DNA of 64,000 nucleotides from a virus. This document shows, in pieces, positions 1 to 64,000 of the stretch. The stretch covers positions 1-64,000 of the IMG/VR virus record IMGVR_UViG_3300020468_000003. The stretch is one strand, 5' to 3'. Within the stretch, counting starts at the first letter, position 1. The number at the start of each line of letters is the position of its first letter. The notes under the pieces are model-generated. The model had not been told where the DNA came from, searched no databases, and was given only the letters and a program-made list of their open reading frames with translations. The translations under genes and the position numbers were made by a program.

Positions 1-599
1 GTCTCTCTTTCTTTTCCTGCGTAAATTTTATGACAAAATGAACCTACGTCCCAGCCATAGTCTGCAAAGTCTTTATACATCTGTTCTACTAACGAAGTCG
101 TCGGAACAATTATCAGAGTATTTTGCTTGCGTTCAACAAAATATCGAACAATCGAATATATCATCAGAGACTTACCCGATGCAGTTGGGGATATCAACAA
201 CTTTCTATTATGCCTTAGAGCGTCGTATACTCCCTCTACTTGGTAAGAACGTGGTTTGATCTTACAAATTGCTTGCATATAATCTTTAACACCCTCTGGT
301 GAGATCTGCTCATTCACTTCAAAGGGTAGACCATAGAACTTGCTTGGTTGAAAAGCATAAGTGTAATTATGATCAGCACAGAATTGTATTACTTTATCTA
401 ATAGTCCAACATATATTTGCTTCGTTTGTGTATTAAATAACCTTATCTTTCCATCCCAATACTTATTTTTATAAGCAGGTGAAAACTTTGCGCCAGGTAC
501 TTCAAAAGTAAACTGATCTGCTAATTCATAATAAACATGAGGTTCTGCCTCAACATTTAAATATACTTCATTCTTCTTGGAAATAACCAAATGAGACAT
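1..599 (-). CDS. uvsW: UvsW RNA-DNA/DNA helicase (5' part; runs off the window edge)
   Basis: Manual translation from ATG 599 gives MSHLVISKKNEVYL...FTFEVPGAKF...YWDGKIRLF...PRSYQ...SPTASGKSLMIY...IIVPTTSLVEQM (SF2 Q motif, Walker A, motif Ia). It lies next to uvsY. It is absent from the ORF track because its stop is outside the window. Confidence 0.93.
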   Translation of the reverse strand, partial: MSHLVISKKNEVYLNVEAEPHVYYELADQFTFEVPGAKFSPAYKNKYWDGKIRLFNTQTKQIYVGLLDKVIQFCADHNYTYAFQPSKFYGLPFEVNEQISPEGVKDYMQAICKIKPRSYQVEGVYDALRHNRKLLISPTASGKSLMIYSIVRYFVERKQNTLIIVPTTSLVEQMYKDFADYGWDVGSFCHKIYAGKERE

Positions 600-624
600 A
601 ATATCTCCACATCTGGTCTATTTA

Positions 625-1056
625 TCAATTAAATCCAGACTGAAATTTCTGCCATTCAATGGCATTTTTTATTTGATATGTACGGTTCGACACTGCCCTT
701 ATAATCTCTTCTAAGAACTTTAGGGTAGTATCATAGTATTTTACCTTAAGATTTATCTTTGCCAGTCTCTCGTCTGCCTCCATGTACTTTTGGAGTGCTT
801 CTTTCTCTCTGATCTTATATGGAAACGGTTCTTCTGCGTAAGTCTCTACAGTTGCCTTACCTGTATAATATCTGTATCTATCTAAATTTATTTCATTCTG
901 AGTAACTCTTGCTTTTTCTCGCATTAGAGTAATAGTATTATAAAGAGTATAATACTTAGAGTGTAGTTGTGGAATTCTTAGTGATTCATCATGTAAATTA
1001 TCAGGATCTATGCGAGAATCTTTCTCCCACATTTCCTGAATCTTATCAAGATCCAT
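625..1056 (-). CDS. uvsY: UvsY recombination mediator protein
   Basis: 143 aa with WEKDSRID..LH.ESL.IP.LHSKY...RTYQIKNAIEWQKF signature, in the T4-like g3-uvsY-uvsW context. Confidence 0.9.
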   Translation of the reverse strand: MDLDKIQEMWEKDSRIDPDNLHDESLRIPQLHSKYYTLYNTITLMREKARVTQNEINLDRYRYYTGKATVETYAEEPFPYKIREKEALQKYMEADERLAKINLKVKYYDTTLKFLEEIIRAVSNRTYQIKNAIEWQKFQSGFN

Positions 1057-1072
1057 AATAAAGATTATTTAA

Positions 1073-1618
1073 TTAAAGTTCTTTGCCAAGCATATCATTG
1101 AGCTCGTATATAGTATACCTGAAAGATACCTCTGCTGTAAAGTAGTCTATGTCAGTTTCTGAAACATCAAATGTTAATCCACTTAGAGATATAGGAAATA
1201 AATCAATAAACTTAACTTGTGCGACTGGTTGGAAGTTACTATTCAAAATTTGAAGAGTTCCATCACTAAATGCTTCCTTTCCATCCTGTACACCATCATC
1301 ATTCGTTGTTAATGTCTTATAGTCTTGGGTACTTTGTGCAAAACCAAGTCTTTTCATCCATTTATGGATTATTGAAAAGTTTTCCAAGTTTTCATCTACG
1401 AGGAAAGTTAGAGAAAAATCCCCATAAGATATCTTCTCGCCAGGTACATCAATATCTTTTAGATATGATGGTTGGATTTGTGTTGCTAGACTTATATCAG
1501 GTATATTAGCAGACATTGATAAAAAATCAACTTTTGGATATTTTCCTAAAGTAAATTTAAATCCAACTGGAGTTAAAAAATTTCTATTCTGTATTTGATT
1601 TGCAAATGCAGTTGCCAT
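1073..1618 (-). CDS. g3: Tail completion / sheath stabilizer (gp3-like)
   Basis: NRNFL.P.GFKF...PGEKI.Y.DF.L.FLVDE.LEN...SDGTLQILNSN...F.DLFP.SL tube-like fold; typical position upstream of uvsY. Confidence 0.85.
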   Translation of the reverse strand: MATAFANQIQNRNFLTPVGFKFTLGKYPKVDFLSMSANIPDISLATQIQPSYLKDIDVPGEKISYGDFSLTFLVDENLENFSIIHKWMKRLGFAQSTQDYKTLTTNDDGVQDGKEAFSDGTLQILNSNFQPVAQVKFIDLFPISLSGLTFDVSETDIDYFTAEVSFRYTIYELNDMLGKEL

Positions 1619-1620
1619 TA

Positions 1621-1776
1621 TTAATCGATAATGATATTAAACCAATCTTGACTCATTCCTTTGATGATATTATCTGCAGACTCTTTATCATCTGCGTATC
1701 CTTCTTTTATCAAATGGTCAACAACAGACTCATATTGTGCCTTGATTTTTTGTGCTTCTCTAGGTGTAGGTTTCAT
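1621..1776 (-). CDS. Small hypothetical protein (51 aa), possibly head-associated
   Basis: Manual translation MKPTPREAQKIKAQYESVVDHLIKEGYADDKESADNIIKGMSQDWFNIIID; late-promoter-like GATAAATA at 1798-1805. Confidence 0.7.
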   Translation of the reverse strand: MKPTPREAQKIKAQYESVVDHLIKEGYADDKESADNIIKGMSQDWFNIIID

Positions 1777-1809
1777 TTTGAACGCAATATTTGTAGTTAT
1801 TTATCAATA

Positions 1810-2091
1810 CTATTCTCCACCACCGCCTCCACCGTTTCCACCGCCACCATTTCCACCACCATTTCCACCGTTGCTGTAACCACCATTACCATTCCCATTG
1901 CCACCATTACCGTTCCCATTCCCATTAGAACCATTTTTTTTATTGCTACTATCATCATTGTCTTGTCTTCCTCCCAAATAACGACCAACAACACTTACAT
2001 GTCTATTACCTTTTGGTACACATGCACCTAATTTTTTATCAAACTTGTAACCACTAGGACAATTACGACTAAACTCTTTGTATGATTTCAT
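1810..2091 (-). CDS. Gly/Asn-rich small late protein, candidate internal head protein
   Basis: N-terminus MKSYKEF resembles the T4 capsid-targeting sequence MKTYQEF; Cys pair CPSGY...CVP; (GN/GG)n tail; CTAAATA late-promoter-like site upstream. Confidence 0.65.
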   Translation of the reverse strand: MKSYKEFSRNCPSGYKFDKKLGACVPKGNRHVSVVGRYLGGRQDNDDSSNKKNGSNGNGNGNGGNGNGNGGYSNGGNGGGNGGGGNGGGGGGE

Positions 2092-2124
2092 TACTTTTTT
2101 AAATTCCTAGTAATTATTTAGAAT

Positions 2125-2148
2125 AAAAAAGAGACCTGTTAAGGTCTC
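2125..2148 (-). terminator. Rho-independent terminator
   Basis: GAGACC-TTAACA-GGTCTC followed by T6 on the minus strand. Confidence 0.8.
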
Positions 2149-2166
2149 TGATCCATCTCGAACATA

Positions 2167-2358
2167 CTATCTATATTCAGCAATGTTACCACCATTACGT
2201 CCACATGTATTATCCATGATTCCCATCATCTGTGAAACAAGTTGTGGATTTTTCTTTGCATACCCATCTCCAAAATGAGAGTCTATGCTACGAATCGATT
2301 CTTGCAGATATTGATCTGTAATGAAACTAACGATTTCAAATTTTTCAGTAATTTTCAT
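2167..2358 (-). CDS. Hypothetical protein (63 aa), moron-like insertion after g23
   Basis: ORF track; GAGG RBS and its own sigma70 promoter; flanked by duplicated terminators. Confidence 0.7.
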   Translation of the reverse strand: MKITEKFEIVSFITDQYLQESIRSIDSHFGDGYAKKNPQLVSQMMGIMDNTCGRNGGNIAEYR

Positions 2359-2383
2359 GTTTATATTTGTATATTACCTCAAT

Positions 2384-2412
2384 ATCATAGCATAAAAAAA
2401 GAGACCCGTCAA
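2384..2412 (-). promoter_or_regulatory. Sigma70-type promoter embedded in the g23 terminator
   Basis: TTGACG (2407-2412, in the hairpin loop), 17 bp spacer, TGC-TATGAT (2384-2389). Confidence 0.7.
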
Positions 2413-2420
2413 GGTCTCTT
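2394..2420 (-). terminator. g23 rho-independent terminator
   Basis: AAGAGACC-TTGACG-GGTCTC-T7 just after the g23 stop. Confidence 0.85.
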
Positions 2421-2446
2421 TGTTAAACAAATATGTAATATCCGAA

Positions 2447-3853
2447 TTACATGAGGTTGTTAACTCTAACTCTTCTGTAGTATCTGTTGCTATTAGCAGT
2501 GATACGACCAAGACCAGCAGTTGTTCCTTCAGCAAATGGGTTGGAAACAAGACCATAACGAGTCTTAAATCCGATTTTTGGCTGGAAGGTGTTTTCTCCA
2601 ACTGCACGAACCATCTGTAATGGAACGTATGGGCAGTAGAATAAACCTGCGTCATAAGGTGAAGAACCTTTGTATCCAACAACGTAGTACTGCGCAGCAG
2701 CAACGTTTGCTGAATATGGATCGATGTATACTCTATACTTACCTTGTAAGATACCAGCAAATGTATTACCAGTGTCATCAACGTTAAGGTTAGCGTTAAG
2801 AGCAGGAGTGTAGTCTAGTACACCAGCCATTGTTAATGCAGAAGCAACGTCAGCAGAACAAAGGATCATGTTACCCTTTCCGCGTCTTGTTTCTTGTGCG
2901 ATTGCGTTGGCATCTCTTTCGATCTGGAAGATCAAACCTTTGAACTTCTCAACAGACCATCTACCGTTACTATCAACGTCTAAGTCAAATGTACCAGTTG
3001 AAGCAACGTTTGCCTGTGCACCAGACTTAGCAGCTTTGTATACTGTACGGATAACTTCTCTGTTGATCTCAGCAAGAATCTCAGTAGAAAGAATGTTAGC
3101 AAGTTCTGCTTCTGCATTCAATCCGTGGATTGCTTTGAGGTCTTGAGCAAGTTCTAATGAGTACTCAGCTTTAAGTGCTCTGGACTTAGCAGTCACAGTA
3201 ACTTTCTCGATGCTGAATGCCATCTGGTTGAACTCGTCTCCAGATGTACCTAGATCTTCAGATTGCTCTGTACCCATACCCTGACCAACAGGATAAGTTG
3301 TAGCAGCCTGTGAACCCTCTGGGTTAAGAAGACCTGGATTTGCAGCACTTGTAGGACCAGTTGTACCGAAACCAACGGATTCGCCACCACTATTGGCAAC
3401 GTACTTAGTACCTTCAAGATCAAACCCTGAGTTTTGTCCAGAGAATGATGTATCTGCTTCGTCGAACAATGCTTCTGAACCACCCATAGACTGGAACTTG
3501 GAACGCATTGCGAAGATTAAACCAGTTGGTCCGTTCATTGGTTGTACACCAGCTAGGTCATAAGCGACCAAGTTTGGCATAGAACGACGAATTAAACTGA
3601 TTAGGACTGGGTCAAAACCTGCAACAGGTGATGATGCGTCAGCAGAGAAACCTGCTGTAGATGATGTTGATCCAGTGTTTACTGTTGGCTGCTCAGATAA
3701 GAATTCTCTTTCTTCGTTTACAGCCTTTTCTTGGTTTTCTAACAGAATCGCAGTTACCGCTCTTCGATGTGAATCTTTGATTGGATCCAGACCATCGTGG
3801 TCTAGAATCGGTGCCCACTTCTCCTGTAGATGTTCAGCGTTGAACATTTGCAT
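2447..3853 (-). CDS. g23: Major capsid protein gp23
   Basis: EKWAPIL, FDPVLISLIRR, GVQPM.GPTGLIFAMRS, KSRALKAEYS.ELAQDLKAIHG, FYCPYVPL, FQPKIGFKTRYG. Confidence 0.99.
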   Translation of the reverse strand: MQMFNAEHLQEKWAPILDHDGLDPIKDSHRRAVTAILLENQEKAVNEEREFLSEQPTVNTGSTSSTAGFSADASSPVAGFDPVLISLIRRSMPNLVAYDLAGVQPMNGPTGLIFAMRSKFQSMGGSEALFDEADTSFSGQNSGFDLEGTKYVANSGGESVGFGTTGPTSAANPGLLNPEGSQAATTYPVGQGMGTEQSEDLGTSGDEFNQMAFSIEKVTVTAKSRALKAEYSLELAQDLKAIHGLNAEAELANILSTEILAEINREVIRTVYKAAKSGAQANVASTGTFDLDVDSNGRWSVEKFKGLIFQIERDANAIAQETRRGKGNMILCSADVASALTMAGVLDYTPALNANLNVDDTGNTFAGILQGKYRVYIDPYSANVAAAQYYVVGYKGSSPYDAGLFYCPYVPLQMVRAVGENTFQPKIGFKTRYGLVSNPFAEGTTAGLGRITANSNRYYRRVRVNNLM

Positions 3854-3907
3854 TTGAATTTTCCTTTATGCTTAGTTTTATACGAGTTTGATTTTATAAT
3901 TTAAAAA

Positions 3908-5053
3908 TCACTTTTTGGCAACTCTACCTAGAGTCTGAAGATAAGCATCCATTCTTGTAGAATACTGCTTAGCTGGTTCTTCAACCCCTTCAGAAATTAG
4001 GGTATCAGAGTCGTCTTTCTTTGGAGCACTAGTGTTTGATGGGAAATAAGATTCCTTCAATTTAACTAGTTTCTCTCTATAGGTATCTTCACTATCAAAC
4101 TCAACATTTTCTGCAAGTTTAGCGAGCTTATCTTTCTGTGAAAGTGCTAATCCTTCTGTTACTTCTGAAAAAATTACATCGGCAACGGATTCTGCTAATC
4201 TCCTGTTCAAATTAACATTCTTGTCAATTTGCTCATTGAGTTTTGACTCCATTTCATCAAGTTTATCTACCATACTCTCTAGGACATCATATTTGTCTTC
4301 AGGGATTGTTACATAATGTTCTTCAAATAGTTTCTTCATTCCGTCTAAGAATGAATCAGTCATTTCAGCTTTGAGTCCTTCTTCGACTGAGAGTTGATTT
4401 TCTTTAACCCACTCATCGGCAACATACTCAAGGTATGAATCGACTCGTGCTGTCAAATCTTTTTTCACCGCTTCTACTTCTTCTACTAATACTTTTTCAT
4501 AAGCACTTTGTAGTTCTTCCTTAACGGTAGCAACCTTAGATTTGATTGCTGTCTCGAAGATTGTTCTTGCTTTATCTTGGAATTCTTCGGAAAGTTCCTC
4601 TCCTGCGATAAGAGCATTAATATCTGCATCGATATCAATTGCTTCTTCTTCCTCTTCAGCAATTACTTCTTCTTCAGTAGTTTCTTCTGCTTCAGCAACA
4701 ACTTCTGTTTCTTCGGTAGAAGATTCTTCGGATTCAGCAACAACTTCATCAGTTTTTGCTTCGTCTTCAGCGACTACATCGCCTTCAACTTCTTCCTCTT
4801 CCTTCATACCTTTAGCACCCTCTGCAGGTTTTGCTCCTTTATTAACAACATCTTTAACTTGCTTAAGTGTTGCACCAGGTGTTTTTAGTTTTGCTGAATC
4901 GTCATCAGGTTTGTAATTTTCGGGAGTAGGACCGCCTAGGTCTTCTACTTCCCCGCCTGACATTTTTTGCATTGGTTCTGCAGGTTTTGCACCTTTAGTA
5001 ACCACGTTTTCTTCGAGTTTTTCCATTTTGTCTAATTTGCTACCAACGGACAT
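3908..5053 (-). CDS. g22: Prohead core scaffold protein gp22
   Basis: Acidic coiled coil with ELSEEF..KA.TIFE.A and VDSYLEYVA.EW..EN; lies between g21 and g23. Confidence 0.95.
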   Translation of the reverse strand: MSVGSKLDKMEKLEENVVTKGAKPAEPMQKMSGGEVEDLGGPTPENYKPDDDSAKLKTPGATLKQVKDVVNKGAKPAEGAKGMKEEEEVEGDVVAEDEAKTDEVVAESEESSTEETEVVAEAEETTEEEVIAEEEEEAIDIDADINALIAGEELSEEFQDKARTIFETAIKSKVATVKEELQSAYEKVLVEEVEAVKKDLTARVDSYLEYVADEWVKENQLSVEEGLKAEMTDSFLDGMKKLFEEHYVTIPEDKYDVLESMVDKLDEMESKLNEQIDKNVNLNRRLAESVADVIFSEVTEGLALSQKDKLAKLAENVEFDSEDTYREKLVKLKESYFPSNTSAPKKDDSDTLISEGVEEPAKQYSTRMDAYLQTLGRVAKK

Positions 5054-5089
5054 GTGTTTTTTGTTATTAGATCGGTGATAATCTGTATT

Positions 5090-5097
5090 TATTTATA
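5090..5097 (-). promoter_or_regulatory. T4-type late promoter
   Basis: Exact TATAAATA upstream of g22. Confidence 0.8.
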
Positions 5098-5101
5098 GAA
5101 C

Positions 5102-5752
5102 TTAAAGATTTGATAAGAAATCATTAAATAAATTTAATTTATGTTCTTCAAGAACTTTTTGATCTACAAGTGTATTAATATGTTTTTTTGTTTGAGATGC
5201 GAGAGATTCGCGGAGAATTCCACCTTCCCAAATCCATTCTTTTCCTTCCATAATTCCAGATACAAATGCATCAGGAGCAGAAGGATCTGCAACGATATCT
5301 GCAGCAGTTGCTAACATAAAATCTTCGCCAACAACTTTGCATCCATTATTGCTTTCTCTTAGTGATCCAACACCACGAGAAGATACTCCTAAAGTAACAC
5401 CTTCATCTAATAAAGATTTTGCAATCTTACCCATAGGTGTTTCTAAAAGTTGTGCCTTTCCTATAAAGTTATTTCCCTCTTGACGAAGAGAAGTAATTTT
5501 ATGAGAAACACGATCTAGGTTTACTGTAGGACCATCGGGATGTCCAAGTTCTCCAAGAGCACGACCTTTTGCAACGAAAGCTTCATTGTATCTGTTAACT
5601 TCTTTTGCAAGAGTTCCAACTGGATACATTCTTCCATTACGATTTTTTAGATCTCCCTGAAGGAATACTCCCTCAATATACATTTTCTTTTTACTACCTT
5701 TTCCTTCAGTAATAAATTTAACGTCTGAAATTTCTTCTGTTATTAGTTTCAT
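5102..5752 (-). CDS. g21: Prohead protease gp21
   Basis: YIEGVFLQ...NRNGRMY, ALGELGHP, GVSSRGVGS, DIVADPSAPDAFV. Confidence 0.98.
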   Translation of the reverse strand: MKLITEEISDVKFITEGKGSKKKMYIEGVFLQGDLKNRNGRMYPVGTLAKEVNRYNEAFVAKGRALGELGHPDGPTVNLDRVSHKITSLRQEGNNFIGKAQLLETPMGKIAKSLLDEGVTLGVSSRGVGSLRESNNGCKVVGEDFMLATAADIVADPSAPDAFVSGIMEGKEWIWEGGILRESLASQTKKHINTLVDQKVLEEHKLNLFNDFLSNL

Positions 5753-5756
5753 AGTT

Positions 5757-6032
5757 CTAATTTGTAAATCCTACTTTAGTACCTTTTACATTAGATCCAG
5801 AATCAACAAAAACAACATCTGTTGGATTCTTTTCTAATAATTCTGTTGTATTTGCTAATAATCCAAATGATCCTATAGTAGCAGAACCACCATTATTTTC
5901 AGCAACAGTAACGAGATAATCAGTTGTGCTTGGGTTAGATAAACGAACAACTGTTGCTTCACTAAAACTAGTTGCAGCACCAACTGTATTCGGTACAACT
6001 ATTTGTGACCCTTTTACTAGAATTCTTGTCAT
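5757..6032 (-). CDS. Hypothetical virion-associated protein
   Basis: 91-aa beta-rich ORF in the head operon; AATAAATA at 6081-6088. Confidence 0.7.
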   Translation of the reverse strand: MTRILVKGSQIVVPNTVGAATSFSEATVVRLSNPSTTDYLVTVAENNGGSATIGSFGLLANTTELLEKNPTDVVFVDSGSNVKGTKVGFTN

Positions 6033-6101
6033 TCTTTTAGTTCCTCAGTTTTTATTTCTAGAATATAGAATACTATCTTGTATTTATTAAATTAAGTATC
6101 T

Positions 6102-6317
6102 TTATTCCTTTTCCTCTTCTTCTTCTGGTGTATCAGTAACTTCAGTTTCTGCTTCTGCTTCAACTTCTGCTGCAGGTTGATCGAACATGCCAGATGCTAC
6201 GCCAGGTCTTAAAGCTTCTATTTTTTCTCCTGCTTTTGCAAAAATTGCATTCTTGAGAGCATCAGAAACTTCGGATGCAGAAGCATCTGTTGCAATAGCA
6301 TTAATAATATCGTCCAT
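6102..6317 (-). CDS. Small acidic prohead core protein (gp67/gp68 position)
   Basis: Acidic tail; lies between g20 and g21; TATAAATA at 6340-6347. Confidence 0.65.
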   Translation of the reverse strand: MDDIINAIATDASASEVSDALKNAIFAKAGEKIEALRPGVASGMFDQPAAEVEAEAETEVTDTPEEEEEKE

Positions 6318-6347
6318 AATTAATTTAAGTATTTAAACTTATTTATA

Positions 6348-8027
6348 CTAGATCTTTCCACCCTTTGGTTCAGGTAATACTGCACCATCTCCATCTTCGG
6401 GATCTACCATTGGTGCTTCTCCATTAGTAGGAACTTGACCAAGATCTCCTTCACCTTCTTGAGGTAATGGTTCTCCAGTTATTGGATCAACTTGAGATGG
6501 ATCTGGTAATATACCTTTTGCAATTTCATCTTCTATTTGTTCATCAATATCAATGATTTCTCCATCAGTTTGACGTAATACTCTCTTACGTACATATTCA
6601 GTAGAATAATACTTACCAATATATGGTTCAATGGTTGCTAATATTCCCAATCTTCCTTCTAATAATTCAGATTCTTTAAGTTCAGCAAATTGATTATCAT
6701 ATAGGTAATCATATTGTATATGATCGCTAATTTGTTCCCAATCTTCTGGAGCAATAATATTTTTAAGAATTAATTGTGTTTTTAAAAGATCGTTGAATAG
6801 ATTTGAAAATCTCTTTCTTAAACGTCCTACGTATTTTGCAAATTGTAATTCATCTCTTAAAATTTCTGAAGATCTACCAAGATTAAAACCATCTCCACCA
6901 CCAGGCATTCTTGTCTCAGGAACACTTAATGCACGATATAATTTTTTCTGGAAATATTCAATATCAGCAAGTTCGCCAAGATTCTGTCCTGCAGGTAAAG
7001 TTGTGATTTCAGTTCCTCTACCACCTTCTCTTCTAGGTAGCCAGAAATCTTCCATCATACTCATCATTTTTTTATCATCACGAACTTCTCCAGTGTTCGC
7101 ATCATAAACCATTTTATTTCTATAACGCATCATAACATCTTTAAGATATTGTTCTGCTTTTACTTTTGGTAAATTACCAACATCAATATAAAATATTCTT
7201 CTTTCTGGAGCACGAGACATACGATAGATGACTAGCGAATCTTCAATCATTCTTAACTGATTGAGTGCTTTAATTCCTTTATGTAAGTAAGATAAAACAG
7301 TATTTCTATTTCTATCAACTAATCCTGATGTTACAAAAGTAACTGAGTCTCTAGCAATTTTGATAGATGCTTTTGAAGCACCAAAATTACCAGGTCCACG
7401 ATTGGCACCTGAGTTTGGAGTATATACAAAATGCTCTTCTATTTCTGGATAATCCATAGGTGCTCGAACACCTACTGGTACACTACCCTTAAATCCTGCT
7501 GCGTCTGATTCTTTCTTCTTCTCTTTTCTAATATGCTTTATTTTTAAAGGATCAATATATCTTAAATCTTGAATACCTTTATCTGGATGATCAACATCAA
7601 TTACTTTTAGATAGAACAATCTACCATCAACATACCAGTTTTTAAATATTTCGTGTGCTTTCTTATCAAAATCAAGAATTTCTTTTATTGTTTTAAATTC
7701 TTCTCTTATTGCTTTCTTTAACTTATCGCTTGCATTTAAGTTTGATAATTCAACTTCTATAGGAGAATCATAAAGATCACTAACAATTGCTTCATTGATA
7801 ATATCTTCGATTGCTTTATCAGCTTCTGGATGTAACGACATCTCACGATATCGTCTGATTAGATCGTATTCAGTCTTATAGACACCTTCGATGTCTACGT
7901 ACTGTCCATAAAATCCTGATTGTAGATAGAAATCAGCCCCGTCCTCATTATTCTGAGGGACGGGGGATACTATACCTTTCGGTTTCTTTTCATTATCTTC
8001 AATCGAAAAACCAAAGAGTTTCGCCAT
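6348..8027 (-). CDS. g20: Portal protein gp20
   Basis: LI.RYREM, WYVDGR, LSYLHK.IK..NQLRMIEDSLVIYR..RAPERRIFYIDVGNLPK.KAEQYL, EDFWLPRREGGRGTEITTLP. Confidence 0.99.
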   Translation of the reverse strand: MAKLFGFSIEDNEKKPKGIVSPVPQNNEDGADFYLQSGFYGQYVDIEGVYKTEYDLIRRYREMSLHPEADKAIEDIINEAIVSDLYDSPIEVELSNLNASDKLKKAIREEFKTIKEILDFDKKAHEIFKNWYVDGRLFYLKVIDVDHPDKGIQDLRYIDPLKIKHIRKEKKKESDAAGFKGSVPVGVRAPMDYPEIEEHFVYTPNSGANRGPGNFGASKASIKIARDSVTFVTSGLVDRNRNTVLSYLHKGIKALNQLRMIEDSLVIYRMSRAPERRIFYIDVGNLPKVKAEQYLKDVMMRYRNKMVYDANTGEVRDDKKMMSMMEDFWLPRREGGRGTEITTLPAGQNLGELADIEYFQKKLYRALSVPETRMPGGGDGFNLGRSSEILRDELQFAKYVGRLRKRFSNLFNDLLKTQLILKNIIAPEDWEQISDHIQYDYLYDNQFAELKESELLEGRLGILATIEPYIGKYYSTEYVRKRVLRQTDGEIIDIDEQIEDEIAKGILPDPSQVDPITGEPLPQEGEGDLGQVPTNGEAPMVDPEDGDGAVLPEPKGGKI

Positions 8028-8062
8028 TATTAAATTCTCTTAAAAAATATTCCTATGTTTAT

Positions 8063-8653
8063 TTAGTTGATGTTTTCACCACCTGCTGCGGAACCAACAC
8101 CCTTGGCAGCTTCCCACCAGTGAACTTGGAACTCTGCAGTAAACTCTTGAATACCTTCCGTATCATATGATAGGTTGATAGGAGCAACTTGAGTTGGGAA
8201 AATATCGTAAAAACGATAAGATCTTAGTGTTTCTCCAGAACGATCTAGTTGGAAAACAGTCGCGTCTGCTTGATAAGATGCAGGATCTGTTGAACCTGTA
8301 TTATCAGAGACTCTGTTTATTGCGTTCATCCATGATTCCATGGCAGAACGAATAGCAAAATCTGTATCGTTAATAACTGTAATTGTCCAACTATCAAAAG
8401 TTCTATCTCCTGCTACGTGGAGAATCCTACCTCTGAATGGGACTGTTATGTCAGCTATGTTTGAAGCAGGTAAATTTGCTGCTTTAACTAAGAATCTTGC
8501 TTTGTCAAGAACTTCTGAACTTGCTGGAGCAATACTAGGGAAGTTGAGTACAACTTCAAATAGATTACTTCTTGCACCGCCACCGATTAACTTACTTTTA
8601 AAGTCAGTAATCTTTCTTAATGGAGGTGGATTGATTTGTTGTCTGGTGGGCAT
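8063..8653 (-). CDS. g19: Tail tube protein gp19
   Basis: GGGAR.NLFEV, KAANLPAS, FRGR...AGDRTF..WT.TV.ND.DF. Confidence 0.96.
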   Translation of the reverse strand: MPTRQQINPPPLRKITDFKSKLIGGGARSNLFEVVLNFPSIAPASSEVLDKARFLVKAANLPASNIADITVPFRGRILHVAGDRTFDSWTITVINDTDFAIRSAMESWMNAINRVSDNTGSTDPASYQADATVFQLDRSGETLRSYRFYDIFPTQVAPINLSYDTEGIQEFTAEFQVHWWEAAKGVGSAAGGENIN

Positions 8654-8668
8654 TTTTTAAACCTCTAA

Positions 8669-10846
8669 TTAAACGTTACCGATTACTTCTTCAAATGAAA
8701 CACCTGTTCTAGTTGCAACAAATGTTAGACCAATGAAGTTAATTGATCTTGCTGGTTTGATAAAGATGTCAGCGACGAATTCGTTTGAATCAATAACTGC
8801 TGCAGTATTGTTTGTCTGATCGCAAACAACAACATAGTCTGTAATTCCACGCTTTGCTTGAACATCGCGTAAGAATGGTTCAACTATATTTACAAAGTTA
8901 GTTCTTGTAATTTCATCGTTAAACTCAAATAATTGATCTTTGGCAGCAGCTGAGATTGCATCTTCTAAGAAGAGGAATAAACGACGAACGTTAATTCTGT
9001 CGAATGCTGATGCTCTGGCAAGACCAGTCTTGTCACCGAATAGGATAATTCCGTCTCCTGGTGAGAAGATTACGGGGTTAACTCTGTTACTATACAGAAC
9101 ATCCCTTTGAGATTTTGTAGGATTATACGCTAGTTTGATAGCATTGAGGATTGAACCTCTTGCTGTTCCCGCAGGTGAGAACCAGGGGAAGTTATTAATA
9201 TCGTTTCTAGCACAGATACCTGCGATGTCTCCATTTAGAGGTACATATCTAAATGTATTTGCAAACCTATCATACATGTATTTGTATCCACTGTCAAATA
9301 CAGCGTAACTTGATGAAGGTAATGGTGCAAAGAATGATACTACATTGTCTGTAATTGTATTAGCAGAGTTTATAGTATTAGTTGTATTATCAGCTGATTC
9401 TGATAAAAAAGCACCTCTATATGGTGATATGAACGCAATTGCGTCTTTTCTAAGTTCAGCAACTGAAATAAGTTTAGATGCTAAACCTTGTGCTGCTTCT
9501 TTTCCATAACTTGCAGATCCTTGAATTAGGAAGTCAACGTCATATTCTTCGGTGTTACCAAGAATATCATAACCTCCATTGATATCTGCTTTAGTTGAAT
9601 CTAAAGCACCTGCGGTTCCAATACCAGATGAATAATCGTAGTTGAAACCTTTTGAAAGAGTGAATGTCTGATTTCCAGCTGCTGAGAAGATTATATCTTC
9701 TGCAGGTTGATCCCAAGCATCATCTCCTTGTAATGTAAATCCAGAACTGTATCCAGTAGTTGTTATACCCGCAGGTGCACTACCACCAAAGATAAATTCT
9801 GAGTTGTTATAAAGATATTTTCTCCAGTAAGAAGGACTTCCTGCTGAGAATACTGCGTCATCTGCCTTAGAAAGACTTAGATGCTTCTCAAGAACAGTAC
9901 CAACAGTTCCTGTTACAGATCCGTTTCCATCAAAAACAATAACATGGACTTCATCATTCTTAGACTTTCTAGATTCAGCGAATGAAGAAGTTCCTGGTCT
10001 TCCTGCTAAAGCATTCCACTTATAAGTTATTGTTGAAATACCTGTTGAACTGATGTTAACTGTTTGAGTATCGAACCAGTCTACTGCAGTGTCATAATTT
10101 TTAGTTGCGTAAGCACTAGAATATCCATTTGTATGAACTCCTACTGTTCCACTACTATCAAACTGCCATGTTCCCCCTGCAGTGTAGTCTACTTCAACTT
10201 CATCTCCGTTTGGATCAATGTAAGAATTAACCTTAACTTTGACTGAACTATTTCCTGCACCAACTTCAGTAACTATACCTTTAAGGTAATATCCAGTTAA
10301 CTGTGTTGTTGTTCCTGCACCAATTAATACTTTAGTATCAAGTCCTTGTGTTACACCATATCCAACTACAACATCAGCGAACTCTCCGCTTAATGTTTGG
10401 TCAGCAAGTGAATCAATTATTGCTACTTGAATACCATTCGCCCAAGAACCTGGATTTCTAGCGGCTACCACTACATTTCCAATTGTGTTCTCGTCGTATG
10501 TTTTTGTTACGTAATCTTCAGTACTGTTAATAGTAATACTACTTGCAGTTCCTGCTAGTGCGTTTGTTAAATTATCTCCCGATGCCCTTACTACTCGCAA
10601 ACCGCCACCATACGCTAAGTATGATGATGCGGTAAGCCAGTGCTCATAGTGCTTATCGATAGCAGCAGGTTCCCCAAAAATATCTACTAGTTGCTGTTCT
10701 GTGCTCACCAATGTTGGTAAGTTAACAGGACCTTTTGGGAAAGGTGCTACAATTGCTCCAATTTTATCCGTTGTTGGATCAATTCGACCACTAGTAAGAT
10801 CAACTTCTCTTACTAGTATCCCTGGAGATGCTAAATTTAGTGGCAT
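8669..10846 (-). CDS. g18: Tail sheath protein gp18
   Basis: LASPG..VREVDLT, PWFSPAG..RG, FGDKT, AFDRINVRRLF, IKPARSINFI.L.FVATRTG. Confidence 0.98.
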   Translation of the reverse strand: MPLNLASPGILVREVDLTSGRIDPTTDKIGAIVAPFPKGPVNLPTLVSTEQQLVDIFGEPAAIDKHYEHWLTASSYLAYGGGLRVVRASGDNLTNALAGTASSITINSTEDYVTKTYDENTIGNVVVAARNPGSWANGIQVAIIDSLADQTLSGEFADVVVGYGVTQGLDTKVLIGAGTTTQLTGYYLKGIVTEVGAGNSSVKVKVNSYIDPNGDEVEVDYTAGGTWQFDSSGTVGVHTNGYSSAYATKNYDTAVDWFDTQTVNISSTGISTITYKWNALAGRPGTSSFAESRKSKNDEVHVIVFDGNGSVTGTVGTVLEKHLSLSKADDAVFSAGSPSYWRKYLYNNSEFIFGGSAPAGITTTGYSSGFTLQGDDAWDQPAEDIIFSAAGNQTFTLSKGFNYDYSSGIGTAGALDSTKADINGGYDILGNTEEYDVDFLIQGSASYGKEAAQGLASKLISVAELRKDAIAFISPYRGAFLSESADNTTNTINSANTITDNVVSFFAPLPSSSYAVFDSGYKYMYDRFANTFRYVPLNGDIAGICARNDINNFPWFSPAGTARGSILNAIKLAYNPTKSQRDVLYSNRVNPVIFSPGDGIILFGDKTGLARASAFDRINVRRLFLFLEDAISAAAKDQLFEFNDEITRTNFVNIVEPFLRDVQAKRGITDYVVVCDQTNNTAAVIDSNEFVADIFIKPARSINFIGLTFVATRTGVSFEEVIGNV

Positions 10847-10924
10847 CTTGTGTTCTCCGAATCCAGAATTATACTGAAATTATTTATTGAAAAGTATATT
10901 TACAACGGGGAAACCCTGCGTGAA

Positions 10925-11146
10925 CTACCAATCTGGATACTCCCATTTGTTACTAATCTTCTTTTTCGACCTTTTAACTCTTATTTTTGTGCAATCCTTA
11001 CATTCATAAGAATATGAAGATAAAGTAGTTCTATTCTTACGTGTTAGATAAAATTCTTGTACAAGATCTTTCGTTTCTCCACATACACGACATTTTCTTT
11101 CAGTGAATAGTAAATGATCTAAACTAATTTCACTATCAAAGTCCAT
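10925..11146 (-). CDS. Small CxxC...CxxC zinc-binding protein
   Basis: CRVCGETK...EFY...YECKDC. Confidence 0.7.
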   Translation of the reverse strand: MDFDSEISLDHLLFTERKCRVCGETKDLVQEFYLTRKNRTTLSSYSYECKDCTKIRVKRSKKKISNKWEYPDW

Positions 11147-11430
11147 TATAAAACCTGAATTACTCCTACCACTTCAGGAAATGTTTGAACTAAGTGTTTC
11201 TCAATACCCATTTTTAATGTTTGTGCACTCATTGCACAGGTTTCGCATGCACCAGATAATCTTACTTTTACTATAGCTGCCTCTTCATTCTTCTTGACAC
11301 CATAATAATCCCTAATTGCTTCTTCCAAATTATCTTCAATTTCCACAAACTCCAAATATCCACCATCTGCTTCCACATATGGTCTCAATTCATCTAATGC
11401 TTCATTTACTTCTGTTGGACTTGGAATCAT
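11146..11430 (-). CDS. NifU/Nfu-domain Fe-S cluster scaffold-like protein
   Basis: VNEALDELRPYVEADGG.LE.V...VKVRLSGACETC.MS..TLKMGIE..L...PEV matches the NifU C-terminal domain with CxxC. Confidence 0.88.
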   Translation of the reverse strand: MIPSPTEVNEALDELRPYVEADGGYLEFVEIEDNLEEAIRDYYGVKKNEEAAIVKVRLSGACETCAMSAQTLKMGIEKHLVQTFPEVVGVIQVL

Positions 11431-11560
11431 AAATCTTTTCCTCTCTTCTTATATATTCTAACCTAATTCCTTTATGTTGCAACAAAATCCTCTTTGCTTC
11501 CGTCATCTTTCGATGATAAAAAACAATAGGTTGCTCGTGTAATCCTGAGTCACCACTCAT
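11402..11560 (-). CDS. Small hypothetical protein (52 aa)
   Basis: Manual translation MSGDSGLHEQPIVFYHRKMTEAKRILLQHKG...; GGAGG RBS. Confidence 0.65.
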   Translation of the reverse strand: MSGDSGLHEQPIVFYHRKMTEAKRILLQHKGIRLEYIRREEKIYDSKSNRSK

Positions 11561-11604
11561 AAATCCTCCGTTGTAAAGTACTTTTATATGTTCTTCTTTC
11601 TTTC

Positions 11605-11633
11605 AGTTTATCATATAACTTTAATATTTACAA
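11605..11633 (-). promoter_or_regulatory. Sigma70-type promoter for the small ORF / NifU-like unit
   Basis: TTGTAA, 17 bp spacer, TGA-TAAACT. Confidence 0.55.
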
Positions 11634-11670
11634 ATTTTATATTCTCTTTATACTTTATTTTGTTACATAT

Positions 11671-12045
11671 CTAAGTTCTGAAAAGCATTATCTGGTAATT
11701 TAACCATCTTTCAAAATTTACCATTCTAATCCAAATCCAATCCCAAACCATCGTATAATATTGATTTATGTATAATCCAAATAAATCAATCTGCTTGAAT
11801 ATTGGTGTAACTCTATAATCAAATTCTGCTTGAGGTCCAGTATCATATTTTATTTCTTCATCACAAAACTGTTTACTAACTGCACCTTCTTTTACTAACT
11901 TTGCACACAATTCTCTTTTATCAAAAATTTCATACTGTCTTTCTCTCCATCCAGTATAAACACCAGAAACATTACTGTATACAATTAAAGGTACTGCAAA
12001 TGCAACAGTAAAATTAACATATGCTTTTTTTAATTTCTTAAACAT
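11671..12045 (-). CDS. Hypothetical protein with an N-terminal hydrophobic segment
   Basis: ORF track 11671..12060; the ATG at 12045 overlaps the g17 stop (TAATG) and is the more likely start. Confidence 0.65.
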   Translation of the reverse strand: MFKKLKKAYVNFTVAFAVPLIVYSNVSGVYTGWRERQYEIFDKRELCAKLVKEGAVSKQFCDEEIKYDTGPQAEFDYRVTPIFKQIDLFGLYINQYYTMVWDWIWIRMVNFERWLNYQIMLFRT

Positions 12046-13724
12046 TACATATAATCCCACATAAATGAGTTATCTCCATACTCATCTGTGTTCCATTCTT
12101 TAGTTTGCATCGGATTTTCTTTAGTCCACACATCTCCACCTTCTACAATAGGAGACATATCATCTAACCCATCATTAATAAATCCAAAAGGTGCCATGTC
12201 CTGTTCTATCTGGTCTCTCTGATCTTCATATATCCTCTTTCTTACATCATTATCAGTCATTTCCTTGAAATAATCTTGGGCAACTAACCAAGAAAATATA
12301 ACCATACACATTGCTAGATCATCATTACAACCCTCCTCTGCCATAAATGAGTTGTTTCTTTGAATAAAAGTAGTTAATTCTGATATGATTTCGTAATCAG
12401 ATACTAGTAGTTTATCATCCTCAATCAGTGTTTTCAGGTTTGAGCACCCTAATTTTTTAACTGCCTGAGACATTCTTACACCAAGTTGGGATTTTTTGCC
12501 AGAAAAACCTGCTCCAACTACTTGTCCATTTCTTCCTCTCATAGAACACATAAGAAGATTGTCATATTCTAAATCAAAATGAAGAATACTTGCTACTTGA
12601 TCTCCAATATCATTAACTTCTACCAATAAGAAGGCACCATTGTATGCTTTGCCCACTTCATTTATGATATTAGGGTATAACATTGGTTTAATTTCATTAT
12701 TTCTATACTTACCTACTATCTTATAGGGGAATTTAGTTATATCATAAATGATAAATGCCGAGTAATCGTTACCAATTCCACGGGCAACATCTATAGTCAT
12801 GAGATAATTAGATTCTTCTTTTGGGTGTTCATATATGTCTAAACCATTATGTCTCTTTATAGGTTCATGATAAACAAGACTTTTTAACTTATCAGGTCTT
12901 ATAAGAGTACCTACTGATCCTAGAAATTCGCATTCAAATTCAATTTTGAATTGTTGTTCAGAAGTATTTGCTATTGTTTGCTCTTTCCACGCATCATCTC
13001 TACCTGGTACTTCAGACCAATGAACTTCTGTTGGGATATAATCACTTTTACCTTTTTCTGCATCATGCCACATACGATAAAAATGATTCATACCTTTAGG
13101 GGTAGAAACAATAATTACTTTAGTGCTTTGTCCAGATGTAATAGTAGGATATACAGACGCAAAGAAATCATCCGCAATATGATTTGGTATGAATGCAAAT
13201 TCGTCTAAGAATATAACGTTATAAGATCCACCACGAACAGCAGATGATGATGTAGAGTTTGCTGATATTTTTGATCCATTCTCTAATTCTAAGGAACCTT
13301 TATTCCATGCAATAATACCTTGTTGCATCCAAGTTGGTAAATTTTCATATGCTAATTGAAGTCTACCTAATAAATCTCTGGCAGTAGAGGCTTTGTTTGC
13401 CAATATTGCAACATTAACATTATCATTGAATACTGCATAATGAAGTAAATATGATACACAAGTAGTAGATTTACCTGTCTGCCGAGGCATTTTACAGATG
13501 TTAAATCTATTATCGTGAAAGTTTTCTAGTAACTTCTGCTGAAATGGATACAATTTAAAGGGTTGTAGTCCATGATCAAGAGTTACTATTTTTATATAAT
13601 TCTTTGCAAAATATACGGGATCTTCTCTACATTTTATAAACTCAACTATTTGATCTTCAGTAAAGTTTATAGGAGTATTTGCTTTTTTCAGATTTGGATT
13701 ACCCAAATATACATTATCACTCAT
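12045..13724 (-). CDS. g17: Terminase large subunit gp17
   Basis: YLGNPNLK, PRQTGKST (Walker A), IFLDEFAF (Walker B), IIVSTP.G.NHFY, DVARG.G.DYSAF, DDL.M. Confidence 0.99.
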   Translation of the reverse strand: MSDNVYLGNPNLKKANTPINFTEDQIVEFIKCREDPVYFAKNYIKIVTLDHGLQPFKLYPFQQKLLENFHDNRFNICKMPRQTGKSTTCVSYLLHYAVFNDNVNVAILANKASTARDLLGRLQLAYENLPTWMQQGIIAWNKGSLELENGSKISANSTSSSAVRGGSYNVIFLDEFAFIPNHIADDFFASVYPTITSGQSTKVIIVSTPKGMNHFYRMWHDAEKGKSDYIPTEVHWSEVPGRDDAWKEQTIANTSEQQFKIEFECEFLGSVGTLIRPDKLKSLVYHEPIKRHNGLDIYEHPKEESNYLMTIDVARGIGNDYSAFIIYDITKFPYKIVGKYRNNEIKPMLYPNIINEVGKAYNGAFLLVEVNDIGDQVASILHFDLEYDNLLMCSMRGRNGQVVGAGFSGKKSQLGVRMSQAVKKLGCSNLKTLIEDDKLLVSDYEIISELTTFIQRNNSFMAEEGCNDDLAMCMVIFSWLVAQDYFKEMTDNDVRKRIYEDQRDQIEQDMAPFGFINDGLDDMSPIVEGGDVWTKENPMQTKEWNTDEYGDNSFMWDYM

Positions 13725-13732
13725 AGTTTCTC

Positions 13733-13918
13733 CTATGTCATCTCATAAGGAAGATCTCTTGCAGGTTTACTCTTCGGAAGCAAACCGCTAGAAGTTTTAT
13801 CGTGTTCTAAGGTTTGTTGTGCAAGATCTACCATTTTCTCCAAGTTTTGAATCCTTTTTTCAAGATTCTTCACTTTGGGGTCCTGTCCATCGTTGCCAGA
13901 TTGTATTTTCTTGTCCAA
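13733..13918 (-). CDS. Small coiled-coil hypothetical protein
   Basis: In the frame of track ORF 13733..13975; likely TTG start at 13918 with GGAG 8 nt upstream. Confidence 0.5.
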   Translation of the reverse strand: MDKKIQSGNDGQDPKVKNLEKRIQNLEKMVDLAQQTLEHDKTSSGLLPKSKPARDLPYEMT

Positions 13919-14381
13919 GTTTTGTTCTCCAGTCGTAATGCGATAACTGAAGTTTCTCACTTGCAATAAGGTCACTGCCTATTCCTTTTGAAGGTTTTAG
14001 GGGTTCGTTTGGAATAACATCAATGAAATCTGCATAATGTTTACCATTAGCATCTTCTATAGAAACAGAATTAATATCTTCTTTTTGCATGTAATTAGAT
14101 GCAGAATCCATTTTATCTGTTGATGTTGTTATCTTTGCTTGAACCCAAGCAGGTATATTTTTTTCCTTCTTACCTAATGCTTTTTTAAGTTTGGCAACAT
14201 TTCTCTCAGTTCTAGATAACTGCCTTTGTGCCATTGAAACTTCGTGATCTTTGTTCTCCTTTCCTTCGGAGACATCTTTTTTGACTAACAATCCATCGGG
14301 TTGTACCATGCTACCCTCTGGAATTGGCTTACATTTTTCATCGGTATTACAGTAGTAATATCCATCCTTACAAGATTTCAT
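13860..14381 (-). CDS. Hypothetical late protein (N-terminal Cys motif), possibly head-internal
   Basis: MKSCKDGYYYCNTDEKCKP...DHEVSMA..QL...PAWVQAKIT; lies between g16 and g17. Confidence 0.75.
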   Translation of the reverse strand: MKSCKDGYYYCNTDEKCKPIPEGSMVQPDGLLVKKDVSEGKENKDHEVSMAQRQLSRTERNVAKLKKALGKKEKNIPAWVQAKITTSTDKMDSASNYMQKEDINSVSIEDANGKHYADFIDVIPNEPLKPSKGIGSDLIASEKLQLSHYDWRTKLGQENTIWQRWTGPQSEES

Positions 14382-14389
14382 ATGTAAGT

Positions 14390-14827
14390 TTAAGCGTCTG
14401 ATGCTTTATTATTTATCATTCCTTGCTTTAGTAACTTAGAAAGATCGGAAGTTGAACCCACATACAAGGCATTATTTGTTACATTATTTGTAGTGGTTTT
14501 AGGAGAATCTTGTTCAATATCTTTAATTTTTTTCTGTAAATCAATCAATTTATCTGTAGTGTCTGCAACACTTTTGATTAATTGTCCTGCAACTTCGTAT
14601 GCTCTAGCACTAGCACCTTCCTCTGCTACTTCCATAATACCGTTTATTGCTTCTTGCCCCTTTTCAATTAAAGAATATAAATTACCTCTAGTATATTCAT
14701 AGTCTTTTTGGATATCTTTATCCTCAGATTTTTTAGTTTTTAATATCTTCAACTCTTTAGGTTCTTCTTTCACGATGTCAGAAGCAGTGTTAAGAGCATC
14801 ATTTAAATCTTCAAATTGATCTTTCAT
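14390..14827 (-). CDS. g16: Terminase small subunit gp16
   Basis: DYEYTRGNLYSLIEKGQEAI...RAYEVAGQLIK.VAD..DKL.DLQKK...NNALYVGST. Confidence 0.93.
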   Translation of the reverse strand: MKDQFEDLNDALNTASDIVKEEPKELKILKTKKSEDKDIQKDYEYTRGNLYSLIEKGQEAINGIMEVAEEGASARAYEVAGQLIKSVADTTDKLIDLQKKIKDIEQDSPKTTTNNVTNNALYVGSTSDLSKLLKQGMINNKASDA

Positions 14828-15649
14828 TTACTTTCCGTCCTGAAAGAACTCTAATCCTTCAGAGAATCCAAAATCATCTCCAGGACCAACTAATGCATCA
14901 TCAACTGTATCTATAACATTATCTGCATTTAAATCAGTTGTTGCTTTAGGAGTAACAGTATACCTCATTTCTCTCTTTGCAGTTGCAGGATTGGTCTGAG
15001 TGTAAGTATCGACTTGAACTTTCTTGATAAGACCTTCTGCATTATCAGCAATTTTACCGAATAGATATGTCTTAGCAGTAAAGTTTAAAGTATAAATTAG
15101 TGCTCTTCTGGTAGAAAAATCTCCTTCATAATCATCTACAAAAGATACACCATTCAAAACTATAGGAATATCTCTCTTTTCTCCGATAGCACTAACAAGG
15201 TCTATAGTTACATTAAGAGATGGTTGAAAGAATGGTAATATTTGTTCTACAATCTGTAAAGCATCATCATTTAACTTACAATATATGTTTAATTCAAATC
15301 CAACGTCGTAAGGGACAGGCATAAAAACTTTTCTCATAGTTGAAGATGCTGTATCAACTGCTTTAAAGGTTGATGTCATTCCTGTTTTTCTAGTTCCATC
15401 ATATGTTAAGGATGTCATTTCAAAAGACATTCTTGGTAAAGATATTGCTACTGCCTTGTTTAATTGTGATTGTTGTGTAAGTCTTGCTAAAAATTTCTGT
15501 CTTGGAGCATATGCTAATGGAACTCTCAGTTCATCAATAACATTCCCCGTCTGTCCATCATAATGCTTAATATAAATTTGATTGAACAATGTTCCGAAAG
15601 ATACAATGGTCTTTCGCATTATTTCGTGGTAGTAATGACTTCCTAACAT
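14828..15649 (-). CDS. g15: Tail sheath stabilizer / completion protein gp15
   Basis: YHEI.RK.IV.FGTLFN, VPLAY.P..KFLARL, LPRMSFE, QI.EQILP.FQP. Confidence 0.95.
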   Translation of the reverse strand: MLGSHYYHEIMRKTIVSFGTLFNQIYIKHYDGQTGNVIDELRVPLAYAPRQKFLARLTQQSQLNKAVAISLPRMSFEMTSLTYDGTRKTGMTSTFKAVDTASSTMRKVFMPVPYDVGFELNIYCKLNDDALQIVEQILPFFQPSLNVTIDLVSAIGEKRDIPIVLNGVSFVDDYEGDFSTRRALIYTLNFTAKTYLFGKIADNAEGLIKKVQVDTYTQTNPATAKREMRYTVTPKATTDLNADNVIDTVDDALVGPGDDFGFSEGLEFFQDGK

Positions 15650-18600
15650 TAAACGTCACCAAATGGGTTAACTTCTGTAAAATCTAAAATCATATCTGCT
15701 TCTCCTTCAAATAGATCATTTTGATCATATGAATCTATATTCTCAACTGAACCAGCTGCAGGTACTTCTGAGAGTAGCATATACTTATCTAAAACATATA
15801 TAGCACCCGAAGACTGTCCAATAATATTCTCTCCCGCAAAGAATGTTCCATTTTCTTGTCCAACTTGAAGCACTCCTTCATCCTGATCCCAGTTCTTAAC
15901 TCTTGCACTTATGCTAGAACTTGCACCAATAACCACCTCATTAAACCAGAATGTTCCTATTCCTGCATTTCCTGCGAGTGCAGCTGGATCTTGTACTAAC
16001 ACTGTGCAAGGTCCAAGATAACCTGCACCTGGACTGGTGATATGAATACTTTCAATGTCGTTAGCTGCTGCATCAAGAACAACGACACCAGTAGCAGTTC
16101 CAAATCCAGAGACACCATCTCTATCTCCAATAGTATTAGCAATACTTACTGTAGGTGGTACGGTATATCCAATACCTGTTTTAGTAAATGTTATGCTAGT
16201 AATTGCTCCAGAAGCATCAACATTTCCATATCCTTCTGCTGTTTGCCCAAGTGGAGCATCAATAGTTACACTAGGAGCAGATAGATATCCTCCACCCATA
16301 GTTAATATTTCAAACTCACTTATTTGCCCATAACCGTTAAGTTTAGCTCTACCAGTTGCTGTAAATTCAGAAGGACTTCCAGTTGCACTAGTAACTCCAA
16401 CAGTTGGGGTAGTTAAGTAACCAGCACCTGAAGATGCAATAGAAACTGTATTTACAAATCCTTCGCTAATAGTTGCTGTTGCTGTTGCTCTGAAATTAGT
16501 TGCAACACCTATTGGTGTGTCTATAACTGCAGAATTTATAGCAGTTACTATTCCAGTTAAAGTAGAACTACTATTAACAAGGGATGCTACTTGTCCAGAT
16601 ACGACAGTTGTATCAATACTTAATTCTTGCTCAGAACCAATCTGATCTTCAAAGTCATCATAAGTTACCGTATTAGAATCTACAGTATAGGATGAAATAC
16701 CACTTGATGGAGGTGTTGATGAAGCAGATCCAATAACTATAGTTGAGAATATATCATCTACAAAAATACCACTATTATATGAGTTCTTCAGAATAGGTGG
16801 TGTTAAATTAGCATTAGTTATTAGTTCTTTGTCTCCTGCTAATGGGAAGAATGTAAATGCATAATCTCCACCATCTACTGATAGAGAAATTTTCTGAGAA
16901 CCAAATTCATTCTTAGATTCTATGTAAGCATAATGCCAAGCATCATCTCTTACAGATCCACCAACAGTAGATGCAATAGATACTGTTCCAATACCCAATT
17001 CAACATTTCCATTGGTGTTAATTCTTAAATTAGTATCCTCTGCTTTACTTCCATTACTATTTTTATTTAATTCTAAGAATGTTGAAACACCTGTTGTAGA
17101 ACTTTGTGTTTTAAAGAATAATTGAACAGCACCTTCAGCACCTATAGTAGTCTGATTACGATGTGTTAAATTTCTATCGCTATCTGCATCGATTAATTTC
17201 CATGCTACTGTTCCAAATCTTGGAGAAGTTGCATCAAATCCTGCAGATAATGTAAGATATTTTATAGTAAGTGTTGGTGGATCTAGATAATATCTACCTG
17301 CACTAGTTAAACTATAAGAGAATGTAGTTATACCTAAGTTAGAGACATAAGATGTATTCGCAGTTGCTGTAGATGCAATTCCTGTGGGAGCATCAACTGT
17401 TAATATTGGGTTTCCAAGGTAGAATTGTCCAGAAGAAGCAATTGATATAGTTTCAAGATTTTCATTTGCATTTACAGTAGCAGTAACGACTGCAGTAGAT
17501 CCAACTCCAGTAGGAGCAGCAATTGTTACAGCAGGTTCTACGCTATATCCTATACCTGCATTATTAACTGAAAGACTTACTAATTTTTCATTAGCAATTG
17601 CTGTATTTGCTGTTGCCTGTACAAGTCCTGAACCAGTTGGAGAAGATATTGTAACTCCAATCTGTCTTTGTGGTGCATAATTGCTTCCCCCACTGCTTAG
17701 AGTTATCCCAGTCACTACATTATTTGCTACTACTGCGGTTCCAGCTGCTCCAGTATAAGTTGGTGACCCGAAGGTTAATAAAGGAACATCTGTGTAACCA
17801 TTTCCAGAAGAAATAACAGTTGCTTTACTTACACCTTGTCTATAAGTCTCAATACCGACAGTTACTGCAGCACCAACACCTCCACCACCAGTAATTGTAA
17901 CCGTCGGTTCTTCTACATATCCTTTACCAGCATCAGTCAATACAATTTCTTTTAGTGATCTACTGCCTCCAACAGATGTTGTAATCGCAACTGCTGTAGC
18001 AGTTCTACCACCACCAGGTGCTGCAGAAAATGTTACTGTTGGTGTTGAATAATATCCATATCCATCATCATTTAGATATATTTGTCTTACATAACCAGTT
18101 TCCATTTGAACACCGATAGTAGCAGTGTTTCCATAACCAATCATCTTAAGATTGATGATCTCTCCAACATTAGATACTTTATTATCAATTGCTTCTATAC
18201 CAGTATCAATAACCTCATTTTCATATTCAAATAATTCACACTGAAGTTCATAAACATAATTCTTTTGTAGTTGGTAGAATGGATTCTCATGTTCTACAAA
18301 TTTTACTTCAAAGAATCTACCACCTAATGGGAAATATATTAAATCCCCTTCTCTAGGTCTATGTGCAAGTTCTGTTTCATACGCATCTCCCATTGCCAAG
18401 AATGGTGCAATATAATCCTCCCATCTTTCCTTAGATATAGTTACTACTAACTCATCTTTGAGTTGCATACCAAATTTGGTTAATACATCTCCACCACCAG
18501 TATATCCTTCATATGTGTTTACATATGCTTCTATTAAAAAATTGTCGTCAAATTCTGAACTTTGTACTTCCTGAAAAACTTCTTTTCTATTCTTTATTTC

Positions 18601-18714
18601 TCTAGGTAAATAATATACCTCAATACCAAACATCCTCAACTGTTCGTTGACGAGATCTTGTACAAGTCTTTGTTCTGATGCAGATCCTTGAAGGAAGAAT
18701 GGATTTAATGGCAT
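15649..18714 (-). CDS. g14: Neck protein gp14 with a large repeat/LamG-like insertion
   Basis: N-terminal EQ.LVQDL..EQL..FG..VYYLPR, RP.EGDLIYFP, FE.KFVEHE.PFYQL; C-terminal DFTE.NPFG; ~700-aa internal insertion of G.GY repeats. Confidence 0.92.
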   Translation of the reverse strand: MPLNPFFLQGSASEQRLVQDLVNEQLRMFGIEVYYLPREIKNRKEVFQEVQSSEFDDNFLIEAYVNTYEGYTGGGDVLTKFGMQLKDELVVTISKERWEDYIAPFLAMGDAYETELAHRPREGDLIYFPLGGRFFEVKFVEHENPFYQLQKNYVYELQCELFEYENEVIDTGIEAIDNKVSNVGEIINLKMIGYGNTATIGVQMETGYVRQIYLNDDGYGYYSTPTVTFSAAPGGGRTATAVAITTSVGGSRSLKEIVLTDAGKGYVEEPTVTITGGGGVGAAVTVGIETYRQGVSKATVISSGNGYTDVPLLTFGSPTYTGAAGTAVVANNVVTGITLSSGGSNYAPQRQIGVTISSPTGSGLVQATANTAIANEKLVSLSVNNAGIGYSVEPAVTIAAPTGVGSTAVVTATVNANENLETISIASSGQFYLGNPILTVDAPTGIASTATANTSYVSNLGITTFSYSLTSAGRYYLDPPTLTIKYLTLSAGFDATSPRFGTVAWKLIDADSDRNLTHRNQTTIGAEGAVQLFFKTQSSTTGVSTFLELNKNSNGSKAEDTNLRINTNGNVELGIGTVSIASTVGGSVRDDAWHYAYIESKNEFGSQKISLSVDGGDYAFTFFPLAGDKELITNANLTPPILKNSYNSGIFVDDIFSTIVIGSASSTPPSSGISSYTVDSNTVTYDDFEDQIGSEQELSIDTTVVSGQVASLVNSSSTLTGIVTAINSAVIDTPIGVATNFRATATATISEGFVNTVSIASSGAGYLTTPTVGVTSATGSPSEFTATGRAKLNGYGQISEFEILTMGGGYLSAPSVTIDAPLGQTAEGYGNVDASGAITSITFTKTGIGYTVPPTVSIANTIGDRDGVSGFGTATGVVVLDAAANDIESIHITSPGAGYLGPCTVLVQDPAALAGNAGIGTFWFNEVVIGASSSISARVKNWDQDEGVLQVGQENGTFFAGENIIGQSSGAIYVLDKYMLLSEVPAAGSVENIDSYDQNDLFEGEADMILDFTEVNPFGDV

Positions 18715-18719
18715 TTATC

Positions 18720-19547
18720 CTACCCTATCATATCTAATGGAGGTAATTCGTAAGTTGATGACATTTGATCTCTAATCGAATTAACTTCCTCAACACCATC
18801 CTGATAGATTTCTCTACCATTAAATTCTATACCACCAGGTAATTTTACTCCTTTAAATTTAATTAAATTCTGTCCCCACTGTTTCTTAATAAGGGCAGTA
18901 CAATATCTCTTTAAAAAACTATCATTGTAAACTTGACTAAAGTTTGCAGGATCTAATGCTCTATAACAATCAAGGACAAGATATTGATCTTTATCCTGTG
19001 ATCCCCAATCTATATCAAGGTATAACCTATCTTGTCTCTTATTAAATCTTATTTGCTTATCAGTTGTAAGTAAAAAATCAATATCTTCCAAATATCTTTT
19101 TGTCATTTGATATTGTAGTAATTCAACTGAGTTGAAGAAATATAGATCATTTAGAAATAATTGATACTTAATACTAAACATACCACCAGATATGGAACTA
19201 GTATCAAATTTAAATACTTTTTCTACACCAATTACAGAGTCTGGAACATTTATGAAGTTTGCGTTTTCATACCAAGTATTACTAAATCCTCCTCCAGTTG
19301 CTGTTGTTCCCACCATTCCAGTTCCACTTGGAGCATTTGCTCTTCCTCTATCAAGATCATCTTGAGTAATTTTATATTTTAAATACATTCTTTCGACACC
19401 ATCAAAGTGTCTTTCTTGGAAATATTGAATTGCATCATCTATGCAATCATCAAGTTGCTCTTCTGAAACGTTAACTTCAAGAACTGGTGCACCAAGTTTT
19501 CTTAAGCAATGATCTATTAACTCTTGTTTGGTGGTAGGCTTTGCCAT
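18720..19547 (-). CDS. g13: Neck protein gp13
   Basis: LIDHCLRKLGAPVLEVNV, AIQYFQERHFDG, KQWGQNLIKF.GV.LPGG. Confidence 0.96.
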   Translation of the reverse strand: MAKPTTKQELIDHCLRKLGAPVLEVNVSEEQLDDCIDDAIQYFQERHFDGVERMYLKYKITQDDLDRGRANAPSGTGMVGTTATGGGFSNTWYENANFINVPDSVIGVEKVFKFDTSSISGGMFSIKYQLFLNDLYFFNSVELLQYQMTKRYLEDIDFLLTTDKQIRFNKRQDRLYLDIDWGSQDKDQYLVLDCYRALDPANFSQVYNDSFLKRYCTALIKKQWGQNLIKFKGVKLPGGIEFNGREIYQDGVEEVNSIRDQMSSTYELPPLDMIG

Positions 19548-19550
19548 TAG

Positions 19551-19856
19551 TTAGAAATCTCCTTCATCCACACTATTTATTGTTTTCGATTTAGTTTTTT
19601 GCTTTGCTTTAGAAACAGTGTCTAAATTCTCTTCTTCTTCTGCTCTTTTCTGCTCTGCTCTTTTTAATTCTACTACAACTTCTTTTGCATGTTCTAACTC
19701 TTTAAGCAAGTCATTAACCTGTTTATTGAGTGCGTCTATAGTATTATTATTTTGTCCTACTCTTGCTTCAAGTGCTATTACTTGAGCGAGTAAATCTGCA
19801 GATTTTCGTTGATAAGTTGCCAACAAAACCTGATAATCCAATTCATTATTTGGCAT
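19551..19856 (-). CDS. Coiled-coil hypothetical protein
   Basis: Heptad-rich 101 aa; TATAAATA at 19877-19884. Confidence 0.7.
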   Translation of the reverse strand: MPNNELDYQVLLATYQRKSADLLAQVIALEARVGQNNNTIDALNKQVNDLLKELEHAKEVVVELKRAEQKRAEEEENLDTVSKAKQKTKSKTINSVDEGDF

Positions 19857-19887
19857 TATTAATTATTCAATTGTATTATTTATACTA

Positions 19888-22038
19888 TTAGAATGAACCC
19901 CCGTCAACGGTTATGTTCTGTAAAACTCTATTACTACCATCGTGCCCAATTACCTGAGACTGTCCTGCAGCATCGTTAACCCATAATCCACCAACTTCAA
20001 AGTTTGCGTAAACAATTTCTGTCATAACATTTGAAGATTCAGTAACTGATGATGCAACTGCAACTCTCTGTGCAGAATCATCCCAATATATCGCAGCAGT
20101 CTTTGCAGCAGATGCTGTATAGTAGTGCATTATAACACCAACATCTAAGTTCTGATCTGTAGATGGTGCGACTAAGTTACCACCACTATTAACAAGTCCA
20201 AGTTCAATTATTGGATCTTCAACTTTAAGTGCTTCTGTATTAACAATAAACTGAGAACCTAAAACTGTTATATCTCCAGTAATAGTAACACTACTTGCGA
20301 AACTTACATTACCAGTAGTATCAGCAAGTGTCATTGCATCGCTACCATCAGATGCCTTAACAGCACCTGCTTGTATGGTAGGAACAGTTAAAGTATTTGA
20401 GTTTGCATTATACTTAATTTGAGGATCAACAAATACTGTCTGTCCTAAACCTGTTGATGCTAAATCTCCAGCAGATGCATTTACAAATGATACGTATCTG
20501 TCATTTGTATCAGCAACTGAACTAACGTCAACTGAATTTGATCTTTGTGCAGTTGAGATAGAACCTGAAATAGTACCGTTAATTTGTCCAGTAACAATTA
20601 AGTCTGAAGTAACTCTTACAGAATCCGATCCAGTAGCAGCTCTTAAGAATAAATCTCCTGATTGTGTACTAATTGTATTATCATTTAATGTGGCAATACC
20701 AATATTACCTGCAACAATACCTTTTCCAACTCCACCTGTAGCAGTAATACCATTGGTGAATGTGGACATTCCTGTTATGTTTGTCTGTGCCGAGATATCA
20801 ACAGTATTAGATGAAGCATCTAACTTAAGATTTCCAGCTGAAGTATTGATTGTAGTATTATCTACAACACCAATTTGAACTTCTTTAACAGTTGAACTAC
20901 CTTCAACAGTTTGATTACCTGTTACAAGTGATGTTCCTAAAATACGTTGAGCAGCATCAGTAACTACTTCATTATTCTGAGAATCAAGAATTAAAGGACC
21001 ATTATCTGAGTAAATTGTTCTTGTTGAAGTTATAGCAACCTGAACAGTTCCAAAGTCACCACCATTTGTGGCAGTAACAATTCCACTTAAACTAGCATTA
21101 GCAAATGTCTTACCTGAAGACTGGTCACCAAGATTAAAGGTGTTGTCAGTTTCTGGTAAAATATCTCCTGAAATATCTGCATTAATCGTAATAACATCTG
21201 TTTCAGCATTACCAAGATTTACGTTACCGTTAATTACTGTAGCACCTTGTAGTGTTGATGTTCCAGTAACACTTAAACCTGCACCAATATATGCGTTCTG
21301 TCCTACACTTAATCCACCTTTGATATCTACAGCACCTGTTCCTGCAGCATTTGTTTGTGCAGTACTAGCAAATGTTGTAATTCCAGTAACACTTAATCCT
21401 GCACCAACATATAAATCTCTTGAAATTCCCGCACCACCATCAACAACTAAAGCACCTGTCTGAGATGAGGATGAGGCAGTAGTATCATCTATGTTTACTG
21501 CACCAACAAAAGTACCCATTCCACCAACTTTTAAGTTGGAACCGATATTTGCTGATAGTTCTATACCAAGACCACCTTCTGTTTTTAATGCACCTGTATC
21601 TTTATCAGATGAATCAATATTAGAAGTAACATTGACTGCACCTTGGAAAGTTGATAAACCTGTTACATATAAAGCACTTAAAGTAGTCTGTGTTAATGAA
21701 CTACTCCAAGAAAGAGTACCACTAGCATTTGTTACTAAAGTTCCACCATCTACTGGTGTTTCTGGAAAAACATATGTAGTAACACCTGATAACGTATTAG
21801 GTGCTCTTAATGCTATTCTATTAATTCCGTCTCTATCTACTAAGTTTAGTCTTAACGAGTCTATACCGTCTTCTCTAGTCCAATATCTTTGACTTCCAAA
21901 AAATTTATTACCGTTAGAGGTTCCGTCTAAACCTATAAAATAATCGTATTTGTCAGTTGAAAAACCTGGTTCACCAGCATTTAACGCAGGGAGACCTGCA
22001 TACGTACCTCGTTTAAACTGAATAACAGCGGCTGCCAT
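19888..22038 (-). CDS. Fibre-like virion structural protein
   Basis: N-terminal IQFKRG...L.AGEPGF fibre motif, repeated GAL.V.GG.GI units, Gly/Ser/Thr-rich, ends DGGSF. Confidence 0.75.
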   Translation of the reverse strand: MAAAVIQFKRGTYAGLPALNAGEPGFSTDKYDYFIGLDGTSNGNKFFGSQRYWTREDGIDSLRLNLVDRDGINRIALRAPNTLSGVTTYVFPETPVDGGTLVTNASGTLSWSSSLTQTTLSALYVTGLSTFQGAVNVTSNIDSSDKDTGALKTEGGLGIELSANIGSNLKVGGMGTFVGAVNIDDTTASSSSQTGALVVDGGAGISRDLYVGAGLSVTGITTFASTAQTNAAGTGAVDIKGGLSVGQNAYIGAGLSVTGTSTLQGATVINGNVNLGNAETDVITINADISGDILPETDNTFNLGDQSSGKTFANASLSGIVTATNGGDFGTVQVAITSTRTIYSDNGPLILDSQNNEVVTDAAQRILGTSLVTGNQTVEGSSTVKEVQIGVVDNTTINTSAGNLKLDASSNTVDISAQTNITGMSTFTNGITATGGVGKGIVAGNIGIATLNDNTISTQSGDLFLRAATGSDSVRVTSDLIVTGQINGTISGSISTAQRSNSVDVSSVADTNDRYVSFVNASAGDLASTGLGQTVFVDPQIKYNANSNTLTVPTIQAGAVKASDGSDAMTLADTTGNVSFASSVTITGDITVLGSQFIVNTEALKVEDPIIELGLVNSGGNLVAPSTDQNLDVGVIMHYYTASAAKTAAIYWDDSAQRVAVASSVTESSNVMTEIVYANFEVGGLWVNDAAGQSQVIGHDGSNRVLQNITVDGGSF

Positions 22039-22115
22039 TTAATTATGCCCTCATTTGAGAATATTACATTTATTTCACTTTATTCATTCAATCTAAGATG
22101 TATTTATAATTTAAA

Positions 22116-22433
22116 CTACCAAGTCCCCCCATCCATATCAATATTAGCACTTCTGCTAGTATCTGTATCCAATGCATCCAAGAATGCATCAGGTAATCCA
22201 CTGCTTCCAATTACTGTTCCAGTAGTAGAAGCTGCCGATGTTAATACAACATCTGGATCTACAAATTCATATTTTGCGGTGTTGGCATTGTATGTTAGAA
22301 CGAACCTATGTGCTTGAGTACTAGTATCTACATCAGAAACATCTGATAATTTACTTCCTGATCCAGCTAACGAATTTGATGCAATAACTTTTATAGCGTT
22401 AGTCGCTCCAACTCTTGCTCTGATACTCGACAT
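22116..22433 (-). CDS. Small virion structural protein
   Basis: L.D.SDVD repeat motif, ends DGGTW. Confidence 0.65.
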   Translation of the reverse strand: MSSIRARVGATNAIKVIASNSLAGSGSKLSDVSDVDTSTQAHRFVLTYNANTAKYEFVDPDVVLTSAASTTGTVIGSSGLPDAFLDALDTDTSRSANIDMDGGTW

Positions 22434-22781
22434 TTAGGTTACTCCTTCTCTAACTAATACACTTCCTTCAATAACTCTAGTTTTCAAATAACTACCAGAG
22501 TTTTCTGTTATAACGATATCATAAACGTGTCTTCCTGCTTTTAATGCTGATGTTTGTGTATCAGTTAGTGCAAGAGAGATTGTTCCATTAGTAGCATTTT
22601 CAATAGCAGCAGTAAACGCAGTTGCTGAAGTATCAGCAGCTGCTGCATGTTTTTTTAACTTAGCGGCTATTGTATATCCTGTTAAATTAAAGGATGAATC
22701 TCCTATAGTATTAGCAAGGTTAAATGTCTGACTAAAATCAGCCCCTTGGTTTATTTGGAGATTAGCAACGTAGACTGCCAT
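22434..22781 (-). CDS. BppU-like virion structural protein
   Basis: I.QGADF..TF, LTGYT..A, G.I.L.LT..QT..L..GR.VYD..I. Confidence 0.7.
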   Translation of the reverse strand: MAVYVANLQINQGADFSQTFNLANTIGDSSFNLTGYTIAAKLKKHAAAADTSATAFTAAIENATNGTISLALTDTQTSALKAGRHVYDIVITENSGSYLKTRVIEGSVLVREGVT

Positions 22782-22817
22782 TAATAATGCTCAAATATAA
22801 TTTCTAGTTATAATTAT

Positions 22818-23021
22818 TTAGTTTTTAGTCAATTCAGTTAGTAGTTTCTTTATTTCACTTAATTCATTCTTTACATCTTCAAGTTCTTTCTTATCATTCA
22901 TCCTTCTTTGTTTTTCAGAAAGATATTGAGAATACCCAAAAGTATCCTTATTCACAATAGCACCAGACTTTGCATCTCTGTACAAATTCTTCTCGCCTTC
23001 AACTCTAATTAGTTTAGACAT
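22818..23021 (-). CDS. Small hypothetical protein
   Basis: V.G..NLYRD..SGAIVN.D and a C-terminal coiled coil. Confidence 0.7.
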   Translation of the reverse strand: MSKLIRVEGEKNLYRDAKSGAIVNKDTFGYSQYLSEKQRRMNDKKELEDVKNELSEIKKLLTELTKN

Positions 23022-26000
23022 TATGCTAGTGCAATTGCACGAAGATCTTTAAATCTAGGTGATCTTGCTTCGTTAGTACCATTCATAACCACTTTAATTT
23101 GGTATCCTGTAAACTGTTCAAGATTATCAATACTAAATTGATATTCGTTAAACTCATTCAAATTACTTGGAGTAACATTTGAATCTGCTCTTCCACTGTT
23201 TTTAGAAATATCTATTACAGTATCTCCGAAACCATCTTGATCAGTATCGTTCATATTTTCATAACCAGGGAATAGAACATAAGTTTGTTCCACTTCGCTA
23301 GAATCTGATTTAAACAATCTGTATAGAACTCTGAAATCAGCAGATGCATCTCTGTATGATGCAACAAATACTTTAAGAGAAGTTGCAGGTTGCTCAAGAT
23401 TTACTCTATTAGAAATATAAACTGCTGCATGTGGATCTCCACTAAGTTGATTTGATCTAGAATCATTTACATAATCTGTAATTGGTTTATTCAAACGATT
23501 TCTTCCAAACATTACAAATGCAGTTTGAGTATCAATTGCAGGAGATAAGTTAGGATCTTCTGGATCTCTAGACATAGAAACTCCAACAGTTAAAGAGCGA
23601 TTCTTAGGTAATGCAGTTAATCTAGTAGTTTCATTTACTTGTGAACAAACTATTCTTGTAGTAGAAAGATCATTTACATCATTGATTTGAACTGCTTCAA
23701 AACCTTGATCTATGAATGATGGTTCTACACCACCTGCACTTGTTCCACTAACAGTTCTAATTGTTCCAGTAACACTTGATGATCTACCAGGTGTAATAAC
23801 ATCGAATTGTGGTTGAACTCTATTAAACTGGATGTTTCTAGATGCTCTAATATTTTTTCCACCCACAGTGGATTCATCTTTAAAGTTTAGTGTACTTTCG
23901 CCACTTGATCTACTACCTCTATTAAATTCTACATGATACTTATCAATATCTCTGTAGTTGGATAGACCACTAGACATATTATGTTCTGTGTTAATTCTGA
24001 TTAGAGAAACATCTCCAACTTCATACTTATAAACTGTATCGTTTGTAAAGTGTTTTTGTATTGCAGTTCCATCTACACCACGAGTTGCAATTCCAAGTTG
24101 TCCACTTCCGATACTGTTATAGAAGATAATTTCATTATTAACTTTCAAGTATCCTGAAGCAGTTGTAATTCCTTCAAATGTTGAATATCCAGTTGTGTCT
24201 GCAAGAGATATTTGAGTATCTGATATATCAAGATCAACTGAAAGAGTTGTAGGTACAGTATCAGGTGCGACTCCAGTAATATCAACTACGTTATTATCTG
24301 CACTCATACCATGATTGTAATGATTTATTTCTATAACATTACCAGCATATAATCCACCAACAGCAGTAGAACTAGTAACTTGAGTACTTGCTAACGATAC
24401 GCCAGGTGTATCATTTACATATATCTGTAGATTTCCACCGACAGTAAAGTTATCTCCCTGAACATTTGTTAGATATAGAGTATCAACATCCATTGTATCT
24501 CTAATGGTCATTCTTACTCCAGAACCTTTATTGCCTACATCAGCAGTTGTGATTCCTACAACATCTCCAGTTGAGAATCCATTTCCAGTTTGAATACCCA
24601 AGGTATTCAATACTATTCCATTTAGAGTTCCATCTGCGTTAAACACAACTGTTTGTGCTCTAAGATTTCTTCCTCTACCTACGATTGAATACAATCCTAC
24701 GTCTGTATATGTTCCTGCAGAATAACCAGTACCAACATTTGCGGTTGTAATACCTGTAAAGGAAACACCACCACCAACATTTTCAATATATCCATTTGCA
24801 AGAGATGCACTTTGCTTAACTCTTGCACCTGGTACTAATTGATTAGTAACAATAGAAAGTGTTGTGCTAGTAATTCCTACATCAATCTTTCTAGGATAGA
24901 TCTTAACTGCATCTGGTTGTAATCTAGGTACATTTTCATTTACACTTTCTAAAGGTGGATTATAGAAGAATGCAGTTCCAGCATTTGGAATGAAGTTTGC
25001 TTTATAAAGTTTAAACTTCATATCTTCAAACTGACTTGCAGTCCATATAGTTCCGTTCTGAGACTTGAATAAACTACCACCAATATACTGTCTAGTTACC
25101 ATTACTGCTTCAGCATCAGGTAGATTCTGTCCGTTTATAGTCCTTTCTCCCATCTGAGCAATCCAGACTTCGTAATTGTTTGTTGTTGGTGCTAGAAGAA
25201 CTAGTGCATATTCCCTATTTTGCTGTAAGTAAACTGGTGATGGGAATTTAACATTAGTTGCAACAGAAGCATCAGTAGATACGGTTATATCTGATGGATA
25301 TAAAACTGCTCTTGCATATTCGTGAACCAATCTATCTGTTGGAGTTCCAAGTTCAACTTCTCTAACTTCAACAAATAATTTTTCGTTTGCGTCTTTACTT
25401 GAGAAGTATAAATCTACAGATGTTAGGAATGCTCCTGTTTCATCTACAGTAAATGATTGTGCAAGAGGATCTTTTCCTCCTCTTCTTCTCCTTCTACGAC
25501 GTTGACGTACTGTTTGAACAACAGTATCTTCTCTAAAGGTTTCAACTATTCCACTTGCAGAATATCTTCCTTCTCCATGACTTATTAGTAAACTACCAGG
25601 TAATTGTTCAGCATCAGATTGACTTGTAGTTACTCTAAATGTTCTATCTCCTGATTTAATTCTAACTGTAGGAGGTGGATTTGTATTAGGATCTCTAATA
25701 AAGAATGTTCCTATTAAGTCTCCGAAAGTATCAGTAACTAACCTTACATCAGTAACATTTGCTGTAGCACCACTATTTGCTCCTACAAGAGTCATTCCTG
25801 AAGTTATATACCCAAAGTAAGTTCCTTGAGCATTAGAGCATAGAGAGCGTGTGTCAACGTTAACAGTAGATCCTGATGCGGAGTATTGAGTACTTAATAT
25901 TTCTGAAGTATTATATGGGTTTGCATTGTATGTTACATCTGGTGCATTATAGGTACCATCTTTATGATCAGGTCTTGCTGTTCTAAATGTTATTAATTTT

Positions 26001-29000
26001 TCTGACCCAACAAATCCTTCTACAGTCTCTCCAACAGCGAATGTGCCAGACACCATTGAAACTTCAATAAGTTTAGGTACAACATCTATACCTGATATTC
26101 CATCCATGAATGGATAGAACCTTGAAACAGGTCTTAAACCACCAGCTTGGAACTGGACGTTTCTTGAACGCATGAAAGTATCTGGTTCTGCACTGATAAA
26201 GACTTCTTCAAGGAATGTTCTTGCAACATTTCCTGTTCTGTTTACAGTTCCACCAGGTACAACTACAGTTCTTGTCCAATTATCTGTTGCAGGAGTCATA
26301 ACAACTCTTCCAACAAATTCAACCATATTAAATGGGTTAACATTTTCTGATCTAGATGCTAATGGTTGCTCTAACCAATTTGCTTCATCATATCTTAGTG
26401 TAATTAAATCTCCAGTCTTCTGTACATTAGTATCAAGTAGAGTTAAATTTTCGCTAAGATCAGCACTTGCTGTATTGACATTAGATGCAAATGCAGGTTC
26501 CAATTCTAATGAATAAACATCAATCGGTGTAAGTAATTCTTTGTTTCTTCCATCTACAGATGCTTTTGCATCAAAGTTTCTGATTTGCATTCTGCGGTTA
26601 TCCGCAAAATCATCAACAAAGAATCCAGACTTAAATCTGTTTAATCCTTGAGCATCCTGAACTTGTAAAGTAGATGTATTTAATTCTAGTAAACTTAATG
26701 AAGTTACAGTTTCTAGTGTATCGATTCTATCTTCTAATACACCAATATCCTTCATAGTGAATCTCTTGTTATCAACAACACTTACTTCAGCATCATCAGG
26801 ATGGAAAAGATATGGTGGGAACTTAATAACTGCCAATGTCATCGAATCATTAATACTTGATGGTTCTTTTGGATTTTCAGCAGATGTTCCTTTAACAACA
26901 GAGATATTACCTTCAACATCCAATATAATTTTATCAATTCTTCCTAAGTAATACTCAACACCTAATACTGAACTTTCATTCGGTGCAGAAACTAATGTTG
27001 TGTTTACACTAGATGTTCCAAATGTACGACTTGCAAAATCGAAAGGAGATGCACTAGGAGTTGCAGTACTAAAATCAGCAACTCTTGGTCTAAAGTCGAG
27101 AATATCTGATATCCTAGTTCCATCTTCTAATGATGGTATTTCTTTACTATATCTTTCTTTATCGTAAGAATTAACAGTATAGAAGTCTCCATTATCGTTT
27201 GCAGGAACTACGTACCTATCACAAATTACTAATAGTTTTTTGGAAGGTGAAAGTGCTTGATTATTTCTTACAAGTTTTGAATAATCATAATATTGTTCTT
27301 TTTGTCCACTATCAAGTGAAAATCTATCAGTAATATCAAGATAACTACCTTGAGTCTTAGATTGAACTGAAGTTATAACCTGAGATTCTTCAAAAGTAAC
27401 AGTTTCTCCAACTTGGAAGTTATTAGCATTCAAAGGAACATATCCAATCTCAGTAGCAGAAGGTCTAGTTACTACTTGTGCTACAGCATTACTCTTCTTA
27501 CCAGTTATTTTTTCTCCAACAATAGCATTTACATTTAAACCTAAACCACTAACAAATTGAAGTGTATTTAAAGTTGGAGTTTGTTTATTTAAAGACTCAT
27601 ATACCTTATGTACTTTAACTACATCAGGTGTGTTTAAAGATATTTCTCTATCTTCTACTCTTAAACCATAATAGAAAGTAGTTGATAATCCAGTTACTGC
27701 TGTACTAATTCCAGTAGTAGACTTGTCTATAACAACTTGATGACTTCTATCATAAGTTTTTTGCTTACTCTTTATTCCCTGTCTCTTGATTGTATTAGTT
27801 ATAGTTACATTACTTTGACTTACTTTTAGACCAGAGAAATTAATTGTAGTTCCGTTTGAACCAAAAGTGATTTGTGATGAATTTAGTGGTTCAAATGTAC
27901 CATCAGTATATGCAACACTATAAGATTTATTCTCAAATGGTTCAAAGAAAGCACTTGTGAAACCTATATTGGCAGTATTCAAACTTAATGCACCAGTGCC
28001 ACTTGTAGCTTTGCCTGTTTCTTGATGTATAATTGTAAGAGTAGAATCGCTTAAATCTACAGATGCAACATTTGGAGAGGATAATTTAGAATATAAGAAA
28101 GCATCTTTATCGTTTCTAATTCTTGGTTCTCCTATCGCAAAGGTAGTTGTAACGGTATCAATACCAACAACACCACCATCACAAACTCCAGTTACTGTAG
28201 ATACTCCACTTAAAGTTAAGAATTGAAGATCAGTTGATACTGCTGATACTCTAGCAAATGTTTCTGTTGTAAATCCATCTCTCTGATAACGAATTATACT
28301 ATTAGTTGCTATTCCACTAAATGTATTTCCTGCACAAGAAGCAATTCCTGTTGGTGAAATACTAATTTTATCTGTAATTTTAAAGTTTCTCGGAGCAATA
28401 CTCTCAAGAACTGTATCTGCTGAGAAATCGGTAGTTATGCCACCTACAGTAGAGAAAGTTTGATATATTGATTTAACATCTTTTACATTTTTTGCATCAA
28501 CAGCAGTAATTGAACGAACATATTCAGAACCTCCATTAAGAGAAATTTGTTCTCCAACAATAAATTGTCCAGAAGTTTGAGTTAATGATAACGATAAACT
28601 AGATGCACCAGGAGAAGTAACAACAAAACCTGTAGCACCACTACTTAAACCCTTTATGTAAGTTGAAGCAGGACAATAACCAGATGAAACTGCAGCACTT
28701 AAAGTTAAAGTTGTATATGTTTGAACATCGAATAAGTAGAGATCAAATTGAGAACTATTATTAGTATATGAAACATCTGATAATGAGAAATTATAAACTC
28801 TTGCTTGTCCTATAGTTACTCCGTCTGCACCTGTTCCACCTTCTTTTCTACGACTCTGTAAGGTTACTACATTATTTGTATTATTGATTCCTACAAATGG
28901 AACTCCTTGAACATTATCAACTTTTACCAAGTTGCCCATTTTGAATGGTACAGATGCTCCTTGAAGTGTAGTTGTGTCTCTAGGTTTGTCTAAATCTAAA

Positions 29001-30115
29001 ATTGTTGTTCCAGCAAAATCAACATCATAACCTTTAACGTACGCTGTTCCTGAAGAAACTCTAGCACATGCTAAATCTTCGCTAGGATCATTAAGTTGTT
29101 CTGTTTTTTGCTCTTCAGTGAATATTCCGTTATTTGATATCTTATCATTTAAACACTCTTCAATATCAATTGTAAAATCATTTACAGTATAATCTCCAGA
29201 TTCATCAAATGTTCTTTTAGCAAAGTAATCTCTAATTACAGAATATGTTGATTTATCTTGTAATTTCTTTATTTCTCCATTAACTATTCTTATTAACTCT
29301 ACAAAATTCTTATCATCAAAATCAGTTATTGCTTTTTTACCTAATTTTGCAGTTAACTTTAATCTATCTGCACCTGGTGCTGCATAATTTGAAAATCCTC
29401 TTGCATTATCGTATAGACTAGATTCATCTCCTGCAGAGACTAATTCTTCATTTACAACTAATCCAACTCTATATGATGAATCATTTTTGTATGGATCAAG
29501 TACAATAGTGTCTGTTTGAACACTTGCAAATACACCACGAATGAAATATATTCCATTAGAAACATGTACTGCTGATGAAGTTGATGTAGCATTTAAATCA
29601 AGAACTGAAGCAAAACTATCTCCTACATTTATTGTAGTATTTCCGTAGGTTACTGCATCTTCAGCAATTAAAGTTTCTCCATCTGAAAAAGGTCTAAATT
29701 GGAAATCTCTATTAGAATTTAAATATTTTACATAAATTGTTGGATATTCTATTCCATCAGTTGGAGGAAATACAACTTTTTGAATAGTTCCCGTTACACC
29801 AGAAGTTCCACCAGATACCTTTTTACCTATAAAATTATTTAAATATATGTTCAAATCTAATCCAAAATGTGTTGGATTTATTTTTACTGCCTCAAAAAAC
29901 CTATCGTATGTAACTCCACCAGGAATTACCATAGATCCTTCTTTGAAAATATGACTACCAAATGATTCAATCTGACTTTGCAGTATTGATTGTAAAGTCG
30001 TTAATTCTCTTGCTTGGATTGGATATCCAGGCTTAAAGAGAACTCGATAAAAATTATTATCCTTATCGAAGTCATCATAGTATGGATTTATATTTAAATT
30101 GGTCTTTTGTGGCAT
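23021..30115 (-). CDS. Large virion structural protein (DUF4815 / VrlC-like)
   Basis: MPQKTNLN..PYYDDFD...YRVLFKPG.P.QARELT.LQS.LQ.Q; RFKSGF.VD.F; DPLAQSF; GSLFKSQN. Confidence 0.85.
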   Translation of the reverse strand: MPQKTNLNINPYYDDFDKDNNFYRVLFKPGYPIQARELTTLQSILQSQIESFGSHIFKEGSMVIPGGVTYDRFFEAVKINPTHFGLDLNIYLNNFIGKKVSGGTSGVTGTIQKVVFPPTDGIEYPTIYVKYLNSNRDFQFRPFSDGETLIAEDAVTYGNTTINVGDSFASVLDLNATSTSSAVHVSNGIYFIRGVFASVQTDTIVLDPYKNDSSYRVGLVVNEELVSAGDESSLYDNARGFSNYAAPGADRLKLTAKLGKKAITDFDDKNFVELIRIVNGEIKKLQDKSTYSVIRDYFAKRTFDESGDYTVNDFTIDIEECLNDKISNNGIFTEEQKTEQLNDPSEDLACARVSSGTAYVKGYDVDFAGTTILDLDKPRDTTTLQGASVPFKMGNLVKVDNVQGVPFVGINNTNNVVTLQSRRKEGGTGADGVTIGQARVYNFSLSDVSYTNNSSQFDLYLFDVQTYTTLTLSAAVSSGYCPASTYIKGLSSGATGFVVTSPGASSLSLSLTQTSGQFIVGEQISLNGGSEYVRSITAVDAKNVKDVKSIYQTFSTVGGITTDFSADTVLESIAPRNFKITDKISISPTGIASCAGNTFSGIATNSIIRYQRDGFTTETFARVSAVSTDLQFLTLSGVSTVTGVCDGGVVGIDTVTTTFAIGEPRIRNDKDAFLYSKLSSPNVASVDLSDSTLTIIHQETGKATSGTGALSLNTANIGFTSAFFEPFENKSYSVAYTDGTFEPLNSSQITFGSNGTTINFSGLKVSQSNVTITNTIKRQGIKSKQKTYDRSHQVVIDKSTTGISTAVTGLSTTFYYGLRVEDREISLNTPDVVKVHKVYESLNKQTPTLNTLQFVSGLGLNVNAIVGEKITGKKSNAVAQVVTRPSATEIGYVPLNANNFQVGETVTFEESQVITSVQSKTQGSYLDITDRFSLDSGQKEQYYDYSKLVRNNQALSPSKKLLVICDRYVVPANDNGDFYTVNSYDKERYSKEIPSLEDGTRISDILDFRPRVADFSTATPSASPFDFASRTFGTSSVNTTLVSAPNESSVLGVEYYLGRIDKIILDVEGNISVVKGTSAENPKEPSSINDSMTLAVIKFPPYLFHPDDAEVSVVDNKRFTMKDIGVLEDRIDTLETVTSLSLLELNTSTLQVQDAQGLNRFKSGFFVDDFADNRRMQIRNFDAKASVDGRNKELLTPIDVYSLELEPAFASNVNTASADLSENLTLLDTNVQKTGDLITLRYDEANWLEQPLASRSENVNPFNMVEFVGRVVMTPATDNWTRTVVVPGGTVNRTGNVARTFLEEVFISAEPDTFMRSRNVQFQAGGLRPVSRFYPFMDGISGIDVVPKLIEVSMVSGTFAVGETVEGFVGSEKLITFRTARPDHKDGTYNAPDVTYNANPYNTSEILSTQYSASGSTVNVDTRSLCSNAQGTYFGYITSGMTLVGANSGATANVTDVRLVTDTFGDLIGTFFIRDPNTNPPPTVRIKSGDRTFRVTTSQSDAEQLPGSLLISHGEGRYSASGIVETFREDTVVQTVRQRRRRRRRGGKDPLAQSFTVDETGAFLTSVDLYFSSKDANEKLFVEVREVELGTPTDRLVHEYARAVLYPSDITVSTDASVATNVKFPSPVYLQQNREYALVLLAPTTNNYEVWIAQMGERTINGQNLPDAEAVMVTRQYIGGSLFKSQNGTIWTASQFEDMKFKLYKANFIPNAGTAFFYNPPLESVNENVPRLQPDAVKIYPRKIDVGITSTTLSIVTNQLVPGARVKQSASLANGYIENVGGGVSFTGITTANVGTGYSAGTYTDVGLYSIVGRGRNLRAQTVVFNADGTLNGIVLNTLGIQTGNGFSTGDVVGITTADVGNKGSGVRMTIRDTMDVDTLYLTNVQGDNFTVGGNLQIYVNDTPGVSLASTQVTSSTAVGGLYAGNVIEINHYNHGMSADNNVVDITGVAPDTVPTTLSVDLDISDTQISLADTTGYSTFEGITTASGYLKVNNEIIFYNSIGSGQLGIATRGVDGTAIQKHFTNDTVYKYEVGDVSLIRINTEHNMSSGLSNYRDIDKYHVEFNRGSRSSGESTLNFKDESTVGGKNIRASRNIQFNRVQPQFDVITPGRSSSVTGTIRTVSGTSAGGVEPSFIDQGFEAVQINDVNDLSTTRIVCSQVNETTRLTALPKNRSLTVGVSMSRDPEDPNLSPAIDTQTAFVMFGRNRLNKPITDYVNDSRSNQLSGDPHAAVYISNRVNLEQPATSLKVFVASYRDASADFRVLYRLFKSDSSEVEQTYVLFPGYENMNDTDQDGFGDTVIDISKNSGRADSNVTPSNLNEFNEYQFSIDNLEQFTGYQIKVVMNGTNEARSPRFKDLRAIALA

Positions 30116-30119
30116 CTTC

Positions 30120-31700
30120 TTAGAACTCTAGAATAATCTTAATGTCTTCTTTTTGCCTTGCATCTCTAGTAACTATTGGTCTGTTGTCCAAATAGATTAC
30201 ATCACCCGACGTTTTATTTATCTCAGGTTCGGCAAGTCCCTTTGTAAATTGAATCCCAAGGTTGATATTTTTGTTACCAGATGGGTTTGTAGTGATTCCA
30301 GTATATCCATTATCTATTTTTCCAGAAAATCCGTCGCTAGTAAAAACCTTTCCAGATGCATCTGAATCAAAAGAGAATCTCCTACCTTCACTACTTACAC
30401 CAACATAATCTTGTTGATTAAATGTTGATGGATGGTAATTTTGAGATCTGTCTTGGAAAAACTTAATAACTTTAGTAGTTTCATCGTATGATGCAACATA
30501 TCCTTCAGCAGTAACATTGCTGCCATCTACTGTGACACTTTGAGTTATCTTTTTACCCACAGTTAAGAAATTTTCTCCACTAATGGTACCATCGTCTAAT
30601 AATTTAATGGCATTTGTACCAGAAAACTGATTATCATTAAAAACATTAGTAGAACTTCCCCTTAAAGGATTTTTAACTACTGAAATTTGTGCAAATTTAG
30701 TATCTGTTGGGAAATCTTTATCAGAGTCATCAAATCTTGCATATAATAATACTCTGTCAGTACCTAATTCTTTATAAAGATCATGTCCATGTCCCTTAGA
30801 TGGTGGGATAATTGGAATTAATTTAGCAGGGTTAGGTATACTACCAGTTGGTTGTAGTGTTCCTAAATCAACCATCGCATAAGTATAACCTTTTCCTCCA
30901 GAAGAAATAACCACATCTGTTATTCTACCGAGACTATCAACAGTTACAACTGCTTTAGCACCTGAACCATCTCCAACAATAGGAACTTCTCCACCCGCAT
31001 AACCAGCACCAGGATCTTCAATGAAGACATGTTTTATTTGGTTTTCGTTTAAATCGGAATCTCCATTATCCCTAACTGCTTGAATTTGGGAGTCAGTAGA
31101 CGTTGACCAATCATTTGGAACAGAAATATATTCTGTAGAATCAAATTTGATTATATCGCTTGGTGGTACTGTAAATAAGTATTTCCAAGTATACCCATCT
31201 CCACTCTCTCCTGCTTTAGATGGTTCTAAATCAGTGAAAAATGGTTCATCTTCTGAACCTTTACCAGTTGAATTGATACCAGAGGAACCATTGTTAATAC
31301 AAATATAGACTCTGAAATCGCTATTCATCACATAATATTTTGCATCATAAAGTCTTGTTGAGGAAGTTTCTGGAGATTTATTATCAGCACTATAATCGTG
31401 CCTGAATATTTCATACGTGGTTCCACGTTTCCAGTCAACCTTTCTTATTAATCTTCTAATATTAGAAGTACCTAGTTTTTTACCAAAAAGAATAGTATCT
31501 TGTGCGTGATTAACATAATTAAAATTATCTGTAGGATCAGGTGTTGCACTATCCCAGTTTGTTGCTCTACCAAAACCAACTGCATCAGCTGGATTTGCTA
31601 AACCCACGGTAATATAATATGAGTTACTGGTATTACCTACCGACTCAATAAAATTGTTCGCATTTAATATTCTAAATTGGTCAGTAATTATTGCCGACAT
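30120..31700 (-). CDS. g8: Baseplate wedge subunit gp8
   Basis: MSAIITDQFRI.NA, YYVMNSDFRVYIC, DGY.WKYL.T, SG..IYLDNR...R...QKEDIKIILEF. Confidence 0.9.
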   Translation of the reverse strand: MSAIITDQFRILNANNFIESVGNTSNSYYITVGLANPADAVGFGRATNWDSATPDPTDNFNYVNHAQDTILFGKKLGTSNIRRLIRKVDWKRGTTYEIFRHDYSADNKSPETSSTRLYDAKYYVMNSDFRVYICINNGSSGINSTGKGSEDEPFFTDLEPSKAGESGDGYTWKYLFTVPPSDIIKFDSTEYISVPNDWSTSTDSQIQAVRDNGDSDLNENQIKHVFIEDPGAGYAGGEVPIVGDGSGAKAVVTVDSLGRITDVVISSGGKGYTYAMVDLGTLQPTGSIPNPAKLIPIIPPSKGHGHDLYKELGTDRVLLYARFDDSDKDFPTDTKFAQISVVKNPLRGSSTNVFNDNQFSGTNAIKLLDDGTISGENFLTVGKKITQSVTVDGSNVTAEGYVASYDETTKVIKFFQDRSQNYHPSTFNQQDYVGVSSEGRRFSFDSDASGKVFTSDGFSGKIDNGYTGITTNPSGNKNINLGIQFTKGLAEPEINKTSGDVIYLDNRPIVTRDARQKEDIKIILEF

Positions 31701-31730
31701 TGTTTGACAGTTTTCTTTCTATTTATTACT

Positions 31731-34700
31731 TTAATCTGGGAGAGTTTTTCTGATCGCTCCATTATCCCTCAAACCATAACCTCTTCTTTGTATTAGAGGG
31801 TATGTTGAAAGACCTGCAGTAACCGTTCTACCAGAGATTCCTATTGCAATTGGTTCAGAATTTCTTACCAAATTGGTAAGTCTTCCCCAAGAATAGTATC
31901 CGTTAGGATTATATATCGAAGTTCCAAGTGTCTGTATACCAGTTGTTATAGTATCAGACTTAATATTACACACAATTTCATTAGCAACAGGGATTTGATG
32001 AACTCTAAAAATGTTATCAACAAATTCAGTTCCCACTCCGATAATATCATTATCATGAGTGTAAATTGAGGTAACACCACTTCCAACTGTACTATCAGTA
32101 ACAACGATATGATAACCGACTTGTAAATCAGTAGTATTGTTAGTAAAGAACTTGATTGCTAAATCAGTTCCAATACCAGCAACTGTTGAAATACCAGTTA
32201 TGATACCTGTATTACCTTGAACAGATTGAATGTTTGTTACTACCTCATTTATTAATCTTGGTTGAGGTATGATAATTTGTGGGGGTACAGGTGTATTAAG
32301 TGAATTAGTATATCCAAGACCTACATTAGTAACACTTATTGATGCGACTGCTCCATTTGTGATAGTCGCAGTTCCTGTTGCTGTTGTACCAATACCAACT
32401 CCAATGAATTTAGGAGAAGAGAATTTAACATCAACAGTTGCTGTTGTATAACCAAAACCTGTATTGGTTATAGTTGTCGCAGTAACCTTTCCACTTGAAT
32501 CCACTGTTGCGGTTGCAGCAGCAGAAACAGTATTAATCTCATCCAATACAACAGCATCAACATATGCGGTTACTACACTAGACTCATTTTCTTCATAATT
32601 AAAGAATTGTCCATTATCAAGAAGTATATCAGTATCTCCAACATTAACATCTCTGATAATTCTTGAAGTTGGGAATACCATTCCCTCAATAGAATCTCTT
32701 GCTTTAGAAATTTTCTCTCCATTTATAAAGATATCTCTTTTTTGTTTAGTCCAATTAACACTTCTATCATTAAATTCATCAATACCTGCATCAGCATAAG
32801 CATTAGTTTCTATTCTATCTGATGATGCTATATCATAAACTATTCTACCTTCTGATTGATTTACAGAAGTTTGAATACCAGATGCTTTTCTAACTGATAG
32901 AGTATCTCCAACTTTAACACTTTCAGCAATATCTGTTTCTACACTATCAATTGATCTTGTTCCATTATAGAAGAATATAGAAACTTTATCTTCTTTCTTC
33001 GGTGCTTCAAGGAATTGTATTGAAGATCCACCATCAAAGAGATATGCTTTTGTTGGTTCTTGTAGAACCCCATTAATAAACACTACTAATGTAGCATCAA
33101 TATCAATTAATTTTGAATCATTATCATTAGTGTCTATTTGGAAACTAACTAATTCAGCATTGTAGAAGAGTGGGAATACTGTTCTAACATCATCTTGAAG
33201 ATTATCAATAGGATCAATGAAATCTAACTGTCCAAATTGCCAAGAAGCAAATCTATCAGAGAATACCTCTACAACTTCTAATTCAAATGGTTTTAATGGT
33301 TTCTTCAATCCTTTTGCTGTTACCAATCCAACAGGTGCAAACACATCTCCAAGTTGGAATGCATATCCCGCACCTTTGATTGAGAAATCAGAAACTTCAA
33401 AGAACTTAGCAGGAGCAAATGATTTCTTAGATGTTACTGTACCAAAACCAATAGAACTAGTAACAATACCAATGAATGAATTTATAGATGATCTTACATT
33501 TGCACAACCATTAGCATCTGTATTGTATCCAACAGCAGGATCTGCTGTAATTGTTAGATCAAAGACTTGATCTCTTGTTGTATAATCAGACTTAGCAATT
33601 GCTACGTTGTTAATAACTTTATTTGCTAGATCTCTTGCAGCATGGAATACGTAAATTGATTCCTGCTCTTCTCCTGCAACGTGTGCTCCAGTAATATAAA
33701 GATTAGCAGCATCCCATATTTCATCATTACCACCAAATCTTAAGTTAAATGCAACTGCTTCAAGAACATCAACAACATCATCCTTACAATTTTGACTTCC
33801 ACCAGGAACACTAAATGATGGATATACATCTAACATCTCTCCAACAGAAATATCAGCAATAATTAATTTATTCGCTTCTATTAAATCAGCAGCATCTGCA
33901 AATCTATTTGCAAATATTGGACTAGAATTAGCACCTAATTTGAGATTAATTAATTCGTTTATTCCAGTTACAGTTGTTGCTCCAATACCTCTTCTACTTA
34001 CACCTGTAATATCTAAGTCAGTATATGTTGGTTCATCAACTAATACATCTGGGTTTGTGTATCCGCTACCACCATCTACGATAGTAAATTCAACTTGTCC
34101 ACCTGTTCCATTTACTGATGTTCCTGCGTTAACTGTAATTGTTTCAGTTGTTGTTGCACCTATACCCAGAACTGCTCTGTGTATTGGGTCTGTTGCTCTT
34201 GGATATGAATGATCAGTTGCAAAATTGTCTTGAGCACATCTGAATGTCAAACTTCTTGTATGAATTCCAATTGAACCATTCGGACCATCAGTTCTAATAT
34301 TACCAGGTTGTGAACCTACAAATGTATGTGTAGATGTGTCTGATGATGTACCTACAACCACAGTAAATGTATCTGCATCAACTTTAGTGATTGCTAACCA
34401 TCTACCACTAGCAGGATCATCTTCTCTTGGGTAATAATGTTCAGATATATTATTATCTTTTGCACATGTAAATGTAAATGAGTTATCTGCAAGTTGAACT
34501 CTTTCTCCAGTTACCATACCATGAGCAGTGCTTGTATTTACTGTTAATACTCCTGTAGAGGGGTTATAAGACGCACTACTGGTTGTTAATATACCAGCAG
34601 CTGTAAATCCATGTCCTGCACCAAGATTCAATACAAGATCACCTGTAGACGGTTCGTAAGATGCTGTGGATATCGATACACTAGAATTTACACTTGCACC

Positions 34701-37700
34701 AACATTAATAGTAAATGCAGTTGATGAAGTTACAGTAACTGCAGTTGTTACTCCTGCAATTGGGTCATGAGGACGAGGATAAGCATGAACAGTAGCAAAA
34801 TGATCTCTTGCACATTTAAAGTTAATACTTCCTTCATCAAGAGTAATAGTATCGCTAGTGCTCATTCCATGTGCAGAACTAAATGATAATGTTAATACCC
34901 CAGATATTGCATCATAAGACGCACCGTTAGGTGTTTTCTGATTACCTACCTCTGAACCACTTTGAACGTTTACAGCACCTGTGGACGCAGAATCAAACGT
35001 ATGTAAGTAATTTCCACCATAATAAATGTTATTTGCTGTACTATACCAGAACTTATGTTTGTTAGTCTTAACTTCTGCTGTTATGTTTGCAGTATTCCCT
35101 ACATGTCCAGGTTCATATACACTAACACCAATTGCTACTCTTCCATTATAACCAGATCCAAATGCTCTAGCAGTTGAATTATAGTATGGATAGACAGTTC
35201 CAAATCCAACATAAGTTTGATCAAATGTGCTAATTCCAATTTTTACTTTAATATTTGTGGAATCAACAATTTCAGTTATTCGGAATATATTACCTAAAGT
35301 TGAATTACCATATGTTGTAATTCCTAATGCACTAGTAAATCTCGCACCCTCAAGATAAACATCTTGGTTTTGTGCATTTAAATTATGAGCAGTTCCTGTA
35401 GTTAGATCTAATATTCCAGTATTAAAATCATAAGAAGCAGTGCTTATTGATTTGCCAGGTGTAGTAAAGGTTGGAATACCAATTATTCCTGATATTGAAC
35501 CACCTGCACCGATAACAGGTAGAACATCAGCACCTAATAGAGGAGCAAATCCTAAACCAGTTGTAGATCCAAGAGATATTATTAATCCACCTTTAGGGAA
35601 AGCATTTTGATTAGGATCTTGCAGTGAAACTACAGGAGTTCCATCAGTAGATGTTATACCTGTAAATGTAATTTGAGAATCTGAACCAGATTGTTTGTAG
35701 AAGAAATTATTTCCTGCATTATTATCTGTTGTTGGAGTTTGGAATATTCCATTTATTAATACTAACCCACTTCCAGTCTCTATACCAGTTGTACTAACTC
35801 CTGATTGTCTAACTGTAAATGTTTGAGCAATACCTGTAAATTCATTAGAAACATCATCATATATTAAATTATTTGTATAATCCTTTCTCAAGAATACTCT
35901 TCCATTAAATTCAGAGAATCCTTTAGGGAGATTACTTTCATTAATAGTTACTAAACCACTTCCTTTTGGTGGATCAGTAAAGAATATATTTTGTCCAGCA
36001 AAGTTATATGAACCTCTATAAATTCTTGCTGCGGTTCCATCAGTGTGTAGTGTTGCTGCAGTACCAACATAACCTCTTATAACTTCAACTAGTTTTACAT
36101 CGCCATCACTTATTGGTCCTACTGATGTTGTTCCTAGACCAACACCACCAACTTTCATAAATTCGTTATCAATTTTTAATATATCTCCATTACCTATGGA
36201 AGTAATACCAGTCATTGAGAACACTGTTGATGCTGTTCCTATTTGTCCACCATTTGCTTCTAAATCATAAACTATTGGTGTATATGAAAGTGGAGATTGA
36301 ATTACATCATCAATAGAAATTATTGCTTTCTCTAACTTCTTAACCATTTCAAAGGAATGTTTATTACCACTTCCTTCATCTGTAAATGTTACTGCAATTC
36401 CTGCAGCTGCATATTCAGGTCTTGTAGCAATTTTAAACTTTTCGTTATTAGTTCTAATTGCATAAACTTGATATGGAAGTTTGTTAGTTACAATACCAAT
36501 AGAATCAGCAGTTACTCCAATACCAATAGAGGTTGATGTAAGTCCTGCTACTGATGATCCTGCTCTGTAAATTAATTCTTCTCCAGTTTCAAAGAAATGG
36601 TTTGTTATTGAAAATTCACCAGTTACCTTGTTTAAAACTGTAGTCTCTGATGGATTCCAGAATTTTTGGAATATAGGTGTATCCTGATAATCCATTCTGA
36701 AGGATGTTTTATTAATTCTTGAACTATTAGTTGCATCAAATAAACCAATACCAAACTCTTGTGTTTTGATAGAACCATAATTAATATTTTGATATAGATT
36801 TTCTATTTCTACTTCTTGATATAATACTTCATTAAATGATTTAATAGTAACAATTCCAGTTACAGAGGAATCAGGGTAGAATTTAACTGCAACATTTGAA
36901 CCATCAATAGCAGCACCAAATGTTCCTATTCCAGTTGTACTTCCGATTGATAAGAAAGGATATTGAGTAGAATAAGTATCTGTACTATCAGGACTTAATG
37001 TTAATATTTGATGTAATGCATAGGTTGCACCATAACTTACACTAACTAAAGATTTAATAGAGTTAGTTAATGTTGCATCTGCACTAAAGATTGTAGTTTC
37101 TCCAGTACCAACTGTAGAATTACCTGAGAAATATGCACTTCTTTCGTTACCATCTGCTTGAGAAGTTCCTATCTTAAATCTTAGAGCACCATCAGCATTA
37201 GATGTAGAACCAAATCCAACAGCATTCGCTCTAACAGTTACTGGAACAGTAAGTGGGTTTGTATATGATAATGTTAATTTTCCATTTGCTACAGATGCAA
37301 CAAAGTTTGAGAAATCATTCCCATTAAAACCTTGAGCTGAATCTGAATCAACATAGTAATCACTTACATAAGTGTCAGTTCCGTCATGATGAACATATAA
37401 TTCAGTATAGTTCTGAGTATACAAATCATTTGCATTTAAATGTAAATGAACGTGCATAGCATCAAAGTTATCAGAATCATATTCAAGTATAGTATTAGTA
37501 GAACCAACTCCTACAATAGCATTTGTAGACTGGTTCTTTATTAAACCAATAGATGTGGATGCTAGTCCAACTACGTTGCCATTAAATGTATCTTTAATAA
37601 ATTTAACATCATAATCAATATTGAATACATCATTAGGTGTAAATCTTAGAGATAAAGTGTCAAACTCATCAACATTACCTTCTAATGTGGCAAATTCAAG

Positions 37701-40700
37701 TTCTGTCCAATTATATTCGTTTGTTGTTGTATTTGCTATACCTGTAGATGATAGATATCCTTTCCTTAAAGTAAATGCAGATTCAAATTGTGGATCATGA
37801 AGTACAATCATTTCATAAATTGCATTTTGTAAGTTATTGGTACTTCTAATTTGAACCAAATATCTTGCAAAGTCTTTTCCAGATTCATCTAAATCTATAA
37901 ATGTATCATTTACATTTTCTTTGTTTGTAAATTGCTTGCTTACATCATCAATTACAAGAACTCTATTTGTTTTACAAATAATACTATCAACAAAACTCTT
38001 AAATCTAAACTCAAGGAACTTGGAAGTATTTCTACCTTCTATTAGTTGATTATCAGCATCTCTAGCTTGAGCAAACCCATAAATTGTATCAACTCTAGAT
38101 TCATCTATTAGATCTGTGAATATTAAGGATTTTACAGTTGTTACTCCTATACCAACTGAAGTATTGGTTGATAATCCAACATCAACAAAGTTCTTTAAAC
38201 CAGTCGTATGGACTAAACGATTAATTACATCTATTGAATCTTTATACTGAATAGGACTCTTAACTGAGTATGATAAATTTTGATAATAATCATTGTCAGG
38301 AAGGACTTGAATATCATTATTAAGTTCTCCTGTATTTTTCTTCCATCCTCTATTTGCTCTTACAGAGAAATCAATATCAAATTTAGCATCACTCTTGATA
38401 ATTGCTTCTATAGTTCCACTTGAACCAGATTGTACTCCTCTAAGGGAATCTCCAGATTTTACTTCAAATTTTCCAGATGTTTTAATATAATCTGGTAAAA
38501 CTGTAGTTACATTTAAGTCTGTTGATTCTCCGTTAACAAATAATTGCTCACCTGATACAAATTTACTCTTACCTTGAGTAACTTTGAATACAGGATAATT
38601 AGATCTCTTAACTATAGTTGCAAATGATCCCTGAGTCGTATCTGCTAAACCTGGATTAGTAGTTAAACCTGCAACACTAAATTTAAGTTTTGCTGGTATT
38701 AAATTTTCATAAGATATTACATCAAAGAATCTGAATCCATAATCTTCAGAGTTAAATCCACTACCACCTATTCCATTTTTAGTAATTCCTTCTACAAATA
38801 TTTGTTCTCCGACAGTAAAGATAGAAGTACTGAATCCAAGTAGAGGTGTAGTTAAGAAACAAGTAACTATACCACTACTTGAAGTTTGCATAGTGGATAT
38901 TCCAACACCATTACTATTATTAATAGTGAATAAATTCTTACTATTAAAATTAAGTCCAGATGGTTGTTCAAATATATTAATAGAAGAAACTGAACTAGAC
39001 TGAACCTCAGTAGTTAATATACCATCATCAATTTTTTCTCCTGTAATTGAATCTACGATTGCAATATCAGGTGCTGTTGTGTAATTATTTCCACCATCGA
39101 CTATTTGTACATCTGTTATTGTTAAATTAGATTTTAACTCAAGTGTAGATGGTATATTTGCTTCAGGTCTAAGAGATTTATCTGTATTATACTCAAATGC
39201 TTGATCAATAACTCTTATTTCTTTTATCTTACCTACTGTTGGAGATTGAGCAAATAATACAGCATCAGAACCATTTAAAGTTGTAATACTTGAAATACCA
39301 GGCAATTGCTTGTAATCATTACCTTCTGATACCATTTTAAGTTTAGAAATAGGTCCTAAAGCATTCTTAGAATCAGTACTATACTTCATAGTAGTAGTAT
39401 TGTCTGGTGTGTAAAGATTTAATTCAGGATCTTTAAGTAAGGATATCACAAATGAAGTGGAAGCTACACCAACAACAGAGTATGTTCCATCATACTTACT
39501 ATTATCAAATGTAATTTGGTTAAAATTAACAACTGTTGAATCTGCTGTGGATATAAATCCACCTTTTTCTACATTATAGAATAATGGTTGTGTAGGATCT
39601 GGTACAACATCAATTAGAGCATCTGTATATGTTAATGTAAACGAAGCAGTAGATGTTACACCAACAGTTCCAACACCTGAAGTTGAGAAAGTTGTTGTAT
39701 TTGCAACAGATACAAATTGATTTTCAAATGTTTGATCGGTATATAAATTAAACTTAAATCCTTGTAATGTGGAATCTGATAAATCAAATACAACATTATT
39801 ACCTTTAGTTGGGAATAATCTTGGGTTGATTGCTGATAACTCTTGTTCTGCTCCACCTGTAGATCCTATGGATACAATCTTAGGAGGTGATGCAATAGAA
39901 TCTTCATATGTAAGAGCAAGTTTGAATCTATTCTTATCAATCTTGTAAACATAAAATAAACCAGGTTCTAATCCAGTTGCAACTTCATCTTGAGCATTAT
40001 AATATATTTTTTCCCCTGTTACAAATGGATGATTATTAAGTGTTACTATATTATCTAAAGTATCAATGGCAGTTGAAGTAAATCCAATAGGATCAATAAC
40101 TAATTTCTCTATATCAAAGTTATACTTAACTCTTACTTTTGTTGATGTTCCAATTCCAACAGATCTATTTGGTACAACACTTAATGAAATTTGATCATCT
40201 GGTTGTAAGTTATGTGCAGTTGATACAGAAATTACCGCATCATTTTTTTGAACTACGCATATAATTTTATTCTTAGTGGGTTCTAAAGAATATTCATAAT
40301 TATCTGAACCATTACTAAAGAAGAATAAACCATTTGTAGATGTTGTTAAACCAGATTGAGTTACAATACCAATAAAGTCTGATGATTTATTAATAACAAA
40401 AAGATTCTGATCAGTATCCCCAATATCAAATGTTGCAGAAGATTCAGTATTTGCTACAGAAATAGAACTACCACCAGCATTTTTTCTTAAAATTACTCTT
40501 TCTCCACTACGGAAAGGATGGTTAGGTAAGTAGATACTTTGATTAGCAATTGATATATCATAGTTTCTATCTCCTAAAGGATATTCTATTGTACTTTCAA
40601 TACCTGCAGTAGATCCAACACCAACAGATTCAGTAGGATTAAAGAATACTTTTTCATTTAATGATGAATCAAAGAAAGAAGATTCTATTGGAATTTCAAA

Positions 40701-43700
40701 TGTATTAGGATAAACAAATCCTCTAGTAGTAGTTGTATGTGCTGTGCCTGTAACACCTCTCTTTGCTCTAATTATTCCTCTTTCATTGAATATATTCAAT
40801 ACTGATAATACTTCAGTTCCAATACCGATTGTAGATCCAATTGATAATGAATTAGGTATACTAGAAACATAAATGTCTGTCATAATACCAGAAGAACCAT
40901 TAGCAGGTATATCCTGATATATGTTAAAGTTTTCTGTAGATATTGCAACTCTTCTCAATCCTGCAATCTGATCTACAAATGTTGATAAACCACTTATAGA
41001 AATTACATCATTAGTATTGAAAGTGTGGAAAGGATCAACTTTAACGGTTATCTTATTGTTGCTCCATTGTAAAGTACAATTTGTAAATTCTGAAACAGAA
41101 GATGCTATAGAAGTTACTGTTGCACCTTCTACTTTAGAAATGATTGCACTTGCACCACCACCATTAGTCCCTTCATTATCAAAATTAATTACATCGTCTA
41201 CTTTATAGTTAATTCCAGCATTTCTAATATCCACACCTGTAATAGATCCTTTAGTAGTAGATTCGATTTCTGATTCTTGACTAAAGAAACTTTGAGATTC
41301 AATAATAAAATCATTTCTAGATCCAGTTATACCTAACTGATGTGGGAAAGTATTTCTAACTAACTCTGATGAATTTAAATCAAAACTTTGATCTTTATCA
41401 TCTAATTGATTTAATGATCTAAATCTCTTACCTACAAAGTAAGGGAATTTTGGAGTAAATAAACCATCAGTTGATATACCTGCAAAATATGCATAAGTTC
41501 CATTTGGATATTCTGGAGTTTTACAGAATCTTGTATTATGAATATCTAAATCTCCAGTAGCATCATATCTGTAATCTTCAATGAAGAATCCATTTGCAAA
41601 TCCGCTTGGACGATCTACAATAATAGATGGATCTAATTTATAACCTACTTGTAATGGTCTTACACCCGATGTAGGATCAAGAGGATCGCTATAACCAAAA
41701 GGGCCGTAGATTGGATGTCCATCATAAGCATATCCAATGATTGGAGAGTGTGTTGTTCCTGTATCATTAAATTCTCCAGATGCTATTTCATTTGAATAAG
41801 ATAGATTAACATATTCCAATCCTTTCTTAAGAGTAGGATACAAATATTCAGATCCATGTCTTTGAGCATCATTTATAATTAGAGATCTAACACTACTGGA
41901 TAATATTGCATTTTTACCTGCTGATGTAACACTAATACTAGTTTTTGCTTGTGTATAATTTGTTCCTTCAGATATAACAACTACTTCTATAAGTTGACCA
42001 TCTCTTATAATAGGACGAACTACTGCACCACTACCATCTCCAACTACTATTGCTTCAGGAACAGAGAAATATTCAGATCCTCTAGATCTAACATCAACTC
42101 TAATAAGTTTACCACCAACTACAACAGGATATAATGATGCACCTTTACCATTTTTAATACTAACACTAGGAGATCTCTCAAAGTTTAATGTTGTGCTTCC
42201 ATATCCAGTTCCAGTTTCATAAAGATAAGCATCTATAATATTACCTCTAACATAAGGTGTTGCTGTGATAACCCCTGTACCTGCTGCACCGAACGAAACG
42301 TTAATGTTTAACTTTATGTCTGGATACTTGAATTGGTGGAACCCAGACCCAACAGAGTCTAATTTAATGTATAACTTACTATCATAATTATCTCTAATAG
42401 TTCCAGCAACACCTGCATCAGCAACTCTAAACTGATCTTTACTTTTCTCAAAGATATAATATTGATTAGTAGTAACTAATCCAGATATAACAGTTCCTGA
42501 ATTTTGATATTCTACTAAATCACCTTCTTGGAATCCATGATTTTTAAAATTAACAAGATGATCTATAGTAGATATGCCAACTGGTTTAACACTTAGCTCT
42601 CTATTTTGATAATTAGAACCTCCTTCTATAACTCTAATTGATTTTAAAGTCTTCTTACCATTAAAAGTCCTAAATCTATGAATACCAGAATTAGAAGTAG
42701 TAGTAAACCCAACAGTATTAATACCAGTTTTGAAATCAGTTTCGGAGAAATATAATCTAATTGTTTTTGAGTTTACAAATTCTGCGATATATTTTGTATT
42801 CTCTATTAAAAATCTATTCTGATCTGCATTAGAAGCAGCAAATGTTCCTATCCCTAATGCAGGATTACCATTTGTTCGGTATACAACTTCTTCTCCATCT
42901 GCAAAATTATGTTCTCCTAAAAATGTAATAGTTTCTGCAGTCTCTCCTATACCACCACCAAATGTTAATAATCTAGCATCAAAACTAGCACTTAAGAATG
43001 ATTGCTCAACAACTGGTTCTAAAGCAACACCATTACCAGGACCTCCACCAGTTATACTAACAGAAATAACTTTATCTAATTCTTTTGTTTGAGGATCTAC
43101 TAAAATTTTATCAACAGATCCACTAAGAACTGGTCTTACAAGTGCTGTTGTTCCTGATCCAGTATTTGCAACCTCCATAGTTGGTGGATTTATAACATCA
43201 TAACCAGTTCCTGAGTTTACTACGTTTACAGATGTTAAAGGACCTGAATATATTTTATCTTGAGATTTGTAATTCTTAATCTCAACACCATTTATCATCA
43301 TACCCACAGTTTCTGTGGTAGTATCTAATCCATCATTCTCTCTAGGTATTAACGGAAACTTTCTAAGAAGTTTTTGTGGTTCAATTTGTTTTTGATGAAC
43401 AGATCTTAAAGTAAAAGTATGTTTTCCTCCAACTCCTACAATTAAAGGATCAAATTCAAGATTTAAATCTCCTTGGATAAAAGAGTTTGATGAATAAAGT
43501 TTAATTTTATTTTTATCGTTTAATACTCTAACGTAATATGATTTACCTGTATCTAATCCTGTGATTGCTACATTTTCTGGTTCATAAACAACTTCATCGC
43601 CAGTTAAAAATGGAACGTCAGTAGGGAAATTGATAATAGAATATGCCAATTCTCCTGTATCTGCTTGTAGAGCATTAGTTTCCGTGTTTCCTGCACCAAT

Positions 43701-45491
43701 AAAGGTTATAGCAGTTCCAACCACTATAGATGGTGTTGAAGGTACAGTGTCTTGTCTAAATGTATAAGATGGAAGAGAGTTAGATGCAACATACAAAAAC
43801 TCTTCACCATAAAATCCAAAATCAAGATCTTCGCTATAAACGTTCTGTACGTCCGCAAATAAGTCTGAATATTGTAGAGGTACAAATTTACTTGTAGTCT
43901 TCTTTGGTACTCTTCTAATCGAATGTGGGATGCTTGCATCAGTGCTAAATCCAGTATAATCTAGTGTTACTTGCTTATCATTAAAATCAATAGCAGTAAC
44001 TTTAGCATTTGTTAATTTTACCTCTTTAGTGCTATCGTTTATAATATCAACGCGATCATTTATTTTTAAACTTGCTTTATCAATTGTAGACTTTAAAGTA
44101 AACTGTTTTGTACCTGTATCAATATTAGAACATTCATAACTGGAACTAGTATTGTATATGAAAGAATTAGCAAATCTTTCCTTATCAGTTCTATCTGCTG
44201 CTGATACTGGATTATTAATTACATCTCCTAATTCTTTAACTGTTATTTTTTCATTAACTAATGCAAGACCTGCATCTTTTGCAAGATTTATATTTGATAC
44301 TATTGCTGCTACTCTTAAGTTAACTGGTTTAGTGAAATCTCCATTTTCGTAACCAAATATAATTTTGTCAGATCTAATATCAGCAGCTGCTGTAATATCA
44401 TTATCAATACCAGAACAATTTAAAAATTGGTTTATTGTTTTATCAGTATATGTTATAGTGTTAATACCACTAAGAACAGTTCCAGTTGCATCAAACCCAA
44501 CAGTAGAATCAACTGTAATTACTGAAGATCCAGCTGAAACATTAGTTATAGATTTTGTATTAGGAGTTACTTCAAAATCCCCTTCAATGAGATCTTTATT
44601 ACTATATCCAATAAACAGTGCTAACTTATAATATGTCTTATTATTTCTAGTTAATATTTCAATTTCAGATACTGCTGCTTTTGTTCTAGGATTACTTTTA
44701 CTATAAATTGTTTGTCCTACTAATTTATTAACATCTCCTGATAGTTTTTCTACTAAAACTATTTCTCTTCTAATATATTCTGCATCAGAGGGTTTTAATA
44801 GAAACTGTTCTAAGTCAATAACAGAAGGTGAAACACCAAATAAAACTTTGTAGAGTATTCTAAATGATTCTTCTGTACCTTTTGATTGATAAAAAGTTCT
44901 TGCTTCTTTAATAAAATTACCAGCATCCAATTCAGGTACGAAACCTACATCTTCTAAACCAGGTGTATATGAATATTTTATCTTTTTATAAAATTCTTTT
45001 AAAAATAAAGAACTTAAATTCTGTACTGGAGATTCATTAGTATGATCTGCACTAACCGATGTATCAAATACAAGTTCTTCTGAATCACTAAGACTATGGT
45101 AGGATGTTATTCCACTAAAACCACGTACACAACCTGTAAAAGTATTTGTAGTTAAACCAGTATATGTAATTATTTCATCATCAATCTTAAGAAGACCATA
45201 TTCATTAGGAAATCCTCTTGTACTTTCAACAGTAATAGTACTATCTGTTGAAACAGAATCTGAAGTAAGAGAAGTAACACCTACAATAACTTGTGGTGTT
45301 AATTGGTCAAGACTTAAATACTGGTCAAGATTATCAACCAGGTCAATAGGACCTCCTTGATACTCCTGTGAACGGTAGTATTGCTGAAAGAATTCTACTG
45401 TCTTAGGACTTTGATCTAAAATATATTCAGGTAATTGTCCTTCTATCAGTTGGTGAACCTTTACTCTCGATTCGATACCAGTTTGTATCAT
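31731..45491 (-). CDS. g7: Giant baseplate wedge initiator (gp7-like), 4586 aa
   Basis: QLPE....P....F...YY, FY.SKGT..SF..L..VLFG, DNDYYQ..SYS.KS, V..LVH..G.K.F; lies between g6 and g8; many inserted domains. Confidence 0.8.
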   Translation of the reverse strand: MIQTGIESRVKVHQLIEGQLPEYILDQSPKTVEFFQQYYRSQEYQGGPIDLVDNLDQYLSLDQLTPQVIVGVTSLTSDSVSTDSTITVESTRGFPNEYGLLKIDDEIITYTGLTTNTFTGCVRGFSGITSYHSLSDSEELVFDTSVSADHTNESPVQNLSSLFLKEFYKKIKYSYTPGLEDVGFVPELDAGNFIKEARTFYQSKGTEESFRILYKVLFGVSPSVIDLEQFLLKPSDAEYIRREIVLVEKLSGDVNKLVGQTIYSKSNPRTKAAVSEIEILTRNNKTYYKLALFIGYSNKDLIEGDFEVTPNTKSITNVSAGSSVITVDSTVGFDATGTVLSGINTITYTDKTINQFLNCSGIDNDITAAADIRSDKIIFGYENGDFTKPVNLRVAAIVSNINLAKDAGLALVNEKITVKELGDVINNPVSAADRTDKERFANSFIYNTSSSYECSNIDTGTKQFTLKSTIDKASLKINDRVDIINDSTKEVKLTNAKVTAIDFNDKQVTLDYTGFSTDASIPHSIRRVPKKTTSKFVPLQYSDLFADVQNVYSEDLDFGFYGEEFLYVASNSLPSYTFRQDTVPSTPSIVVGTAITFIGAGNTETNALQADTGELAYSIINFPTDVPFLTGDEVVYEPENVAITGLDTGKSYYVRVLNDKNKIKLYSSNSFIQGDLNLEFDPLIVGVGGKHTFTLRSVHQKQIEPQKLLRKFPLIPRENDGLDTTTETVGMMINGVEIKNYKSQDKIYSGPLTSVNVVNSGTGYDVINPPTMEVANTGSGTTALVRPVLSGSVDKILVDPQTKELDKVISVSITGGGPGNGVALEPVVEQSFLSASFDARLLTFGGGIGETAETITFLGEHNFADGEEVVYRTNGNPALGIGTFAASNADQNRFLIENTKYIAEFVNSKTIRLYFSETDFKTGINTVGFTTTSNSGIHRFRTFNGKKTLKSIRVIEGGSNYQNRELSVKPVGISTIDHLVNFKNHGFQEGDLVEYQNSGTVISGLVTTNQYYIFEKSKDQFRVADAGVAGTIRDNYDSKLYIKLDSVGSGFHQFKYPDIKLNINVSFGAAGTGVITATPYVRGNIIDAYLYETGTGYGSTTLNFERSPSVSIKNGKGASLYPVVVGGKLIRVDVRSRGSEYFSVPEAIVVGDGSGAVVRPIIRDGQLIEVVVISEGTNYTQAKTSISVTSAGKNAILSSSVRSLIINDAQRHGSEYLYPTLKKGLEYVNLSYSNEIASGEFNDTGTTHSPIIGYAYDGHPIYGPFGYSDPLDPTSGVRPLQVGYKLDPSIIVDRPSGFANGFFIEDYRYDATGDLDIHNTRFCKTPEYPNGTYAYFAGISTDGLFTPKFPYFVGKRFRSLNQLDDKDQSFDLNSSELVRNTFPHQLGITGSRNDFIIESQSFFSQESEIESTTKGSITGVDIRNAGINYKVDDVINFDNEGTNGGGASAIISKVEGATVTSIASSVSEFTNCTLQWSNNKITVKVDPFHTFNTNDVISISGLSTFVDQIAGLRRVAISTENFNIYQDIPANGSSGIMTDIYVSSIPNSLSIGSTIGIGTEVLSVLNIFNERGIIRAKRGVTGTAHTTTTRGFVYPNTFEIPIESSFFDSSLNEKVFFNPTESVGVGSTAGIESTIEYPLGDRNYDISIANQSIYLPNHPFRSGERVILRKNAGGSSISVANTESSATFDIGDTDQNLFVINKSSDFIGIVTQSGLTTSTNGLFFFSNGSDNYEYSLEPTKNKIICVVQKNDAVISVSTAHNLQPDDQISLSVVPNRSVGIGTSTKVRVKYNFDIEKLVIDPIGFTSTAIDTLDNIVTLNNHPFVTGEKIYYNAQDEVATGLEPGLFYVYKIDKNRFKLALTYEDSIASPPKIVSIGSTGGAEQELSAINPRLFPTKGNNVVFDLSDSTLQGFKFNLYTDQTFENQFVSVANTTTFSTSGVGTVGVTSTASFTLTYTDALIDVVPDPTQPLFYNVEKGGFISTADSTVVNFNQITFDNSKYDGTYSVVGVASTSFVISLLKDPELNLYTPDNTTTMKYSTDSKNALGPISKLKMVSEGNDYKQLPGISSITTLNGSDAVLFAQSPTVGKIKEIRVIDQAFEYNTDKSLRPEANIPSTLELKSNLTITDVQIVDGGNNYTTAPDIAIVDSITGEKIDDGILTTEVQSSSVSSINIFEQPSGLNFNSKNLFTINNSNGVGISTMQTSSSGIVTCFLTTPLLGFSTSIFTVGEQIFVEGITKNGIGGSGFNSEDYGFRFFDVISYENLIPAKLKFSVAGLTTNPGLADTTQGSFATIVKRSNYPVFKVTQGKSKFVSGEQLFVNGESTDLNVTTVLPDYIKTSGKFEVKSGDSLRGVQSGSSGTIEAIIKSDAKFDIDFSVRANRGWKKNTGELNNDIQVLPDNDYYQNLSYSVKSPIQYKDSIDVINRLVHTTGLKNFVDVGLSTNTSVGIGVTTVKSLIFTDLIDESRVDTIYGFAQARDADNQLIEGRNTSKFLEFRFKSFVDSIICKTNRVLVIDDVSKQFTNKENVNDTFIDLDESGKDFARYLVQIRSTNNLQNAIYEMIVLHDPQFESAFTLRKGYLSSTGIANTTTNEYNWTELEFATLEGNVDEFDTLSLRFTPNDVFNIDYDVKFIKDTFNGNVVGLASTSIGLIKNQSTNAIVGVGSTNTILEYDSDNFDAMHVHLHLNANDLYTQNYTELYVHHDGTDTYVSDYYVDSDSAQGFNGNDFSNFVASVANGKLTLSYTNPLTVPVTVRANAVGFGSTSNADGALRFKIGTSQADGNERSAYFSGNSTVGTGETTIFSADATLTNSIKSLVSVSYGATYALHQILTLSPDSTDTYSTQYPFLSIGSTTGIGTFGAAIDGSNVAVKFYPDSSVTGIVTIKSFNEVLYQEVEIENLYQNINYGSIKTQEFGIGLFDATNSSRINKTSFRMDYQDTPIFQKFWNPSETTVLNKVTGEFSITNHFFETGEELIYRAGSSVAGLTSTSIGIGVTADSIGIVTNKLPYQVYAIRTNNEKFKIATRPEYAAAGIAVTFTDEGSGNKHSFEMVKKLEKAIISIDDVIQSPLSYTPIVYDLEANGGQIGTASTVFSMTGITSIGNGDILKIDNEFMKVGGVGLGTTSVGPISDGDVKLVEVIRGYVGTAATLHTDGTAARIYRGSYNFAGQNIFFTDPPKGSGLVTINESNLPKGFSEFNGRVFLRKDYTNNLIYDDVSNEFTGIAQTFTVRQSGVSTTGIETGSGLVLINGIFQTPTTDNNAGNNFFYKQSGSDSQITFTGITSTDGTPVVSLQDPNQNAFPKGGLIISLGSTTGLGFAPLLGADVLPVIGAGGSISGIIGIPTFTTPGKSISTASYDFNTGILDLTTGTAHNLNAQNQDVYLEGARFTSALGITTYGNSTLGNIFRITEIVDSTNIKVKIGISTFDQTYVGFGTVYPYYNSTARAFGSGYNGRVAIGVSVYEPGHVGNTANITAEVKTNKHKFWYSTANNIYYGGNYLHTFDSASTGAVNVQSGSEVGNQKTPNGASYDAISGVLTLSFSSAHGMSTSDTITLDEGSINFKCARDHFATVHAYPRPHDPIAGVTTAVTVTSSTAFTINVGASVNSSVSISTASYEPSTGDLVLNLGAGHGFTAAGILTTSSASYNPSTGVLTVNTSTAHGMVTGERVQLADNSFTFTCAKDNNISEHYYPREDDPASGRWLAITKVDADTFTVVVGTSSDTSTHTFVGSQPGNIRTDGPNGSIGIHTRSLTFRCAQDNFATDHSYPRATDPIHRAVLGIGATTTETITVNAGTSVNGTGGQVEFTIVDGGSGYTNPDVLVDEPTYTDLDITGVSRRGIGATTVTGINELINLKLGANSSPIFANRFADAADLIEANKLIIADISVGEMLDVYPSFSVPGGSQNCKDDVVDVLEAVAFNLRFGGNDEIWDAANLYITGAHVAGEEQESIYVFHAARDLANKVINNVAIAKSDYTTRDQVFDLTITADPAVGYNTDANGCANVRSSINSFIGIVTSSIGFGTVTSKKSFAPAKFFEVSDFSIKGAGYAFQLGDVFAPVGLVTAKGLKKPLKPFELEVVEVFSDRFASWQFGQLDFIDPIDNLQDDVRTVFPLFYNAELVSFQIDTNDNDSKLIDIDATLVVFINGVLQEPTKAYLFDGGSSIQFLEAPKKEDKVSIFFYNGTRSIDSVETDIAESVKVGDTLSVRKASGIQTSVNQSEGRIVYDIASSDRIETNAYADAGIDEFNDRSVNWTKQKRDIFINGEKISKARDSIEGMVFPTSRIIRDVNVGDTDILLDNGQFFNYEENESSVVTAYVDAVVLDEINTVSAAATATVDSSGKVTATTITNTGFGYTTATVDVKFSSPKFIGVGIGTTATGTATITNGAVASISVTNVGLGYTNSLNTPVPPQIIIPQPRLINEVVTNIQSVQGNTGIITGISTVAGIGTDLAIKFFTNNTTDLQVGYHIVVTDSTVGSGVTSIYTHDNDIIGVGTEFVDNIFRVHQIPVANEIVCNIKSDTITTGIQTLGTSIYNPNGYYSWGRLTNLVRNSEPIAIGISGRTVTAGLSTYPLIQRRGYGLRDNGAIRKTLPD

Positions 45492-45494
45492 ATT

Positions 45495-47393
45495 TTATCC
45501 TCTTTTTAGCTCTCCGTTGCTATAACTAGATGTTACCTTAAATCCTACACCTGAAATCTTCTCTCCTGAAGATATAGTGTCCTTAATCATATTTATCGTA
45601 CTTTTTGAAACATCAAACTCAAGGTATAAATCCTTCAATCCAACTACATCATTAGATTCTGGGAATGCTTGAACTTCAATTATATCATCTGCTAAAACAG
45701 TACTGGTTATTAAAGTTGTAGTTAGAATTACTTCTCCTTTTATATAATCTACAATACCTGCAGATTTAATAACAACTCTATTTTCTCCAGTTTCTTCAAT
45801 TGGTTTAACTATTGAAAGAACACCAGTTCTTCCATCTGTATTAGGAATATCTGTTAAGTAAACTATATCAGGTTCATTGATAATTCTAAATCCAGTACTT
45901 TTTATATTGAAACCACCACTATTTACATGGAATCTGTTTCCGAAGCATAATTCATACTGTGCTTCTTGATTTACAAGTGCTCTTAGATTTCTTCTAATCC
46001 TTACTCTTGTAATATTAGAAGTTATAGAACGATCTACATCATCAATTACATTTAAAATCTTACTATATTTAAATCTTCCACCAAATTTACTTAAATCCAC
46101 AGAATTTGAGTATGATTGAAGAGAATTTGAAACGTTTGTCTTCAAATTATCAACGTTTGTAATCTGAGATGAGTTGAAATAGACTGAAGAATCAACTTCA
46201 ACATAAAGAATTTTAATATCAACAAGTTTTTGGTTAATTCCTGTTAATGCATAACTCTTTAATTTACTCAAAATAAAGTCTTTATCAAAATCTGACACAA
46301 AATCGCCATTTTTTGGTTTAATACTAATCCTAACAGTACCAAATTCAGGTGGTTCTAACTCTTCCCCACCAACAACTGATATAGATTCAGTGTTTGGGTA
46401 GATATTTTGTATGATTGCCTCATAATCTCTTGCTGTAACTGCTCTAAATTGAGCAGCATATAATCTTGGAGCAAAATATTTAACTGATTCTATGGGTTCT
46501 ATGTCTGTTCCACTAGTACTTTTAGTAACTGTAGTTAATTGTGCTGATGTTACTGTAACAGGATTGTTCAAACTGTTTATAAATGTACCTGCAAATGAGA
46601 AATTAGCAGCTCCATTACCCAATTCTCCATCTGTAACGATGTAGGTTACTGTAATTTCTGTCCCATTTTCTAATTTTTTACCAAAAATACCATCTCCAAA
46701 GAGTAATTCGTACTTCTCATCCTGTACTTCTTGTATTAAATATATTTCCGAATCAGATCCAACACCAATAATATTATCAACAAGTGAATATTCTCTTCCA
46801 GTACCTGATTCTCCTACACCTTTTACCTTAACAACAATGGTTTGTATGTCTATAAATGGGTTATCAAGTAAAAAACGTTGATCTAAACTACCATCAACTG
46901 TAAATTTCTTCTTTAAAAGTGCTCCTTGATATATTAAAACTGGATCTTCGAGTGTACCAAAACTTGCTTTACCATCTACTACTGCTGTGGTAATAGGTTC
47001 TGGTATAGAAAATATGTAAGAACTATCATCTGTAGCACCCACACATACTGGTCCTCTTGCTTCAAGGGTAAGTGTTGCTAAACTTGCTGAACATTCTACA
47101 TCCAATCTTATACTTGCTCTTGAACAAGTTCTAGAACGAGGTACATATCCTATTCCTCTTGCCAAAGATACGACATTTTCCCTCAAAGTTGCAGAATCTA
47201 AGAAAGATTCATTAACAACCATGTTTGCATTGAAGGAGTTAATGTAAGTATTGTATGCTAAAGTATTTAAAAGAACCGAAAAGTTAGATCCCTCAAAATC
47301 AAAATCAGTAAAAGTAGAATTTGCTCTCAAATAATCTTTTAACTGTGTCTTGATTTGATCAAAATCTAAGTTTGTAAATTTAGTAAAAGGCAT
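45495..47393 (-). CDS. g6: Baseplate wedge subunit gp6
   Basis: LDFDQIK..LK.YL, FTD.DFEGS, LAYNTY, E.FLDSA.LR.NVVSLA..IGY.PRS, RAVT..DY. Confidence 0.95.
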   Translation of the reverse strand: MPFTKFTNLDFDQIKTQLKDYLRANSTFTDFDFEGSNFSVLLNTLAYNTYINSFNANMVVNESFLDSATLRENVVSLARGIGYVPRSRTCSRASIRLDVECSASLATLTLEARGPVCVGATDDSSYIFSIPEPITTAVVDGKASFGTLEDPVLIYQGALLKKKFTVDGSLDQRFLLDNPFIDIQTIVVKVKGVGESGTGREYSLVDNIIGVGSDSEIYLIQEVQDEKYELLFGDGIFGKKLENGTEITVTYIVTDGELGNGAANFSFAGTFINSLNNPVTVTSAQLTTVTKSTSGTDIEPIESVKYFAPRLYAAQFRAVTARDYEAIIQNIYPNTESISVVGGEELEPPEFGTVRISIKPKNGDFVSDFDKDFILSKLKSYALTGINQKLVDIKILYVEVDSSVYFNSSQITNVDNLKTNVSNSLQSYSNSVDLSKFGGRFKYSKILNVIDDVDRSITSNITRVRIRRNLRALVNQEAQYELCFGNRFHVNSGGFNIKSTGFRIINEPDIVYLTDIPNTDGRTGVLSIVKPIEETGENRVVIKSAGIVDYIKGEVILTTTLITSTVLADDIIEVQAFPESNDVVGLKDLYLEFDVSKSTINMIKDTISSGEKISGVGFKVTSSYSNGELKRG

Positions 47394-47394
47394 A

Positions 47395-47796
47395 TTATCT
47401 TGTTGCTTCTAATAGGAACGTATAATCTTGTGTTGGTGCAGATTCTCCAATCAAACTGAAGTTTACATTTACTTCAAATTGATTATCATCTGGATTCGCA
47501 TCCACTTTAACTACTAAGTTAGAGACTCTTGGTTCAAAGTTTAGTATTGCTTCTGTAATTTCACGTTCAATTACTGATGCTGTAGCAAAATCAACAAAGT
47601 CGAACAATGATCTACGGACATTTGATCCGAAGAGACTATCAAAAAATCTTTCTCCACGAATAGTTTGAACGATATTGCTTACAGACTTACGAATACACGC
47701 AGTATCTCTCAATACAGGTATATCTTTTGTAACAGGATGTGGTTCAAAAGATAGACTTATATCTCTAAATTCTCGTGATCTTAATTGGGATGCCAT
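47395..47796 (-). CDS. g25: Baseplate wedge subunit gp25
   Basis: DISLSF..HPVT.D, I..SV.N.V.T..GERFF...FGS, I.NFEPRV. Confidence 0.93.
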   Translation of the reverse strand: MASQLRSREFRDISLSFEPHPVTKDIPVLRDTACIRKSVSNIVQTIRGERFFDSLFGSNVRRSLFDFVDFATASVIEREITEAILNFEPRVSNLVVKVDANPDDNQFEVNVNFSLIGESAPTQDYTFLLEATR

Positions 47797-47832
47797 TTAT
47801 ACAATACTTCTTCATTGTATTTAGCATGTTTT

Positions 47833-48348
47833 TTACAATAAGTTACAAGGATAGTGTTTATTGGGTTGTTCCCACCAAAAATGGAGGTCAAATTGGTCGC
47901 TATCGTACTGTAAAGACGTTAAATTGCACTTAAAACGACTATGTTGGCTCTCACAAAGTGCTACAGCATACAAATCAGCACCTGATGCCCTTGTCATTAC
48001 GTTACATAACTCCATCAAATTATTTCCTTGCACTACACCAGACTGAACTAATACAAACTTATCCCATCTTCTCTGCCACTTCATAAAATTCTGTGTAAAT
48101 TCAGTTAAATACTCAGTTTTGTCTTCATCTGGGTATGGAACGTTAACTGATTCAATATTAAATATCTCTTCATCCACTGTTAGACTATGAGAAATTATTT
48201 GTGTCGCAATTCCTGAGTAATCAGGAGCAACACACAGGAAACAAGTGTTTTTTGGATGAATTGGCATCTTTGCCATCTTCATTTTATACACTAATTCCTG
48301 TATTAATGCCCTTTCTTTATCTTCTGATATAAAAAGTAGTTTTTTCAC
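47833..48348 (-). CDS. Hypothetical protein, degenerate PRTase-like fold
   Basis: FVLVQSGVVQGNN sits where a PRPP-binding loop would be; C-terminal F.WE. Confidence 0.55.
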   Translation of the reverse strand: MKKLLFISEDKERALIQELVYKMKMAKMPIHPKNTCFLCVAPDYSGIATQIISHSLTVDEEIFNIESVNVPYPDEDKTEYLTEFTQNFMKWQRRWDKFVLVQSGVVQGNNLMELCNVMTRASGADLYAVALCESQHSRFKCNLTSLQYDSDQFDLHFWWEQPNKHYPCNLL

Positions 48349-49148
48349 CCTAATTCTGGATAATCTGTGTAATTTATACCATCAATTTGGGGACCTCCGT
48401 AGTTTATGCCATCAATTGATGGATCTGCAGTCACATAAAACTCAGATGCAGTGTTTCCGACACCTACTTCACCTACTAGATCCCAACCTGATGGATCATT
48501 ATTCCTTTCTTTTGCTGTTTTCCAGTAATAATTGTCCTCAGAACCCAATCCATCTCTATCATGACCATTTTCAACCTGATAATACACCGTTGAGACCTTA
48601 AAATCGGGCACTTTTGGTGTTTCTGGGGTTAAACTGTTATCATATATCCTCATTCTGTTGTTAGGATAGAGTGCAAACTGCCCATTATCCAGTTCTAAGA
48701 GGTTAAAAGACTTATGTTCAGCAGGTTGTTCGCTAGTTGAGTAATCAATTGCGTCTACATCCTGATGATAGTTGTCTAAAGTACAAATATATGTACCACT
48801 TTGCGTTCCGAAGTCTCTTGTATAGATTTCATAGTGCATTGAACCCACAAATTGCTTCTGAGTTGCCACTACACCATAGTCCATACAGTTCCAAAACTGT
48901 AAATTATGCAATGTCATGTCTGGAGTTGGTGTTTCTGGGTCTGAAACAAACGCAGAAATCGGCAACTTATCAAACATCGCAGCATATTCGGGTAAATACG
49001 TCTCAAAATAAAAGGCACGACCAGGAATACTCTTAGCCGATACCCATACTCCTTTAACAAACTCACCATGACCACTCTTATGGTCGGTTAAGTATTCCTT
49101 TCTTACCCACACTTCATAAGAAGGTAAATTACAAATAAGTGCTGGCAT
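48345..49148 (-). CDS. Conserved-type hypothetical protein
   Basis: 267-aa ORF, NLP...VWVRKEYL.D...GHGEF, LDNGQFALYPNNR; C-terminal IDGINY duplicated. Confidence 0.8.
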   Translation of the reverse strand: MPALICNLPSYEVWVRKEYLTDHKSGHGEFVKGVWVSAKSIPGRAFYFETYLPEYAAMFDKLPISAFVSDPETPTPDMTLHNLQFWNCMDYGVVATQKQFVGSMHYEIYTRDFGTQSGTYICTLDNYHQDVDAIDYSTSEQPAEHKSFNLLELDNGQFALYPNNRMRIYDNSLTPETPKVPDFKVSTVYYQVENGHDRDGLGSEDNYYWKTAKERNNDPSGWDLVGEVGVGNTASEFYVTADPSIDGINYGGPQIDGINYTDYPELG

Positions 49149-49153
49149 CTAAG

Positions 49154-49276
49154 TTATCTCCCCTGTCCTCTGTATCTCTTACGAGCCGAGTTACGCGATG
49201 TGGGGGCATATTTTGAATGCTTACCTCTTCCTTGTCGAGACTTTTTAGGTTTTCTGTCTCCTTCTTTCATTGCCAT
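49154..49276 (-). CDS. Very basic 40-aa peptide
   Basis: Manual translation MAMKEGDRKPKKSRQGRGKHSKYAPTSRNSARKRYRGQGR. Confidence 0.7.
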   Translation of the reverse strand: MAMKEGDRKPKKSRQGRGKHSKYAPTSRNSARKRYRGQGR

Positions 49277-49279
49277 AGT

Positions 49280-49438
49280 TTATTTTCGTATTGTTTCGAG
49301 TGATTCAGGTCGAGGGGTTCCCTCGCTGTAAAATTTCTGAGAAAGATCCATCATAGTATCGAAGTATTCTTCCTCAGTTAAGTTTTGGTAGACGAGTTCC
49401 CCGTCCACCTTAATATCAAATAACTCTAGTCTTTTCAT
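49280..49438 (-). CDS. Small hypothetical protein (52 aa)
   Basis: Manual translation MKRLELFDIKVDGELVYQNLTEEEYFDTMMDLSQKFYSEGTPRPESLETIRK. Confidence 0.65.
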   Translation of the reverse strand: MKRLELFDIKVDGELVYQNLTEEEYFDTMMDLSQKFYSEGTPRPESLETIRK

Positions 49439-50315
49439 GTCCTACACGGATACGAGGGTCGCACCAGATTTCAAAACCTGCTTCCTTTGCATCAAGACAG
49501 AAAGATACGTCCTCTCCGCACATATCCTGCACTTCTCCAGATTCAAAGACCTGCATCTTAGGTGCGAACCATGGATAAGGCATTTCTGGATGCTCAAATA
49601 CTCCATGTTTAATCAGCAACCATCCGAAACCTGTATAGTCTACTGTAAAAGGTTTGCGTCTTTTCTGTATTGTTTCAAGAGTTTCATGATTCATAACTCC
49701 ACCATTAGATCGGAAATCATCCTCCTCTAACCAGTGTGCAACTGAAGTAGTTTGACCATCTTCAGTACAATACCAACCACCAACAATTGATCTTTCCTTA
49801 CTCGGATCAACCTTAAGGTTCTGTCCAATAACCTGACTTGCTGCTTTACCATCAGCATCTAATACAGCATTACCATCTTTATCAAGTATATCCTGTACTA
49901 CATCTTCCTTGGTAATTGCTTCTTCTGGTGTTGCCATCAGAACAAGTTGATAAAACTTCTCTGAGTTGAATACTATATCACTATCAATCCATAACTGATA
50001 ATCATACTTTAACTTACCATCCCAAGGTATCTGATCAGGACCACGAAGAACGTTTGCTCCTAAACATTTACATCTTGCAAAGTTCACCATTGAACTATAG
50101 TCTTGAGAAATCTGAATACTTGCTCCTGCTTGTACTAGATCAAAACATAGTTGAACGAATGACTTTAAAAAGATATAACTTACACCTCTACCAGGTAAAC
50201 AGAATACTACTGTTTTTCCTTTTATTAATTGTCTTGCTAAAGCATAATCCCATTCTTCCTTTTTTGGTTTGGACTTGACGGGGGTTTTTGCTTTAACTGT
50301 AAATCCTTTAGCCAT
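49416..50315 (-). CDS. GT-A fold glycosyltransferase-like protein
   Basis: LWIDSDIVF (DxD), V.Y.GFG.LLIK..VFE....PWF, GEDVSFC..A...GF.IW.DP...VGHEK. Confidence 0.75.
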   Translation of the reverse strand: MAKGFTVKAKTPVKSKPKKEEWDYALARQLIKGKTVVFCLPGRGVSYIFLKSFVQLCFDLVQAGASIQISQDYSSMVNFARCKCLGANVLRGPDQIPWDGKLKYDYQLWIDSDIVFNSEKFYQLVLMATPEEAITKEDVVQDILDKDGNAVLDADGKAASQVIGQNLKVDPSKERSIVGGWYCTEDGQTTSVAHWLEEDDFRSNGGVMNHETLETIQKRRKPFTVDYTGFGWLLIKHGVFEHPEMPYPWFAPKMQVFESGEVQDMCGEDVSFCLDAKEAGFEIWCDPRIRVGHEKTRVI

Positions 50316-50337
50316 AATGTGTTGTAATTACATTCAT

Positions 50338-50366
50338 ATCATACACTATTATATAGTGGTTGTCAA
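50338..50366 (-). promoter_or_regulatory. Sigma70 promoter with a palindromic spacer
   Basis: TTGACA, 17 bp spacer, TATGAT; the spacer contains CACTAT-ATA-ATAGTG. Confidence 0.8.
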
Positions 50367-50585
50367 TTAGTATGAATGATCATCAAGAGAGGGGTTTTCC
50401 ACCTCTATTTTTTGTGCAGGTAACTTAGTATATGATAGGTCTTCTTCTTTATATGATGTATGCATTAGACCAACCATTGCTTTAAGTGTAGTCCAAGTAA
50501 CTTTGAAATCTTCTTCTTTTACCGAATGTAATATACAATCCTTACCTGCGTAAAAATGATATATGGTATCAGTTTCTTTAATCAT
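50367..50585 (-). CDS. Hypothetical protein
   Basis: ORF track; coupled to the upstream ORF. Confidence 0.7.
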   Translation of the reverse strand: MIKETDTIYHFYAGKDCILHSVKEEDFKVTWTTLKAMVGLMHTSYKEEDLSYTKLPAQKIEVENPSLDDHSY

Positions 50586-50757
50586 CTTCTTTTTCTTTTA
50601 AGATTAATTCGTTATCTGAGGATATGTCTAATTGTAGCATAGTTCCCTCATACCATCCCATATCGTTAACCATCCACTCAGGCAGATCAATCATGAAGTT
50701 CCCAGTTATGGGATCGACCTCTACAGGCGAAAAATTTTCTGCGGGATTTTTTTGCAT
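50578..50757 (-). CDS. AbrB/MazE-like swapped-hairpin DNA-binding protein
   Basis: Probable start MQKNPAENF; VEVD...G...I.LPE......GW.EG..L.......LIL pattern. Confidence 0.6.
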   Translation of the reverse strand: MQKNPAENFSPVEVDPITGNFMIDLPEWMVNDMGWYEGTMLQLDISSDNELILKEKEDD

Positions 50758-50899
50758 ATCATGAAAAATCGTATTGGATTTCGTATGGGTTTTGACTTTA
50801 TGTATAACGTTCAATATTTACCTCTCGAATCGGGTCGTTTATAGCTTATCGGTACCTACCCGTTTTATATACGGGGTCGGCATACTGCAACTGCACTAA

Positions 50900-51085
50900 C
50901 TAATAATAATTAGTGCTCTGCGGTTGTCCTGATACTGGGCATGGGGGTAATGGTTCGCCTGTGTAATATGGGTTCCAATAGTTTGCCAGTTCAGCAGTGG
51001 GGAGGTGTGGTTGGATGCTTACATATGTCCCAGTGTTGGAATATGTAACCCACCTGCGATCTCTGGATTTGAGATCGCTTGCCAT
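50900..51085 (-). CDS. Hypothetical protein (last gene of the early array)
   Basis: Probable ATG at 51085 (MASDLKSRDRRW...), within track ORF 50900..51142. Confidence 0.55.
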   Translation of the reverse strand: MASDLKSRDRRWVTYSNTGTYVSIQPHLPTAELANYWNPYYTGEPLPPCPVSGQPQSTNYY

Positions 51086-51093
51086 AATTAATC

Positions 51094-51516
51094 TCATACT
51101 GCGAACCTCTTCTTTCCATGGTAGAAGTTGTATTCTCTGCACATGGTTCTAACCTGTAGATCTGTATCCCATTCTGTATCCTCTGGAAATAGGTTGTCTA
51201 ACGTTCTGATTCTGCTGATCTTCTGCCAGACTGAAGAGGTGCTATGCTTAGTGTTTGGAAACTCAGAAAAGAATACTGCTCTTGCTGATTCCATGTCCGC
51301 ATGGTTCAGTAGGTACGCATTTAATAGGCACTCTGTCTCAGCATCTGTATAAGGTGTCTTTTTCTTAGATGCTGTTCTTTTAGCGTCCTCTAAAAGTTTT
51401 CTTCCGTGCTTGAATAGCAGTCTGTCTGCTCTCTCAAAGTTGTGTAGTCCTAAGTACTTAACCTGTTCCTTAAGTTCGTTGAATGTGTCGATTGCTAACT
51501 GGTCTGTTGAGTTCAT
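51094..51516 (-). CDS. Hypothetical protein with a Myb/SANT-like helical segment
   Basis: PYTDAETECLL.AY........A...F...FP...HS.SSV.QK...I. Confidence 0.6.
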   Translation of the reverse strand: MNSTDQLAIDTFNELKEQVKYLGLHNFERADRLLFKHGRKLLEDAKRTASKKKTPYTDAETECLLNAYLLNHADMESARAVFFSEFPNTKHSTSSVWQKISRIRTLDNLFPEDTEWDTDLQVRTMCREYNFYHGKKRFAV

Positions 51517-51539
51517 AATGTTTGTTTGTGTATACTACA

Positions 51540-51574
51540 ATTATAAAGGATAAAGGGGGTACTTGTAAACCCCC
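51540..51574 (-). promoter_or_regulatory. Early-type promoter plus hairpin, without the palindrome (module 0)
   Basis: TTTACA, 18 bp spacer, TATAAT; GGGGGT/ACCCCC hairpin; start ATACACAAAC. Confidence 0.7.
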
Positions 51575-51586
51575 GAAAGGAAAATA

Positions 51587-51763
51587 TTAATCTTTGTCTG
51601 TATATTCTCCTTCTACAACTCTATTACCGTTAAGAGCATACCAGACTAACTGAGCATGTCCGAACTGTTGTGCCATGTCGTAACATAGGTCGAATCCGAA
51701 GTCATTTGTAACTTCTTCTTTAATATCTGTATTTGGAACTTCGATGAATTTTTGAATGAACAT
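51587..51763 (-). CDS. Small hypothetical protein (58 aa)
   Basis: Manual translation MFIQKFIEVPNTDIKEEVTNDFGFDLCYDMAQQFGHAQLVWYALNGNRVVEGEYTDKD. Confidence 0.7.
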   Translation of the reverse strand: MFIQKFIEVPNTDIKEEVTNDFGFDLCYDMAQQFGHAQLVWYALNGNRVVEGEYTDKD

Positions 51764-51800
51764 AATTTTTAAATTTGTTTTGAACTTTGTTTATACTTCT

Positions 51801-51862
51801 ATTATAAACAATTTTTTGTCTCTTTTGGGAAAATAGTGGACAGTTTGTTCGACTGTCCACTA
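51801..51862 (-). promoter_or_regulatory. Early module 1 (palindrome + -10)
   Basis: TAGTGGACAGT-TTGTTCG-ACTGTCCACTA at 51834-51862; TATAAT at 51801-51806, 29 bp from the GTGGAC arm. Confidence 0.85.
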
Positions 51863-51867
51863 CTGGT

Positions 51868-52158
51868 CTATCTTAGGTGTGCGTAGTTTCCTGCGGGATG
51901 TGGATTTGATTTAGTGTAACCAAATGAACTGAAAAACTGATCAAGTAGTTTGTAATCTAATTCCTGATTGAGTTCCCATTCCATTCTGCCATTCTTCTCA
52001 ATCCTTTTACCAGAGTAAAGTTCAACTTTGGCGATTGCTTGTACTCCCCATTCTTGAATCTCATCAACGAAAGTTGAGAAGTCTTCGCATAATTCTGCTA
52101 CGTCGTTAAAGTTGTCTACTTCTCTGATTCTGTTGATTAGTCTTTCTGTTTGATTCAT
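51868..52158 (-). CDS. Hypothetical early protein
   Basis: ORF track; AGGAG RBS. Confidence 0.75.
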   Translation of the reverse strand: MNQTERLINRIREVDNFNDVAELCEDFSTFVDEIQEWGVQAIAKVELYSGKRIEKNGRMEWELNQELDYKLLDQFFSSFGYTKSNPHPAGNYAHLR

Positions 52159-52186
52159 GGATGGATCTCCTTTTGTTTATACTACT

Positions 52187-52245
52187 ATTATAAACACTAT
52201 TCCCCCAGAAAAGGGGGTTTAGTGTGCACTTTGTTAACTGTCTAC
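52187..52245 (-). promoter_or_regulatory. Early module 2
   Basis: GTGTGCACT-TTGTTA-ACTGTCTAC, CCCCC/GGGGG hairpin, TATAAT at 29 bp. Confidence 0.85.
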
Positions 52246-52416
52246 TTGAGAGCATGCATAATCCCAAGGTGCGGGTTCGCATATTTTTTCAATCAGTGTG
52301 TCAAAGTCATTTTCTGATTCTGCGTCAACCCATCCATTCTCTATAAAAAATTGTCCCATTTTTACGAGGACTGATTCCTCTGCTTCAGTCATTGTCAATT
52401 CACGTTCCCATTTCAT
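52234..52416 (-). CDS. Acidic hypothetical early protein
   Basis: ORF track; stop lies inside the module 2 palindrome. Confidence 0.7.
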   Translation of the reverse strand: MKWERELTMTEAEESVLVKMGQFFIENGWVDAESENDFDTLIEKICEPAPWDYACSQVDS

Positions 52417-52577
52417 GATTCAATCTCCAAAGAATTAATAAAGTTTGTACAATAACGATTAAATCGTGTAAGAGATTCAAACGGTATTTGGTCGTCTTCT
52501 TCACCGACGTAGTAAAAAAGTTTGTTAATGTCGCTCTGAAAAGTCTCCAGAGCGATTTCGTTTTTAGTGTAACTCAT
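52413..52577 (-). CDS. Small hypothetical protein (54 aa)
   Basis: Manual translation MSYTKNEIALETFQSDINKLFYYVGEEDDQIPFES...; ATGA overlaps on both sides. Confidence 0.7.
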   Translation of the reverse strand: MSYTKNEIALETFQSDINKLFYYVGEEDDQIPFESLTRFNRYCTNFINSLEIES

Positions 52578-52792
52578 ACCAGTGAATCCAGTCTGGACTG
52601 TGGAATTTCTTTTCCATCTCTAGCACCCCACTTGTTGATATGGCGTGAAGTTGTTACTGACCAAAACTGCTCTGTTTTTACGAATCCTTCACCGAAGATG
52701 TAAGCAGCAACAGGTGTGCGGTATGAAAACAAAATTCTTGCTTCTTTTGTTTCAACCTCGGTCATGTTTGATGCGATTGGTGTGAGTTGCAT
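52574..52792 (-). CDS. Hypothetical early protein
   Basis: ILFSY.TPVAA...T...WS.TTSRHINKW; AGGAG RBS. Confidence 0.8.
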   Translation of the reverse strand: MQLTPIASNMTEVETKEARILFSYRTPVAAYIFGEGFVKTEQFWSVTTSRHINKWGARDGKEIPQSRLDSLV

Positions 52793-52818
52793 TGATGCTC
52801 CTTTTTGTGTATATGTTT

Positions 52819-52877
52819 ATTATAATAGAAAACCCCCAGTGAATGGGGGTTGAGTGGACACTTATTTAACTGTCTAC
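52819..52877 (-). promoter_or_regulatory. Early module 3
   Basis: GTGGACACT-TATTTA-ACTGTCTAC, AACCCCCA/TGGGGGTT hairpin, TATAAT at 29 bp. Confidence 0.85.
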
Positions 52878-53032
52878 TTGAGACCTGCTAATAATTCATC
52901 ATTCTTTCTTCTGAGTTCTTTTAACTCCGCACGATTAAAACGACGATAATCAATTTCGGTTGCAATTGCCATGCCTACCGTATATAATGCATAGCAGCCG
53001 CCAACTAATATTAAAAGTTCAATTCCTGTCAT
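52874..53032 (-). CDS. Small membrane-anchored hypothetical protein
   Basis: Probable start MTGIELLILVGGCYALY with AGGAGG RBS; hydrophobic N-terminus. Confidence 0.65.
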   Translation of the reverse strand: MTGIELLILVGGCYALYTVGMAIATEIDYRRFNRAELKELRRKNDELLAGLK

Positions 53033-53100
53033 TTTTGGGTTCCTCCTTGGGAAGTTGTTGTTGTTTGTAATTTTTAAGAAGTTCTGCGTAAACTTCTGGA

Positions 53101-53385
53101 TCAAGCGGTTGCATAAGACCTCCCGAATCTTTCGGCATAATATCCGATATTTACATAGTCCCTTTTAAGGGTGCATATCTGGGTAATGTCTGCCAGTGCT
53201 AAAAGATGGTCGGGTGTGTAAACTGATGGATCGTCCCATTCAGAAACCGCAACTGCATTTTCAACGTCCATAGTTGTACGTCCGAGTTCGTCCGTAACTG
53301 CGGGACAACTCATAAGAAGTCCATCTTCAGCAATCCAGAATCCCATTCCGAAAGAGTGTGAGTAATGAATTTCAGGTTTTGGCAT
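53101..53385 (-). CDS. Hypothetical early protein
   Basis: Probable start MPKPEIHY with GGAGG RBS, downstream of module 4. Confidence 0.7.
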   Translation of the reverse strand: MPKPEIHYSHSFGMGFWIAEDGLLMSCPAVTDELGRTTMDVENAVAVSEWDDPSVYTPDHLLALADITQICTLKRDYVNIGYYAERFGRSYATA

Positions 53386-53407
53386 TTGCCTCCGTGTGTA
53401 TGTCTTA

Positions 53408-53465
53408 ATTATAGTACCCATTAACAACGAATGGGAAAGTAGTGGACACTTTAACCAACTGGCAC
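53408..53465 (-). promoter_or_regulatory. Early module 4
   Basis: GTGGACACT-TTAACCA-ACTGGCACA, CCCATT/AATGGG hairpin, TATAAT at 28 bp. Confidence 0.85.
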
Positions 53466-54377
53466 AAAGCGACCACTATTAAAATTTGCGTATGAGAAAA
53501 TATGTCTATAAACTAATTTGTGCATACCGAACTTATTCGTCATTACGAATCCTTCGCCTATGTGCTTGTCATAACCTAAGTATGCTTGAACTGGATCGCT
53601 GTGAGTCAATCTGCTCATAACGTCCGCTTTAGTTTCTTGAACTAACTTCCAGTAGTTTATCAACCTTCCATGAATCCCGTAGTTAACGGGATCCACTTCT
53701 TTCCCTTCCCTATAGTCTTTATTTATTTGTTTCTTTAACTCTTTAGCGGTTTTATTATCTACGAACTGGATCCCCTTCGCCATATGTCTAATGAAATCAA
53801 TAGACGGTTTTAAGTTAGATATTGGATCGTTTTCTCTCTCCTTGACTTCTGCTCTGATGAATAAACAGTCGTCCATCTTTTCCCAGTTGTAATAATATGG
53901 AAAAGATTTCATAGGGTGTGCTTCAGCATTTGCAAGATTGTCTGTGCACTGTGTGGTGATGTATTGCGTGTGAGGTGCAATAATGATCTTTTGATCTACC
54001 ACGTCAGGGAATTTATATGTTAAGGTATTAGGTTTGTATTCATCAGAACCACCAAAACCAATAAAGTCCCCCTGAAAAACCATATAACCTAGATGGTGTG
54101 GTATGTGGTCGAAACACGCATGAAGAATTTTTGCAACTTCTCCTGTGTGATTTGCGTCAATATCCTTGTGTGAGTAATTGATCTTGATTTTGATCTTGTT
54201 AAAGACGCTTTTAGTACCCACGAAAAATCTGTGAGTCTTTGGATGATTACCCCATACAACTGCGGGTGCACCATCATATTTTAATGAGATGTTCCCACCA
54301 CCAGTAAACCAATCTAGCACGGATAAATCCCCTGTTAGGATTGTGTCTTCTGGATGTTCTAGGTGTGTGTTTTTCAT
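53451..54377 (-). CDS. Ligase/nucleotidyltransferase-like protein (KxDG family)
   Basis: HLEHPED, LKYDGAP (motif I), FQGDF (III), EGFVM (IV), HKLV (V). Confidence 0.65.
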   Translation of the reverse strand: MKNTHLEHPEDTILTGDLSVLDWFTGGGNISLKYDGAPAVVWGNHPKTHRFFVGTKSVFNKIKIKINYSHKDIDANHTGEVAKILHACFDHIPHHLGYMVFQGDFIGFGGSDEYKPNTLTYKFPDVVDQKIIIAPHTQYITTQCTDNLANAEAHPMKSFPYYYNWEKMDDCLFIRAEVKERENDPISNLKPSIDFIRHMAKGIQFVDNKTAKELKKQINKDYREGKEVDPVNYGIHGRLINYWKLVQETKADVMSRLTHSDPVQAYLGYDKHIGEGFVMTNKFGMHKLVYRHIFSYANFNSGRFVPVG

Positions 54378-54383
54378 ACCTTT

Positions 54384-54442
54384 ATTATAACGAATAAAAG
54401 ACCCTCTGTGTAGAGGGTGTGTGACACTTAATTAACTGTCAT
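54384..54442 (-). promoter_or_regulatory. Early module 5 (leaderless)
   Basis: TGTGACACT-TAATTA-ACTGTCAT, ACCCTCT/AGAGGGT hairpin, TATAAT 6 nt before the ATG. Confidence 0.8.
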
Positions 54443-54614
54443 AATCCGAGCCATCATATTCGCCTTCATAGTTATCATCGTAAATACGAACGGCTAACTC
54501 CGCATCTTGGCTTAATTTAATCCCTGCTCTATCAAGTGCTTCCCAAATCTTGTTAGAAATGTGGCTGTGTTCGTCTTCGGGGATATGTTGAAAAAGGTTT
54601 AAGTAGTTTTCCAT
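54432..54614 (-). CDS. Acidic hypothetical early protein
   Basis: ORF track; stop lies in the module 5 palindrome. Confidence 0.7.
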   Translation of the reverse strand: MENYLNLFQHIPEDEHSHISNKIWEALDRAGIKLSQDAELAVRIYDDNYEGEYDGSDYDS

Positions 54615-54889
54615 TAGAATTGCTCCCTCCTATCGTGGATAAATTCTTGCAATTCTTCATACGCACCTTCTTGATCTAATACCATAGGTGCAAGAAATTC
54701 ATACAAGTTTTCATCATAATCATCAATCTCATCTCTGATTTCATCCTCCGTGCATCTGTTCAATTCGGCAAGATAAGTTGTACGAATCCAGTCTGCCATT
54801 TGTTCGGTGTTCATATCGTTGATATAAAATTCAACGAATTCTTCCCTTAAGTCTTGGATTTGCTCTGCTGAAAATAATGATGTAATCAT
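54614..54889 (-). CDS. Acidic helical protein (paralog family A)
   Basis: LREEFVEFYINDMNTEQMADWI. Confidence 0.75.
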   Translation of the reverse strand: MITSLFSAEQIQDLREEFVEFYINDMNTEQMADWIRTTYLAELNRCTEDEIRDEIDDYDENLYEFLAPMVLDQEGAYEELQEFIHDRREQF

Positions 54890-55131
54890 AGTTCTAAAAG
54901 TTTTAAATTGAATGGTTTTAATTTATCATCGAAGAAATCTTCTCCTCCGAAATCTATCATTTCCCCGAATGCACCCTCTTGCCCATCAACAATTTTAATA
55001 TTTTCAAGGTTGTGGTGTAGATTGTCTCTTACATATTCTCTGAGTTGATTAACTTCCATATCTTCTACGAAGTCGTTAACCCAACTACGAACCAACTCAT
55101 CATATTTGGACTGTACCAGTTCTAACTTCAT
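54886..55131 (-). CDS. Acidic helical protein (paralog family A)
   Basis: LVRSWVNDFVEDMEVNQLREYV. Confidence 0.75.
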   Translation of the reverse strand: MKLELVQSKYDELVRSWVNDFVEDMEVNQLREYVRDNLHHNLENIKIVDGQEGAFGEMIDFGGEDFFDDKLKPFNLKLLEL

Positions 55132-55346
55132 GCTACCAACCCCTCTAGAACTAATTGTTGCTGTGGAATTTCTTCTTCTTTGATTTCTACAGTTTCATAA
55201 TCGAATTCTTCCCAATCAAAATCATAGTAATCCCAACCATTTTCTGCTTCCTCTTTGGCTTCTTCAAGACTACTTGCCTTAACTGTAAAGTACTCCATCT
55301 TAGTACATTTACGAGTTACATAAAACTCATGTTCATAAGGTTTCAT
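55128..55346 (-). CDS. Acidic hypothetical early protein
   Basis: V.A.S.EEA.E.A motif; translationally coupled. Confidence 0.75.
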   Translation of the reverse strand: MKPYEHEFYVTRKCTKMEYFTVKASSLEEAKEEAENGWDYYDFDWEEFDYETVEIKEEEIPQQQLVLEGLVA

Positions 55347-55489
55347 TAGAACTGCCTCCAGTGGTAAGAATTTTCTCCGTTAATCTGTTTGATTAACGCA
55401 TCTGCCTTTGCCTGATCTTCTTTTAGGAAGTCGTCTGCAAATTTGATCAAGTCTAATAGTCCTTGAACATCTTTGTTTTTGTTGTCCAT
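55346..55489 (-). CDS. Small hypothetical protein (47 aa)
   Basis: Manual translation MDNKNKDVQGLLDLIKFADDFLKEDQAKADALIKQINGENSYHWRQF; TAATG overlap. Confidence 0.7.
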   Translation of the reverse strand: MDNKNKDVQGLLDLIKFADDFLKEDQAKADALIKQINGENSYHWRQF

Positions 55490-55513
55490 GTAGAACCCCT
55501 TGTGTATGTCTTA

Positions 55514-55570
55514 ATTATAGTACCCATTAAATACGAATGGGAAAAAAGTGGACAGTTGTTAAACTGTCCT
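55514..55570 (-). promoter_or_regulatory. Early module 6
   Basis: GTGGACAGT-TGTTAA-ACTGTCCT; near-identical to module 4; TATAAT at 28 bp. Confidence 0.85.
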
Positions 55571-55999
55571 AGTTGTCTTTGGGATTTCTACGGGTTTCGT
55601 GTAGAATCCTGTAATCTTCCATGTCTCGTCGTCATGTGTGATGTCTGTTTCATACGCATGCCATTTACCTTTCAAGAAGATGTAAAGGAATTCGGAACCG
55701 CAGTCAATTTGTGCCAGTTCATCAAGATTTTTTGATAGGACTGGTCCCTCATCTTTCCCACCATAATATTCAACGTGACCTTCGCAATCCTCGAACTCTT
55801 CGGTTTCCTTGTTATACTTGCTTGTAGAAAAGCACGAAGACATATTGCCACCGTCGATGAGTTCGCGAACTGTCTCATCTGTGTTGTAGTGCTCTTCAAG
55901 AGTTACACCCAACCATTCAGGATATCCATCCCAGTGATGATAAACAGAAAGAATGGAATCATCTTGTAATACATAACCAATTCGTGAACGTGTTGACAT
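55559..55999 (-). CDS. Hypothetical early protein (HWDGYP family)
   Basis: MSTRSRIG...SVYHHWDGYP..LG..L...Y...LIDGG.MSS. Confidence 0.8.
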   Translation of the reverse strand: MSTRSRIGYVLQDDSILSVYHHWDGYPEWLGVTLEEHYNTDETVRELIDGGNMSSCFSTSKYNKETEEFEDCEGHVEYYGGKDEGPVLSKNLDELAQIDCGSEFLYIFLKGKWHAYETDITHDDETWKITGFYTKPVEIPKTTRTV

Positions 56000-56020
56000 A
56001 ATGTTTTTAAAAAATGGATT

Positions 56021-56139
56021 GTAGAGGTACTTGCACCAGAGTAATTAACTACTGGGGTCGATCTCGACATTTCAAGAGTGGGACTAAGATGCATCTGCCC
56101 TGTTAAGGTGTCTCCCGCTTCACTATCTCTGCCCTCTAC
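56021..56139 (-). ncRNA. Candidate structured RNA / 5' leader (~119 nt)
   Basis: Starts at the predicted TSS of module 7; terminal helix GUAGAGG/CCUCUAC; internal hairpins GUCGA-GA-UCGAC and CCAG...CUGG. Confidence 0.55.
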
Positions 56140-56145
56140 TCTTAT

Positions 56146-56203
56146 ATAATAAACGATTTTGAGTCGTTTTCAATAAAAAGTGGACACTTATTTAACTGTC
56201 CAC
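56146..56203 (-). promoter_or_regulatory. Early module 7
   Basis: GTGGACACT-TATTTA-ACTGTCCAC; AAACGA/TCGTTT hairpin; TATTAT at 28 bp. Confidence 0.8.
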
Positions 56204-56434
56204 TCTTGATTTTTTGAAGTCGCATTTCATGTAGTCTTGGACTTCATCAATAACTTCACCGAAGTAATCACCCCAATAATCCTTCGCATCATTTAGAAAT
56301 TCATCGTCAGTTTGACCATCAACATATTTGTCCATGTCGTTGTGAACATACTCAACTAAATCTTTAGTGTCCATGTTATCAACATATCTCTCAACAAAGA
56401 AAGATTTGAGCTCATTAATTAAGGCTTTGTCCAT
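56192..56434 (-). CDS. Acidic helical protein (paralog family A)
   Basis: Probable start MDKALINELKSFFVERYVDNMDTKDLVEYV (TAATG overlap). Confidence 0.75.
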   Translation of the reverse strand: MDKALINELKSFFVERYVDNMDTKDLVEYVHNDMDKYVDGQTDDEFLNDAKDYWGDYFGEVIDEVQDYMKCDFKKSRVDS

Positions 56435-56583
56435 TATCCCATTTCCTCCAATATTTGCTGTGCACGAACTCCTGCAACATACTGAGCATCTTCGCAATGT
56501 GGATCTAATCCTGCTTCTTCAATCTGTAATAGTAGATCTTCAAAGATTCCTTCTAGTAGTTCTTCGTTTGCTAGGCAACTCAT
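56434..56583 (-). CDS. Small acidic hypothetical protein
   Basis: Probable start MSCLANEELLE with AGGAG RBS. Confidence 0.7.
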   Translation of the reverse strand: MSCLANEELLEGIFEDLLLQIEEAGLDPHCEDAQYVAGVRAQQILEEMG

Positions 56584-56610
56584 TTTGATCTCCTTTGTTT
56601 GTATATTATT

Positions 56611-56667
56611 ATTATAAGTCCCCACTCTTACGAATGGGGATTTAGTGGACACTTTTTAAACTGTCCT
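56611..56667 (-). promoter_or_regulatory. Early module 8
   Basis: GTGGACACT-TTTTAA-ACTGTCCT, TCCCCA/TGGGGA hairpin, TATAAT at 28 bp. Confidence 0.85.
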
Positions 56668-57130
56668 ATAAGTACCCTGCAGATTCACATCCTGGTTCAT
56701 CATAGAACCACTGGATCGAAACTTTTTTATATTGTCGTTTCAGTTCAGAGGCAACGTCTTCGGGTGGAGCCCATGCTGTGTCGAAATGGATCTGGAAATA
56801 ATCCTCTTCGTCGTCTCCCCATTCGACTGCATCCTTACGAATGTCCCATTTAGTTCCCCAGTTATGAACATTCCAGTCGTACCATCTGTCATCATTTTTT
56901 CCATCTGGGAAGTAATAGGATTCATAGATGAGTTTGCCATCCTTATTAAATTCCTGCCTTAGAGATGGTAATTCACCTTTATCATTCGGCATTTTTTTCC
57001 AGTCTGGTGGTGGAATGATCTTGGCGAATGGATTGTCTTGAGAGAAAATTTCTCTGATCTCATTGATCTCTTGAACACTTTCTTCATCCCATCCAGATAC
57101 TGTTACTCGGTTACTGCACCAATTTGGCAT
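56666..57130 (-). CDS. DUF1281/YubB-like ferredoxin-fold protein
   Basis: MPNWC.N, WYDW...NWGTKWD, F.TAW.PP, YDEPG...AG. Confidence 0.75.
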   Translation of the reverse strand: MPNWCSNRVTVSGWDEESVQEINEIREIFSQDNPFAKIIPPPDWKKMPNDKGELPSLRQEFNKDGKLIYESYYFPDGKNDDRWYDWNVHNWGTKWDIRKDAVEWGDDEEDYFQIHFDTAWAPPEDVASELKRQYKKVSIQWFYDEPGCESAGYL

Positions 57131-57360
57131 TAGTTTAACCTCCAGTCAATCTTAAGGTATTCTGGATCAGCATAGTTCATCAACTGTTCTGGTTCCATGT
57201 CGAATATGAATTCTTCCATGAAATATTGAACTGAGAAGTTCCCTAATTCTTCAGCACAACGAAAGACCATTCCGATCTGTTCATTGTTTAGACCTAGAAC
57301 ATCAATACAGTAAGAGATGTCCTTTTCAAGATCTGAAATTCTTTTGGAAGATTTTTTCAT
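57130..57360 (-). CDS. Hypothetical early protein
   Basis: ORF track; SV.YF.EEF motif. Confidence 0.75.
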   Translation of the reverse strand: MKKSSKRISDLEKDISYCIDVLGLNNEQIGMVFRCAEELGNFSVQYFMEEFIFDMEPEQLMNYADPEYLKIDWRLN

Positions 57361-57385
57361 AAAAACCCTGTTTGTGTATGTTCTT

Positions 57386-57444
57386 ATTATAAAGGCAAAA
57401 GGGGGTCATGTAACCCCCTAGTGGACACTTTTTTAACTGTCTAC
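57386..57444 (-). promoter_or_regulatory. Early module 9
   Basis: GTGGACACT-TTTTTA-ACTGTCTAC, GGGGGT/ACCCCC hairpin, TATAAT at 29 bp. Confidence 0.85.
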
Positions 57445-57944
57445 CTTAAGTAAAGATATCCTCCTGCCCAATCTACGAAGTTTGGATCTAATAATTTTTG
57501 TAGATCCTTTGGTTCGCAAAATGAGAATCTAACGTGCTTTGTATGCGGTGCCTTCCATGATGCGGGTTTGTATACGTTACCTAGGATCGATGGATCCTTT
57601 CCTACGAATGCATGAACGCTACCGTCGCGATATTCATTCCTATCTTGAAAAGTGTCGAACTCTTCTTGAATGATTTTGTAATACTTCCTGCCTACCTCAT
57701 AACGAAATCTCATTAGATTCGCAGTCCCGTCTTTCATCGCGTCTAACTGTTGTTTCGCATAACTTGAAAGATCTTCGCGCTCTAACTCTAGATTTCTTGT
57801 TAAGGACCTCTTGTGGTAGATGCGATAATTCTCAGTAATTGCTCTACAATAATCTTTTATGTAAGATAAAAGAAACGTTTGATCCGTTTGCTTTACTGAT
57901 TTTCCAATGATAAAATCATTTTTGGATCCAATTACTTGTTGCAT
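57441..57944 (-). CDS. Hypothetical early protein
   Basis: Probable start MQQVIG downstream of module 10; GRKY.KI, SVHAFV, G.VYKPASWKAP, DWAGGYLY. Confidence 0.8.
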   Translation of the reverse strand: MQQVIGSKNDFIIGKSVKQTDQTFLLSYIKDYCRAITENYRIYHKRSLTRNLELEREDLSSYAKQQLDAMKDGTANLMRFRYEVGRKYYKIIQEEFDTFQDRNEYRDGSVHAFVGKDPSILGNVYKPASWKAPHTKHVRFSFCEPKDLQKLLDPNFVDWAGGYLYLR

Positions 57945-57965
57945 AAGATTTGTGTATGTAATACT

Positions 57966-58025
57966 AGTATAAAGTCCCCGCGCATGTAATGCTACGAAGG
58001 TTGTGCCACTATTTAAAGTGTCTAC
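57966..58025 (-). promoter_or_regulatory. Early module 10
   Basis: TGTGCCACT-ATTTAA-AGTGTCTAC; TATACT at 30 bp. Confidence 0.75.
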
Positions 58026-58246
58026 CACATGTCATCTGGTGTGTCATATGATGTAAAATCAGTCAGCCGTTTTTCTTCTCCTGCTTCTAGAGGTACCGAG
58101 AAGTTAATTTCAAACTCGTCGCTGTAATCTTTATAGTTGGTGATTTCCACGGGACATTCATTCAACCATTCTTGAAACATCTCATATTTTGTTTTACGTG
58201 GTTTCTTACGCATTTCGTCGTACATTGCCTGTTGATAAGTTTTCAT
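58022..58246 (-). CDS. Hypothetical early protein
   Basis: ORF track; F.EWL.ECPV. Confidence 0.75.
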   Translation of the reverse strand: MKTYQQAMYDEMRKKPRKTKYEMFQEWLNECPVEITNYKDYSDEFEINFSVPLEAGEEKRLTDFTSYDTPDDMW

Positions 58247-58449
58247 TTAAGTTGTACCTCGTAGTCAATAAATTTGATGCACCATCCTGCTGATGCTGTG
58301 ATCTCTTCAATAAGATCGTCTTCATCATCCGCGTCCCAAACACCGAGTGCGAGATCCCGCAATTCGATTTCCTCATCGAATGTGAGTTTGAATCCGTTGG
58401 CATAATCGTCATCGTAATCAAACTCAATTTCTGTTACGTTAAATTTCAT
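58243..58449 (-). CDS. Acidic hypothetical early protein
   Basis: VT.IEFD...W.ADDEDDL.EEIT..GWCI..IDY. Confidence 0.75.
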   Translation of the reverse strand: MKFNVTEIEFDYDDDYANGFKLTFDEEIELRDLALGVWDADDEDDLIEEITASAGWCIKFIDYEVQLK

Positions 58450-58583
58450 CTCGTAATGATTTCCTGTAACGATGCAAGATCATCCCAAGTTTCATCATCT
58501 TCTTGAATGAATGGACAGTCCATTGCTCTGTCGAGTGCAGTACTGAAGCGATCTAGTTGCTCATCAGTAAGTTTGAAGTTCAT
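58446..58583 (-). CDS. Small acidic protein (45 aa)
   Basis: Manual translation MNFKLTDEQLDRFSTALDRAMDCPFIQEDDETWDDLASLQEIITR; GGAG RBS. Confidence 0.7.
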   Translation of the reverse strand: MNFKLTDEQLDRFSTALDRAMDCPFIQEDDETWDDLASLQEIITR

Positions 58584-58605
58584 AGAAATCTCCGTGTATA
58601 AACTC

Positions 58606-58663
58606 ATTATAGACAAAAAAATCCCCCTTGCGGGGGACTAGTGGACAGTTTCTAGACTGGCAT
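58606..58663 (-). promoter_or_regulatory. Early module 11
   Basis: GTGGACAGT-TTCTAG-ACTGGCAT, TCCCCC/GGGGGA hairpin, TATAAT at 29 bp. Confidence 0.85.
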
Positions 58664-58897
58664 AGGCAATCCATAACTGATATGATACATATCCATCATA
58701 TAATCTCTTACTCTCTCCCGATCAAGGGAATCTCCATCTCCCCACGTAACCTTAAATTCAGCAAGCGGGTCGCTGCAGTCATCAAGATATTTGAGCGTTG
58801 CATATGCGATTTGCTCTTTAGAGACGTTGAGGGGATACAACCCACCTTGCCCGTAGAATGAAAACACATAATCGATGAACTCCTGAAAATTGTGCAT
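58652..58897 (-). CDS. Hypothetical early protein
   Basis: FIDYV.SFYG..GLYP...GDSLDRERVRD. Confidence 0.8.
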   Translation of the reverse strand: MHNFQEFIDYVFSFYGQGGLYPLNVSKEQIAYATLKYLDDCSDPLAEFKVTWGDGDSLDRERVRDYMMDMYHISYGLPMPV

Positions 58898-58920
58898 GAG
58901 ATGTTTTTGTATGTATCTTT

Positions 58921-58977
58921 ATCTTATCAGTTCCTGTAGCAATTGGTCATACTATGTGACACTAATATTTCTGGCAC
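58921..58977 (-). promoter_or_regulatory. Early module 12 (first in the array; apparently bidirectional)
   Basis: TGTGACACT-AATATT-TCTGGCACA; TAAGAT at 28 bp on the minus strand and TATAAT (59009-59014) on the plus strand. Confidence 0.7.
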
Positions 58978-59026
58978 ACTGGCTGATGCATTCGAGCTCG
59001 ATTTCTCTTATAATAAATTTATAAAC

Positions 59027-59050
59027 AAAAAAAGAGCGGAAGTACGCTCT
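59027..59050 (-). terminator. Rho-independent terminator upstream of the early array
   Basis: AGAGCG-TACTTC-CGCTCT followed by a T-run on the minus strand. Confidence 0.65.
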
Positions 59051-59307
59051 CTAAAATCTTCGCCACTCCCCCTGCCTTATAATATCTCTGTGTTCCTTTC
59101 CTGATATCCAATTCTCGTACTGGCACACTCGCTGTTGCCTTCCCTTTAAAATATGTTACACTTCCTCGAACAAACCATACAAAGGTATGTATATAAAACC
59201 AAAATTTAAACTGTCACATTGTGCCAATCTAGATGCGTCACATGTCGTATAATGTATTACATGCATGAATCTCGATGTGTATCATATGTTACTAGTACAT
59301 GCGTATC

Positions 59308-59655
59308 CTCGTCGAGATGTGTGCCCCTGCTCATATGTGTGTATGATATGTGCAGGCTCGTCGAGATACATGTGCGCAAGCTCGTCTAGATGCATGCGTT
59401 CATGTGTGCGAGCTCGTCGAGATTATGCATAATGATAGATGGATAGCTCGTAGAAATCCTGATTGTTGTCTCGTCGAGAGTTATATTCCTCGTCGAGATC
59501 TAAGTCTTGTGTATAAGACTGTGTACTCTCGTCGAGATCGTCACCTGTTTCATAGTCGAGATCGTACCAGTCTGCGCAGTCTTCGTACATAGTCGAGATG
59601 AATAGAATACTTATAGTATAACACATATCTCGACTAGAGGCAAGCTCGTCGAGAT
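59308..59655. repeat. Cluster of CTCGTCGAGA(T) repeats
   Basis: Exact CTCGTCGAGA at 59308, 59357, 59413, 59470, 59489, 59528, 59645; variants at 59381, 59447, 59552, 59589 and an inverted one at 59627. Confidence 0.9.
59423..59590 (-). CDS. Very acidic Tyr/Asp-rich peptide (55 aa)
   Basis: MYEDCADWYDLDYETGDDLDESTQSYTQDLDLDEEY...; preceded by the promoter TTGCCT-17-TATACT at 59615-59643. Confidence 0.5.
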   Translation of the reverse strand: MYEDCADWYDLDYETGDDLDESTQSYTQDLDLDEEYNSRRDNNQDFYELSIYHYA

Positions 59656-59769
59656 TCACAGTAGTATATATGTACGCAAAAGGATCTATTGTTACAATAT
59701 AGTAACATTGTACTTATAAGACTACAAGTACTTCGCGACCCTGTGTGTTAGGAAATCGCGATCCGTGGG

Positions 59770-59798
59770 TTGACAAACTCCGCGTCTCATGCTACGCT
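59770..59798 (+). promoter_or_regulatory. Plus-strand sigma70-type promoter firing into an AT-rich non-coding tract
   Basis: TTGACA, 17 bp spacer, TGC-TACGCT. Confidence 0.65.
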
Positions 59799-59883
59799 CG
59801 CTAAGTCAACATAAGATCTGAGCATTAAATCATAATACTTTCTCTCTTCTTTATACACATATTATAACACACTTAACATCCTT

Positions 59884-60005
59884 TTGCAATGTACTTGTAC
59901 TTATGGTATAATTAAAAGAACCAGTTATTTAGACAGTTTACCAAAACCTATTCTCAATGTACTTGTACTTATAAATTAGTAATAAGTACATCCTATAAGT
60001 ACATT
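59884..60005 (+). promoter_or_regulatory. HNH gene promoter with a GTAC operator array
   Basis: TTGCAA-17-TATAAT (59884-59912); CAATGTACTTGTACTTAT at 59887 and 59955; inverted ATAAGTACA at 59982 and 59995. Confidence 0.7.
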
Positions 60006-60069
60006 ATATGAAAATTGATAGGTTCATCGGTAGAATCCCTTGGTATGACTGGAGTTTCGCCCTTAGTAT

Positions 60070-60606
60070 GTGTCATGGTTTCTTGAAGTGAGAAAGCATA
60101 AAGTTTTGAATGAAATAGAAGACTTAGAGGATTTCAGTGGTTACTCGATTGATACTGATGGAAACCTTTGGTCTCTGAAGTATAAAGTACCGAAGCTAAG
60201 AAAACCTGTATGGTCTGGTAAAGATGAATGTGCATATCTTACCTGTAGATTGAGAGATGATAATGGTAAAGCAAAGACTCTCTACATTCATAAGTTGGTA
60301 GCATTAGCATTTCTTCCGTGTGATGATCCTACCCGAAGGGTTGTGCATAAGAACAAAGATCGAAGTAACAACCAACTTGAAAACTTAGAGTGGATTGCTA
60401 ACGTAAAGGAGAAGAAGAAAGCATTAGACTTCGTATTACAGGAAGAACTGGTAAATAAGATACAGCGTATTCATGTAGTTGCTCAAAAGAAAGGAATTCG
60501 GGATGTGTCGTCTGATTCTTATTCATTTACCACGAAGATGATCGAAGATGCCATTGAAGCATACATTAAAGAGTATGGACTACGTAAAATTGATAGAGAC
60601 TTATGA
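60070..60606 (+). CDS. NUMOD4-type HNH endonuclease with an RHH-like C-terminal domain
   Basis: GYSID.DGN.WS, Y....L......KT..IH.LVA.AF, V.HKN.DR.NN...NLEW; the main plus-strand gene in the window. Confidence 0.8.
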   Translation: MSWFLEVRKHKVLNEIEDLEDFSGYSIDTDGNLWSLKYKVPKLRKPVWSGKDECAYLTCRLRDDNGKAKTLYIHKLVALAFLPCDDPTRRVVHKNKDRSNNQLENLEWIANVKEKKKALDFVLQEELVNKIQRIHVVAQKKGIRDVSSDSYSFTTKMIEDAIEAYIKEYGLRKIDRDL

Positions 60607-60728
60607 AAAATCCATTTAGAAAGAATAAAGAGACTAACTTGAAGAATCTCTTACAAAAATTGTTCCCAAATCATAAAATTACTGTGGTAAATCATAAAGA
60701 TGGTTCTCAGACCATTTCTCTCTTATAA
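60603..60728 (+). CDS. Small basic peptide (41 aa) coupled to the HNH gene
   Basis: ATGA overlap; MKNPFRKNKETNLKNLLQKLFPNHKITVVNHKDGSQTISLL. Confidence 0.5.
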   Translation: MKNPFRKNKETNLKNLLQKLFPNHKITVVNHKDGSQTISLL

Positions 60729-60938
60729 GGGGGGTTACTACCATAAGGAGAAGTTTTTACAGGGGTGTTACAGGCGATCCTGGCGTTAGTAGTTTGGTAT
60801 CAGTACTATACAAAACGGTGTATTTCGTTAAATGTGGAGCAGTGAGTAGAAAAACGCAAAAAAAATTTCCTCCGCGCCTCTCGACGGGAGAGAATGGTAG
60901 AGGAAAGGGGGAGAAAGGAAGATATAGAAATTATAGAG

Positions 60939-61271
60939 TTACTGGATAGTATATGAATATCCCTCGAAGTGTTCCATAACGTTGAGCATCGTTTCCTTAC
61001 CGTAGCATATAATTGTATGTGTCTGATATGGGGGATGTTTGCTTGCTTTGTGATCTTCGTATGTAAAAGTAAACTTTGGTTTATCATCTGGGTATTCGCC
61101 TGGTGTCCAGATTGATCCGTCTGTGTTGTAGGTATCAAACTCTAATGGATTGATTTCTTTTTTTGATTCTTTCATTTGTTCTACTAGGTGATCGACGCAA
61201 GATGCATAGTAACTTGCATTAAGTGTTTCTTCTGATTCATAGAAGTTGATGTAGTTAAAAGGTTTACTCAT
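60939..61271 (-). CDS. Hypothetical protein
   Basis: Probable start MSKPFNY, overlapping the upstream stop. Confidence 0.65.
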   Translation of the reverse strand: MSKPFNYINFYESEETLNASYYASCVDHLVEQMKESKKEINPLEFDTYNTDGSIWTPGEYPDDKPKFTFTYEDHKASKHPPYQTHTIICYGKETMLNVMEHFEGYSYTIQ

Positions 61272-61761
61272 ATTTAAGTGCGACTGTAAATCTGTGTTTG
61301 GTGCGGAAAGAGGTGGCTCTGTGTAAAATTGATGCATCGAAGAAACATAAGCGATTTGGTTCGGGTGCAACTGAGTAGGACTTGTCGTTTACATAGAACT
61401 CTGTTTGTCCTAAAAAGTTGGGTGTCCACATTTCTTTGTGTGGATAGTATAGGAATGTCACTCCCTCATCTGCATCTGTATGAAAGTATGGTATTTCATT
61501 TGGTGCGAACAAATTGATATACATTCTTAACAGACATCGGTTTGGTACAAGTGGTTGAGTCTTCTCATAGAAAAAGCGATAGATGAACTCTCCCTTCTTG
61601 ATTTCTGCACTCATTCCAGTTGGAGCTACCTCTGCTTCATCCTTTTCGCCAAAAGTGTAGTTCGCATTCTGGCAGTACATAAGCACATTAGCCTGTTCTT
61701 GTGGATTTAACCAGTCGTCCCGTATATGAACTGGCACATCCTTTCCGTAAACAAAATCCAT
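61264..61761 (-). CDS. 2OG-Fe(II) oxygenase (prolyl-hydroxylase-like)
   Basis: FHTD (HxD), G.TEF, PNRL..FD..I.HRA, R.TVA.K. Confidence 0.85.
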   Translation of the reverse strand: MDFVYGKDVPVHIRDDWLNPQEQANVLMYCQNANYTFGEKDEAEVAPTGMSAEIKKGEFIYRFFYEKTQPLVPNRCLLRMYINLFAPNEIPYFHTDADEGVTFLYYPHKEMWTPNFLGQTEFYVNDKSYSVAPEPNRLCFFDASILHRATSFRTKHRFTVALKYE

Positions 61762-62381
61762 TATTTGCTAGAATTGTAAGAAGTTACTGCAAAGTTGAAT
61801 GCAATTGAGATACGTGGGTTACCAGGTGTTGGTTTGTTTGCTTTAACCTCATGCATTAGATATGATGGAAACATGATCAAATCTCCTTCATTGATGTCAG
61901 GAGAGAACAGTTCATCATAATTGTGTGAATCGAACTCTAATGAATGAGATCGAATGATGCCCATTGGATCAGTAAAGGTCAATGGACTATGCACCTTCTT
62001 ATCATAACATAGAAAATGTACACATGCAAAATGATTTGGGTCTAACGGATCTCCAATATGATTGTGTGATTCTTGCCACTCCTCGTCCTCATAGCAATTA
62101 TACCAACATTCGTCTACCTCCACCTCAAACTTGTTATCGAAAAAGGTTTTAATTAAATTATGATACTGTCTCTGTAATTCTCCTTGCGACATGAAAAAGC
62201 GATTGATGTCATCTCTTTCATGACTTGTCTTGATCTTTGTCGTTAACCATCCTTCTGGTGGTGTTAATGTTTTTTGAGTCGATTCAATAAATGGTAGCAG
62301 ATCTTGCTTCAACCTTTCATTGTTCTCTACCTGTCCCTGATAGTAAGAGATCGGGAAAATGGTTCTACGTTGCGTTTCCAT
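61761..62381 (-). CDS. Putative 2OG-Fe(II) oxygenase
   Basis: W.N.Y...Q..HNH, F.DP, EGDL.MFPSYL.H.V, RISIAFN. Confidence 0.85.
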   Translation of the reverse strand: METQRRTIFPISYYQGQVENNERLKQDLLPFIESTQKTLTPPEGWLTTKIKTSHERDDINRFFMSQGELQRQYHNLIKTFFDNKFEVEVDECWYNCYEDEEWQESHNHIGDPLDPNHFACVHFLCYDKKVHSPLTFTDPMGIIRSHSLEFDSHNYDELFSPDINEGDLIMFPSYLMHEVKANKPTPGNPRISIAFNFAVTSYNSSK

Positions 62382-62712
62382 GGAATTCATCAAATTCTGC
62401 ATAATGATCGGGACTTTTCTTATTTCTTTTCTTCACAAACTCCAACTGATGCCAACTATGTTCATAACACAATAAAAGAACATGTATGTACCTGTGTGGA
62501 TTATTCTTATCGTACTTACAATTTGGTTTCTCTTTAACAGCAATTTCAATTGTAATGTAATTTAAGACTGGTCTCCATCCACCCTTAACTCTTGCTTGAT
62601 TGTCTTCAGATTTTGGTTTACAATAAACCCATCCTTCATGCTTCATTCCCAGATCCGTAGTCCAGATTACATAATCATCGACTTCTGGGATGTATTGTGT
62701 TTCTGTACTCAT
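62365..62712 (-). CDS. Hypothetical protein
   Basis: YIP.VDDYV.W...EGWVY...YITIEI.V...HVLLLCY...W..L. Confidence 0.75.
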   Translation of the reverse strand: MSTETQYIPEVDDYVIWTTDLGMKHEGWVYCKPKSEDNQARVKGGWRPVLNYITIEIAVKEKPNCKYDKNNPHRYIHVLLLCYEHSWHQLEFVKKRNKKSPDHYAEFDEFHGNAT

Positions 62713-62879
62713 TAATCGGGAACTGCTTTAAGGTCTTTTGGACTGATGCCTTCATTGATCAGTTGATCTAATCTAACCTTACATTGTTCTTTTGTGAGTC
62801 CTGATGTATTTGCTTCAGGTGATTTAAACCATCCCATTGTTGTTTGTTGGACGATTTGCCATTTTTTCTCTTGAGTCAT
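62712..62879 (-). CDS. Small hypothetical protein (55 aa)
   Basis: Manual translation MTQEKKWQIVQQTTMGW...LTKEQC...L..L..EGISP..LK; TAATG overlap. Confidence 0.7.
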   Translation of the reverse strand: MTQEKKWQIVQQTTMGWFKSPEANTSGLTKEQCKVRLDQLINEGISPKDLKAVPD

Positions 62880-63695
62880 TTAATTAAACCTAATTGGTGC
62901 GGTGCGGGTTGTGATATCCCCTGTCATCATTGCATTGAATGAAATGGTAATACGAGGAATGCCATTATAATCTTGATAGGATTGCTGTACTCCGTGTGGC
63001 AACCACGATGGAAACATAAGCAAACTACCATTATTTACGATTGGTGAAACTGTACCTGAGTTATGAGCAGCATGATCTTTATTTACACTTGGTTCAATAA
63101 CTCTTGCAGCAGGTCTTGGATCACTAAAAGTTGTAGTTTGAGCAAATTGTGTTCCCAGATTTGGGGTACTTACATGCCATACTCCACTAAAGATAGAATT
63201 TGGGTGTGTATGATTCATGTGACAATATAATGGTCTAAAACCAACATTTGCCCACATTGAAGTCAAATAGACTTGTTCTACCTTATAATCATAATATGCA
63301 AATACAGCAGCAGCTTCTTTAAGTAAGAAACTATGTACTTGTTCAAAACCTTCTCTCTGGTGAAGATCATCGAAACTGTACCAACCTACAGGATCTTTTG
63401 GATCTCCTGCAATTGTTCCTGCATTCTCATCTTTTGTTGCTGCTAAGACTTTTTCCTTAACATCTTTAAGGAAATCTTCATCATCAACTCTTGATTTAAA
63501 AAGTAAAGAGGGAAAAAGAACACCAATGTCCCTATCGGTAACTTTGATTTCTTTTTCAACCTCCCTTGTTGGAGATACAGGTTCATTACTTAGTTGATTT
63601 ACTTCAACTCCAGTATTAATAGTAAATCCACCTTCTGGTTTACCAGATGGTATTTTTACATCACGATTCCATCCCGAATTATGTTCAGTTGTCAA
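62880..63695 (-). CDS. Putative 2OG-Fe(II) oxygenase
   Basis: MWAN, H..HTHPNS.FSGV, F.DPRP, FPSWL.HGV, RITISFN. Confidence 0.85.
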   Translation of the reverse strand: MTTEHNSGWNRDVKIPSGKPEGGFTINTGVEVNQLSNEPVSPTREVEKEIKVTDRDIGVLFPSLLFKSRVDDEDFLKDVKEKVLAATKDENAGTIAGDPKDPVGWYSFDDLHQREGFEQVHSFLLKEAAAVFAYYDYKVEQVYLTSMWANVGFRPLYCHMNHTHPNSIFSGVWHVSTPNLGTQFAQTTTFSDPRPAARVIEPSVNKDHAAHNSGTVSPIVNNGSLLMFPSWLPHGVQQSYQDYNGIPRITISFNAMMTGDITTRTAPIRFN

Positions 63696-63738
63696 TTAAG
63701 TATCTCCGAATATGGTTATTATAGCATAATAAATTGAT

Positions 63739-63933
63739 TTAGACAAGGAACTCATCCATATAGTAATCAACTGTTACTTGCATTTTGGCAGCTTCCTTTT
63801 CTAAGTAGTCTCCATGTTGAGCAAGACCTTTATAGTATTCTTGTCTCTGTTTCCACTTGATGATTTCGATTTCAGATGTAATCATGTATTTTTTTAATAA
63901 TTCCATAAATTCTTCTATCTCTTCATCATTCAT
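63739..63933 (-). CDS. Hypothetical protein
   Basis: E.EAA...VTVDYY..EF motif; probable start MNDEEI. Confidence 0.65.
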   Translation of the reverse strand: MNDEEIEEFMELLKKYMITSEIEIIKWKQRQEYYKGLAQHGDYLEKEAAKMQVTVDYYMDEFLV

Positions 63934-64000
63934 AAGTAACAAATCCCTTGGGTCTTTGTGTCCATTTCGGATTCTTATCTCTGTAACTTGGTTCTATAGT

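Follow-up and report, generated by a model that had tools for sequence, protein, structure and literature searches.

T4 middle promoters carry a Mot box, a single, asymmetric element at -30 whose readers, MotA and AsiA, are both encoded by the phage. For T4-like cyanophages, Syn9 and P-TIM40, Doron et al. reportedly described an early-gene regulatory element in 2016; it is said to be abundant and conserved among T4-like cyanophages, and Syn9 is presumably the phage in which it was defined. In T4-, RB49- and KVP40-type phages, cassettes known as PeSLs combine a terminator with an early promoter (Arbiol 2010; Comeau 2014, PMC4122927). The motA and asiA genes are absent from cyanophages (PMC2984593). 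On the host side, PMM1637 (PlmA) binds and activates CGRE1 promoters, which drive the yfr2 sRNAs of Prochlorococcus and marine Synechococcus (Lambrecht 2018, PMC6191309). Here we describe an array of repeated promoter modules in the window, the first 64,000 nucleotides of an IMG/VR viral contig. We consider it likely that the array forms the region of early transcription in an uncultured T4-like phage of marine cyanobacteria, served by a palindrome-bound activator that is most likely a host factor, with PlmA as the best candidate.

Anatomy of the modules

All twelve palindromes reported in the initial annotation were found in place. Read on the minus strand, the end of the upstream gene falls inside or at the palindrome, which is followed by a 28-30-nt spacer, a -10 hexamer without a -35, a conserved A/C-rich start region, a ribosome-binding site (RBS) and an ATG. 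The features of the array are as follows.

58897..58978, minus strand: module 1, head of the array; palindrome 58955-58978, TAAGAT 58921-58926, ATG 58897 (81-aa gene, phrog_7799; no hairpin and no upstream gene)
58955..59014, plus strand: divergent promoter off the module 1 palindrome; 30-nt gap, TATAAT 59009-59014 (points into a non-coding region)
58583..58664, minus strand: module 2; palindrome 58641-58664, terminator hairpin with T run, TATAAT 58606-58611, ATG 58583
57944..58025, minus strand: module 3; palindrome 58002-58025, hairpin, TATACT 57966-57971, ATG 57944 (DUF7717 gene)
57360..57444, minus strand: module 4; palindrome 57421-57444 (the upstream gene's TAG stop falls within it), terminator hairpin, TATAAT 57386-57391, ATG 57360
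56583..56668, minus strand: module 5; palindrome 56645-56668, hairpin, TATAAT 56611-56616, ATG 56583
55999..56203, minus strand: module 6; palindrome 56180-56203, no stable hairpin, TATTAT 56146-56151, ATG 55999 (phrog_1987 gene, preceded by a leader of ~140 nt)
55489..55571, minus strand: module 7, head of a five-gene unit; palindrome 55548-55571, hairpin, TATAAT 55514-55519, ATG 55489
54377..54443, minus strand: module 8; palindrome 54420-54443, terminator hairpin, TATAAT 54384-54389, 6 nt, ATG 54377 (DUF6267 gene)
53385..53465, minus strand: module 9; palindrome 53442-53465, hairpin, TATAAT 53408-53413, ATG 53385
52792..52877, minus strand: module 10; palindrome 52854-52877, terminator hairpin, TATAAT 52819-52824, ATG 52792
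52158..52245, minus strand: module 11; palindrome 52222-52245 (its spacer contains the TAA of the upstream gene), hairpin, TATAAT 52187-52192, ATG 52158
51763..51860, minus strand: module 12; palindrome 51836-51860 (7-nt spacer), no hairpin, TATAAT 51801-51806, ATG 51763
51540..51574, minus strand: end of the array, a 13th terminator-promoter; terminator hairpin and sigma-70-type promoter, no palindrome (TTTACA, 18 nt, TATAAT; near-consensus -35/-10, 11/12)

The gap between the palindrome end and the best -10 hexamer was 28-30 nt in all twelve modules on the minus strand, and the hexamer was TATAAT in nine of them, with TATTAT, TATACT and TAAGAT found once each. The ATA(C/A)AC box assigned to every copy was present in ten of the twelve modules, 6-8 nt past the -10. 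Module 8 (palindrome 54420) has neither the box nor an RBS, its TATAAT being separated from the ATG by 6 nt, and its mRNA is therefore probably leaderless. The GC hairpin in the spacer was confirmed for nine of the twelve copies, which fold at -5 kcal/mol or better, and failed for copies 51836, 56180 and 58955; a T run follows the hairpin in five or six of these nine spacers. This hairpin is the terminator of the preceding unit. A conserved -35 is missing, in line with the initial annotation, which saw no canonical -35 in most copies: over 225 sites (see below), the -35 region held at most 0.3 bit of information content, and a -35 match of at least 4/6 was found in 37 of 131 sites. The view of the modules as promoters that head small gene units was supported.

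A PWM derived from 10 module copies gave 15 matches above 16 bits on the 105-kb contig, compared with 0.4 in shuffles, and all 15 fall within 52.2-58.7 kb. Three weaker copies that keep the 28-nt geometry lie outside the window (contig positions 71137, 77684 and 79990), and the count of twelve modules is a lower bound.

Genomic setting and link to early genes

The contig (105 kb, 49% complete) was assigned to a T4-like cyanophage by its gp23 match (E 9e-149). Its megablast matches were restricted to Prochlorococcus and Synechococcus myoviruses (P-HM1, P-HM2, MED4-213 and S-BM3), and the gene order gp25, gp6, giant gp7 is the same as in P-HM2. The array adjoins these three genes and has the genome position of the P-HM2 and Syn9 early clusters. 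Contigs from RNA libraries also cover this phage; such contigs give neither starts, strands nor timing.

Across IMG/VR, the module was found at 225 sites, distributed over 111 loci. At 129 of these sites a hexamer that agrees with TATAAT in at least 5/6 positions stands at a gap of 28-30, compared with 1-5 at other offsets, and the spacers fold better than shuffles (-5.6 versus -2.65 kcal/mol, p = 2.5e-9). P-HM2 has 10 sites of this geometry. Seven stand before cluster A (early) genes, three before cluster B (early-middle) genes, and none before a gene of cluster C, D or E; the early genes of this phage number 20 out of 242. The isolated sites at 125042 and 127350 precede PHM2_135 and cobS, the sole early genes outside the main cluster, and the isolated early genes PHM2_135 and PHM2_136 are both preceded by modules. 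The proposed link to early expression is thus supported by proxy, through P-HM2 genes measured as early.

The initial annotation had suspected that the modules correspond to an early element of Syn9, and this was right in substance. The Syn9 module reads TGTG(A/C)CAGT, 6 nt, AGTG(G/T)CACA, ~29 nt and a -10, and lies before the small-gene cluster gp63-gp90. Sites with a 28-29-nt gap to the -10 are located at 46290, 48558, 49078, 51000, 52996, 127492, 148742 and 162053, and gp63, gp73, gp75 and gp78 are among the genes that follow them. Since the modules are present in Syn9, their regulatory role is no longer novel. The module shares host group, genomic setting and promoter class with the element attributed to Doron et al., whose reported abundance is in keeping with the >100 IMG/VR loci counted in this analysis. 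Its occurrence across IMG/VR, in Syn9 and before early genes in P-HM2 makes it almost certain that the module is this early-gene element, a promoter type already reported for such phages.

A proposed palindrome-bound activator and its possible link to the host

In the mechanism that we propose, each module would act as a compact stop-and-start signal between units. As the hairpin fills the -35 position, the promoter would depend on a protein bound at the palindrome, which spans -65 to -42 and has its centre at about -53.5. This protein would recruit host RNA polymerase, with transcription starting ~7 nt past the -10. Such a protein would be needed already at injection and is therefore most likely a host factor. 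We infer activation through the palindrome, and likewise the identity of the protein that binds it.

Among the 225 sites, the observed Watson-Crick fraction was at or below the expectation under independence at every arm position, and position 8/17 was a G/G clash in 119 sites, as it is in most array copies. Arms that do not covary argue that the palindrome is a protein site and not a hairpin. The dimeric protein centred near -53 that had been postulated fits these symmetric, non-covarying arms. Furthermore, the palindrome at 58955 serves both the minus-strand module and a plus-strand TATAAT 30 nt away, and this two-way use fits a symmetric factor.

Of 41 Cyanobiaceae genomes searched for the host element CGRE1, AACTG(T/G)CAC, 1-2 nt, GTG(A/C)CAGTT (21-22 nt), eight contain it, each as a single copy, whereas the reversed pattern used as control gave 0. 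Every copy precedes a Yfr2-type 5' end, and in seven of the eight the distance to the -10 is 43 nt. The phage core G(A/C)CAGTT is the arm core of this host site before yfr2 genes, and in the promoter-distal arm of the phage it ends 42-44 nt from the -10. The two agree in the orientation of this arm and in its distance to the -10 (43 nt for the promoter-proximal arm of the host, 42-44 nt for the promoter-distal arm of the phage). CGRE1 promoters are also positively regulated without a clear -35, and the full GTG(A/C)CAGTT occurs in TGTG-type phage copies as well. In most array copies, however, the outer triplet is one base off (GTGGAC versus GTGAC in the host), and identity is limited to the 7-nt core. 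The arms also differ in arrangement. Those of CGRE1 are everted (CAC and GTG meet, with 1-2 nt between) and lie at -77 to -56 in the host, whereas those of the phage are inverted, their GTT and AAC ends facing each other across 4-6 nt, and lie at -65 to -42, with the second arm on the opposite side compared with CGRE1. A single rigid dimer would thus be unable to bind both arrangements alike. No everted CGRE1-type copy was found in the array with up to three substitutions allowed, and one host-type everted copy is located in the contig at 59209, outside the array. The MED4 yfr5 promoter, which has one CGRE1 half only, was neither bound nor activated by PMM1637 (PMC6191309), showing that a shared half-site by itself does not predict binding. 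A search of a limited literature collection found no paper linking CGRE1 or PlmA to cyanophages. From the comparison of the sites, the GntR-type protein PlmA (PMM1637) is the best candidate for the reader of the phage palindrome, and the half-site shared with a host regulator's site offers a testable clue to how infection is switched on.

Possible recombination at the modules and competing readings of the palindrome

A role in gene shuffling would be compatible with the promoter reading: the ~80-bp modules may also be homology patches, through which general recombination deletes, inserts and moves the units between them. We regard this as a serious possibility that we would not yet call probable. 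Eight relatives (85-100% protein identity) are mosaics, and their long homology blocks begin at the distal edge of the palindrome, at 54438-54443 in 7/7 relatives; further block starts of this kind lie at 52878-52882 in three relatives, at 55519-55571 in four and at 51550-51561 in three. In relative L368, the homologue of gene 55128-55346 is displaced by ~1.5 kb, to a place where a second 55548-type module precedes it. Ocean contigs also link module to module (examples are 52805 with 56610 and, seen in two studies, 54614 with 57374), although the joints in these contigs are short-sided and repeats produce such joints. The same block edges would arise without exchange at modules if the promoters are conserved and the accessory genes beside them change fast, and many block ends lie within genes or at junctions without a module. 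Also, both indels relative to the 98% identical L371 are at module-free gene junctions (56434/5 and 54605-16). PeSLs shuffle genes in this manner in the T4, RB49 and KVP40 groups (PMC4122927), and module-to-module recombination of that kind is plausible here.

The palindrome could instead be the operator of an early-made phage repressor that closes the early promoters at the switch to middle transcription, the first transcription coming from the -10 alone or from an extended -10. P-HM2 early transcripts do peak and then fall (Table 1, PMC5082946), symmetric sites at every early promoter suit one shut-off factor, and the array codes for many small proteins of unknown function, but no DNA-binding domain was found among the ten largest. 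We consider a repressor unlikely, as a site centred at -53 lies outside the polymerase footprint, which would be unusual for such a protein, and no -35 or TG extension is conserved that would make for strong unaided promoters. The same half-site at the same distance acts positively in host yfr2 promoters.

It is very improbable that the palindrome works as a nucleic-acid hairpin, whether in RNA, as a stem for 3'-end formation or processing, or in DNA, as a cruciform. It is located where the upstream unit has its 3' end, and copy 55548 was detected as a terminator-like stem, but the 225 sites have no surplus of complementary pairs at any position and a systematic G/G at 8/17, copy 58955 has no upstream gene, and the terminator role is already filled by the separate GC hairpin and T run. 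Finally, the idea that the palindrome is a tyrosine-recombinase site for cassette exchange, like integron attC or Xer sites, is hardly tenable: what speaks for it is geometry (9-11-bp arms, a 6-7-bp AT-rich core, a place at the edges of gene units), whereas the fixed 28-30-nt distance to the -10 and the use of one site for two divergent promoters are promoter properties, the recent indels end away from palindromes (the two newest, seen against the 98% identical relative, are without one), and Phage_integrase (PF00589) was absent from the contig (49% complete) and from complete P-HM2 and Syn9 in a search whose control matched 14/14 genomes. The earlier interpretation is thus supported in part: for the promoter modules, by proxy for the early link, and in substance for Syn9, but not for the tyrosine-recombinase site.

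Comparison with PeSLs and T4 middle promoters

The modules resemble PeSLs in combining a stem-loop, an early promoter, a Shine-Dalgarno sequence and a start codon, and in being repeated between the small ORFs of a hyperplastic region, beside indels and gene displacements. The parallel drawn in the initial annotation is apt in this architecture and setting; exchange at the modules would be a further, putative parallel. In PeSLs the stem-loop precedes a -35 box of the sigma-70 type, whereas the cyanophage modules have no conserved -35 and carry the stem-loop in its place; the sigma-70 -35 at 17 nt from the -10 that is a trait of PeSLs is not conserved in them. The cyanophage modules also add a 24-bp palindrome upstream. 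With the MotA-dependent middle promoters of T4 they share a good -10, the lack of a -35, and an upstream box that is read by an activator, a proposed one in the cyanophage modules, and replaces the -35. In contrast to the Mot box, the palindrome of the cyanophage modules has two symmetric arms, is centred near -53 and is predicted to act at the earliest stage of infection.

Architecture of a probable early-promoter array

All 12 palindromes reported in the initial annotation were found where it had placed them, and the constant gap it described between palindrome and -10 hexamer was confirmed at 28-30 nt in 12/12 minus-strand modules (named here by palindrome coordinate). Nine of the -10 hexamers are TATAAT, and the remaining three are TATTAT, TATACT and TAAGAT; the consensus reads (T/G)(G/T)(T/G)G(A/C)CAGTT, 4 nt, AA(C/G)TG(T/G)C(C/A)AC, 28-30 nt, TATAAT. 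The proposed ATA(C/A)AC box, followed by RBS and ATG, is present in 10/12 copies; module 54420 reads TATAAT, 6 nt, ATG. Regarding the GC hairpin, described as weak in some copies, 9/12 spacers fold at -5 kcal/mol or better and 3/12 do not; five or six of the nine folding spacers also have a terminator-like call and a T run. The stop codon of the upstream gene sits within the palindrome, either in its distal arm or in the short spacer between its arms. A PWM built from ten array copies gave 15 matches above 16 bits vs 0.4 in shuffles, confined to 52.2-58.7 kb of the 105-kb contig, and three further weaker copies past the window (contig 71137, 77684 and 79990) keep the 28-nt geometry. The features of the array and its surroundings are as follows.

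31731-45491, minus strand: one 4586-aa ORF downstream of gp6- and gp25-sized genes
51540-51574: array end, terminator plus a sigma-70 promoter close to consensus, without palindrome
51801-58977, minus strand: array of 12 modules
54377-54391, minus strand: start of the DUF6267 gene (308 aa, phrog_455), ATG 6 nt past TATAAT, without RBS
59009-59060, plus strand: no ORF behind the plus-strand promoter of palindrome 58955
59052-59024, minus strand: hairpin and T run that could end a very short transcript from TATTAT at ~59079-59084
59269-59655: 390-bp non-coding region beside the array head, with ~13 copies of CTCGTCGAGAT (<=2 mismatches, both orientations)

The head copy, 58955, has neither an upstream gene nor a hairpin, and a TATAAT on the plus strand, at 59009, lies 30 nt from its palindrome; one site would thus serve two divergent promoters. 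Small RNAs are possible in this divergent control region, at 59009-59060 (+) and 59024-59084 (-). Elsewhere on the 105-kb contig, CTCGTCGAGAT occurs only as scattered single chance matches; its cluster looks like an iteron array and possibly marks a replication origin. Because TATAAT runs via 6 nt directly into ATG, the DUF6267-gene mRNA from module 54420 is probably leaderless. This gene is the longest of the array, with confirmed relatives in at least 578 IMG/VR stretches. For module 56180, folding of the 140-nt leader is not better than that of shuffled sequences (z = +0.2). Nothing relevant was detected when 50-64 kb was scanned against Rfam and for tRNAs.

A gene for a T4-type major capsid protein is present on the contig, whose megablast relatives are exclusively Prochlorococcus and Synechococcus myoviruses. 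The array adjoins gp25- and gp6-position genes and the 4586-aa gp7-like gene, as does the early cluster of the complete cyanophage genome P-HM2; the 4586-aa ORF agrees in position and size with the P-HM2 gene for the gp7 baseplate wedge, which is 13.3 kb long. The ~24 small array genes fall into families without a known function: DUF6267, DUF7717, DUF7326, DUF1281_C and several PHROGs.

The module recurs among T4-like cyanophages and mostly precedes early genes in P-HM2

T4-like cyanophages kill a large share of ocean Prochlorococcus and Synechococcus. To our knowledge, they lack Alt, Mod, MotA and AsiA, which explain T4 early and middle transcription. A survey of IMG/VR by pattern scan and subsequent PWM scoring recovered 225 module sites, spread over 111 loci. 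In 129/225 sites, a hexamer that agrees with TATAAT in at least 5/6 positions stands at a gap of 28-30, vs 1-5 at other offsets, and the spacers fold better than shuffles (-5.6 vs -2.65 kcal/mol, p = 2.5e-9). No conserved -35 was seen across the 225 sites, in agreement with the absence of a canonical -35 noted earlier for most array copies.

The suspected kinship with Syn9 was also substantiated: this complete cyanophage genome carries the module before gp63, gp73, gp75, gp78, gp79 and three isolated genes. P-HM2 has ten sites with module geometry, which were compared with the expression clusters given by Thompson 2016 (S2 Table). Early (A) genes follow seven of the ten sites, and cluster B genes adjoining the early cluster follow the other three; clusters C, D and E are preceded by 0/10. 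The isolated sites 125042 and 127350 precede PHM2_135 and cobS, the sole early genes outside the main cluster. Since only 20/242 P-HM2 genes are early, the association between module and early genes is strong, with the sites being clustered and not independent.

A novel regulatory element reportedly controls early-gene transcription in Syn9 and P-TIM40 (Doron 2016), and is said to be abundant and conserved among T4-like cyanophages. The array is presumably a member of this class. The regulatory reading of the initial annotation was right in outline but probably not new, such an element being already reported for T4-like cyanophages. The array itself is ordinary for these phages, and the window is a clean, tightly packed example of the early-promoter class, showing how terminator and promoter are nested. 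The citing papers searched contained no motif description of the element of Doron 2016, and full-text literature searches with the arm sequences returned unrelated papers only. A MarR factor of cyanopodoviruses, considered from the literature, is unrelated to the early element. Contigs of the region are present in six RNA libraries from four studies; such contigs give no starts, strands or levels and may stem from DNA carry-over, and they were left out of the evidence for transcription.

Module-like units were also seen elsewhere. Six IMG/VR loci (L001, L006, L011, L020, L022 and L025) contain nearly identical units consisting of a T run, TGTGACAGTTTCCTAAGTGTCCAC, ~29 nt and TATTCT. These units sit inside large phage tRNA arrays (10-30 tRNAs per locus), and three of the six loci have an abiF RNA motif match near the unit. 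A 15-base pattern scan of genome contigs gave mostly chance matches and one cyanobacterial match (L152), on contig C1 of a Synechococcus MAG (G001; JBJBBP010000001.1, 193,981 bp) with 12 phage-type palindrome sites and a phage-type module. Its size is about that of a T4-like cyanophage genome, and the contig probably represents a phage that was binned together with its host.

Cassette exchange and the nature of the palindrome

The eight relatives compared are mosaic. By analogy with the PeSLs, the terminator/early-promoter cassettes of T4-, RB49- and KVP40-type phages, this may reflect homologous exchange between modules, to which we give somewhat less than an even chance. The distal edge of a palindrome is often where a long homology block starts (at 54438-54443 in 7/7 informative relatives, and also at 52878-52882, 55519-55571 and 51550-51561), and in the relative L368 one gene is relocated behind a second module copy. 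Ocean contigs join module to module, with short aligned sides and repeats that can yield such joints. However, both indels of the 98% identical relative L371 lie at module-free junctions, many homology-block ends fall inside genes, and the identical picture would be expected of conserved promoters set among fast-changing genes. The two extra stretches of L371, each ~200 bp (5499-5711 and 7585-7762, vs window 56434/5 and 54605-54616), have the size of one small gene and are located exactly at intra-operon gene junctions, not modules. Site-specific exchange at the palindromes, which had been proposed to double as tyrosine-recombinase sites, is unlikely, as no tyrosine recombinase was found in the contig, itself 49% complete, or in either of the complete genomes, P-HM2 and Syn9.

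A role of the palindrome as a nucleic-acid hairpin is unlikely: over 225 sites the fraction of complementary pairs was at or below the independent-arm expectation at every position (among these sites, one per locus was picked by a search pattern that fixes some positions), position 8/17 is a G/G clash in 119/225 sites, and the terminator role is already filled by the separate GC hairpin. Given this clash and the lack of excess complementarity, each arm is conserved in its own right, as would suit a DNA-binding protein that acts as a dimer. This fits the putative dimeric protein previously proposed.

A host element shares one arm and its register

CGRE1, the site before the yfr2 sRNA genes of the host, is a 21-22-nt palindrome bound by the GntR-family regulator PlmA (PMM1637), which activates these promoters (Lambrecht 2018, PMC6191309). 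With Yfr2-family genes marked by Rfam Cyano-1 (RF01701) matches, AACTG(T/G)CAC, 1-2 nt, GTG(A/C)CAGTT was found upstream of several of them. The exact pattern occurs once per genome in 8/41 Cyanobiaceae genomes (reversed control, zero) and always precedes a GTGAGGAG-type Yfr2 5' end, at 56-58 nt in 7/8, so that 43 nt separate the proximal arm from the -10. The pattern fits the published CGRE1. A reconstruction from the wording of the paper, GTTA N3 GTGTACAC N3 TAAC, proved incorrect, with no match in any host genome, and a search with the Yfr1-motif complement found Yfr1 itself, not Yfr2.

The promoter-distal arm of the phage site shares with CGRE1 the core G(A/C)CAGTT and its orientation, and ends 42-44 nt from the -10. 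In CGRE1 the second arm lies upstream, so that CAC and GTG meet in an everted site at -77 to -56, whereas in the phage it lies downstream and GTT and AAC meet across 4-6 nt in an inverted site at -65 to -42. On sequence comparison, half-site and register are thus the same and the layout is different. Host genomes show only a weak enrichment of the phage-type inverted arrangement, in inconsistent contexts.

Two Yfr2-family genes of a marine Synechococcus (G001 contig C2, loci L344 and L355) have an everted site where a -35 would lie, ~8 nt from the -10, which suggests that the host element works at two different distances; for MIT9313 yfr2a, a comparable -20 placement has been reported. The contig has a single CGRE1-like site of the host-type, everted form, at window 59209-59253 (+): AACTGTCAC, ATT, GTGCCAAT. 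It lies 18 nt before a TATAAT pointing into the iteron region, and site and -10 are kept in the relatives L371, L369 and L368 (81-99% identical).

PlmA as a candidate reader

PlmA is the best-named candidate for the reader protein because it is present in every host before infection. We tentatively propose, as a doubtful but specific possibility, that T4-like cyanophages start infection by borrowing this host stress and nitrogen regulator. The early promoters would have retained, in exact register, the CGRE1 arm that lies promoter-proximal in host yfr2 promoters, and the second arm would have moved to the other side, creating a symmetric site usable in both directions and leaving room for the terminator of the preceding unit. 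If true, early phage transcription would be tied to the nitrogen and light state of the host. The MED4 yfr5 promoter, with one CGRE1 half, is neither bound nor activated by PMM1637 (PMC6191309), and the shared arm is therefore insufficient to predict PlmA binding. In the literature searched, no paper stating a link between cyanophages and PlmA or CGRE1 was found.

The comparison narrows the search for the reader protein to a factor recognising G(A/C)CAGTT. The phage site is no simple copy of the host CGRE1, and any PlmA model must account for that. The main new point is the relation between the two: arm and register are shared, whereas the partner arm lies on opposite sides.

Follow-up and report, generated by a model that had tools for sequence, protein, structure and literature searches.

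The closest described counterparts of the array analysed here are the PeSL (promoter-early stem-loop) cassettes, which Arbiol is said to have described in T4-type myoviruses in 2010. Such cassettes occur in the T4-type myoviruses RB49/phi1, PST/T4 and nt-1/KVP40 (Comeau 2014, PMC4122927); in the cyanophage S-PM2, dense PeSLs were not found (Puxty 2015, PMC4503421). PeSLs are compact terminator-promoter units that recur at high density where T4-like genomes are hyperplastic, clustered among small non-essential ORFs. The genes beside them are small and of unknown function, and the units sit where relatives differ by an insertion, a deletion or a replacement; homologous recombination from one unit to another is the proposed mechanism. 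In T4-like cyanomyoviruses, Doron et al. reportedly described in 2016 an upstream element and a -10 ahead of small early-type genes. Two further systems invite comparison. CGRE1, in the promoters of the host yfr2 sRNAs, is a palindrome of 21-22 nt that starts 55-57 nt upstream of the start site and is bound by the GntR-type regulator PMM1637/PlmA (PMC6191309). Integron attC sites and pdif sites are imperfect palindromes at cassette boundaries, and stop codons sometimes lie within them.

The window is a stretch of 64,000 nucleotides from a 105-kb virus record that is 49% complete. The virus is a T4-like cyanomyovirus, and a hyperplastic region of small genes, transcribed on the minus strand, occupies 51.8-58.7 kb; 11 units lie here within 7 kb, adjoining the baseplate genes gp25/gp6. 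These units are a cyanophage counterpart of the PeSL cassettes. The features are as follows, with each stop codon given by its low coordinate.

58606-58664, minus strand: unit 11; dyad 58641-58664, holding the TAG of an 81-aa gene (58652); spacer with a hairpin of -14.3 kcal/mol and a T-run; TATAAT at 58606-58611
57966-58026, minus strand: unit 10, degenerate; dyad 58003-58026 with a TGGCACA-type proximal arm and TAG at 58022; 31-nt spacer; TATACT at 57966-57971
57386-57444, minus strand: unit 9; dyad 57421-57444, where TAG at 57441 closes a DUF7717 gene; hairpin and T-run; TATAAT at 57386-57391
56611-56668, minus strand: unit 8; dyad 56645-56668, where TAG at 56666 closes a 154-aa gene; strong spacer hairpin without a T-run; TATAAT at 56611-56616
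56428-56440, minus strand: TAATG stop/start junction without a dyad; in the closest relative this site holds a further gene of 211 bp between copies of the 7-bp repeat TAAATGG
56146-56203, minus strand: unit 7; dyad 56180-56203 with TAA at 56192; weak spacer hairpin; TATTAT at 56146-56151; long leader to the ATG at 55999
55514-55571, minus strand: unit 6; dyad 55548-55571 with TAA at 55559; hairpin; TATAAT at 55514-55519
54603-54618, minus strand: TAATG stop/start junction without a dyad; in the closest relative this site holds a further gene of 177 bp between 12-nt imperfect repeats beginning TAATG
54384-54443, minus strand: unit 5; dyad 54420-54443 with a TGTCACA-type proximal arm and TAA at 54432; terminator-like hairpin; TATAAT at 54384-54389; precedes, and is predicted to drive, a DUF6267 gene
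53408-53465, minus strand: unit 4; dyad 53442-53465, where TAA at 53451 closes the DUF6267 gene; hairpin; TATAAT at 53408-53413
52819-52877, minus strand: unit 3; dyad 52854-52877 with TAG at 52874; terminator-like hairpin; TATAAT at 52819-52824
52187-52245, minus strand: unit 2; dyad 52222-52245 with a TGCACAC-type proximal arm and TAA at 52234; hairpin; TATAAT at 52187-52192
51801-51859, minus strand: unit 1; dyad 51836-51859, with the upstream stop (51868) outside it; spacer without a hairpin; TATAAT at 51801-51806
51540-51574, minus strand: dyad-less unit, with a hairpin at 51555-51574 and TATAAT at 51540-51545, ahead of a 140-aa gene

Each unit reads, in order, dyad, spacer, TATAAT without a -35, a start region in which ATACA is conserved, a ribosome-binding site and ATG. 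The spacer measures 28-29 nt in 97 of 130 units, and in the window units 4 and 6 are near-identical in spacer and start region. TATAAT is near-invariant, at 1.5-2.0 bits per position; where a canonical -35 would lie, no position exceeds 0.5 bit, and no TGn is present. The spacer usually folds into a GC-rich hairpin, and these hairpins average -8 kcal/mol (z = -2.8). In 48 of 109 units, about 5 of them among the 11 of the window, a hairpin followed by a T-run resembles an intrinsic terminator, and about half of the spacers have no convincing terminator. PeSLs differ from these units in that they possess a sigma70-type -35/N17/-10 promoter beside the stem-loop; in the array there is no -35, the hairpin lies within the promoter, in the fixed 28-29 nt that separate the -10 from the 24-bp dyad upstream of it, and the preceding gene has its stop within the unit. 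Mini-circles, formed by recombination between neighbouring units, have been shown for PeSLs. For the array units, the promoter, the start site and terminator activity are predictions from sequence.

The two arms of the dyad are unequally conserved, the proximal arm carrying 10.0 bits and the distal arm 5.8 bits. Eight of the 12 dyad pairs show only 22-58% Watson-Crick pairing; pair 8/17 is complementary in 28% of units and pair 5/20 in 35%. With arms that pair so poorly, the idea that the dyad functions as an RNA or DNA hairpin was rejected. It appears instead to be an upstream promoter element that acts like a protein-binding site, and most likely it would bind a dimeric protein that replaces recognition of a -35. 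If the start site is assumed to be about 7 nt past the -10, the dyad spans about -65 to -42. The host regulator PlmA is a candidate for the binding protein. The distal arm is conserved at 6.2-6.5 of 10 positions in coding and non-coding contexts alike, and erosion of this arm by coding overlap was rejected on that basis.

The half-site found most often here is GTGGACA/TGTCCAC, with a GTGCCAG variant of the distal arm in some units. Variants with the same half-site and a geometry of 28-31 nt are present in the cultured phages P-HM2 and Syn9; the counts from the Syn9 search, made with a half-site pattern without TGTCCAC, are lower bounds. The P-HM2 genome has an equivalent hyperplastic region at the corresponding position beside the baseplate genes, with arms of the TGTCACA/TGGCACA type and half-sites GTGCCA-N10-TGGCAT. 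In one Synechococcus genome, two of the four Cyano-1 (RF01701) sRNA genes, which we take to belong to the Yfr2 family, have GTGCCA-N10-yGGyCAT 31-32 nt upstream of the -10. These host half-sites and their spacing are those of P-HM2 and appear to resemble the GTGCCAG variants of the array; the commonest array half-site, however, is GTGGACA/TGTCCAC and not TGCCA. The Doron element is a candidate for the same motif as the array dyad. Literature searches yielded no usable report of a cyanophage dyad. The overlap of stops with the dyad and the analysis of junctions come from the present work.

The dyad pattern matches 13 times in the window (both strands), against 0.23 matches expected from shuffles. 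All array genes are on the minus strand, and in modules 2-11 the upstream stop lies inside the 24-bp dyad in 10 of 10 cases. Module 1 is the exception, its stop falling 9 nt outside its own dyad. The C-termini read off the sequence are SQVDS*, SRVDS*, SDYDS*, TTRTV*, FVPVG*, LPMPV*, LAGLK*, SAGYL*, YLYLR* and DDMW*. Modules 2 and 3 share TTAACTGTCTACTTGAGA, an exact identity of 18 nt (52234-52251 and 52866-52883) that extends 6 nt beyond the dyad into two unrelated genes, in different frames. The original prediction had reported the ten stops and the exception, quoted the last residues of these C-termini and pointed to the 18-nt identity; the coordinates all agree, the C-termini are correct and the identity is exact. 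It is in the meaning of the in-dyad stops that our conclusions depart from it.

Since the consensus dyad has a stop in two of its three frames, two thirds of the arriving genes would be expected to stop within it, and measured against this expectation the 10 of 10 in the window alone gives P = 0.017. The comparison was extended to 15 non-redundant related arrays with 109 units, in which upstream ORFs of at least 40 codons were counted. Among 99 such ORFs, 75 had their stop inside the dyad, most often in the centre (47), less often in the distal arm (23) and seldom in the proximal arm (5). A further 13 of the 99 stop upstream of the dyad and 11 continue downstream of the proximal arm. The dyad is reached by 86 ORFs and closes 75 of them, more than the expected two thirds (P = 1e-5). 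Variants of the dyad centre provide a stop codon in whichever frame comes in. This excess indicates that the dyad variants have been tuned to some extent to the incoming frame, which is compatible with compaction without proving it.

Compaction, combined with portable terminator/promoter units that are shuffled by ordinary recombination, is probably the best overall explanation of these observations. Upstream genes would end in the distal arm or in the A/T-rich centre, with the stop required ahead of the terminator hairpin. In-dyad gene ends then arise because the genome leaves no spacer between functional elements: given the need for a stop before the hairpin and a dyad that offers TAA or TAG, the last 0-4 codons are read from the dyad. 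Several observations bear on this. All ten dyad-less junctions in the array show a stop/start overlap of 1 or 4 nt, and in 12 gene families that have members next to a dyad and others away from one, the C-termini are 0-3 residues apart. The two frames closed by the consensus dyad and the equal conservation of the distal arm, coding or not, also count for compaction. The in-dyad stops match these overlaps and stable orthologue ends, so that exchange is not needed to explain them. General recombination and genome compaction, which the original prediction had named as its own alternatives, are on these grounds the better readings.

The stops might also be placed where they are for a functional reason. 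An in-dyad end, 10-24 nt before the spacer hairpin, would set the distance of the last ribosome from the terminator or from a weak RNA hairpin of the dyad, and would in this way tune termination, read-through or the stability of the mRNA 3' end. The paucity of stops in the proximal arm (5 of 99) and further downstream (11 of 99), the excess over the frame-based expectation and the centre variants that yield a stop in any arriving frame are what this proposal would lead one to expect. However, compaction together with the need for a stop before the terminator predicts the same distribution, the 13 units with a stop upstream of the dyad show no obvious difference, and the dyad makes a poor RNA hairpin; we regard the proposal as unlikely. 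That the pattern is an artefact of ORF calling, with dyad stops ending any open frame and the genes or their ends unreal, hardly deserves credence. A dyad that closes two of three frames and the weak excess in the window taken alone would fit it, but the proteins are conserved in relatives with the same C-termini (FVPVG*, YLYLR*, AGYL*), three of the array ORFs contain Pfam domains, downstream of each ORF comes a unit that supplies a separate ribosome-binding site and ATG, and the excess across the 15 arrays has P = 1e-5.

The remaining alternative is the one originally proposed, in which genes are captured or exchanged precisely at the palindrome in the manner of integron or dif-like systems: a hidden recombinase of phage or host would cut the palindrome centre, and the in-site stops would be the scar of precise capture. 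Part of this proposal stood. When relatives are compared, the units do bound variable blocks of genes, and several comparisons place the onset of homology within the distal arm or centre; in addition, the centre is often GTTAAAT, a chance fit to the integron core GTTRRRY. The breakpoints are not confined to the palindrome, however. Some fall in the distal arm, at the centre or at the 5' edge of the dyad, and others at the dyad/spacer border, directly behind the -10 and within the 3' ends of genes; single genes have also been gained or lost at TAATG junctions that lack a dyad and have direct repeats of 7-12 nt. No tyrosine or serine recombinase (PF00589, PF00239) was detected in the 105-kb record (49% complete), in three related fragments or in the complete P-HM2 genome, which extends to these sequences the statement that none is visible in the window. 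A RecA-family (UvsX) search of the record was also negative, which says nothing about the phage since the record is half a genome. Integron cassettes are promoterless and have one fixed crossover point, whereas each array unit brings a -10 and a ribosome-binding site of its own and the junctions are scattered across units and gene ends. The array arms, further, are conserved in sequence and do not pair, in contrast to attC, which is conserved in structure rather than sequence, so that an attC-like folded strand is unlikely. Integron-like behaviour was consequently not upheld, and we consider it very improbable. Neither is it likely that binding of the dyad protein, or cleavage of the dyad, creates preferred starting points for recombination. 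If it did, cassette exchange in lytic cyanophages would be semi-programmed, with crossovers usually falling in the distal arm, where the upstream gene has its last codons and its stop.

Our reading is that the promoter-terminator units mark boundaries at which ordinary recombination shuffles genes, a process with precedent in T4-type phages. The units would serve as portable patches of homology, and general or short-homology recombination together with gene conversion would shuffle the blocks that they bound; the same sort of turnover would also occur at dyad-less TAATG junctions. Gene maps of nine arrays (this one and eight relatives) show dyad-bounded blocks gained, lost or replaced, and a similar number of events lies at dyad-less junctions. 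The two clean indels relative to the closest relative are both at TAATG-type junctions without a palindrome, flanked by the short repeats listed above. Homology starts in the distal arm or centre where the upstream genes differ and the downstream gene is the same, as for the DUF6267 gene, g52 and g26 and in L165 compared with L166/L169, and one sharp junction lies immediately past TATAAT (L003:3967 compared with L006:4033). The pairs compared for their junctions do not represent independent events, and with most relatives 70-88% identical the junction positions are blurred. Units ahead of two different genes carry one spacer type per genome, and this type differs between genomes; near-identical spacers are 2.4 times commoner within genomes, a modest effect (P = 0.035). 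The nearest relative shifts from module to module and the relatives are mosaic. Differences in identity between modules could partly reflect selective constraint instead of exchange.

These results extend the PeSL idea of portable terminator/promoter shuffling points to marine cyanophages and also limit it: gene-sized indels are similarly frequent at plain TAATG junctions, so that cassette-like turnover needs no dedicated exchange system. They depict cyanophage accessory genes packed so tightly that the operator of the next promoter supplies the last codons and stop of the preceding gene, and for annotation this means that gene ends in such arrays are predictable from the dyad. The close relatives of the array are all metagenome contigs, and megablast of the array against GenBank phages returned only short matches, of up to 93 nt. 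When the perfect dyad was sought in 596 Gb of prokaryote genomes, most matches were at the level of chance. The sole Synechococcus match is a phage-type unit on a 194-kb contig (L182), which is probably a mis-binned cyanophage.

The array genes, at 51.5-59 kb, lie on the minus strand and are flanked by genes for gp25/gp6-like baseplate wedge subunits, a ferredoxin and 2OG-Fe(II) oxygenases. At the DNA level the array shares short matches with myoviruses of Prochlorococcus and Synechococcus, and P-HM2 has an equivalent small-gene region before gp25/gp6/gp7. These features place the window in a T4-like cyanomyovirus, with the array as one of its hyperplastic regions. Across the 105-kb record (G000), composite units are concentrated in the 7-kb array, with three more copies near 71.1, 77.7 and 80.0 kb.

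Features in and around the array (window coordinates, except for the isolated units, which are numbered in G000)
71081-71160, 77650-77692 and 79932-80013, minus strand: three isolated dyad/-10 units, outside the window
31731-45491, minus strand: single 4586-aa ORF, downstream of the gp25/gp6-like genes
59200-59660: repeats of the CTCGTCGAGAT type, clustered directly ahead of the array as transcribed
60070-60606, plus strand: HNH endonuclease gene (PHROG 959/59) at the array head, on the strand opposite to the array
56000-56145: leader of unit 7, which separates the unit from its ATG (55999) by about 140 nt

The position of the 4586-aa ORF corresponds to that of the giant gp7-like baseplate protein of P-HM2.

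All 11 modules are built alike. In transcription order, a gene end is followed by a 24-bp imperfect dyad (consensus GTrGACAGTT-wAAw-AAsTGTCCAC) and by a spacer, in most cases with a GC-rich hairpin, then by TATAAT, 5-6 bases, ATACA, a ribosome-binding site and ATG. Counting both strands, the window holds 13 matches to the dyad pattern, with 0.23 expected from shuffles. The window together with 16 related metagenomic arrays yielded 130 units; removal of two near-duplicate arrays left 109. The dyad lies 28 or 29 nt from the -10 in 97 of the 130 units, the -10 is near-invariant and the short ATACA start region is conserved, while the canonical -35 positions carry no more than 0.5 bit and an extended -10 is also absent. 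The spacers fold more stably than shuffled sequences (mean -8 kcal/mol, z = -2.8), and in 48 of the 109 units (about 5 of 11 within the window) they resemble intrinsic terminators, with a hairpin followed by T's. Such a hairpin, together with the promoter features of the dyad and -10, leads us to predict that the unit is a combined terminator and promoter. The promoter-proximal arm of the dyad contains 10.0 bits of information versus 5.8 in the distal arm, and Watson-Crick pairing between the arms occurs in 28% of units at pair 8/17 and in 35% at pair 5/20. The dyad is therefore conserved in sequence and not in structure, which, with the lack of a -35, is the signature of a site for a dimeric protein upstream of a -35-less promoter.

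The original prediction placed the stop codons of ten upstream genes within this palindrome and that of module 1 just outside it. All ten do start inside the dyad, and the module 1 stop lies 9 nt beyond it. The C-terminal peptides quoted for these genes are correct, and modules 2 and 3 do share an exact 18-nt stretch that reaches 6 nt past the dyad into a pair of unrelated genes with differing reading frames. Other genomes show this pattern as well: in the set of 109 units, 75 of the 99 upstream ORFs with 40 or more codons have their stop within the dyad (distal arm, 23; centre, 47; proximal arm, only 5). These stops are partly automatic, because the consensus dyad has TAA in two of three frames. 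They are nonetheless real and commoner than frame statistics predict: of the 86 ORFs extending as far as the dyad, 75 end in it, more than two thirds (p = 1e-5), and in the remaining frame a stop is provided by variants such as TAGGACAG, GTAGACAG, GTTGA and TTTTAA. The 60-aa gene (compared at 52245-52260) terminates as SQVDS* in the window, with TAA at dyad position 10, and as KHALK* in the 96%-identical related locus L160, with TAG at dyad position 2; the frame change near its 3' end is absorbed because the dyad has stops in both frames.

Every junction in the array that is devoid of a unit is a stop/start overlap of 1 or 4 nt (TAATG or ATGA). Array genes always abut the next functional element, and at units that element is the dyad. 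In 12 gene families found both next to a dyad and in mid-module, the C-termini lie within 0-3 residues of each other (for example, ...SLEIES* versus ...ALEVEVDS*), and one ending in ...AGYL* has TGA in one genome and TAG, formed by dyad positions 1-3, in others. It follows that the dyad is set flush against the native gene end, and only the last few codons of the upstream gene are read from it. Erosion of the distal arm by coding overlap is ruled out, since the match to consensus (6.2-6.5 of 10 positions) is equal for coding and non-coding arms; genes adapt to the dyad and do not erode it. Stops almost never enter the proximal arm, so that the final ribosome stays away from the terminator hairpin. 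Given the flush gene ends and the universal stop/start overlaps, compaction therefore accounts for the dyad stops without any exchange event, and these stops are best understood as the version, at units, of the stop/start overlap found at all other junctions of the array.

Exchange of genes precisely at the dyad had also been proposed, and we aligned the array with eight relatives that share the DUF6267 gene (85-100% identical as protein) and with others found via a second gene. The proposal survives in part: blocks bounded by units do vary, being gained, lost or replaced, but the breakpoints are spread and do not fall at one point. The architecture is kept and gene content differs. Loci L003 and L006 have two additional genes as a block between the 146-aa gene and the module that follows, L002-L005 an extra module ahead of the 72-aa gene and L007 several novel single-gene modules, and L002 has lost the module of the 58-aa gene. 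The nearest relative of the window varies by module: it is L003 in one, L002 in the adjacent one and L004 in a later one. Units ahead of two different genes have one common type of spacer and start region per genome, with another type in other genomes, a sign of gene conversion between units. Spacers that are nearly identical in non-orthologous units are 2.4 times commoner within than between genomes (9/399 versus 48/5016, p = 0.035), so units take part in recombination.

Junctions were mapped in pairs of units with only the downstream or only the upstream gene in common. In four independent cases the homologous stretch starts within the distal arm or the centre; in three cases it starts at the 5' edge of the dyad, and in three near the -10 or the start region. 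At L003:3967 and L006:4033 the dyad, spacer and TATAAT are identical and the sequences are unrelated from the next base on; another group of units breaks at the dyad/spacer border, and several pairs with the same upstream gene have already lost similarity within its last 30 nt. Where both flanks are conserved, spacers are unrelated in about one third of pairs. Gene turnover needs no dyad: the closest relative (93-98% identical) differs by only two clean indels of one gene each (211 and 177 bp), inserted exactly at TAATG-type junctions between short direct repeats, which are copies of the 7-bp TAAATGG in one case and 12-nt imperfect repeats starting TAATG in the other. In gene-by-gene maps of nine arrays (the window and L001-L008), gains and losses at dyad-less junctions roughly equal those at units. 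The comparison with the closest relative also has a diverged patch, from the stop of the 58-aa gene and a dyad-less hairpin/-10 unit to the middle of the 140-aa gene. Positions 51300-51590 are 76-79% identical to L160 inside DNA that is otherwise 97-100% identical, and this patch is a tract of recombination among close relatives. An HNH endonuclease gene lies at the array head; local exchange of genes in T4-like phages is also known to be driven by homing endonucleases.

An integron-like cassette system, as originally suggested, is rejected on the structure of the dyad, the promoter that each unit carries, the scatter of the junctions and the lack of an enzyme, no tyrosine or serine recombinase being found in the phage's own record (half a genome), three related fragments or the complete P-HM2 genome. 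The array is a cyanophage equivalent of the PeSL cassettes known from T4-type phages (PMC4122927), and its portable terminator/promoter units serve as short homologies for modular shuffling. It differs from PeSL cassettes in that an upstream dyad takes the place of the -35 and the hairpin sits within the promoter.

The host regulator PlmA is a candidate for the dyad-binding protein. Host yfr2 promoters, which PlmA binds, contain a 21-22-nt palindrome that begins 55-57 nt ahead of the start site (PMC6191309). In a Synechococcus genome (G004), GTGCCA-N10-yGGyCAT lies 31-32 nt ahead of the -10 in 2 of 4 Cyano-1 (RF01701) sRNA genes (L303, L306) and resembles the phage dyad variants. GTGCCA-N10-TGGCAT in P-HM2 has the half-sites and spacing of these host promoters, and a GTGCCAG distal-arm variant is present among the units studied here, although their commonest half-site, GTGGACA, is unlike TGCCA. 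This likeness fits binding by PlmA and does not prove it.

Variants with TGTCACA or TGGCACA arms, in the geometry of the array, are present in cultured P-HM2 and Syn9. A complete phage-type unit (dyad, 29 nt, TATAAT, ACATAACAAAC) also lies at 2800-2880 of L182, a 193,981-bp contig (JBJBBP010000001.1) labelled as a Synechococcus MAG that is as long as a T4-like cyanophage genome and is probably mis-binned. The start of the unit 7 leader (GTAGAGGGCAGAGA...) is conserved in L003, L005, L006 and L160, with similar sequence after a different unit in L006, and the leader may be a small structured RNA.

Follow-up and report, generated by a model that had tools for sequence, protein, structure and literature searches.

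A new family of structured RNAs with a probable homodimer interface in marine cyanophages

Comparative data reveal a real, previously undescribed family of structured phage RNAs with a probable homodimer interface. Its representative in the window, which is the 64-kb stretch of DNA analysed here, is an element of 119 nt (56139-56021, minus strand) located amid a run of small early-gene cassettes. Sequence comparison of ten variants demonstrates a conserved fold, a coevolving self-complementary site and portability together with a promoter, and it rules out a coding function. In our preferred reading, which is held with moderate confidence, the variants constitute a new family of small structured RNAs of marine cyanophages (100-166 nt) that are portable with their own promoter and that would pair with themselves, be expressed early and act in their own right.

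Setting and parts of the element

The virus contig from IMG/VR is 105 kb long, and the window comprises its first 64 kb. The nearest cultured relatives of this virus are P-HM1, P-HM2 and MED4-213, which are T4-like cyanomyoviruses of Prochlorococcus and Synechococcus. These three phages have the same promoter end (..TATAAGAGTA) as the window, followed by a leader of just about 26 nt that extends to the ATG. Thus, the approximately 119 nt of the element are an insertion relative to them. From 5' to 3' on the minus strand, the promoter region and the parts of the element are the following:

56180..56203, minus strand: PeSL-like terminator box, a hairpin GTGGACA-N10-TGTCCAC, followed by T5 at 56179-56175
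56146..56173, minus strand: predicted sigma-70-like early promoter, TTGAAA-16-TATTAT
56133..56139, minus strand: 5' strand of helix P1, GUAGAGG, RNA positions 1-7, partner at 56027-56021
Between P1 and P2: linker of 2-3 nt across the members, according to the parse
56127..56130, minus strand: 5' strand of helix P2, AGAG, RNA positions 10-13, partner CUCU at 56078-56075
56117..56126, minus strand: conserved purine-rich internal loop AUAGUGAAGC, opposite a single A (56079)
56113..56116, minus strand: 5' strand of helix P2a, GGGA, partner UCCC at 56083-56080
56112-56110, minus strand: junction GAC after P2a, family form RAC
56098..56109, minus strand: variable-length hairpin P3, ACCUUAACAGGG in the window, 12 nt here
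Between P3 and the palindrome: linker of one pyrimidine in all full-length members, according to the parse
56087..56096, minus strand: perfect 10-nt palindrome AGAUGCAUCU (PAL), putative dimerisation site
56075..56086, minus strand: block UAG-UCCC-A-CUCU, with the 3' strands of P2a (56083-56080) and P2 (56078-56075)
56069..56074, minus strand: junction UGAAA(U), of which UGAAA is invariant
56057..56068, minus strand: hairpin P5, GUCG-AGAU-CGAC, 4 bp and a tetraloop
56028..56056, minus strand: variable hairpin P6, CCAG..CUGG (56055-56036), and junction UGCAAGUA
56021..56027, minus strand: 3' strand of P1, CCUCUAC, RNA positions 113-119
56000..56020, minus strand: 21-nt spacer AAUCCA-U6-AAAAACAUU, U6 at 56014-56009, followed by the ATG at 55999

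The upstream hairpin overlaps the stop codon of the preceding small gene (56194-56192), and a box of the same kind (..GTCCAC or GCACAC) is located 5' of the promoter in L088, L167, L200 and L205 (these numbers denote relatives that are listed below, and W denotes the window form). Six bases lie between the -10 box and the element, and base 56139 is the seventh nucleotide after the -10 hexamer. The initial annotation had predicted a start at about 56139, at GUAGAGG, and the sigma-70-like promoter indeed places the putative start there. The 3' end, the processing and the abundance of the RNA are, like this start site, predictions.

All of the complementary words that had been noticed in the initial annotation could be recovered at the given coordinates. 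GUAGAGG and CCUCUAC are present as stated and form P1; GGGA and UCCC form P2a; AGAUGCAUCU, the CCAG..CUGG hairpin and the U-run behind the element are located at 56096-56087, 56055-56036 and 56014-56009, respectively. The hairpin that had been read as GUCGA-GA-UCGAC does exist at 56068-56057, but it is really GUCG-AGAU-CGAC with 4 bp and a tetraloop. Moreover, AGGGCAGA had been reported to occur twice and to allow alternative pairings. The second copy is present in the window and also in L168; however, it is not conserved in other variants and the alternative pairings are unsupported.

Several parts are variable in the family. The internal loop between P2 and P2a has the family form (AU)AG(UG)AAGM, and a shorter AGAAGA occurs in some relatives. 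P3 comprises 13-15 nt in most relatives, and L090 and L005 possess extended hairpins of 45-59 nt instead. The loop of P5 is AGAU, and AGCU in L169 (family form AGMU). P6, in which a U-A pair is replaced by U-G in L005, is followed by an A-rich linker before the 3' strand of P1, and the hairpin is dispensable because it is missing from the 100-nt forms (L200 and L205). In the block UAG-UCCC-A-CUCU, variation is restricted to the two inner bases of the P2 strand, and CUUAGUCCCAC is identical in all ten variants. The 21-nt spacer does not pair with the element in the consensus model and resembles an ordinary short early leader.

Relatives and the conserved fold

Homologues were taken from relatives of the downstream protein and from DNA-pattern scans, and they were confirmed with two covariance models (R1 and R2). 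The family consists of ten distinct variants on marine viral and metagenome contigs, each of which scores 68-124 bits with model R2. It is a small family with nine full-length members (L168 is partial), and several of the variants are closely related:

56139-56021, minus strand: window form (W), 119 nt
L005:1014-1179: 166 nt, L006 identical
L090:828-979: 152 nt
L088:843-975: 133 nt
L167:5979-6110: 132 nt
L168:9591-9505: 87 nt, incomplete at the contig end
L169:3226-3351: 126 nt, L171 the same, L170 cut
L199:9431-9550: 120 nt
L200:2707-2806: 100 nt
L205:1032-1131: 100 nt

The element is present in a single copy in the window's own genome, in which no further copies were found. Model R1 gave no match in P-HM1, P-HM2 and MED4-213, and blastn searches of 50,697 phage records, for which three different variants served as queries, yielded chance matches only. 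An exact-pattern scan of 185,579 species genomes returned 14 chance matches, none of which passes the covariance model. When 151 genomes sampled from the family of a Synechococcus MAG were searched with model R2, the sole match (26 bits) was AT-rich and lacked the core. Weak matches in G014, G015 and G018 resemble coding sequence.

The initial annotation had recognised neither a tRNA nor a known family in the element, which agrees with the database searches. ARAGORN found no tRNA or tmRNA gene; moreover, 8 unpaired nucleotides separate the last hairpin from P1 and a T-loop consensus is missing. None of the 4227 models of Rfam 15, which include riboswitches, ribozymes, pRNA, C4, 6S, Y RNA, manA, wcaG and PhotoRC, matched the whole 64-kb window at the gathering threshold. 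At E-values up to 10, only unrelated sub-threshold matches were obtained for the region 55900-56300, and five other variants gave nothing in Rfam at E-values up to 1.

Covariation among the variants demonstrates a fold in which P1 (7 bp) joins both ends of the RNA and closes off a junction from which three arms emanate. P2-P2a is the first of them and ends in a three-way junction with P3 and the palindrome; the second arm is the small hairpin P5 and the third is the optional hairpin P6. A part of the pair counting used an alignment that had been fitted to the model. Since such an alignment leans towards the model, an independent parse is given too. This single parse accommodates all nine full-length members, with Watson-Crick pairs in 216 of the 216 cells that belong to P1, P2, P2a, PAL and P5. 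In the model-fitted alignment, 97.9% of 242 cells are paired as compared to 84.0% in shuffles, and sliding the partners by 1-3 columns as a control leaves 39-53% of the cells paired. Both sides have changed in 12 of the 26 modelled pairs, and none of 500 shuffles reached the observed covariation score.

The compensatory changes are distributed over several helices. P1 occurs in four versions that are each Watson-Crick paired at seven of seven positions (GUAGAGG/CCUCUAC, GUAGAGA/UCUCUAC, GUAGGGA/UCCCUAC and CAAGUAA/UUACUUG). P2 has four versions as well (AGAG/CUCU, GGGG/CCCC, AGGG/CCCU and GCAG/CUGC). P5 has two, GUCG/CGAC and GCGG/CCGC, which differ by two compensatory pair changes (GCGG-AGAU-CCGC in relatives), and P3 shows compensatory changes at two pairs. 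P2a is invariant in all members; its pairing is consistent with the data, and covariation is no test of this helix. L200 and L205 can be told apart by just two double changes, both compensatory, of which one lies in P3 and the other in the palindrome. Wobble pairs are G-U when read on the sense strand, on which the flanking genes are encoded as well. The initial annotation had proposed a multi-stem structured non-coding RNA and had named a lack of covariation as evidence against it. Covariation is present in four variable helices (P1, P2, P3 and P5) and in the palindrome, in agreement with this proposal.

The unpaired core is conserved, too. Between the window and its relatives, 20-22 of 23 alignable positions (87-96%) are identical, as compared to 61-63% of the third-codon positions of the adjacent gene in the same relatives. 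Thermodynamic folding of the window sequence alone is no better than chance, with a minimum free energy of -27.9 kcal/mol (z = +0.34) and 121 of 200 shuffles at least as stable; the significance comes from the comparative data. This unremarkable folding energy, together with an ATG-initiated frame of 63 amino acids in the window, could suggest that the element is a small protein-coding gene (e.g. ORF 55903-56094, which had been named as a test case) or a chance arrangement of complementary words. However, no frame is open across all variants, the ATG of this ORF is part of the variable palindrome and only one of the five palindrome types retains it, and none of the length differences between variants (47, 14 and 19 nt) is divisible by three. 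A chance arrangement is ruled out by the covariation. Both readings, whose probability we regard as negligible, are thus already refuted by the comparative data, which identify the element as a constrained, folded, non-coding RNA.

The palindrome, the gene context and the possible action of the RNA

A perfect 10-nt palindrome (AGNNNNNNCU) occupies a fixed place, directly 5' of the invariant UAGUCCCAC, in every member of the family. Five sequences occur at this place, and all of them are perfect palindromes (50 of 50 cells paired):

AGAUGCAUCU: W, L199 and L205
AGCUGCAGCU: L169 and L200
AGUUGCAACU: L088 and L167
AGUGCGCACU: L005 and L090
AGACCGGUCU: L168

As expected of a homodimeric RNA, the self-complementary site stays palindromic while its sequence varies. 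The pairs 3-8, 4-7 and 5-6 covary, and the central pairs 4-7 and 5-6 occur as UGCA, CCGG and GCGC. Within one molecule, pairing of the palindrome is limited to a stem of 3 bp with a loop of 4 nt. Since the central pairs covary but cannot form intramolecularly, selection argues for pairing between two molecules, and a symmetric homodimer is the likeliest reading of the palindrome. Thermodynamic modelling is consistent with this view. The self-duplex of the 10-mer has a free energy of -13 to -18 kcal/mol, the palindrome of the modelled monomer has a mean unpaired fraction of 22-75%, with values of about half or more for most variants, and the site pairs intermolecularly in cofold predictions of all ten variants. 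Modelled disruption of the palindrome clearly lowers the dimer stability in seven of the ten variants and not in L167, L169 and L200, for which this control is uninformative. The cofold gain of -8 to -18 kcal/mol was rejected as proof of a dimer because it is partly generic domain swapping.

Two other pairing partners of the palindrome were considered and rejected. Pairing of the P5 loop with one half of the palindrome fits W, L168 and L169 and is broken by L200, L088 and L005. A role of the palindrome as a seed for targets in trans was rejected on the basis of genome copy counts: AGATGCATCT occurs three times in the window genome, with two copies inside large ORFs; the other seven genomes contain their own palindrome once each, and foreign palindromes are equally frequent.

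The palindrome could also be a feature of the DNA, to which a dimeric protein would bind symmetrically or at which recombination would exchange cassettes, with RNA folding being incidental. Symmetric changes in the half-sites of such an element would mimic compensatory changes, and the absence of G-U pairs from the palindrome as well as the exchange of the module between genomes would fit. However, P1, P2, P3 and P5 covary as well and their G-U pairs occur in the sense strand only, which points to a folded single strand. Moreover, a protein-binding site should keep its sequence, whereas five palindromes exist that differ even between almost identical modules, and each genome holds its own palindrome just once outside coding sequence. 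A DNA-level function is thus very improbable in our view.

The genes next to the element differ between genomes. In the window, the ATG at 55999 opens the gene for a homologue of T4-GC66 (146 amino acids; T4-like gene cluster 66, phrog_1987) with no assigned function, and the RNA is located upstream of a GC66 homologue in W, L005, L090, L088 and L205. Unrelated small ORFs follow in L200 and L168. Kyano_Gp96 is found downstream in L167, L168 and L200, and a cytidylyltransferase-cupin gene upstream in L167 and L200. In L169, the next plausible ORF, encoding a hydrophobic peptide of 36 amino acids, begins 165 nt downstream and a clear terminator lies further on. The contig of L199 carries a primase-helicase fusion, a NAD-ligase-like gene and a Mom-like gene; according to CheckV, it is 35% complete at 14 kb, and it is thus not derived from a T4-like cyanophage. 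The L199 variant has an entirely different P1 and retains the core.

The initial annotation had described the element as portable cargo behind an early promoter, and its occurrence in several gene contexts bears this out. L088 and L205 have both flanks in common, from the ..CTGTCCAC box to AATTCATTCTAAAAACAAAC..ATG, and their promoter-plus-RNA alleles differ (133 nt versus 100 nt). The same flanks with different alleles indicate that the promoter plus the RNA is the unit of exchange, which matches the behaviour of PeSL cassettes described in T4-type phages (PMC2839356, PMC4122927). By sequence comparison, the RNA is thus a portable unit with its own sigma-70-like promoter that is exchanged as an allele at one locus and present in two phage types.

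The position of the element behind a promoter could also indicate a cis-acting 5' leader, which is the main rival explanation. The P1-closed fold would then hide the 5' end of the mRNA from decay by the host RNase E or RNase J, or it would tune the next gene, and the remaining fold and the palindrome would be secondary. In seven promoter contexts (W, L005, L090, L088, L167, L200 and L205), the -10 hexamer plus 6 nt abuts the first base of P1, so that P1 begins at the predicted +1 and leaves no single-stranded tail at the 5' end. Moreover, the start codon is located 22-36 nt past P1 in most contexts. Stabilisation of bacterial mRNAs by 5'-terminal stem-loops has precedents such as the ompA leader.

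A second, unrelated family of closed leaders in a like position, in this genome and in relatives, also speaks for a cis-acting leader. It is represented 7 kb beyond the window in the same genome and is homologous, as judged by eye, to the leader upstream of GC66 in L100; between the two, AGGA/UCCU is changed to AGAA/UUCU in a compensatory manner. Its assignment to the family described here was rejected, as model R2 does not detect it and the shared AAUUAC..UGYAAGU words are too short for homology; it is treated as a separate family. A resemblance of this second family to the hairpin ribozyme (CAGAGAAA, AUUAC and GUCCUGU) was not borne out by Rfam, which gave nothing.

Several observations on the element itself weigh against a protective leader. 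A simple hairpin would suffice for this purpose, yet about 23 unpaired junction bases are strongly constrained and the self-complementary site covaries. Furthermore, in L169 and L199 the promoter is not clear and P1 has no convincing +1, and the nearest plausible ORF in L169 is 165 nt away. We therefore consider a cis-acting leader to be possible but rather unlikely.

A more specific form of leader would be a riboswitch or a ligand- or protein-sensing RNA, possibly a dimeric one, in which binding stabilises P1 and alters transcription or translation of the downstream gene. Near-invariant junction bases, peripheral hairpins of variable length and the closing helix P1 give the element an aptamer-like appearance, and W, L200 and L168 have a U-run behind P1. 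However, the U-run is located 5-6 nt past P1 and is missing from L088, L205 and L167, a scan for terminators reports nothing after P1, and no pairing exists between the element and the ribosome-binding region. Moreover, the downstream genes encode unrelated small proteins of no assigned function that share no common pathway, and no riboswitch class of Rfam matches. The initial annotation had suggested a riboswitch-like leader or a decoy. Among these and other roles, the riboswitch has the least support, given the lack of an expression platform and of any relationship among the downstream genes, and we regard it as improbable.

The remaining explanations, namely a put- or nut-like antiterminator, the DNA site and the small ORF discussed above, rank below the riboswitch. 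For the first of them, the RNA would act like put of phage HK022 or nut of phage lambda and modify the RNA polymerase to read through the terminators between cassettes. The element does lie directly behind an early promoter and each cassette of the region ends in a terminator-like hairpin. However, Rfam revealed no similarity to put or nut, most cassettes of the same array are devoid of the element, and the self-complementary site has no role in such a mechanism, for which we see only a slim chance.

In our preferred reading, the palindrome would be largely unpaired in the monomer and would pair with the same site on a second copy, which would yield a symmetric homodimer. The RNA would be produced early in infection; it would either form the 5' part of an early transcript or be released from it by cleavage. 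It would function as an RNA by itself, e.g. by serving as a scaffold or decoy for a host or phage factor, and it is probably no switch for one particular gene. A scaffold or decoy is favoured because the interface implies that the RNA meets a second copy, because the identity of the downstream gene is ignored and because the RNA has crossed between phage types. We infer that transcription starts at 56139, that the RNA dimerises and that it acts independently, which is more likely than action as a gene-specific leader. A bolder scenario may be put forward tentatively. Within minutes of infection, the RNA might self-assemble via the coevolving 10-bp interface, and the symmetric particle might have a function in trans, such as the sequestration of a dimeric factor of the host (a nuclease, a defence sensor or a regulator that binds RNA, for instance), while the promoter-plus-RNA cassette spreads as a self-contained unit between phage lineages. 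If true, such a self-assembled, trans-acting RNA would represent a new functional class of phage RNA and not a leader.

Comparison with known systems

To our knowledge, very few structured RNA classes are known from T4-like ocean cyanophages, and none of them has an assigned function. The closest known systems in kind are manA (RF01745) and wcaG (RF01761), two orphan structured motifs that hardly occur outside marine metagenomes and T4-like cyanophages, where their usual location is a potential 5' UTR, and that have no assigned function (PMC2864571). RNAs of the manA class with less than 200 nt have been reported to self-assemble into RNA-only oligomers or cages (bioRxiv 10.64898/2026.07.01.735769). 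The element does not match the covariance models of manA and wcaG even at E-values up to 10, and its architecture, a P1-closed junction with a 10-nt palindrome, is unlike theirs. Moreover, small early ORFs are located downstream of the element, whereas metabolic genes follow manA and wcaG. Self-association is predicted from covariation for the element, whereas it has been reported for manA.

On paper, the element is most similar to the pRNA of phage phi29, with which it shares an early promoter, closed ends, a three-way junction and covarying intermolecular pairs. The pRNA is phage-encoded, has an active core of about 120 nt, is expressed from an early promoter and contains a closing 5'/3' helix and a three-way junction. 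Its intermolecular base pairing was reportedly first deduced from covariation among relatives. However, the pRNA uses two different, mutually complementary loops to form rings on the packaging motor of phi29-like phages, whereas the single self-complementary 10-mer of the element is predicted to give a dimer. The element has neither sequence nor model similarity to the pRNA and no link to packaging, and it is carried by T4-like cyanophages and, in one case, by a phage with a primase-helicase fusion, not by a phi29-like genome. We know of no RNA that is used for packaging in T4-like phages.

Phage T4 itself encodes two small stable RNAs, rnaC and rnaD (species 1 and 2 RNAs), which are annotated with 139 and 119 nt and without an assigned function. 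They are located in the tRNA cluster, and rnaC has a tRNA-like T arm. A kinship with the element was rejected, as model R2 with filters switched off found no match in the tRNA region of T4.

Palindromic dimerisation sites such as the HIV-1 DIS resemble the element in that a short self-complementary sequence is exposed and its symmetry is kept via covariation (PMC7357161). However, sites of this type are 6-nt palindromes in loops of viral genomic RNAs, whereas the palindrome of the element comprises 10 nt and is located at a three-way junction in a small RNA of a double-stranded DNA phage. The element is also related by position to the PeSLs of T4-type phages (PMC2839356, PMC4122927): it lies in an array of boundaries that consist of a PeSL-like terminator hairpin and an early promoter, and it moves together with such a boundary. 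A PeSL is the boundary itself and works at the level of DNA or transcription, whereas the element is an additional structured RNA behind the promoter that most cassettes lack.

The element is compact, with a minimal form of 100 nt, its fold is cleanly backed by covariation, and a self-complementary site that coevolves with itself is a rare signature. Natural RNA homo-oligomers have been recognised only recently, and one of them derives from a motif associated with cyanophages. If another, unrelated cyanophage RNA had a built-in dimer interface as well, these viruses would seem to use self-assembly of RNAs repeatedly as a strategy. Moreover, the cassette-like spread of the RNA together with its promoter over two phage types shows that non-coding RNAs are shuffled like the small early genes of the hyperplastic regions.

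Exchange of the element between alleles and phage groups

Comparison of two contigs revealed that the structured RNA can be exchanged together with its promoter. L088:800-1000 and L209:1320-1505 represent two alleles of one locus, with flanks that agree completely or almost completely over the stretch from the CTGTCCAC box through AATTCATTCTAAAAACAAACACAC before the ATG of the homologue of T4-like gene cluster 66 (GC66). Because these flanks match while the promoter-plus-RNA modules differ (133-nt versus 100-nt form), the locus has undergone a clean cassette replacement. The element was also found in a contig of 14253 bases (L226, identical to G039), where its closing helix P1 is wholly different from that of the other variants.

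L226, about 11629-11748: element

This contig codes for a primase-helicase fusion, an NAD-ligase-like protein and a Mom-like modification protein, and its completeness was rated at 35% at 14 kb. The gene content and this rating therefore indicate that its source is not a T4-like cyanophage. Since L226 nevertheless carries the element, the RNA crosses phage groups.

Genes and palindromes associated with the element

Three carriers share a neighbourhood around the element, and a fourth, L169, contains a small ORF 165 nt 3' of the RNA.

L167:4070-7180; L168:8365-9478 (minus strand); L200:288-4220: shared neighbourhood
L169:3515-3625 (+): 36-aa ORF, MGTHYGFTIIVWVIIGLIIFSKLDSGGKKKKKRKNK

In the shared neighbourhood, the RNA is followed by small ORFs and Kyano_Gp96 (PF23790), and then, in L168 and L200, by a DUF1281_C-like protein; on the upstream side of the RNA, L167 and L200 have a cytidylyltransferase-cupin (manC-like) gene. 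The product of the 36-aa ORF has a single hydrophobic helix and a lysine-rich tail, and a strong terminator (L169 3635-3651) is located 3' of the ORF.

The element's palindrome, AGATGCATCT, occurs three times in the window's genome, where about 0.1 copies are expected from base composition.

23342-23351; 30354-30363: additional palindrome copies

Both additional copies sit within ORFs (2364 and 526 aa). They are probably due to codon-level chance because a comparable excess is absent in seven other carrier genomes.

Other units at early promoters

A second family of closed leaders is present in G000, the record continuing past the window, and in L100, L008, L091 and L101, in the last four upstream of GC66.

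G000 about 71016-71094 (L183 about 402-322, minus strand): second closed leader

These leaders were not matched by R2, the covariance model of the element family, and have no counterpart in Rfam. Immediately 3' of an early promoter, a closing helix of ~12 bp joins the arm GGG(G/A)AAACAAA(A)C to its partner GUUUU(U)GUUUYCUC. By eye, G000 and L100 have a common interior with a compensatory change (AGGA/UCCU to AGAA/UUCU); L008, L091 and L101 retain the arms around unrelated interiors.

Moreover, P-HM1, MED4-213 and two metagenome relatives possess an extra conserved unit that separates the GC66 promoter from the gene before it.

L003:1760-1900; L004:1790-1960; also L007 and L089: extra unit

It comprises TTATAATAAAGATATACAGAGTTGGGTCGCTCTTTAAATCTTCG..CAAGCAGCT followed by a T-run and may represent another small transcript.

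What the first reader, a model, noticed from the sequence alone, without database searches (positions are those of the whole stretch)
59308..59655. Iteron-like CTCGTCGAGAT repeat cluster, partly doubling as an acidic peptide gene
SEEN: 7 exact CTCGTCGAGA copies plus 5 variants in ~350 bp, irregularly spaced and nearly all in one orientation. The unit is itself quasi-palindromic (CTCG-T-CGAG). Several copies are non-coding. Others lie in a 55-aa Asp/Tyr-rich ORF (several encoding DLD/LDE), and two overlap or flank that ORF's promoter (TTGCCT-17-TATACT). I saw no comparable cluster elsewhere in the window. INFERENCE: a protein-binding array such as origin iterons, a packaging or DNA-entry signal, or an operator sponge.
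Basis: partly seen in the sequence, partly recalled or inferred. Interest (0 to 1): 0.7.

Follow-up and report, generated by a model that had tools for sequence, protein, structure and literature searches.

The report
Cyanophage early-promoter operator array, dual-coding
The repeats are real. They are a conserved set of short DNA docking sites built around, and partly inside, the first early gene (a tiny acidic peptide) of a T4-like cyanophage, most likely for a still unknown regulator rather than for replication or packaging.

Summary
Observation confirmed. There are 7 exact CTCGTCGAGA copies plus 5 variants at 59308-59655, against 0.02 expected, and none elsewhere in the 105-kb contig. The window is an uncultured T4-like cyanomyovirus.

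Genes here run on the minus strand, where the site reads ATCTCGACGAG. The same sites recur in more than 119 IMG/VR contigs and in phages S-SRM01, S-T4, P-SSM2 and P-SSM5. They sit at fixed places around one sigma70-type promoter:
- about -155, -120 and -90 from the ATG;
- one, mostly inverted, in the -35/-10 spacer;
- one in the 5' UTR;
- two inside the gene.

The 55-aa ORF is a real, unannotated family (MYDDYDLDY...LAYRHYA). It has 1422 clusters in metagenome proteins and no Pfam or PHROG match. Its LDE tripeptides are spelled CTCGACGAG in 67-86% of cases against about 5% expected, so the DNA motif itself is under selection. Relatives without internal sites lack DLDE.

Host genomes show no intergenic sites. 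I could not identify a binding protein. Homing endonucleases (HNH here, GIY-YIG in 44% of relatives) sit just upstream.

Best reading: an operator array that controls this early promoter. Origin and packaging readings have no specific support. This scan found the same array before on other DNA. I found no published description.

The parts
59645..59655 (-). Exact site directly upstream of the -35 hexamer. On the sense strand it reads ATCTCGACGAG.
59638..59643 (-). -35 hexamer TTGCCT of the peptide-gene promoter.
   Evidence: The equivalent TTGCAA/TTGCAT/TTGACA is seen in relatives.
59627..59637 (-). Inverted, degenerate site (sense CTAGTCGAGAT) inside the 17-bp promoter spacer.
   Evidence: In relatives, 51 of 78 loci have a site in the two 10-bp bins (-60 to -41 from the ATG) that hold this spacer position, 34 of them inverted.
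59615..59620 (-). -10 hexamer TATACT preceded by TG (extended -10). The inferred transcription start is near 59608.
   Evidence: The start site is inferred, not mapped.
59589..59599 (-). Variant site (ATAGTCGAGAT on +) in the short 5' UTR, overlapping the ATG.
   Evidence: An equivalent exact site lies 11-20 nt before the ATG in 62 of 78 relatives.
59423..59590 (-). Gene for a 55-aa acidic Asp/Tyr-rich peptide (MYED...IYHYA), stop codon included. Member of a large unannotated cyanophage family.
59552..59562 (-). Variant site inside the peptide gene (encodes DLD-Y).
59528..59538 (-). Exact site inside the peptide gene (encodes DLDE).
59489..59499 (-). Exact site inside the peptide gene (encodes DLDE).
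59470..59479 (-). Exact site inside the peptide gene but in another frame (encodes SRRD).
59447..59456 (-). Weak variant (CTCGTAGAAA), 2 mismatches. Membership of the array is doubtful.
59413..59423 (-). Exact site at the stop codon of the peptide gene.
59381..59391 (-). One-mismatch site (CTCGTCTAGAT) in non-coding DNA downstream of the gene.
59357..59367 (-). Exact site in non-coding DNA, downstream of the gene.
   Evidence: It is conserved in L063 and L012 while the spacers between sites carry indels.
59308..59318 (-). Exact site in non-coding DNA, the last of the array.
59031..59052 (-). Intrinsic terminator-like hairpin plus T run. It is the likely end of the short transcription unit.
59770..59812 (+). 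Conserved element of about 40 nt upstream of the array (TTGACA ... TACGCTCGCT). It is present in most relatives and in P-SSM2. An earlier scan note reads it as a backward-pointing promoter.
   Evidence: The -10 is weak by consensus and is not listed.
59800..60050 (.). AT-rich tract (26-29% GC) with TGTACTTAT repeats and a divergent promoter pair that shares TTGCAA at 59884-59889.
60070..60606 (+). HNH homing-endonuclease gene, divergent from the array.
   Evidence: phrog_959, E 2.7e-21. GIY-YIG or HNH genes lie at the same place in relatives.

Best explanation
The repeats are a cis-regulatory operator array built around one sigma70-type early promoter of a T4-like cyanomyovirus. The promoter drives a very short unit: a 55-aa acidic peptide gene, four more sites, then a terminator.

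The recognised unit is an oriented 11-mer, ATCTCGAC(G/T)AG on the sense strand. Its left half is invariant, and the whole is nearly palindromic.

I infer that a sequence-specific DNA-binding protein, not yet identified, occupies the sites. They lie next to the -35, inside the spacer, over the 5' UTR and start codon, and inside and behind the gene. Cooperative binding there would most likely shut this promoter off after the first minutes of infection. An activating role for the upstream sites is not excluded.

Because sites lie inside the gene, the DNA motif dictates part of the peptide sequence (the DLDE repeats). The ORF is therefore a genuine gene, and part of it is an imprint of the operators.

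Shown here:
- the motif is real and unique in the contig;
- the motif, its positions and its orientation are conserved across divergent phages;
- synonymous sites are constrained;
- the peptide family is real.

Inferred:
- protein binding;
- repression;
- early timing.
For: (1) Seven exact copies against 0.02 expected, and none elsewhere in 105 kb.

(2) The paired motif occurs in more than 119 IMG/VR contigs. These form 92 groups at the 90% identity level, so the flanks are diverged while the motif stays exact. It also occurs in S-SRM01, S-T4, P-SSM5 and AG-345-F15, and as the variant ATCTCGACTAGAT in P-SSM2.

(3) In 78 non-identical loci the sites sit at fixed places relative to the peptide ATG. 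Counts per 10-bp bin:
- -20 bin: 62 loci
- -60 bin, the bin of the -35/-10 spacer site seen in the inspected examples: 46 sites, 33 of them inverted
- -90 bin: 40 sites
- -120 bin: 17 sites
- -160 and -150 bins together: 20 sites
- +50 bin: 49 sites
- +70 to +90 bins: 59 sites

(4) Orientation is conserved: 370 of 425 sites have the sense-strand A centre. Spacings cluster at 21-24, 30-33, 39-43 and 60-67 bp. Rayleigh R is about 0.31 at periods of 10-11 bp, n=333.

(5) LDE in the peptide is spelled CTCGACGAG in 120 of 139 cases. It is 36 of 54 when only loci ascertained through non-coding sites are used. Expectation from codon use in the same genes is about 4.6%. The figure is 14% in neighbouring genes.

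(6) Natural controls: the homologous peptides of Sf-CH8 (no sites anywhere in the genome) and S-SKS1 (two upstream sites only) lack DLDE.

(7) Between the window and its close relatives L063 and L012, the sites are kept while the spacers between them carry substitutions and indels.

(8) In relatives, secondary clusters of 2-3 sites lie directly before other small early genes. This fits a small regulon and does not fit a single origin.

(9) In two independent rRNA-depleted metatranscriptomes, RNA contigs cover only 59096-59564 of the region. That stretch lies inside the predicted unit. This is a weak hint only.
Against: No binding protein was identified.
- Neighbourhood analysis found no conserved DNA-binding gene.
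- A phyletic screen compared 3 array-bearing with 5 array-less genomes and gave no credible candidate.
- The MazE/AbrB-fold protein at 50578-50757 co-occurs with the peptide gene. But it is also present in array-less Sf-CH8 and has a net charge of about -11.
- Host genomes show no intergenic sites, so no host regulon points to a reader either.

The strong orientation bias is unusual for a site read by a symmetric dimer.

In this window the three promoter-proximal copies are degenerate, and the best copies lie in and behind the gene.

Nothing here measures binding, timing or repression. The phasing statistic is inflated by shared ancestry of the loci.
Confidence: 0.6

Rival explanations
1. Replication origin. 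The repeats would be iterons for a phage initiator, or the promoter would make an R-loop primer next to the AT-rich tract, as at T4 oriE or ori(uvsY)/ori(34).
For: There are direct, co-oriented repeats. An AT-rich tract of 26-29% GC lies 150-400 bp upstream. Promoters point both ways. The locus is a conserved gene-poor control region at the head of the early block.
Against: No initiator-like gene lies nearby or is shared by array-bearing phages. One site sits in a promoter spacer and one at the start codon. Relatives carry 2-3 separate small clusters, each before a gene. Close relatives such as Sf-CH8, and most model cyanomyoviruses, have no array, yet they must replicate the same way. One search shows only a brief local change of GC skew near 60-62 kb. 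I take that to follow gene orientation and did not test it.
Confidence: 0.15
2. Target or landing pad of homing endonucleases, or a recombination signal for cassette shuffling. The conserved multi-copy motif would be what the neighbouring HNH or GIY-YIG enzymes cut, or a micro-homology that promotes exchange of early-gene cassettes, as PeSL elements do in T4-type phages.
For: An HNH gene lies 415 bp upstream in the window. A GIY-YIG gene lies at the same spot in 25 of 57 relatives and an HNH gene in 3 more. Two of the three S-SRM01 clusters adjoin HNH genes. Spacers around the sites differ between relatives by indels.
Against: 15 of 57 relatives have the array without any endonuclease gene. 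Two unrelated nuclease families would have to share one 11-bp target. The fixed positions relative to -35, -10 and the ATG are not explained by this reading. More likely, the endonucleases exploit a conserved non-essential intergenic spot.
Confidence: 0.1
3. RNA-level element. The copies in the 5' UTR and coding region would be bound in the mRNA by a translational repressor (for example the phage RegA homologue) or would form regulatory structure.
For: The orientation bias would fit a strand-specific signal. One copy sits just before or over the start codon. The region is represented in RNA libraries.
Against: Three to five copies lie upstream of the promoter, and one in the spacer is inverted. 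The predicted transcript folds no better than shuffles, z -1.5. There is no Rfam match.
Confidence: 0.07
4. The repeats have no role as DNA. They would be only the trace of a repetitive acidic peptide (DLDE repeats), or a packaging or DNA-entry signal.
For: Several copies encode DLDE in frame. The peptide family is conserved.
Against: More than half of the copies are non-coding or in another frame. Synonymous positions are fixed. Peptides of relatives that lack internal DNA sites lack DLDE. For packaging, no terminase gene is near. From general knowledge, T4-type phages package headfuls without a fixed end.
Confidence: 0.05

Closest known systems
Operator arrays inside phage early promoters (lambda OR/OL with CI/Cro; P22 Arc/Mnt; phi29 p4/p6). 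This comparison is from my own knowledge.
   Same: Several copies of one short, nearly palindromic site overlap or flank the -35/-10 region of a strong early promoter. The spacings are compatible with binding on one face of the helix.
   Different: No cognate repressor gene is known or found. There are 7-12 sites spread over 350 bp. Several lie inside the coding sequence of the regulated gene. The sites are strongly co-oriented. The phage is a lytic T4-like virus.
acr-aca anti-defence operons (promoter inverted repeats bound by Aca repressors; PMC9410906 was listed but not read in detail)
   Same: A very small acidic first gene lies behind a strong promoter that carries repeats in and next to the core promoter. 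This is consistent with a burst of expression followed by shut-off.
   Different: No HTH or RHH gene follows in the operon. The function of the peptide is unknown. The fold prediction is poor, pLDDT 62.
Bacteriophage T4 oriE iterons with repEA/repEB (my knowledge; also named in earlier scan note e1-5370214)
   Same: A cluster of direct repeats lies in a T4-type phage, next to a promoter and an AT-rich stretch.
   Different: No repE-like gene is present. Sites sit inside a promoter and a gene. Some relatives carry several clusters. Many related cyanophages have none.
PeSL mobile regulatory cassettes of T4-type phages (PMC2839356; listed, abstract only read)
   Same: A repeated short regulatory sequence is associated with early promoters in the plastic small-ORF region.
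   Different: PeSLs are promoter plus stem-loop units that recur at many cassette borders. Here an 11-bp site is repeated within one promoter region, and it occurs only once in 105 kb.
Early-gene regulatory element of T4-like cyanophages (Doron et al. 2016, ISME J 10:1437; not held in the library, known only from earlier scan notes and my recall)
   Same: It is a palindromic element attached to early promoters of cyanomyoviruses.
   Different: It is a different sequence. In this window the TGGCAC/GTGCCA arms at 58971, 59120 and 59210 probably represent that element. It occurs at many promoters. The CTCGACGAG array is absent from Syn9.

Membership tests
Operator array of a phage early promoter | Binding sites overlap or abut the core promoter (-35, spacer, -10, start site). 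| tested here: met
   In the window an exact site abuts the -35, an inverted variant fills the spacer and a variant lies over the ATG. In relatives 51 of 78 have a site at the spacer position and 62 of 78 in the 5' UTR.
Operator array of a phage early promoter | The sequence is conserved as DNA, independent of coding. | tested here: met
   The motif is exact across 92 diverged groups. Synonymous codons are fixed, 67-86% against about 5% expected.
Operator array of a phage early promoter | A cognate sequence-specific DNA-binding protein exists. | tested here: inconclusive
   No candidate came from neighbourhood or phyletic screens. The MazE/AbrB-fold protein is acidic and is also found in an array-less phage. 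No host regulon was seen. Only half of this genome is available.
Operator array of a phage early promoter | Occupancy of the sites changes promoter activity. | not testable with these tools
   This needs reporter assays or infection time courses.
Iteron-type replication origin (T4 oriE, plasmid and phage iterons) | An array of direct repeats. | tested here: met
Iteron-type replication origin (T4 oriE, plasmid and phage iterons) | An adjacent AT-rich unwinding region. | tested here: met
   59800-60050 is 26-29% GC. Such tracts are common in this 35% GC genome.
Iteron-type replication origin (T4 oriE, plasmid and phage iterons) | An initiator gene is linked to the iterons or co-inherited with them. 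| tested here: not met
Iteron-type replication origin (T4 oriE, plasmid and phage iterons) | Replication starts there. | not testable with these tools
   This needs marker-frequency analysis or 2D gels.
acr-aca type operon | A repressor gene (HTH or RHH) lies downstream in the same operon. | tested here: not met
   In the window the unit ends at a terminator after the peptide gene. The second ORF of relatives is acidic, is not found in the 105-kb contig held (about half of the genome) and is absent from P-SSM2.
PeSL mobile regulatory cassette | A promoter plus stem-loop unit repeats at many cassette borders of one genome. | tested here: not met
   The motif occurs at one locus only in 105 kb. 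No associated stem-loop was found in the window.

The most novel reading that the evidence does not exclude
The array and its promoter would be the master early switch of one large clade of ocean and lake cyanomyoviruses, coupling two things. Promoter firing would produce a burst of a DNA-mimic-like acidic anti-defence peptide. The same transcription-plus-binding platform next to the AT-rich tract would serve as the replication origin, an R-loop origin gated by the site-binding protein. The peptide's DLDE repeats would then be a rare clear case of a protein sequence written by overlapping operator DNA.
Probability: 0.12. Interest if true: 0.8.

Novelty: new variant of a known kind. Interest (0 to 1): 0.55.

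Why it matters
T4-like cyanophages kill a large share of the ocean's picocyanobacteria. As far as I know they lack the T4 early/middle regulators AsiA and MotA, and how they time early transcription is poorly understood.

This finding points to three things:
- a conserved, undescribed cis-element;
- a very abundant, unannotated first early gene, found in hundreds of uncultured phages and in the culturable phages P-SSM2, S-T4 and S-SRM01;
- a clean example of DNA-level selection shaping a peptide.

It gives a defined probe (an 11-mer array) with which to fish out the regulator. It also gives a defined promoter for cyanophage engineering.

Tried and rejected
- **Rfam:** a scan of 58500-60300 gave no match. 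The predicted transcript folds no better than shuffles.
- **Literature:** searches for the motif, for a cyanophage palindrome/operator and for S-SRM01 found no description. Doron 2016 is not held.
- **Peptide structure:** pLDDT 62, pTM 0.19, not usable for a fold search. The atlas gave only unnamed clusters.
- **tblastn of the peptide against phage records:** too insensitive; it found only S-SRM01.
- **Host-regulon test:**
  - The 9-mer is rarer than its reversed control in nearly all of the 151 Cyanobiaceae genomes listed. Different dinucleotide content makes that control imperfect.
  - The 13-mer occurs in 49 of 401 genomes, at about chance level. 29 of 30 inspected sites lie inside ORFs, 11 of them in one 873-aa gene.
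- **Candidate regulators:**
  - The 140-aa ORF at 51094-51516 has no homologue in phage records.
  - The MazE/AbrB-fold 59-aa protein co-occurs with the peptide gene in 8 named phages and 30 of 120 loci, always downstream. It is strongly acidic and is present in array-less Sf-CH5 and Sf-CH8.
  - The fam34, 54-aa and second-ORF families are not universal among array-bearing phages.
  - A MarR-like ORF is present in only 4 loci.
  - The phyletic screen yielded only an acidic His-rich 88-aa protein and shadow ORFs.
- **RNA contigs:** the parts without cover prove nothing. An oligo-dT library covered nearly everything and may contain DNA.
- **No psbA in the contig:** heme oxygenase was used instead to reach host genomes.

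Full report
**What the window is.** It comes from an IMG/VR virus contig of 105,044 bp, about 49% complete. Baseplate genes gp6 and gp25 and many small ORFs match Synechococcus and Prochlorococcus T4-like myoviruses. The nearest are S-SKS1, Sf-CH5/8, S-SRM01, P-SSM2/5 and S-T4. Nearly all genes from position 1 to about 59,650 lie on the minus strand. The finding therefore sits at the head of a long leftward block of small early-type genes.

**Check of the observation.**
- CTCGTCGAGA occurs 7 times, all on the + strand, between 59308 and 59654. Shuffles expect 0.02.
- There is no further copy in the whole contig.
- With mismatches the cluster gains 59381, 59447 (weak), 59552, 59589 and an inverted copy at 59627-59637.
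- The ORF is at 59426-59590 on the minus strand, 55 aa.
- The promoter TTGCCT-17-TATACT, with TG before the -10, is at 59643-59615.
- A terminator-like hairpin with a T run lies on the same strand at 59052-59031.
- The layout on the sense strand is therefore: site, -35, inverted site in the spacer, -10, site over the ATG, peptide gene with four sites, four more sites, then about 250 nt of non-coding DNA, then the terminator.
- The sites fall into two reading frames of the ORF and also outside it.

**Relatives.**
- These have 35-50% GC and usually 4-8 copies in about 300 bp. Some have two or three clusters 2-3.5 kb apart.
- After clustering at 90% identity, 92 groups remain. The flanks are diverged while the motif stays exact.
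- Named phages with arrays are S-SRM01 (three clusters, all intergenic), S-T4, P-SSM5 and AG-345-F15, and P-SSM2, where the sites read ATCTCGACTAGAT.
- S-SKS1 has two sites.
- Syn9, S-PM2, P-HM2, P-SSM4, P-TIM68, MED4-213 and Sf-CH5/8 have none.

**Conserved architecture.** The loci were oriented by gene strand and anchored on the peptide start codon. In 78 non-identical loci the sites pile up at fixed positions:

| 10-bp bin relative to the ATG | Sites |
|---|---|
| -20 to -11 | 62 |
| -60 to -51 | 46 (33 with the centre base inverted) |
| -90 | 40 |
| -120 | 17 |
| -160 and -150 together | 20 |
| +50 | 49 |
| +70 to +90 | 59 |

- In the inspected examples the -60 site lies exactly between a TTGCAA/TTGCAT/TTGACA -35 and an extended -10.
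- Of 425 sites, 370 share the sense-strand orientation.
- Spacings prefer 21-24, 30-33, 39-43 and 60-67 bp. Only 44% are multiples of three, and the sites are spread over all three frames.
- The conserved core is ATCTCGAC. The right half varies (GAG or TAG) and the right flank is weak. The site is thus oriented rather than a true palindrome.
- The window's own version has degenerate promoter-proximal copies and extra copies behind the gene. Its close relatives L063 and L012 share this. Between them the sites are kept while the spacers carry substitutions and indels.

**The ORF is a real gene.**
- 87 loci encode a 42-61 aa peptide with conserved ends, MY(D/E)D... and ...LAY(R/K)HYA. There are 74 distinct sequences.
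- A profile search finds 1422 clusters (90% identity level) in metagenome proteins. All are unnamed and none has a Pfam domain.
- PHROGs has no family for it.
- P-SSM2 annotates it as PSSM2_098. S-SRM01 does not annotate it.
- The structure prediction is poor, pLDDT 62.

**DNA selection versus peptide selection.**
- Within the gene, LDE is written CTCGACGAG in 120 of 139 cases.
- Elsewhere in the same genes Asp is GAT 66%, Glu is GAA 65% and Leu is CTC 39%. Independent choice would give about 4.6%.
- The loci were found through the motif, so I repeated the count on 33 loci whose qualifying pair is non-coding. The result was 36 of 54.
- In neighbouring genes the figure is 10 of 73.
- The Sf-CH8 peptide (genome without sites) and the S-SKS1 peptide (upstream sites only) keep the conserved C-terminus but have no DLDE.
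- So the operators write the DLDE repeats into the peptide, not the reverse.

**Regulon and neighbours.**
- In relatives, secondary clusters of 2-3 sites directly precede two other small gene families. One is S-SRM01 gp177-like, with a site 6-7 nt before the ATG. Neither family is in this contig.
- Directly upstream of the array, divergently oriented, lies a homing-endonuclease gene. Here it is HNH. It is GIY-YIG in 25 of 57 relatives, HNH in 3 more and absent in 15.
- I read this as selfish nucleases settling next to a conserved, non-essential spot. A target relationship is a rival that I could not test.

**Who binds?**
- I found no answer.
- Cyanobiaceae hosts show no sign of a regulon. The 9-mer is rarer than its reversed control in nearly all of the 151 genomes listed.
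- The 13-mer occurs at about chance frequency, and 29 of 30 inspected sites are inside ORFs.
- Among phage genes, a MazE/AbrB-fold 59-aa protein (50578-50757) shows striking co-occurrence with the peptide gene. It is present in only 8 distinct named phages of 50,697 records, all relatives, and always a few kb downstream.
- That protein is very acidic and also occurs in array-less Sf-CH8. I list it as a lead, not as the reader of the sites.
- A whole-genome presence/absence screen gave nothing credible. The co-occurring phages form one clade, so such profiles are weak evidence anyway.

**Expression.**
- RNA-library contigs from four studies were laid on 58600-60700.
- In two rRNA-depleted metatranscriptomes the only cover in the control region is 59096-59564. 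This lies within the predicted unit (start near 59608, terminator 59031-59052).
- Contigs cannot show ends or strand, and DNA carry-over is possible. This is a weak hint only.

**Conclusion.**
- The placement of the sites in and around one promoter, the small regulon in relatives and the absence of any initiator or terminase link favour an operator array over an origin or a packaging signal.
- The same array was reported earlier in this scan on other genomes, with the same reading: e1-5388599, e1-5342848, e1-5338418, e1-5725705 and e1-5409147.
- New here are the codon-level test with its ascertainment control, the natural controls (Sf-CH8, S-SKS1), the host-genome test, the homing-endonuclease statistics, the size of the peptide family and the negative regulator screens.

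Noticed in passing
window 50578-50757 (-): A 59-aa MazE/AbrB-fold protein, very acidic (net charge about -11). It is found in only 8 distinct named phages of 50,697 records, all of which also carry the acidic peptide gene, and it always lies a few kb downstream of that gene. In Sf-CH8 the two genes are 400 bp apart. It may be a functional partner of the peptide rather than a DNA binder.
   Followed up: partly
window 59708-60003: A second repeat family, TGTACTTAT(AA), has direct copies at 59708, 59895 and 59963 and inverted copies at 59982-60003. It lies in the AT-rich tract around a divergent promoter pair that shares TTGCAA (59884-59889), upstream of the HNH gene.
   Followed up: no
window 58971-58993, 59120-59142, 59210-59232: TGGCAC/GTGCCA arms recur (a 23-nt repeat, 87% identical). 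GTGCCAGT-N-TGGCACA inverted repeats follow many small genes in relatives and in P-SSM2. This is probably the early-promoter element already reported for T4-like cyanophages.
   Followed up: partly
L132:6835-7134 (S-SRM01 90334-90633): An unannotated 100-aa MarR-like winged-helix ORF (Pfam E 0.015) lies in a GC-rich stretch about 270 bp upstream of the third site cluster. Homologues (54-63% identity) occur in three IMG/VR loci; in two of them (L044, L126), by my own reading of coordinates and not a tool count, it lies about 630 bp downstream of a two-site cluster. It is absent from this contig.
   Followed up: partly
Relatives, 30-40 nt after the peptide stop codon (e.g. L016:10591-10746): A second conserved 50-aa ORF (M..KR.V.VTLD..CYDDLD..W..LL.LE) follows the peptide gene in 77 loci and in S-SRM01, S-T4, S-SKS1 and Sf-CH8. 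It is replaced in this window by four extra sites.
   Followed up: partly
Host genomes (G006 family): CTCGWCGAG is several-fold rarer than its reversed control in most of the 151 Cyanobiaceae genomes listed. 11 of 30 inspected 13-mer sites sit at one position of a conserved 873-aa gene.
   Followed up: no
window 31731-45491 and 23021-30115 (-): Giant ORFs of 4586 and 2364 aa lie next to the baseplate wedge genes.
   Followed up: no
window 59266-59275 and 59649-59658: A perfect 10-nt inverted repeat (TGAATCTCGA / TCGAGATTCA) brackets the whole array. It may simply be two half-sites.
   Followed up: no
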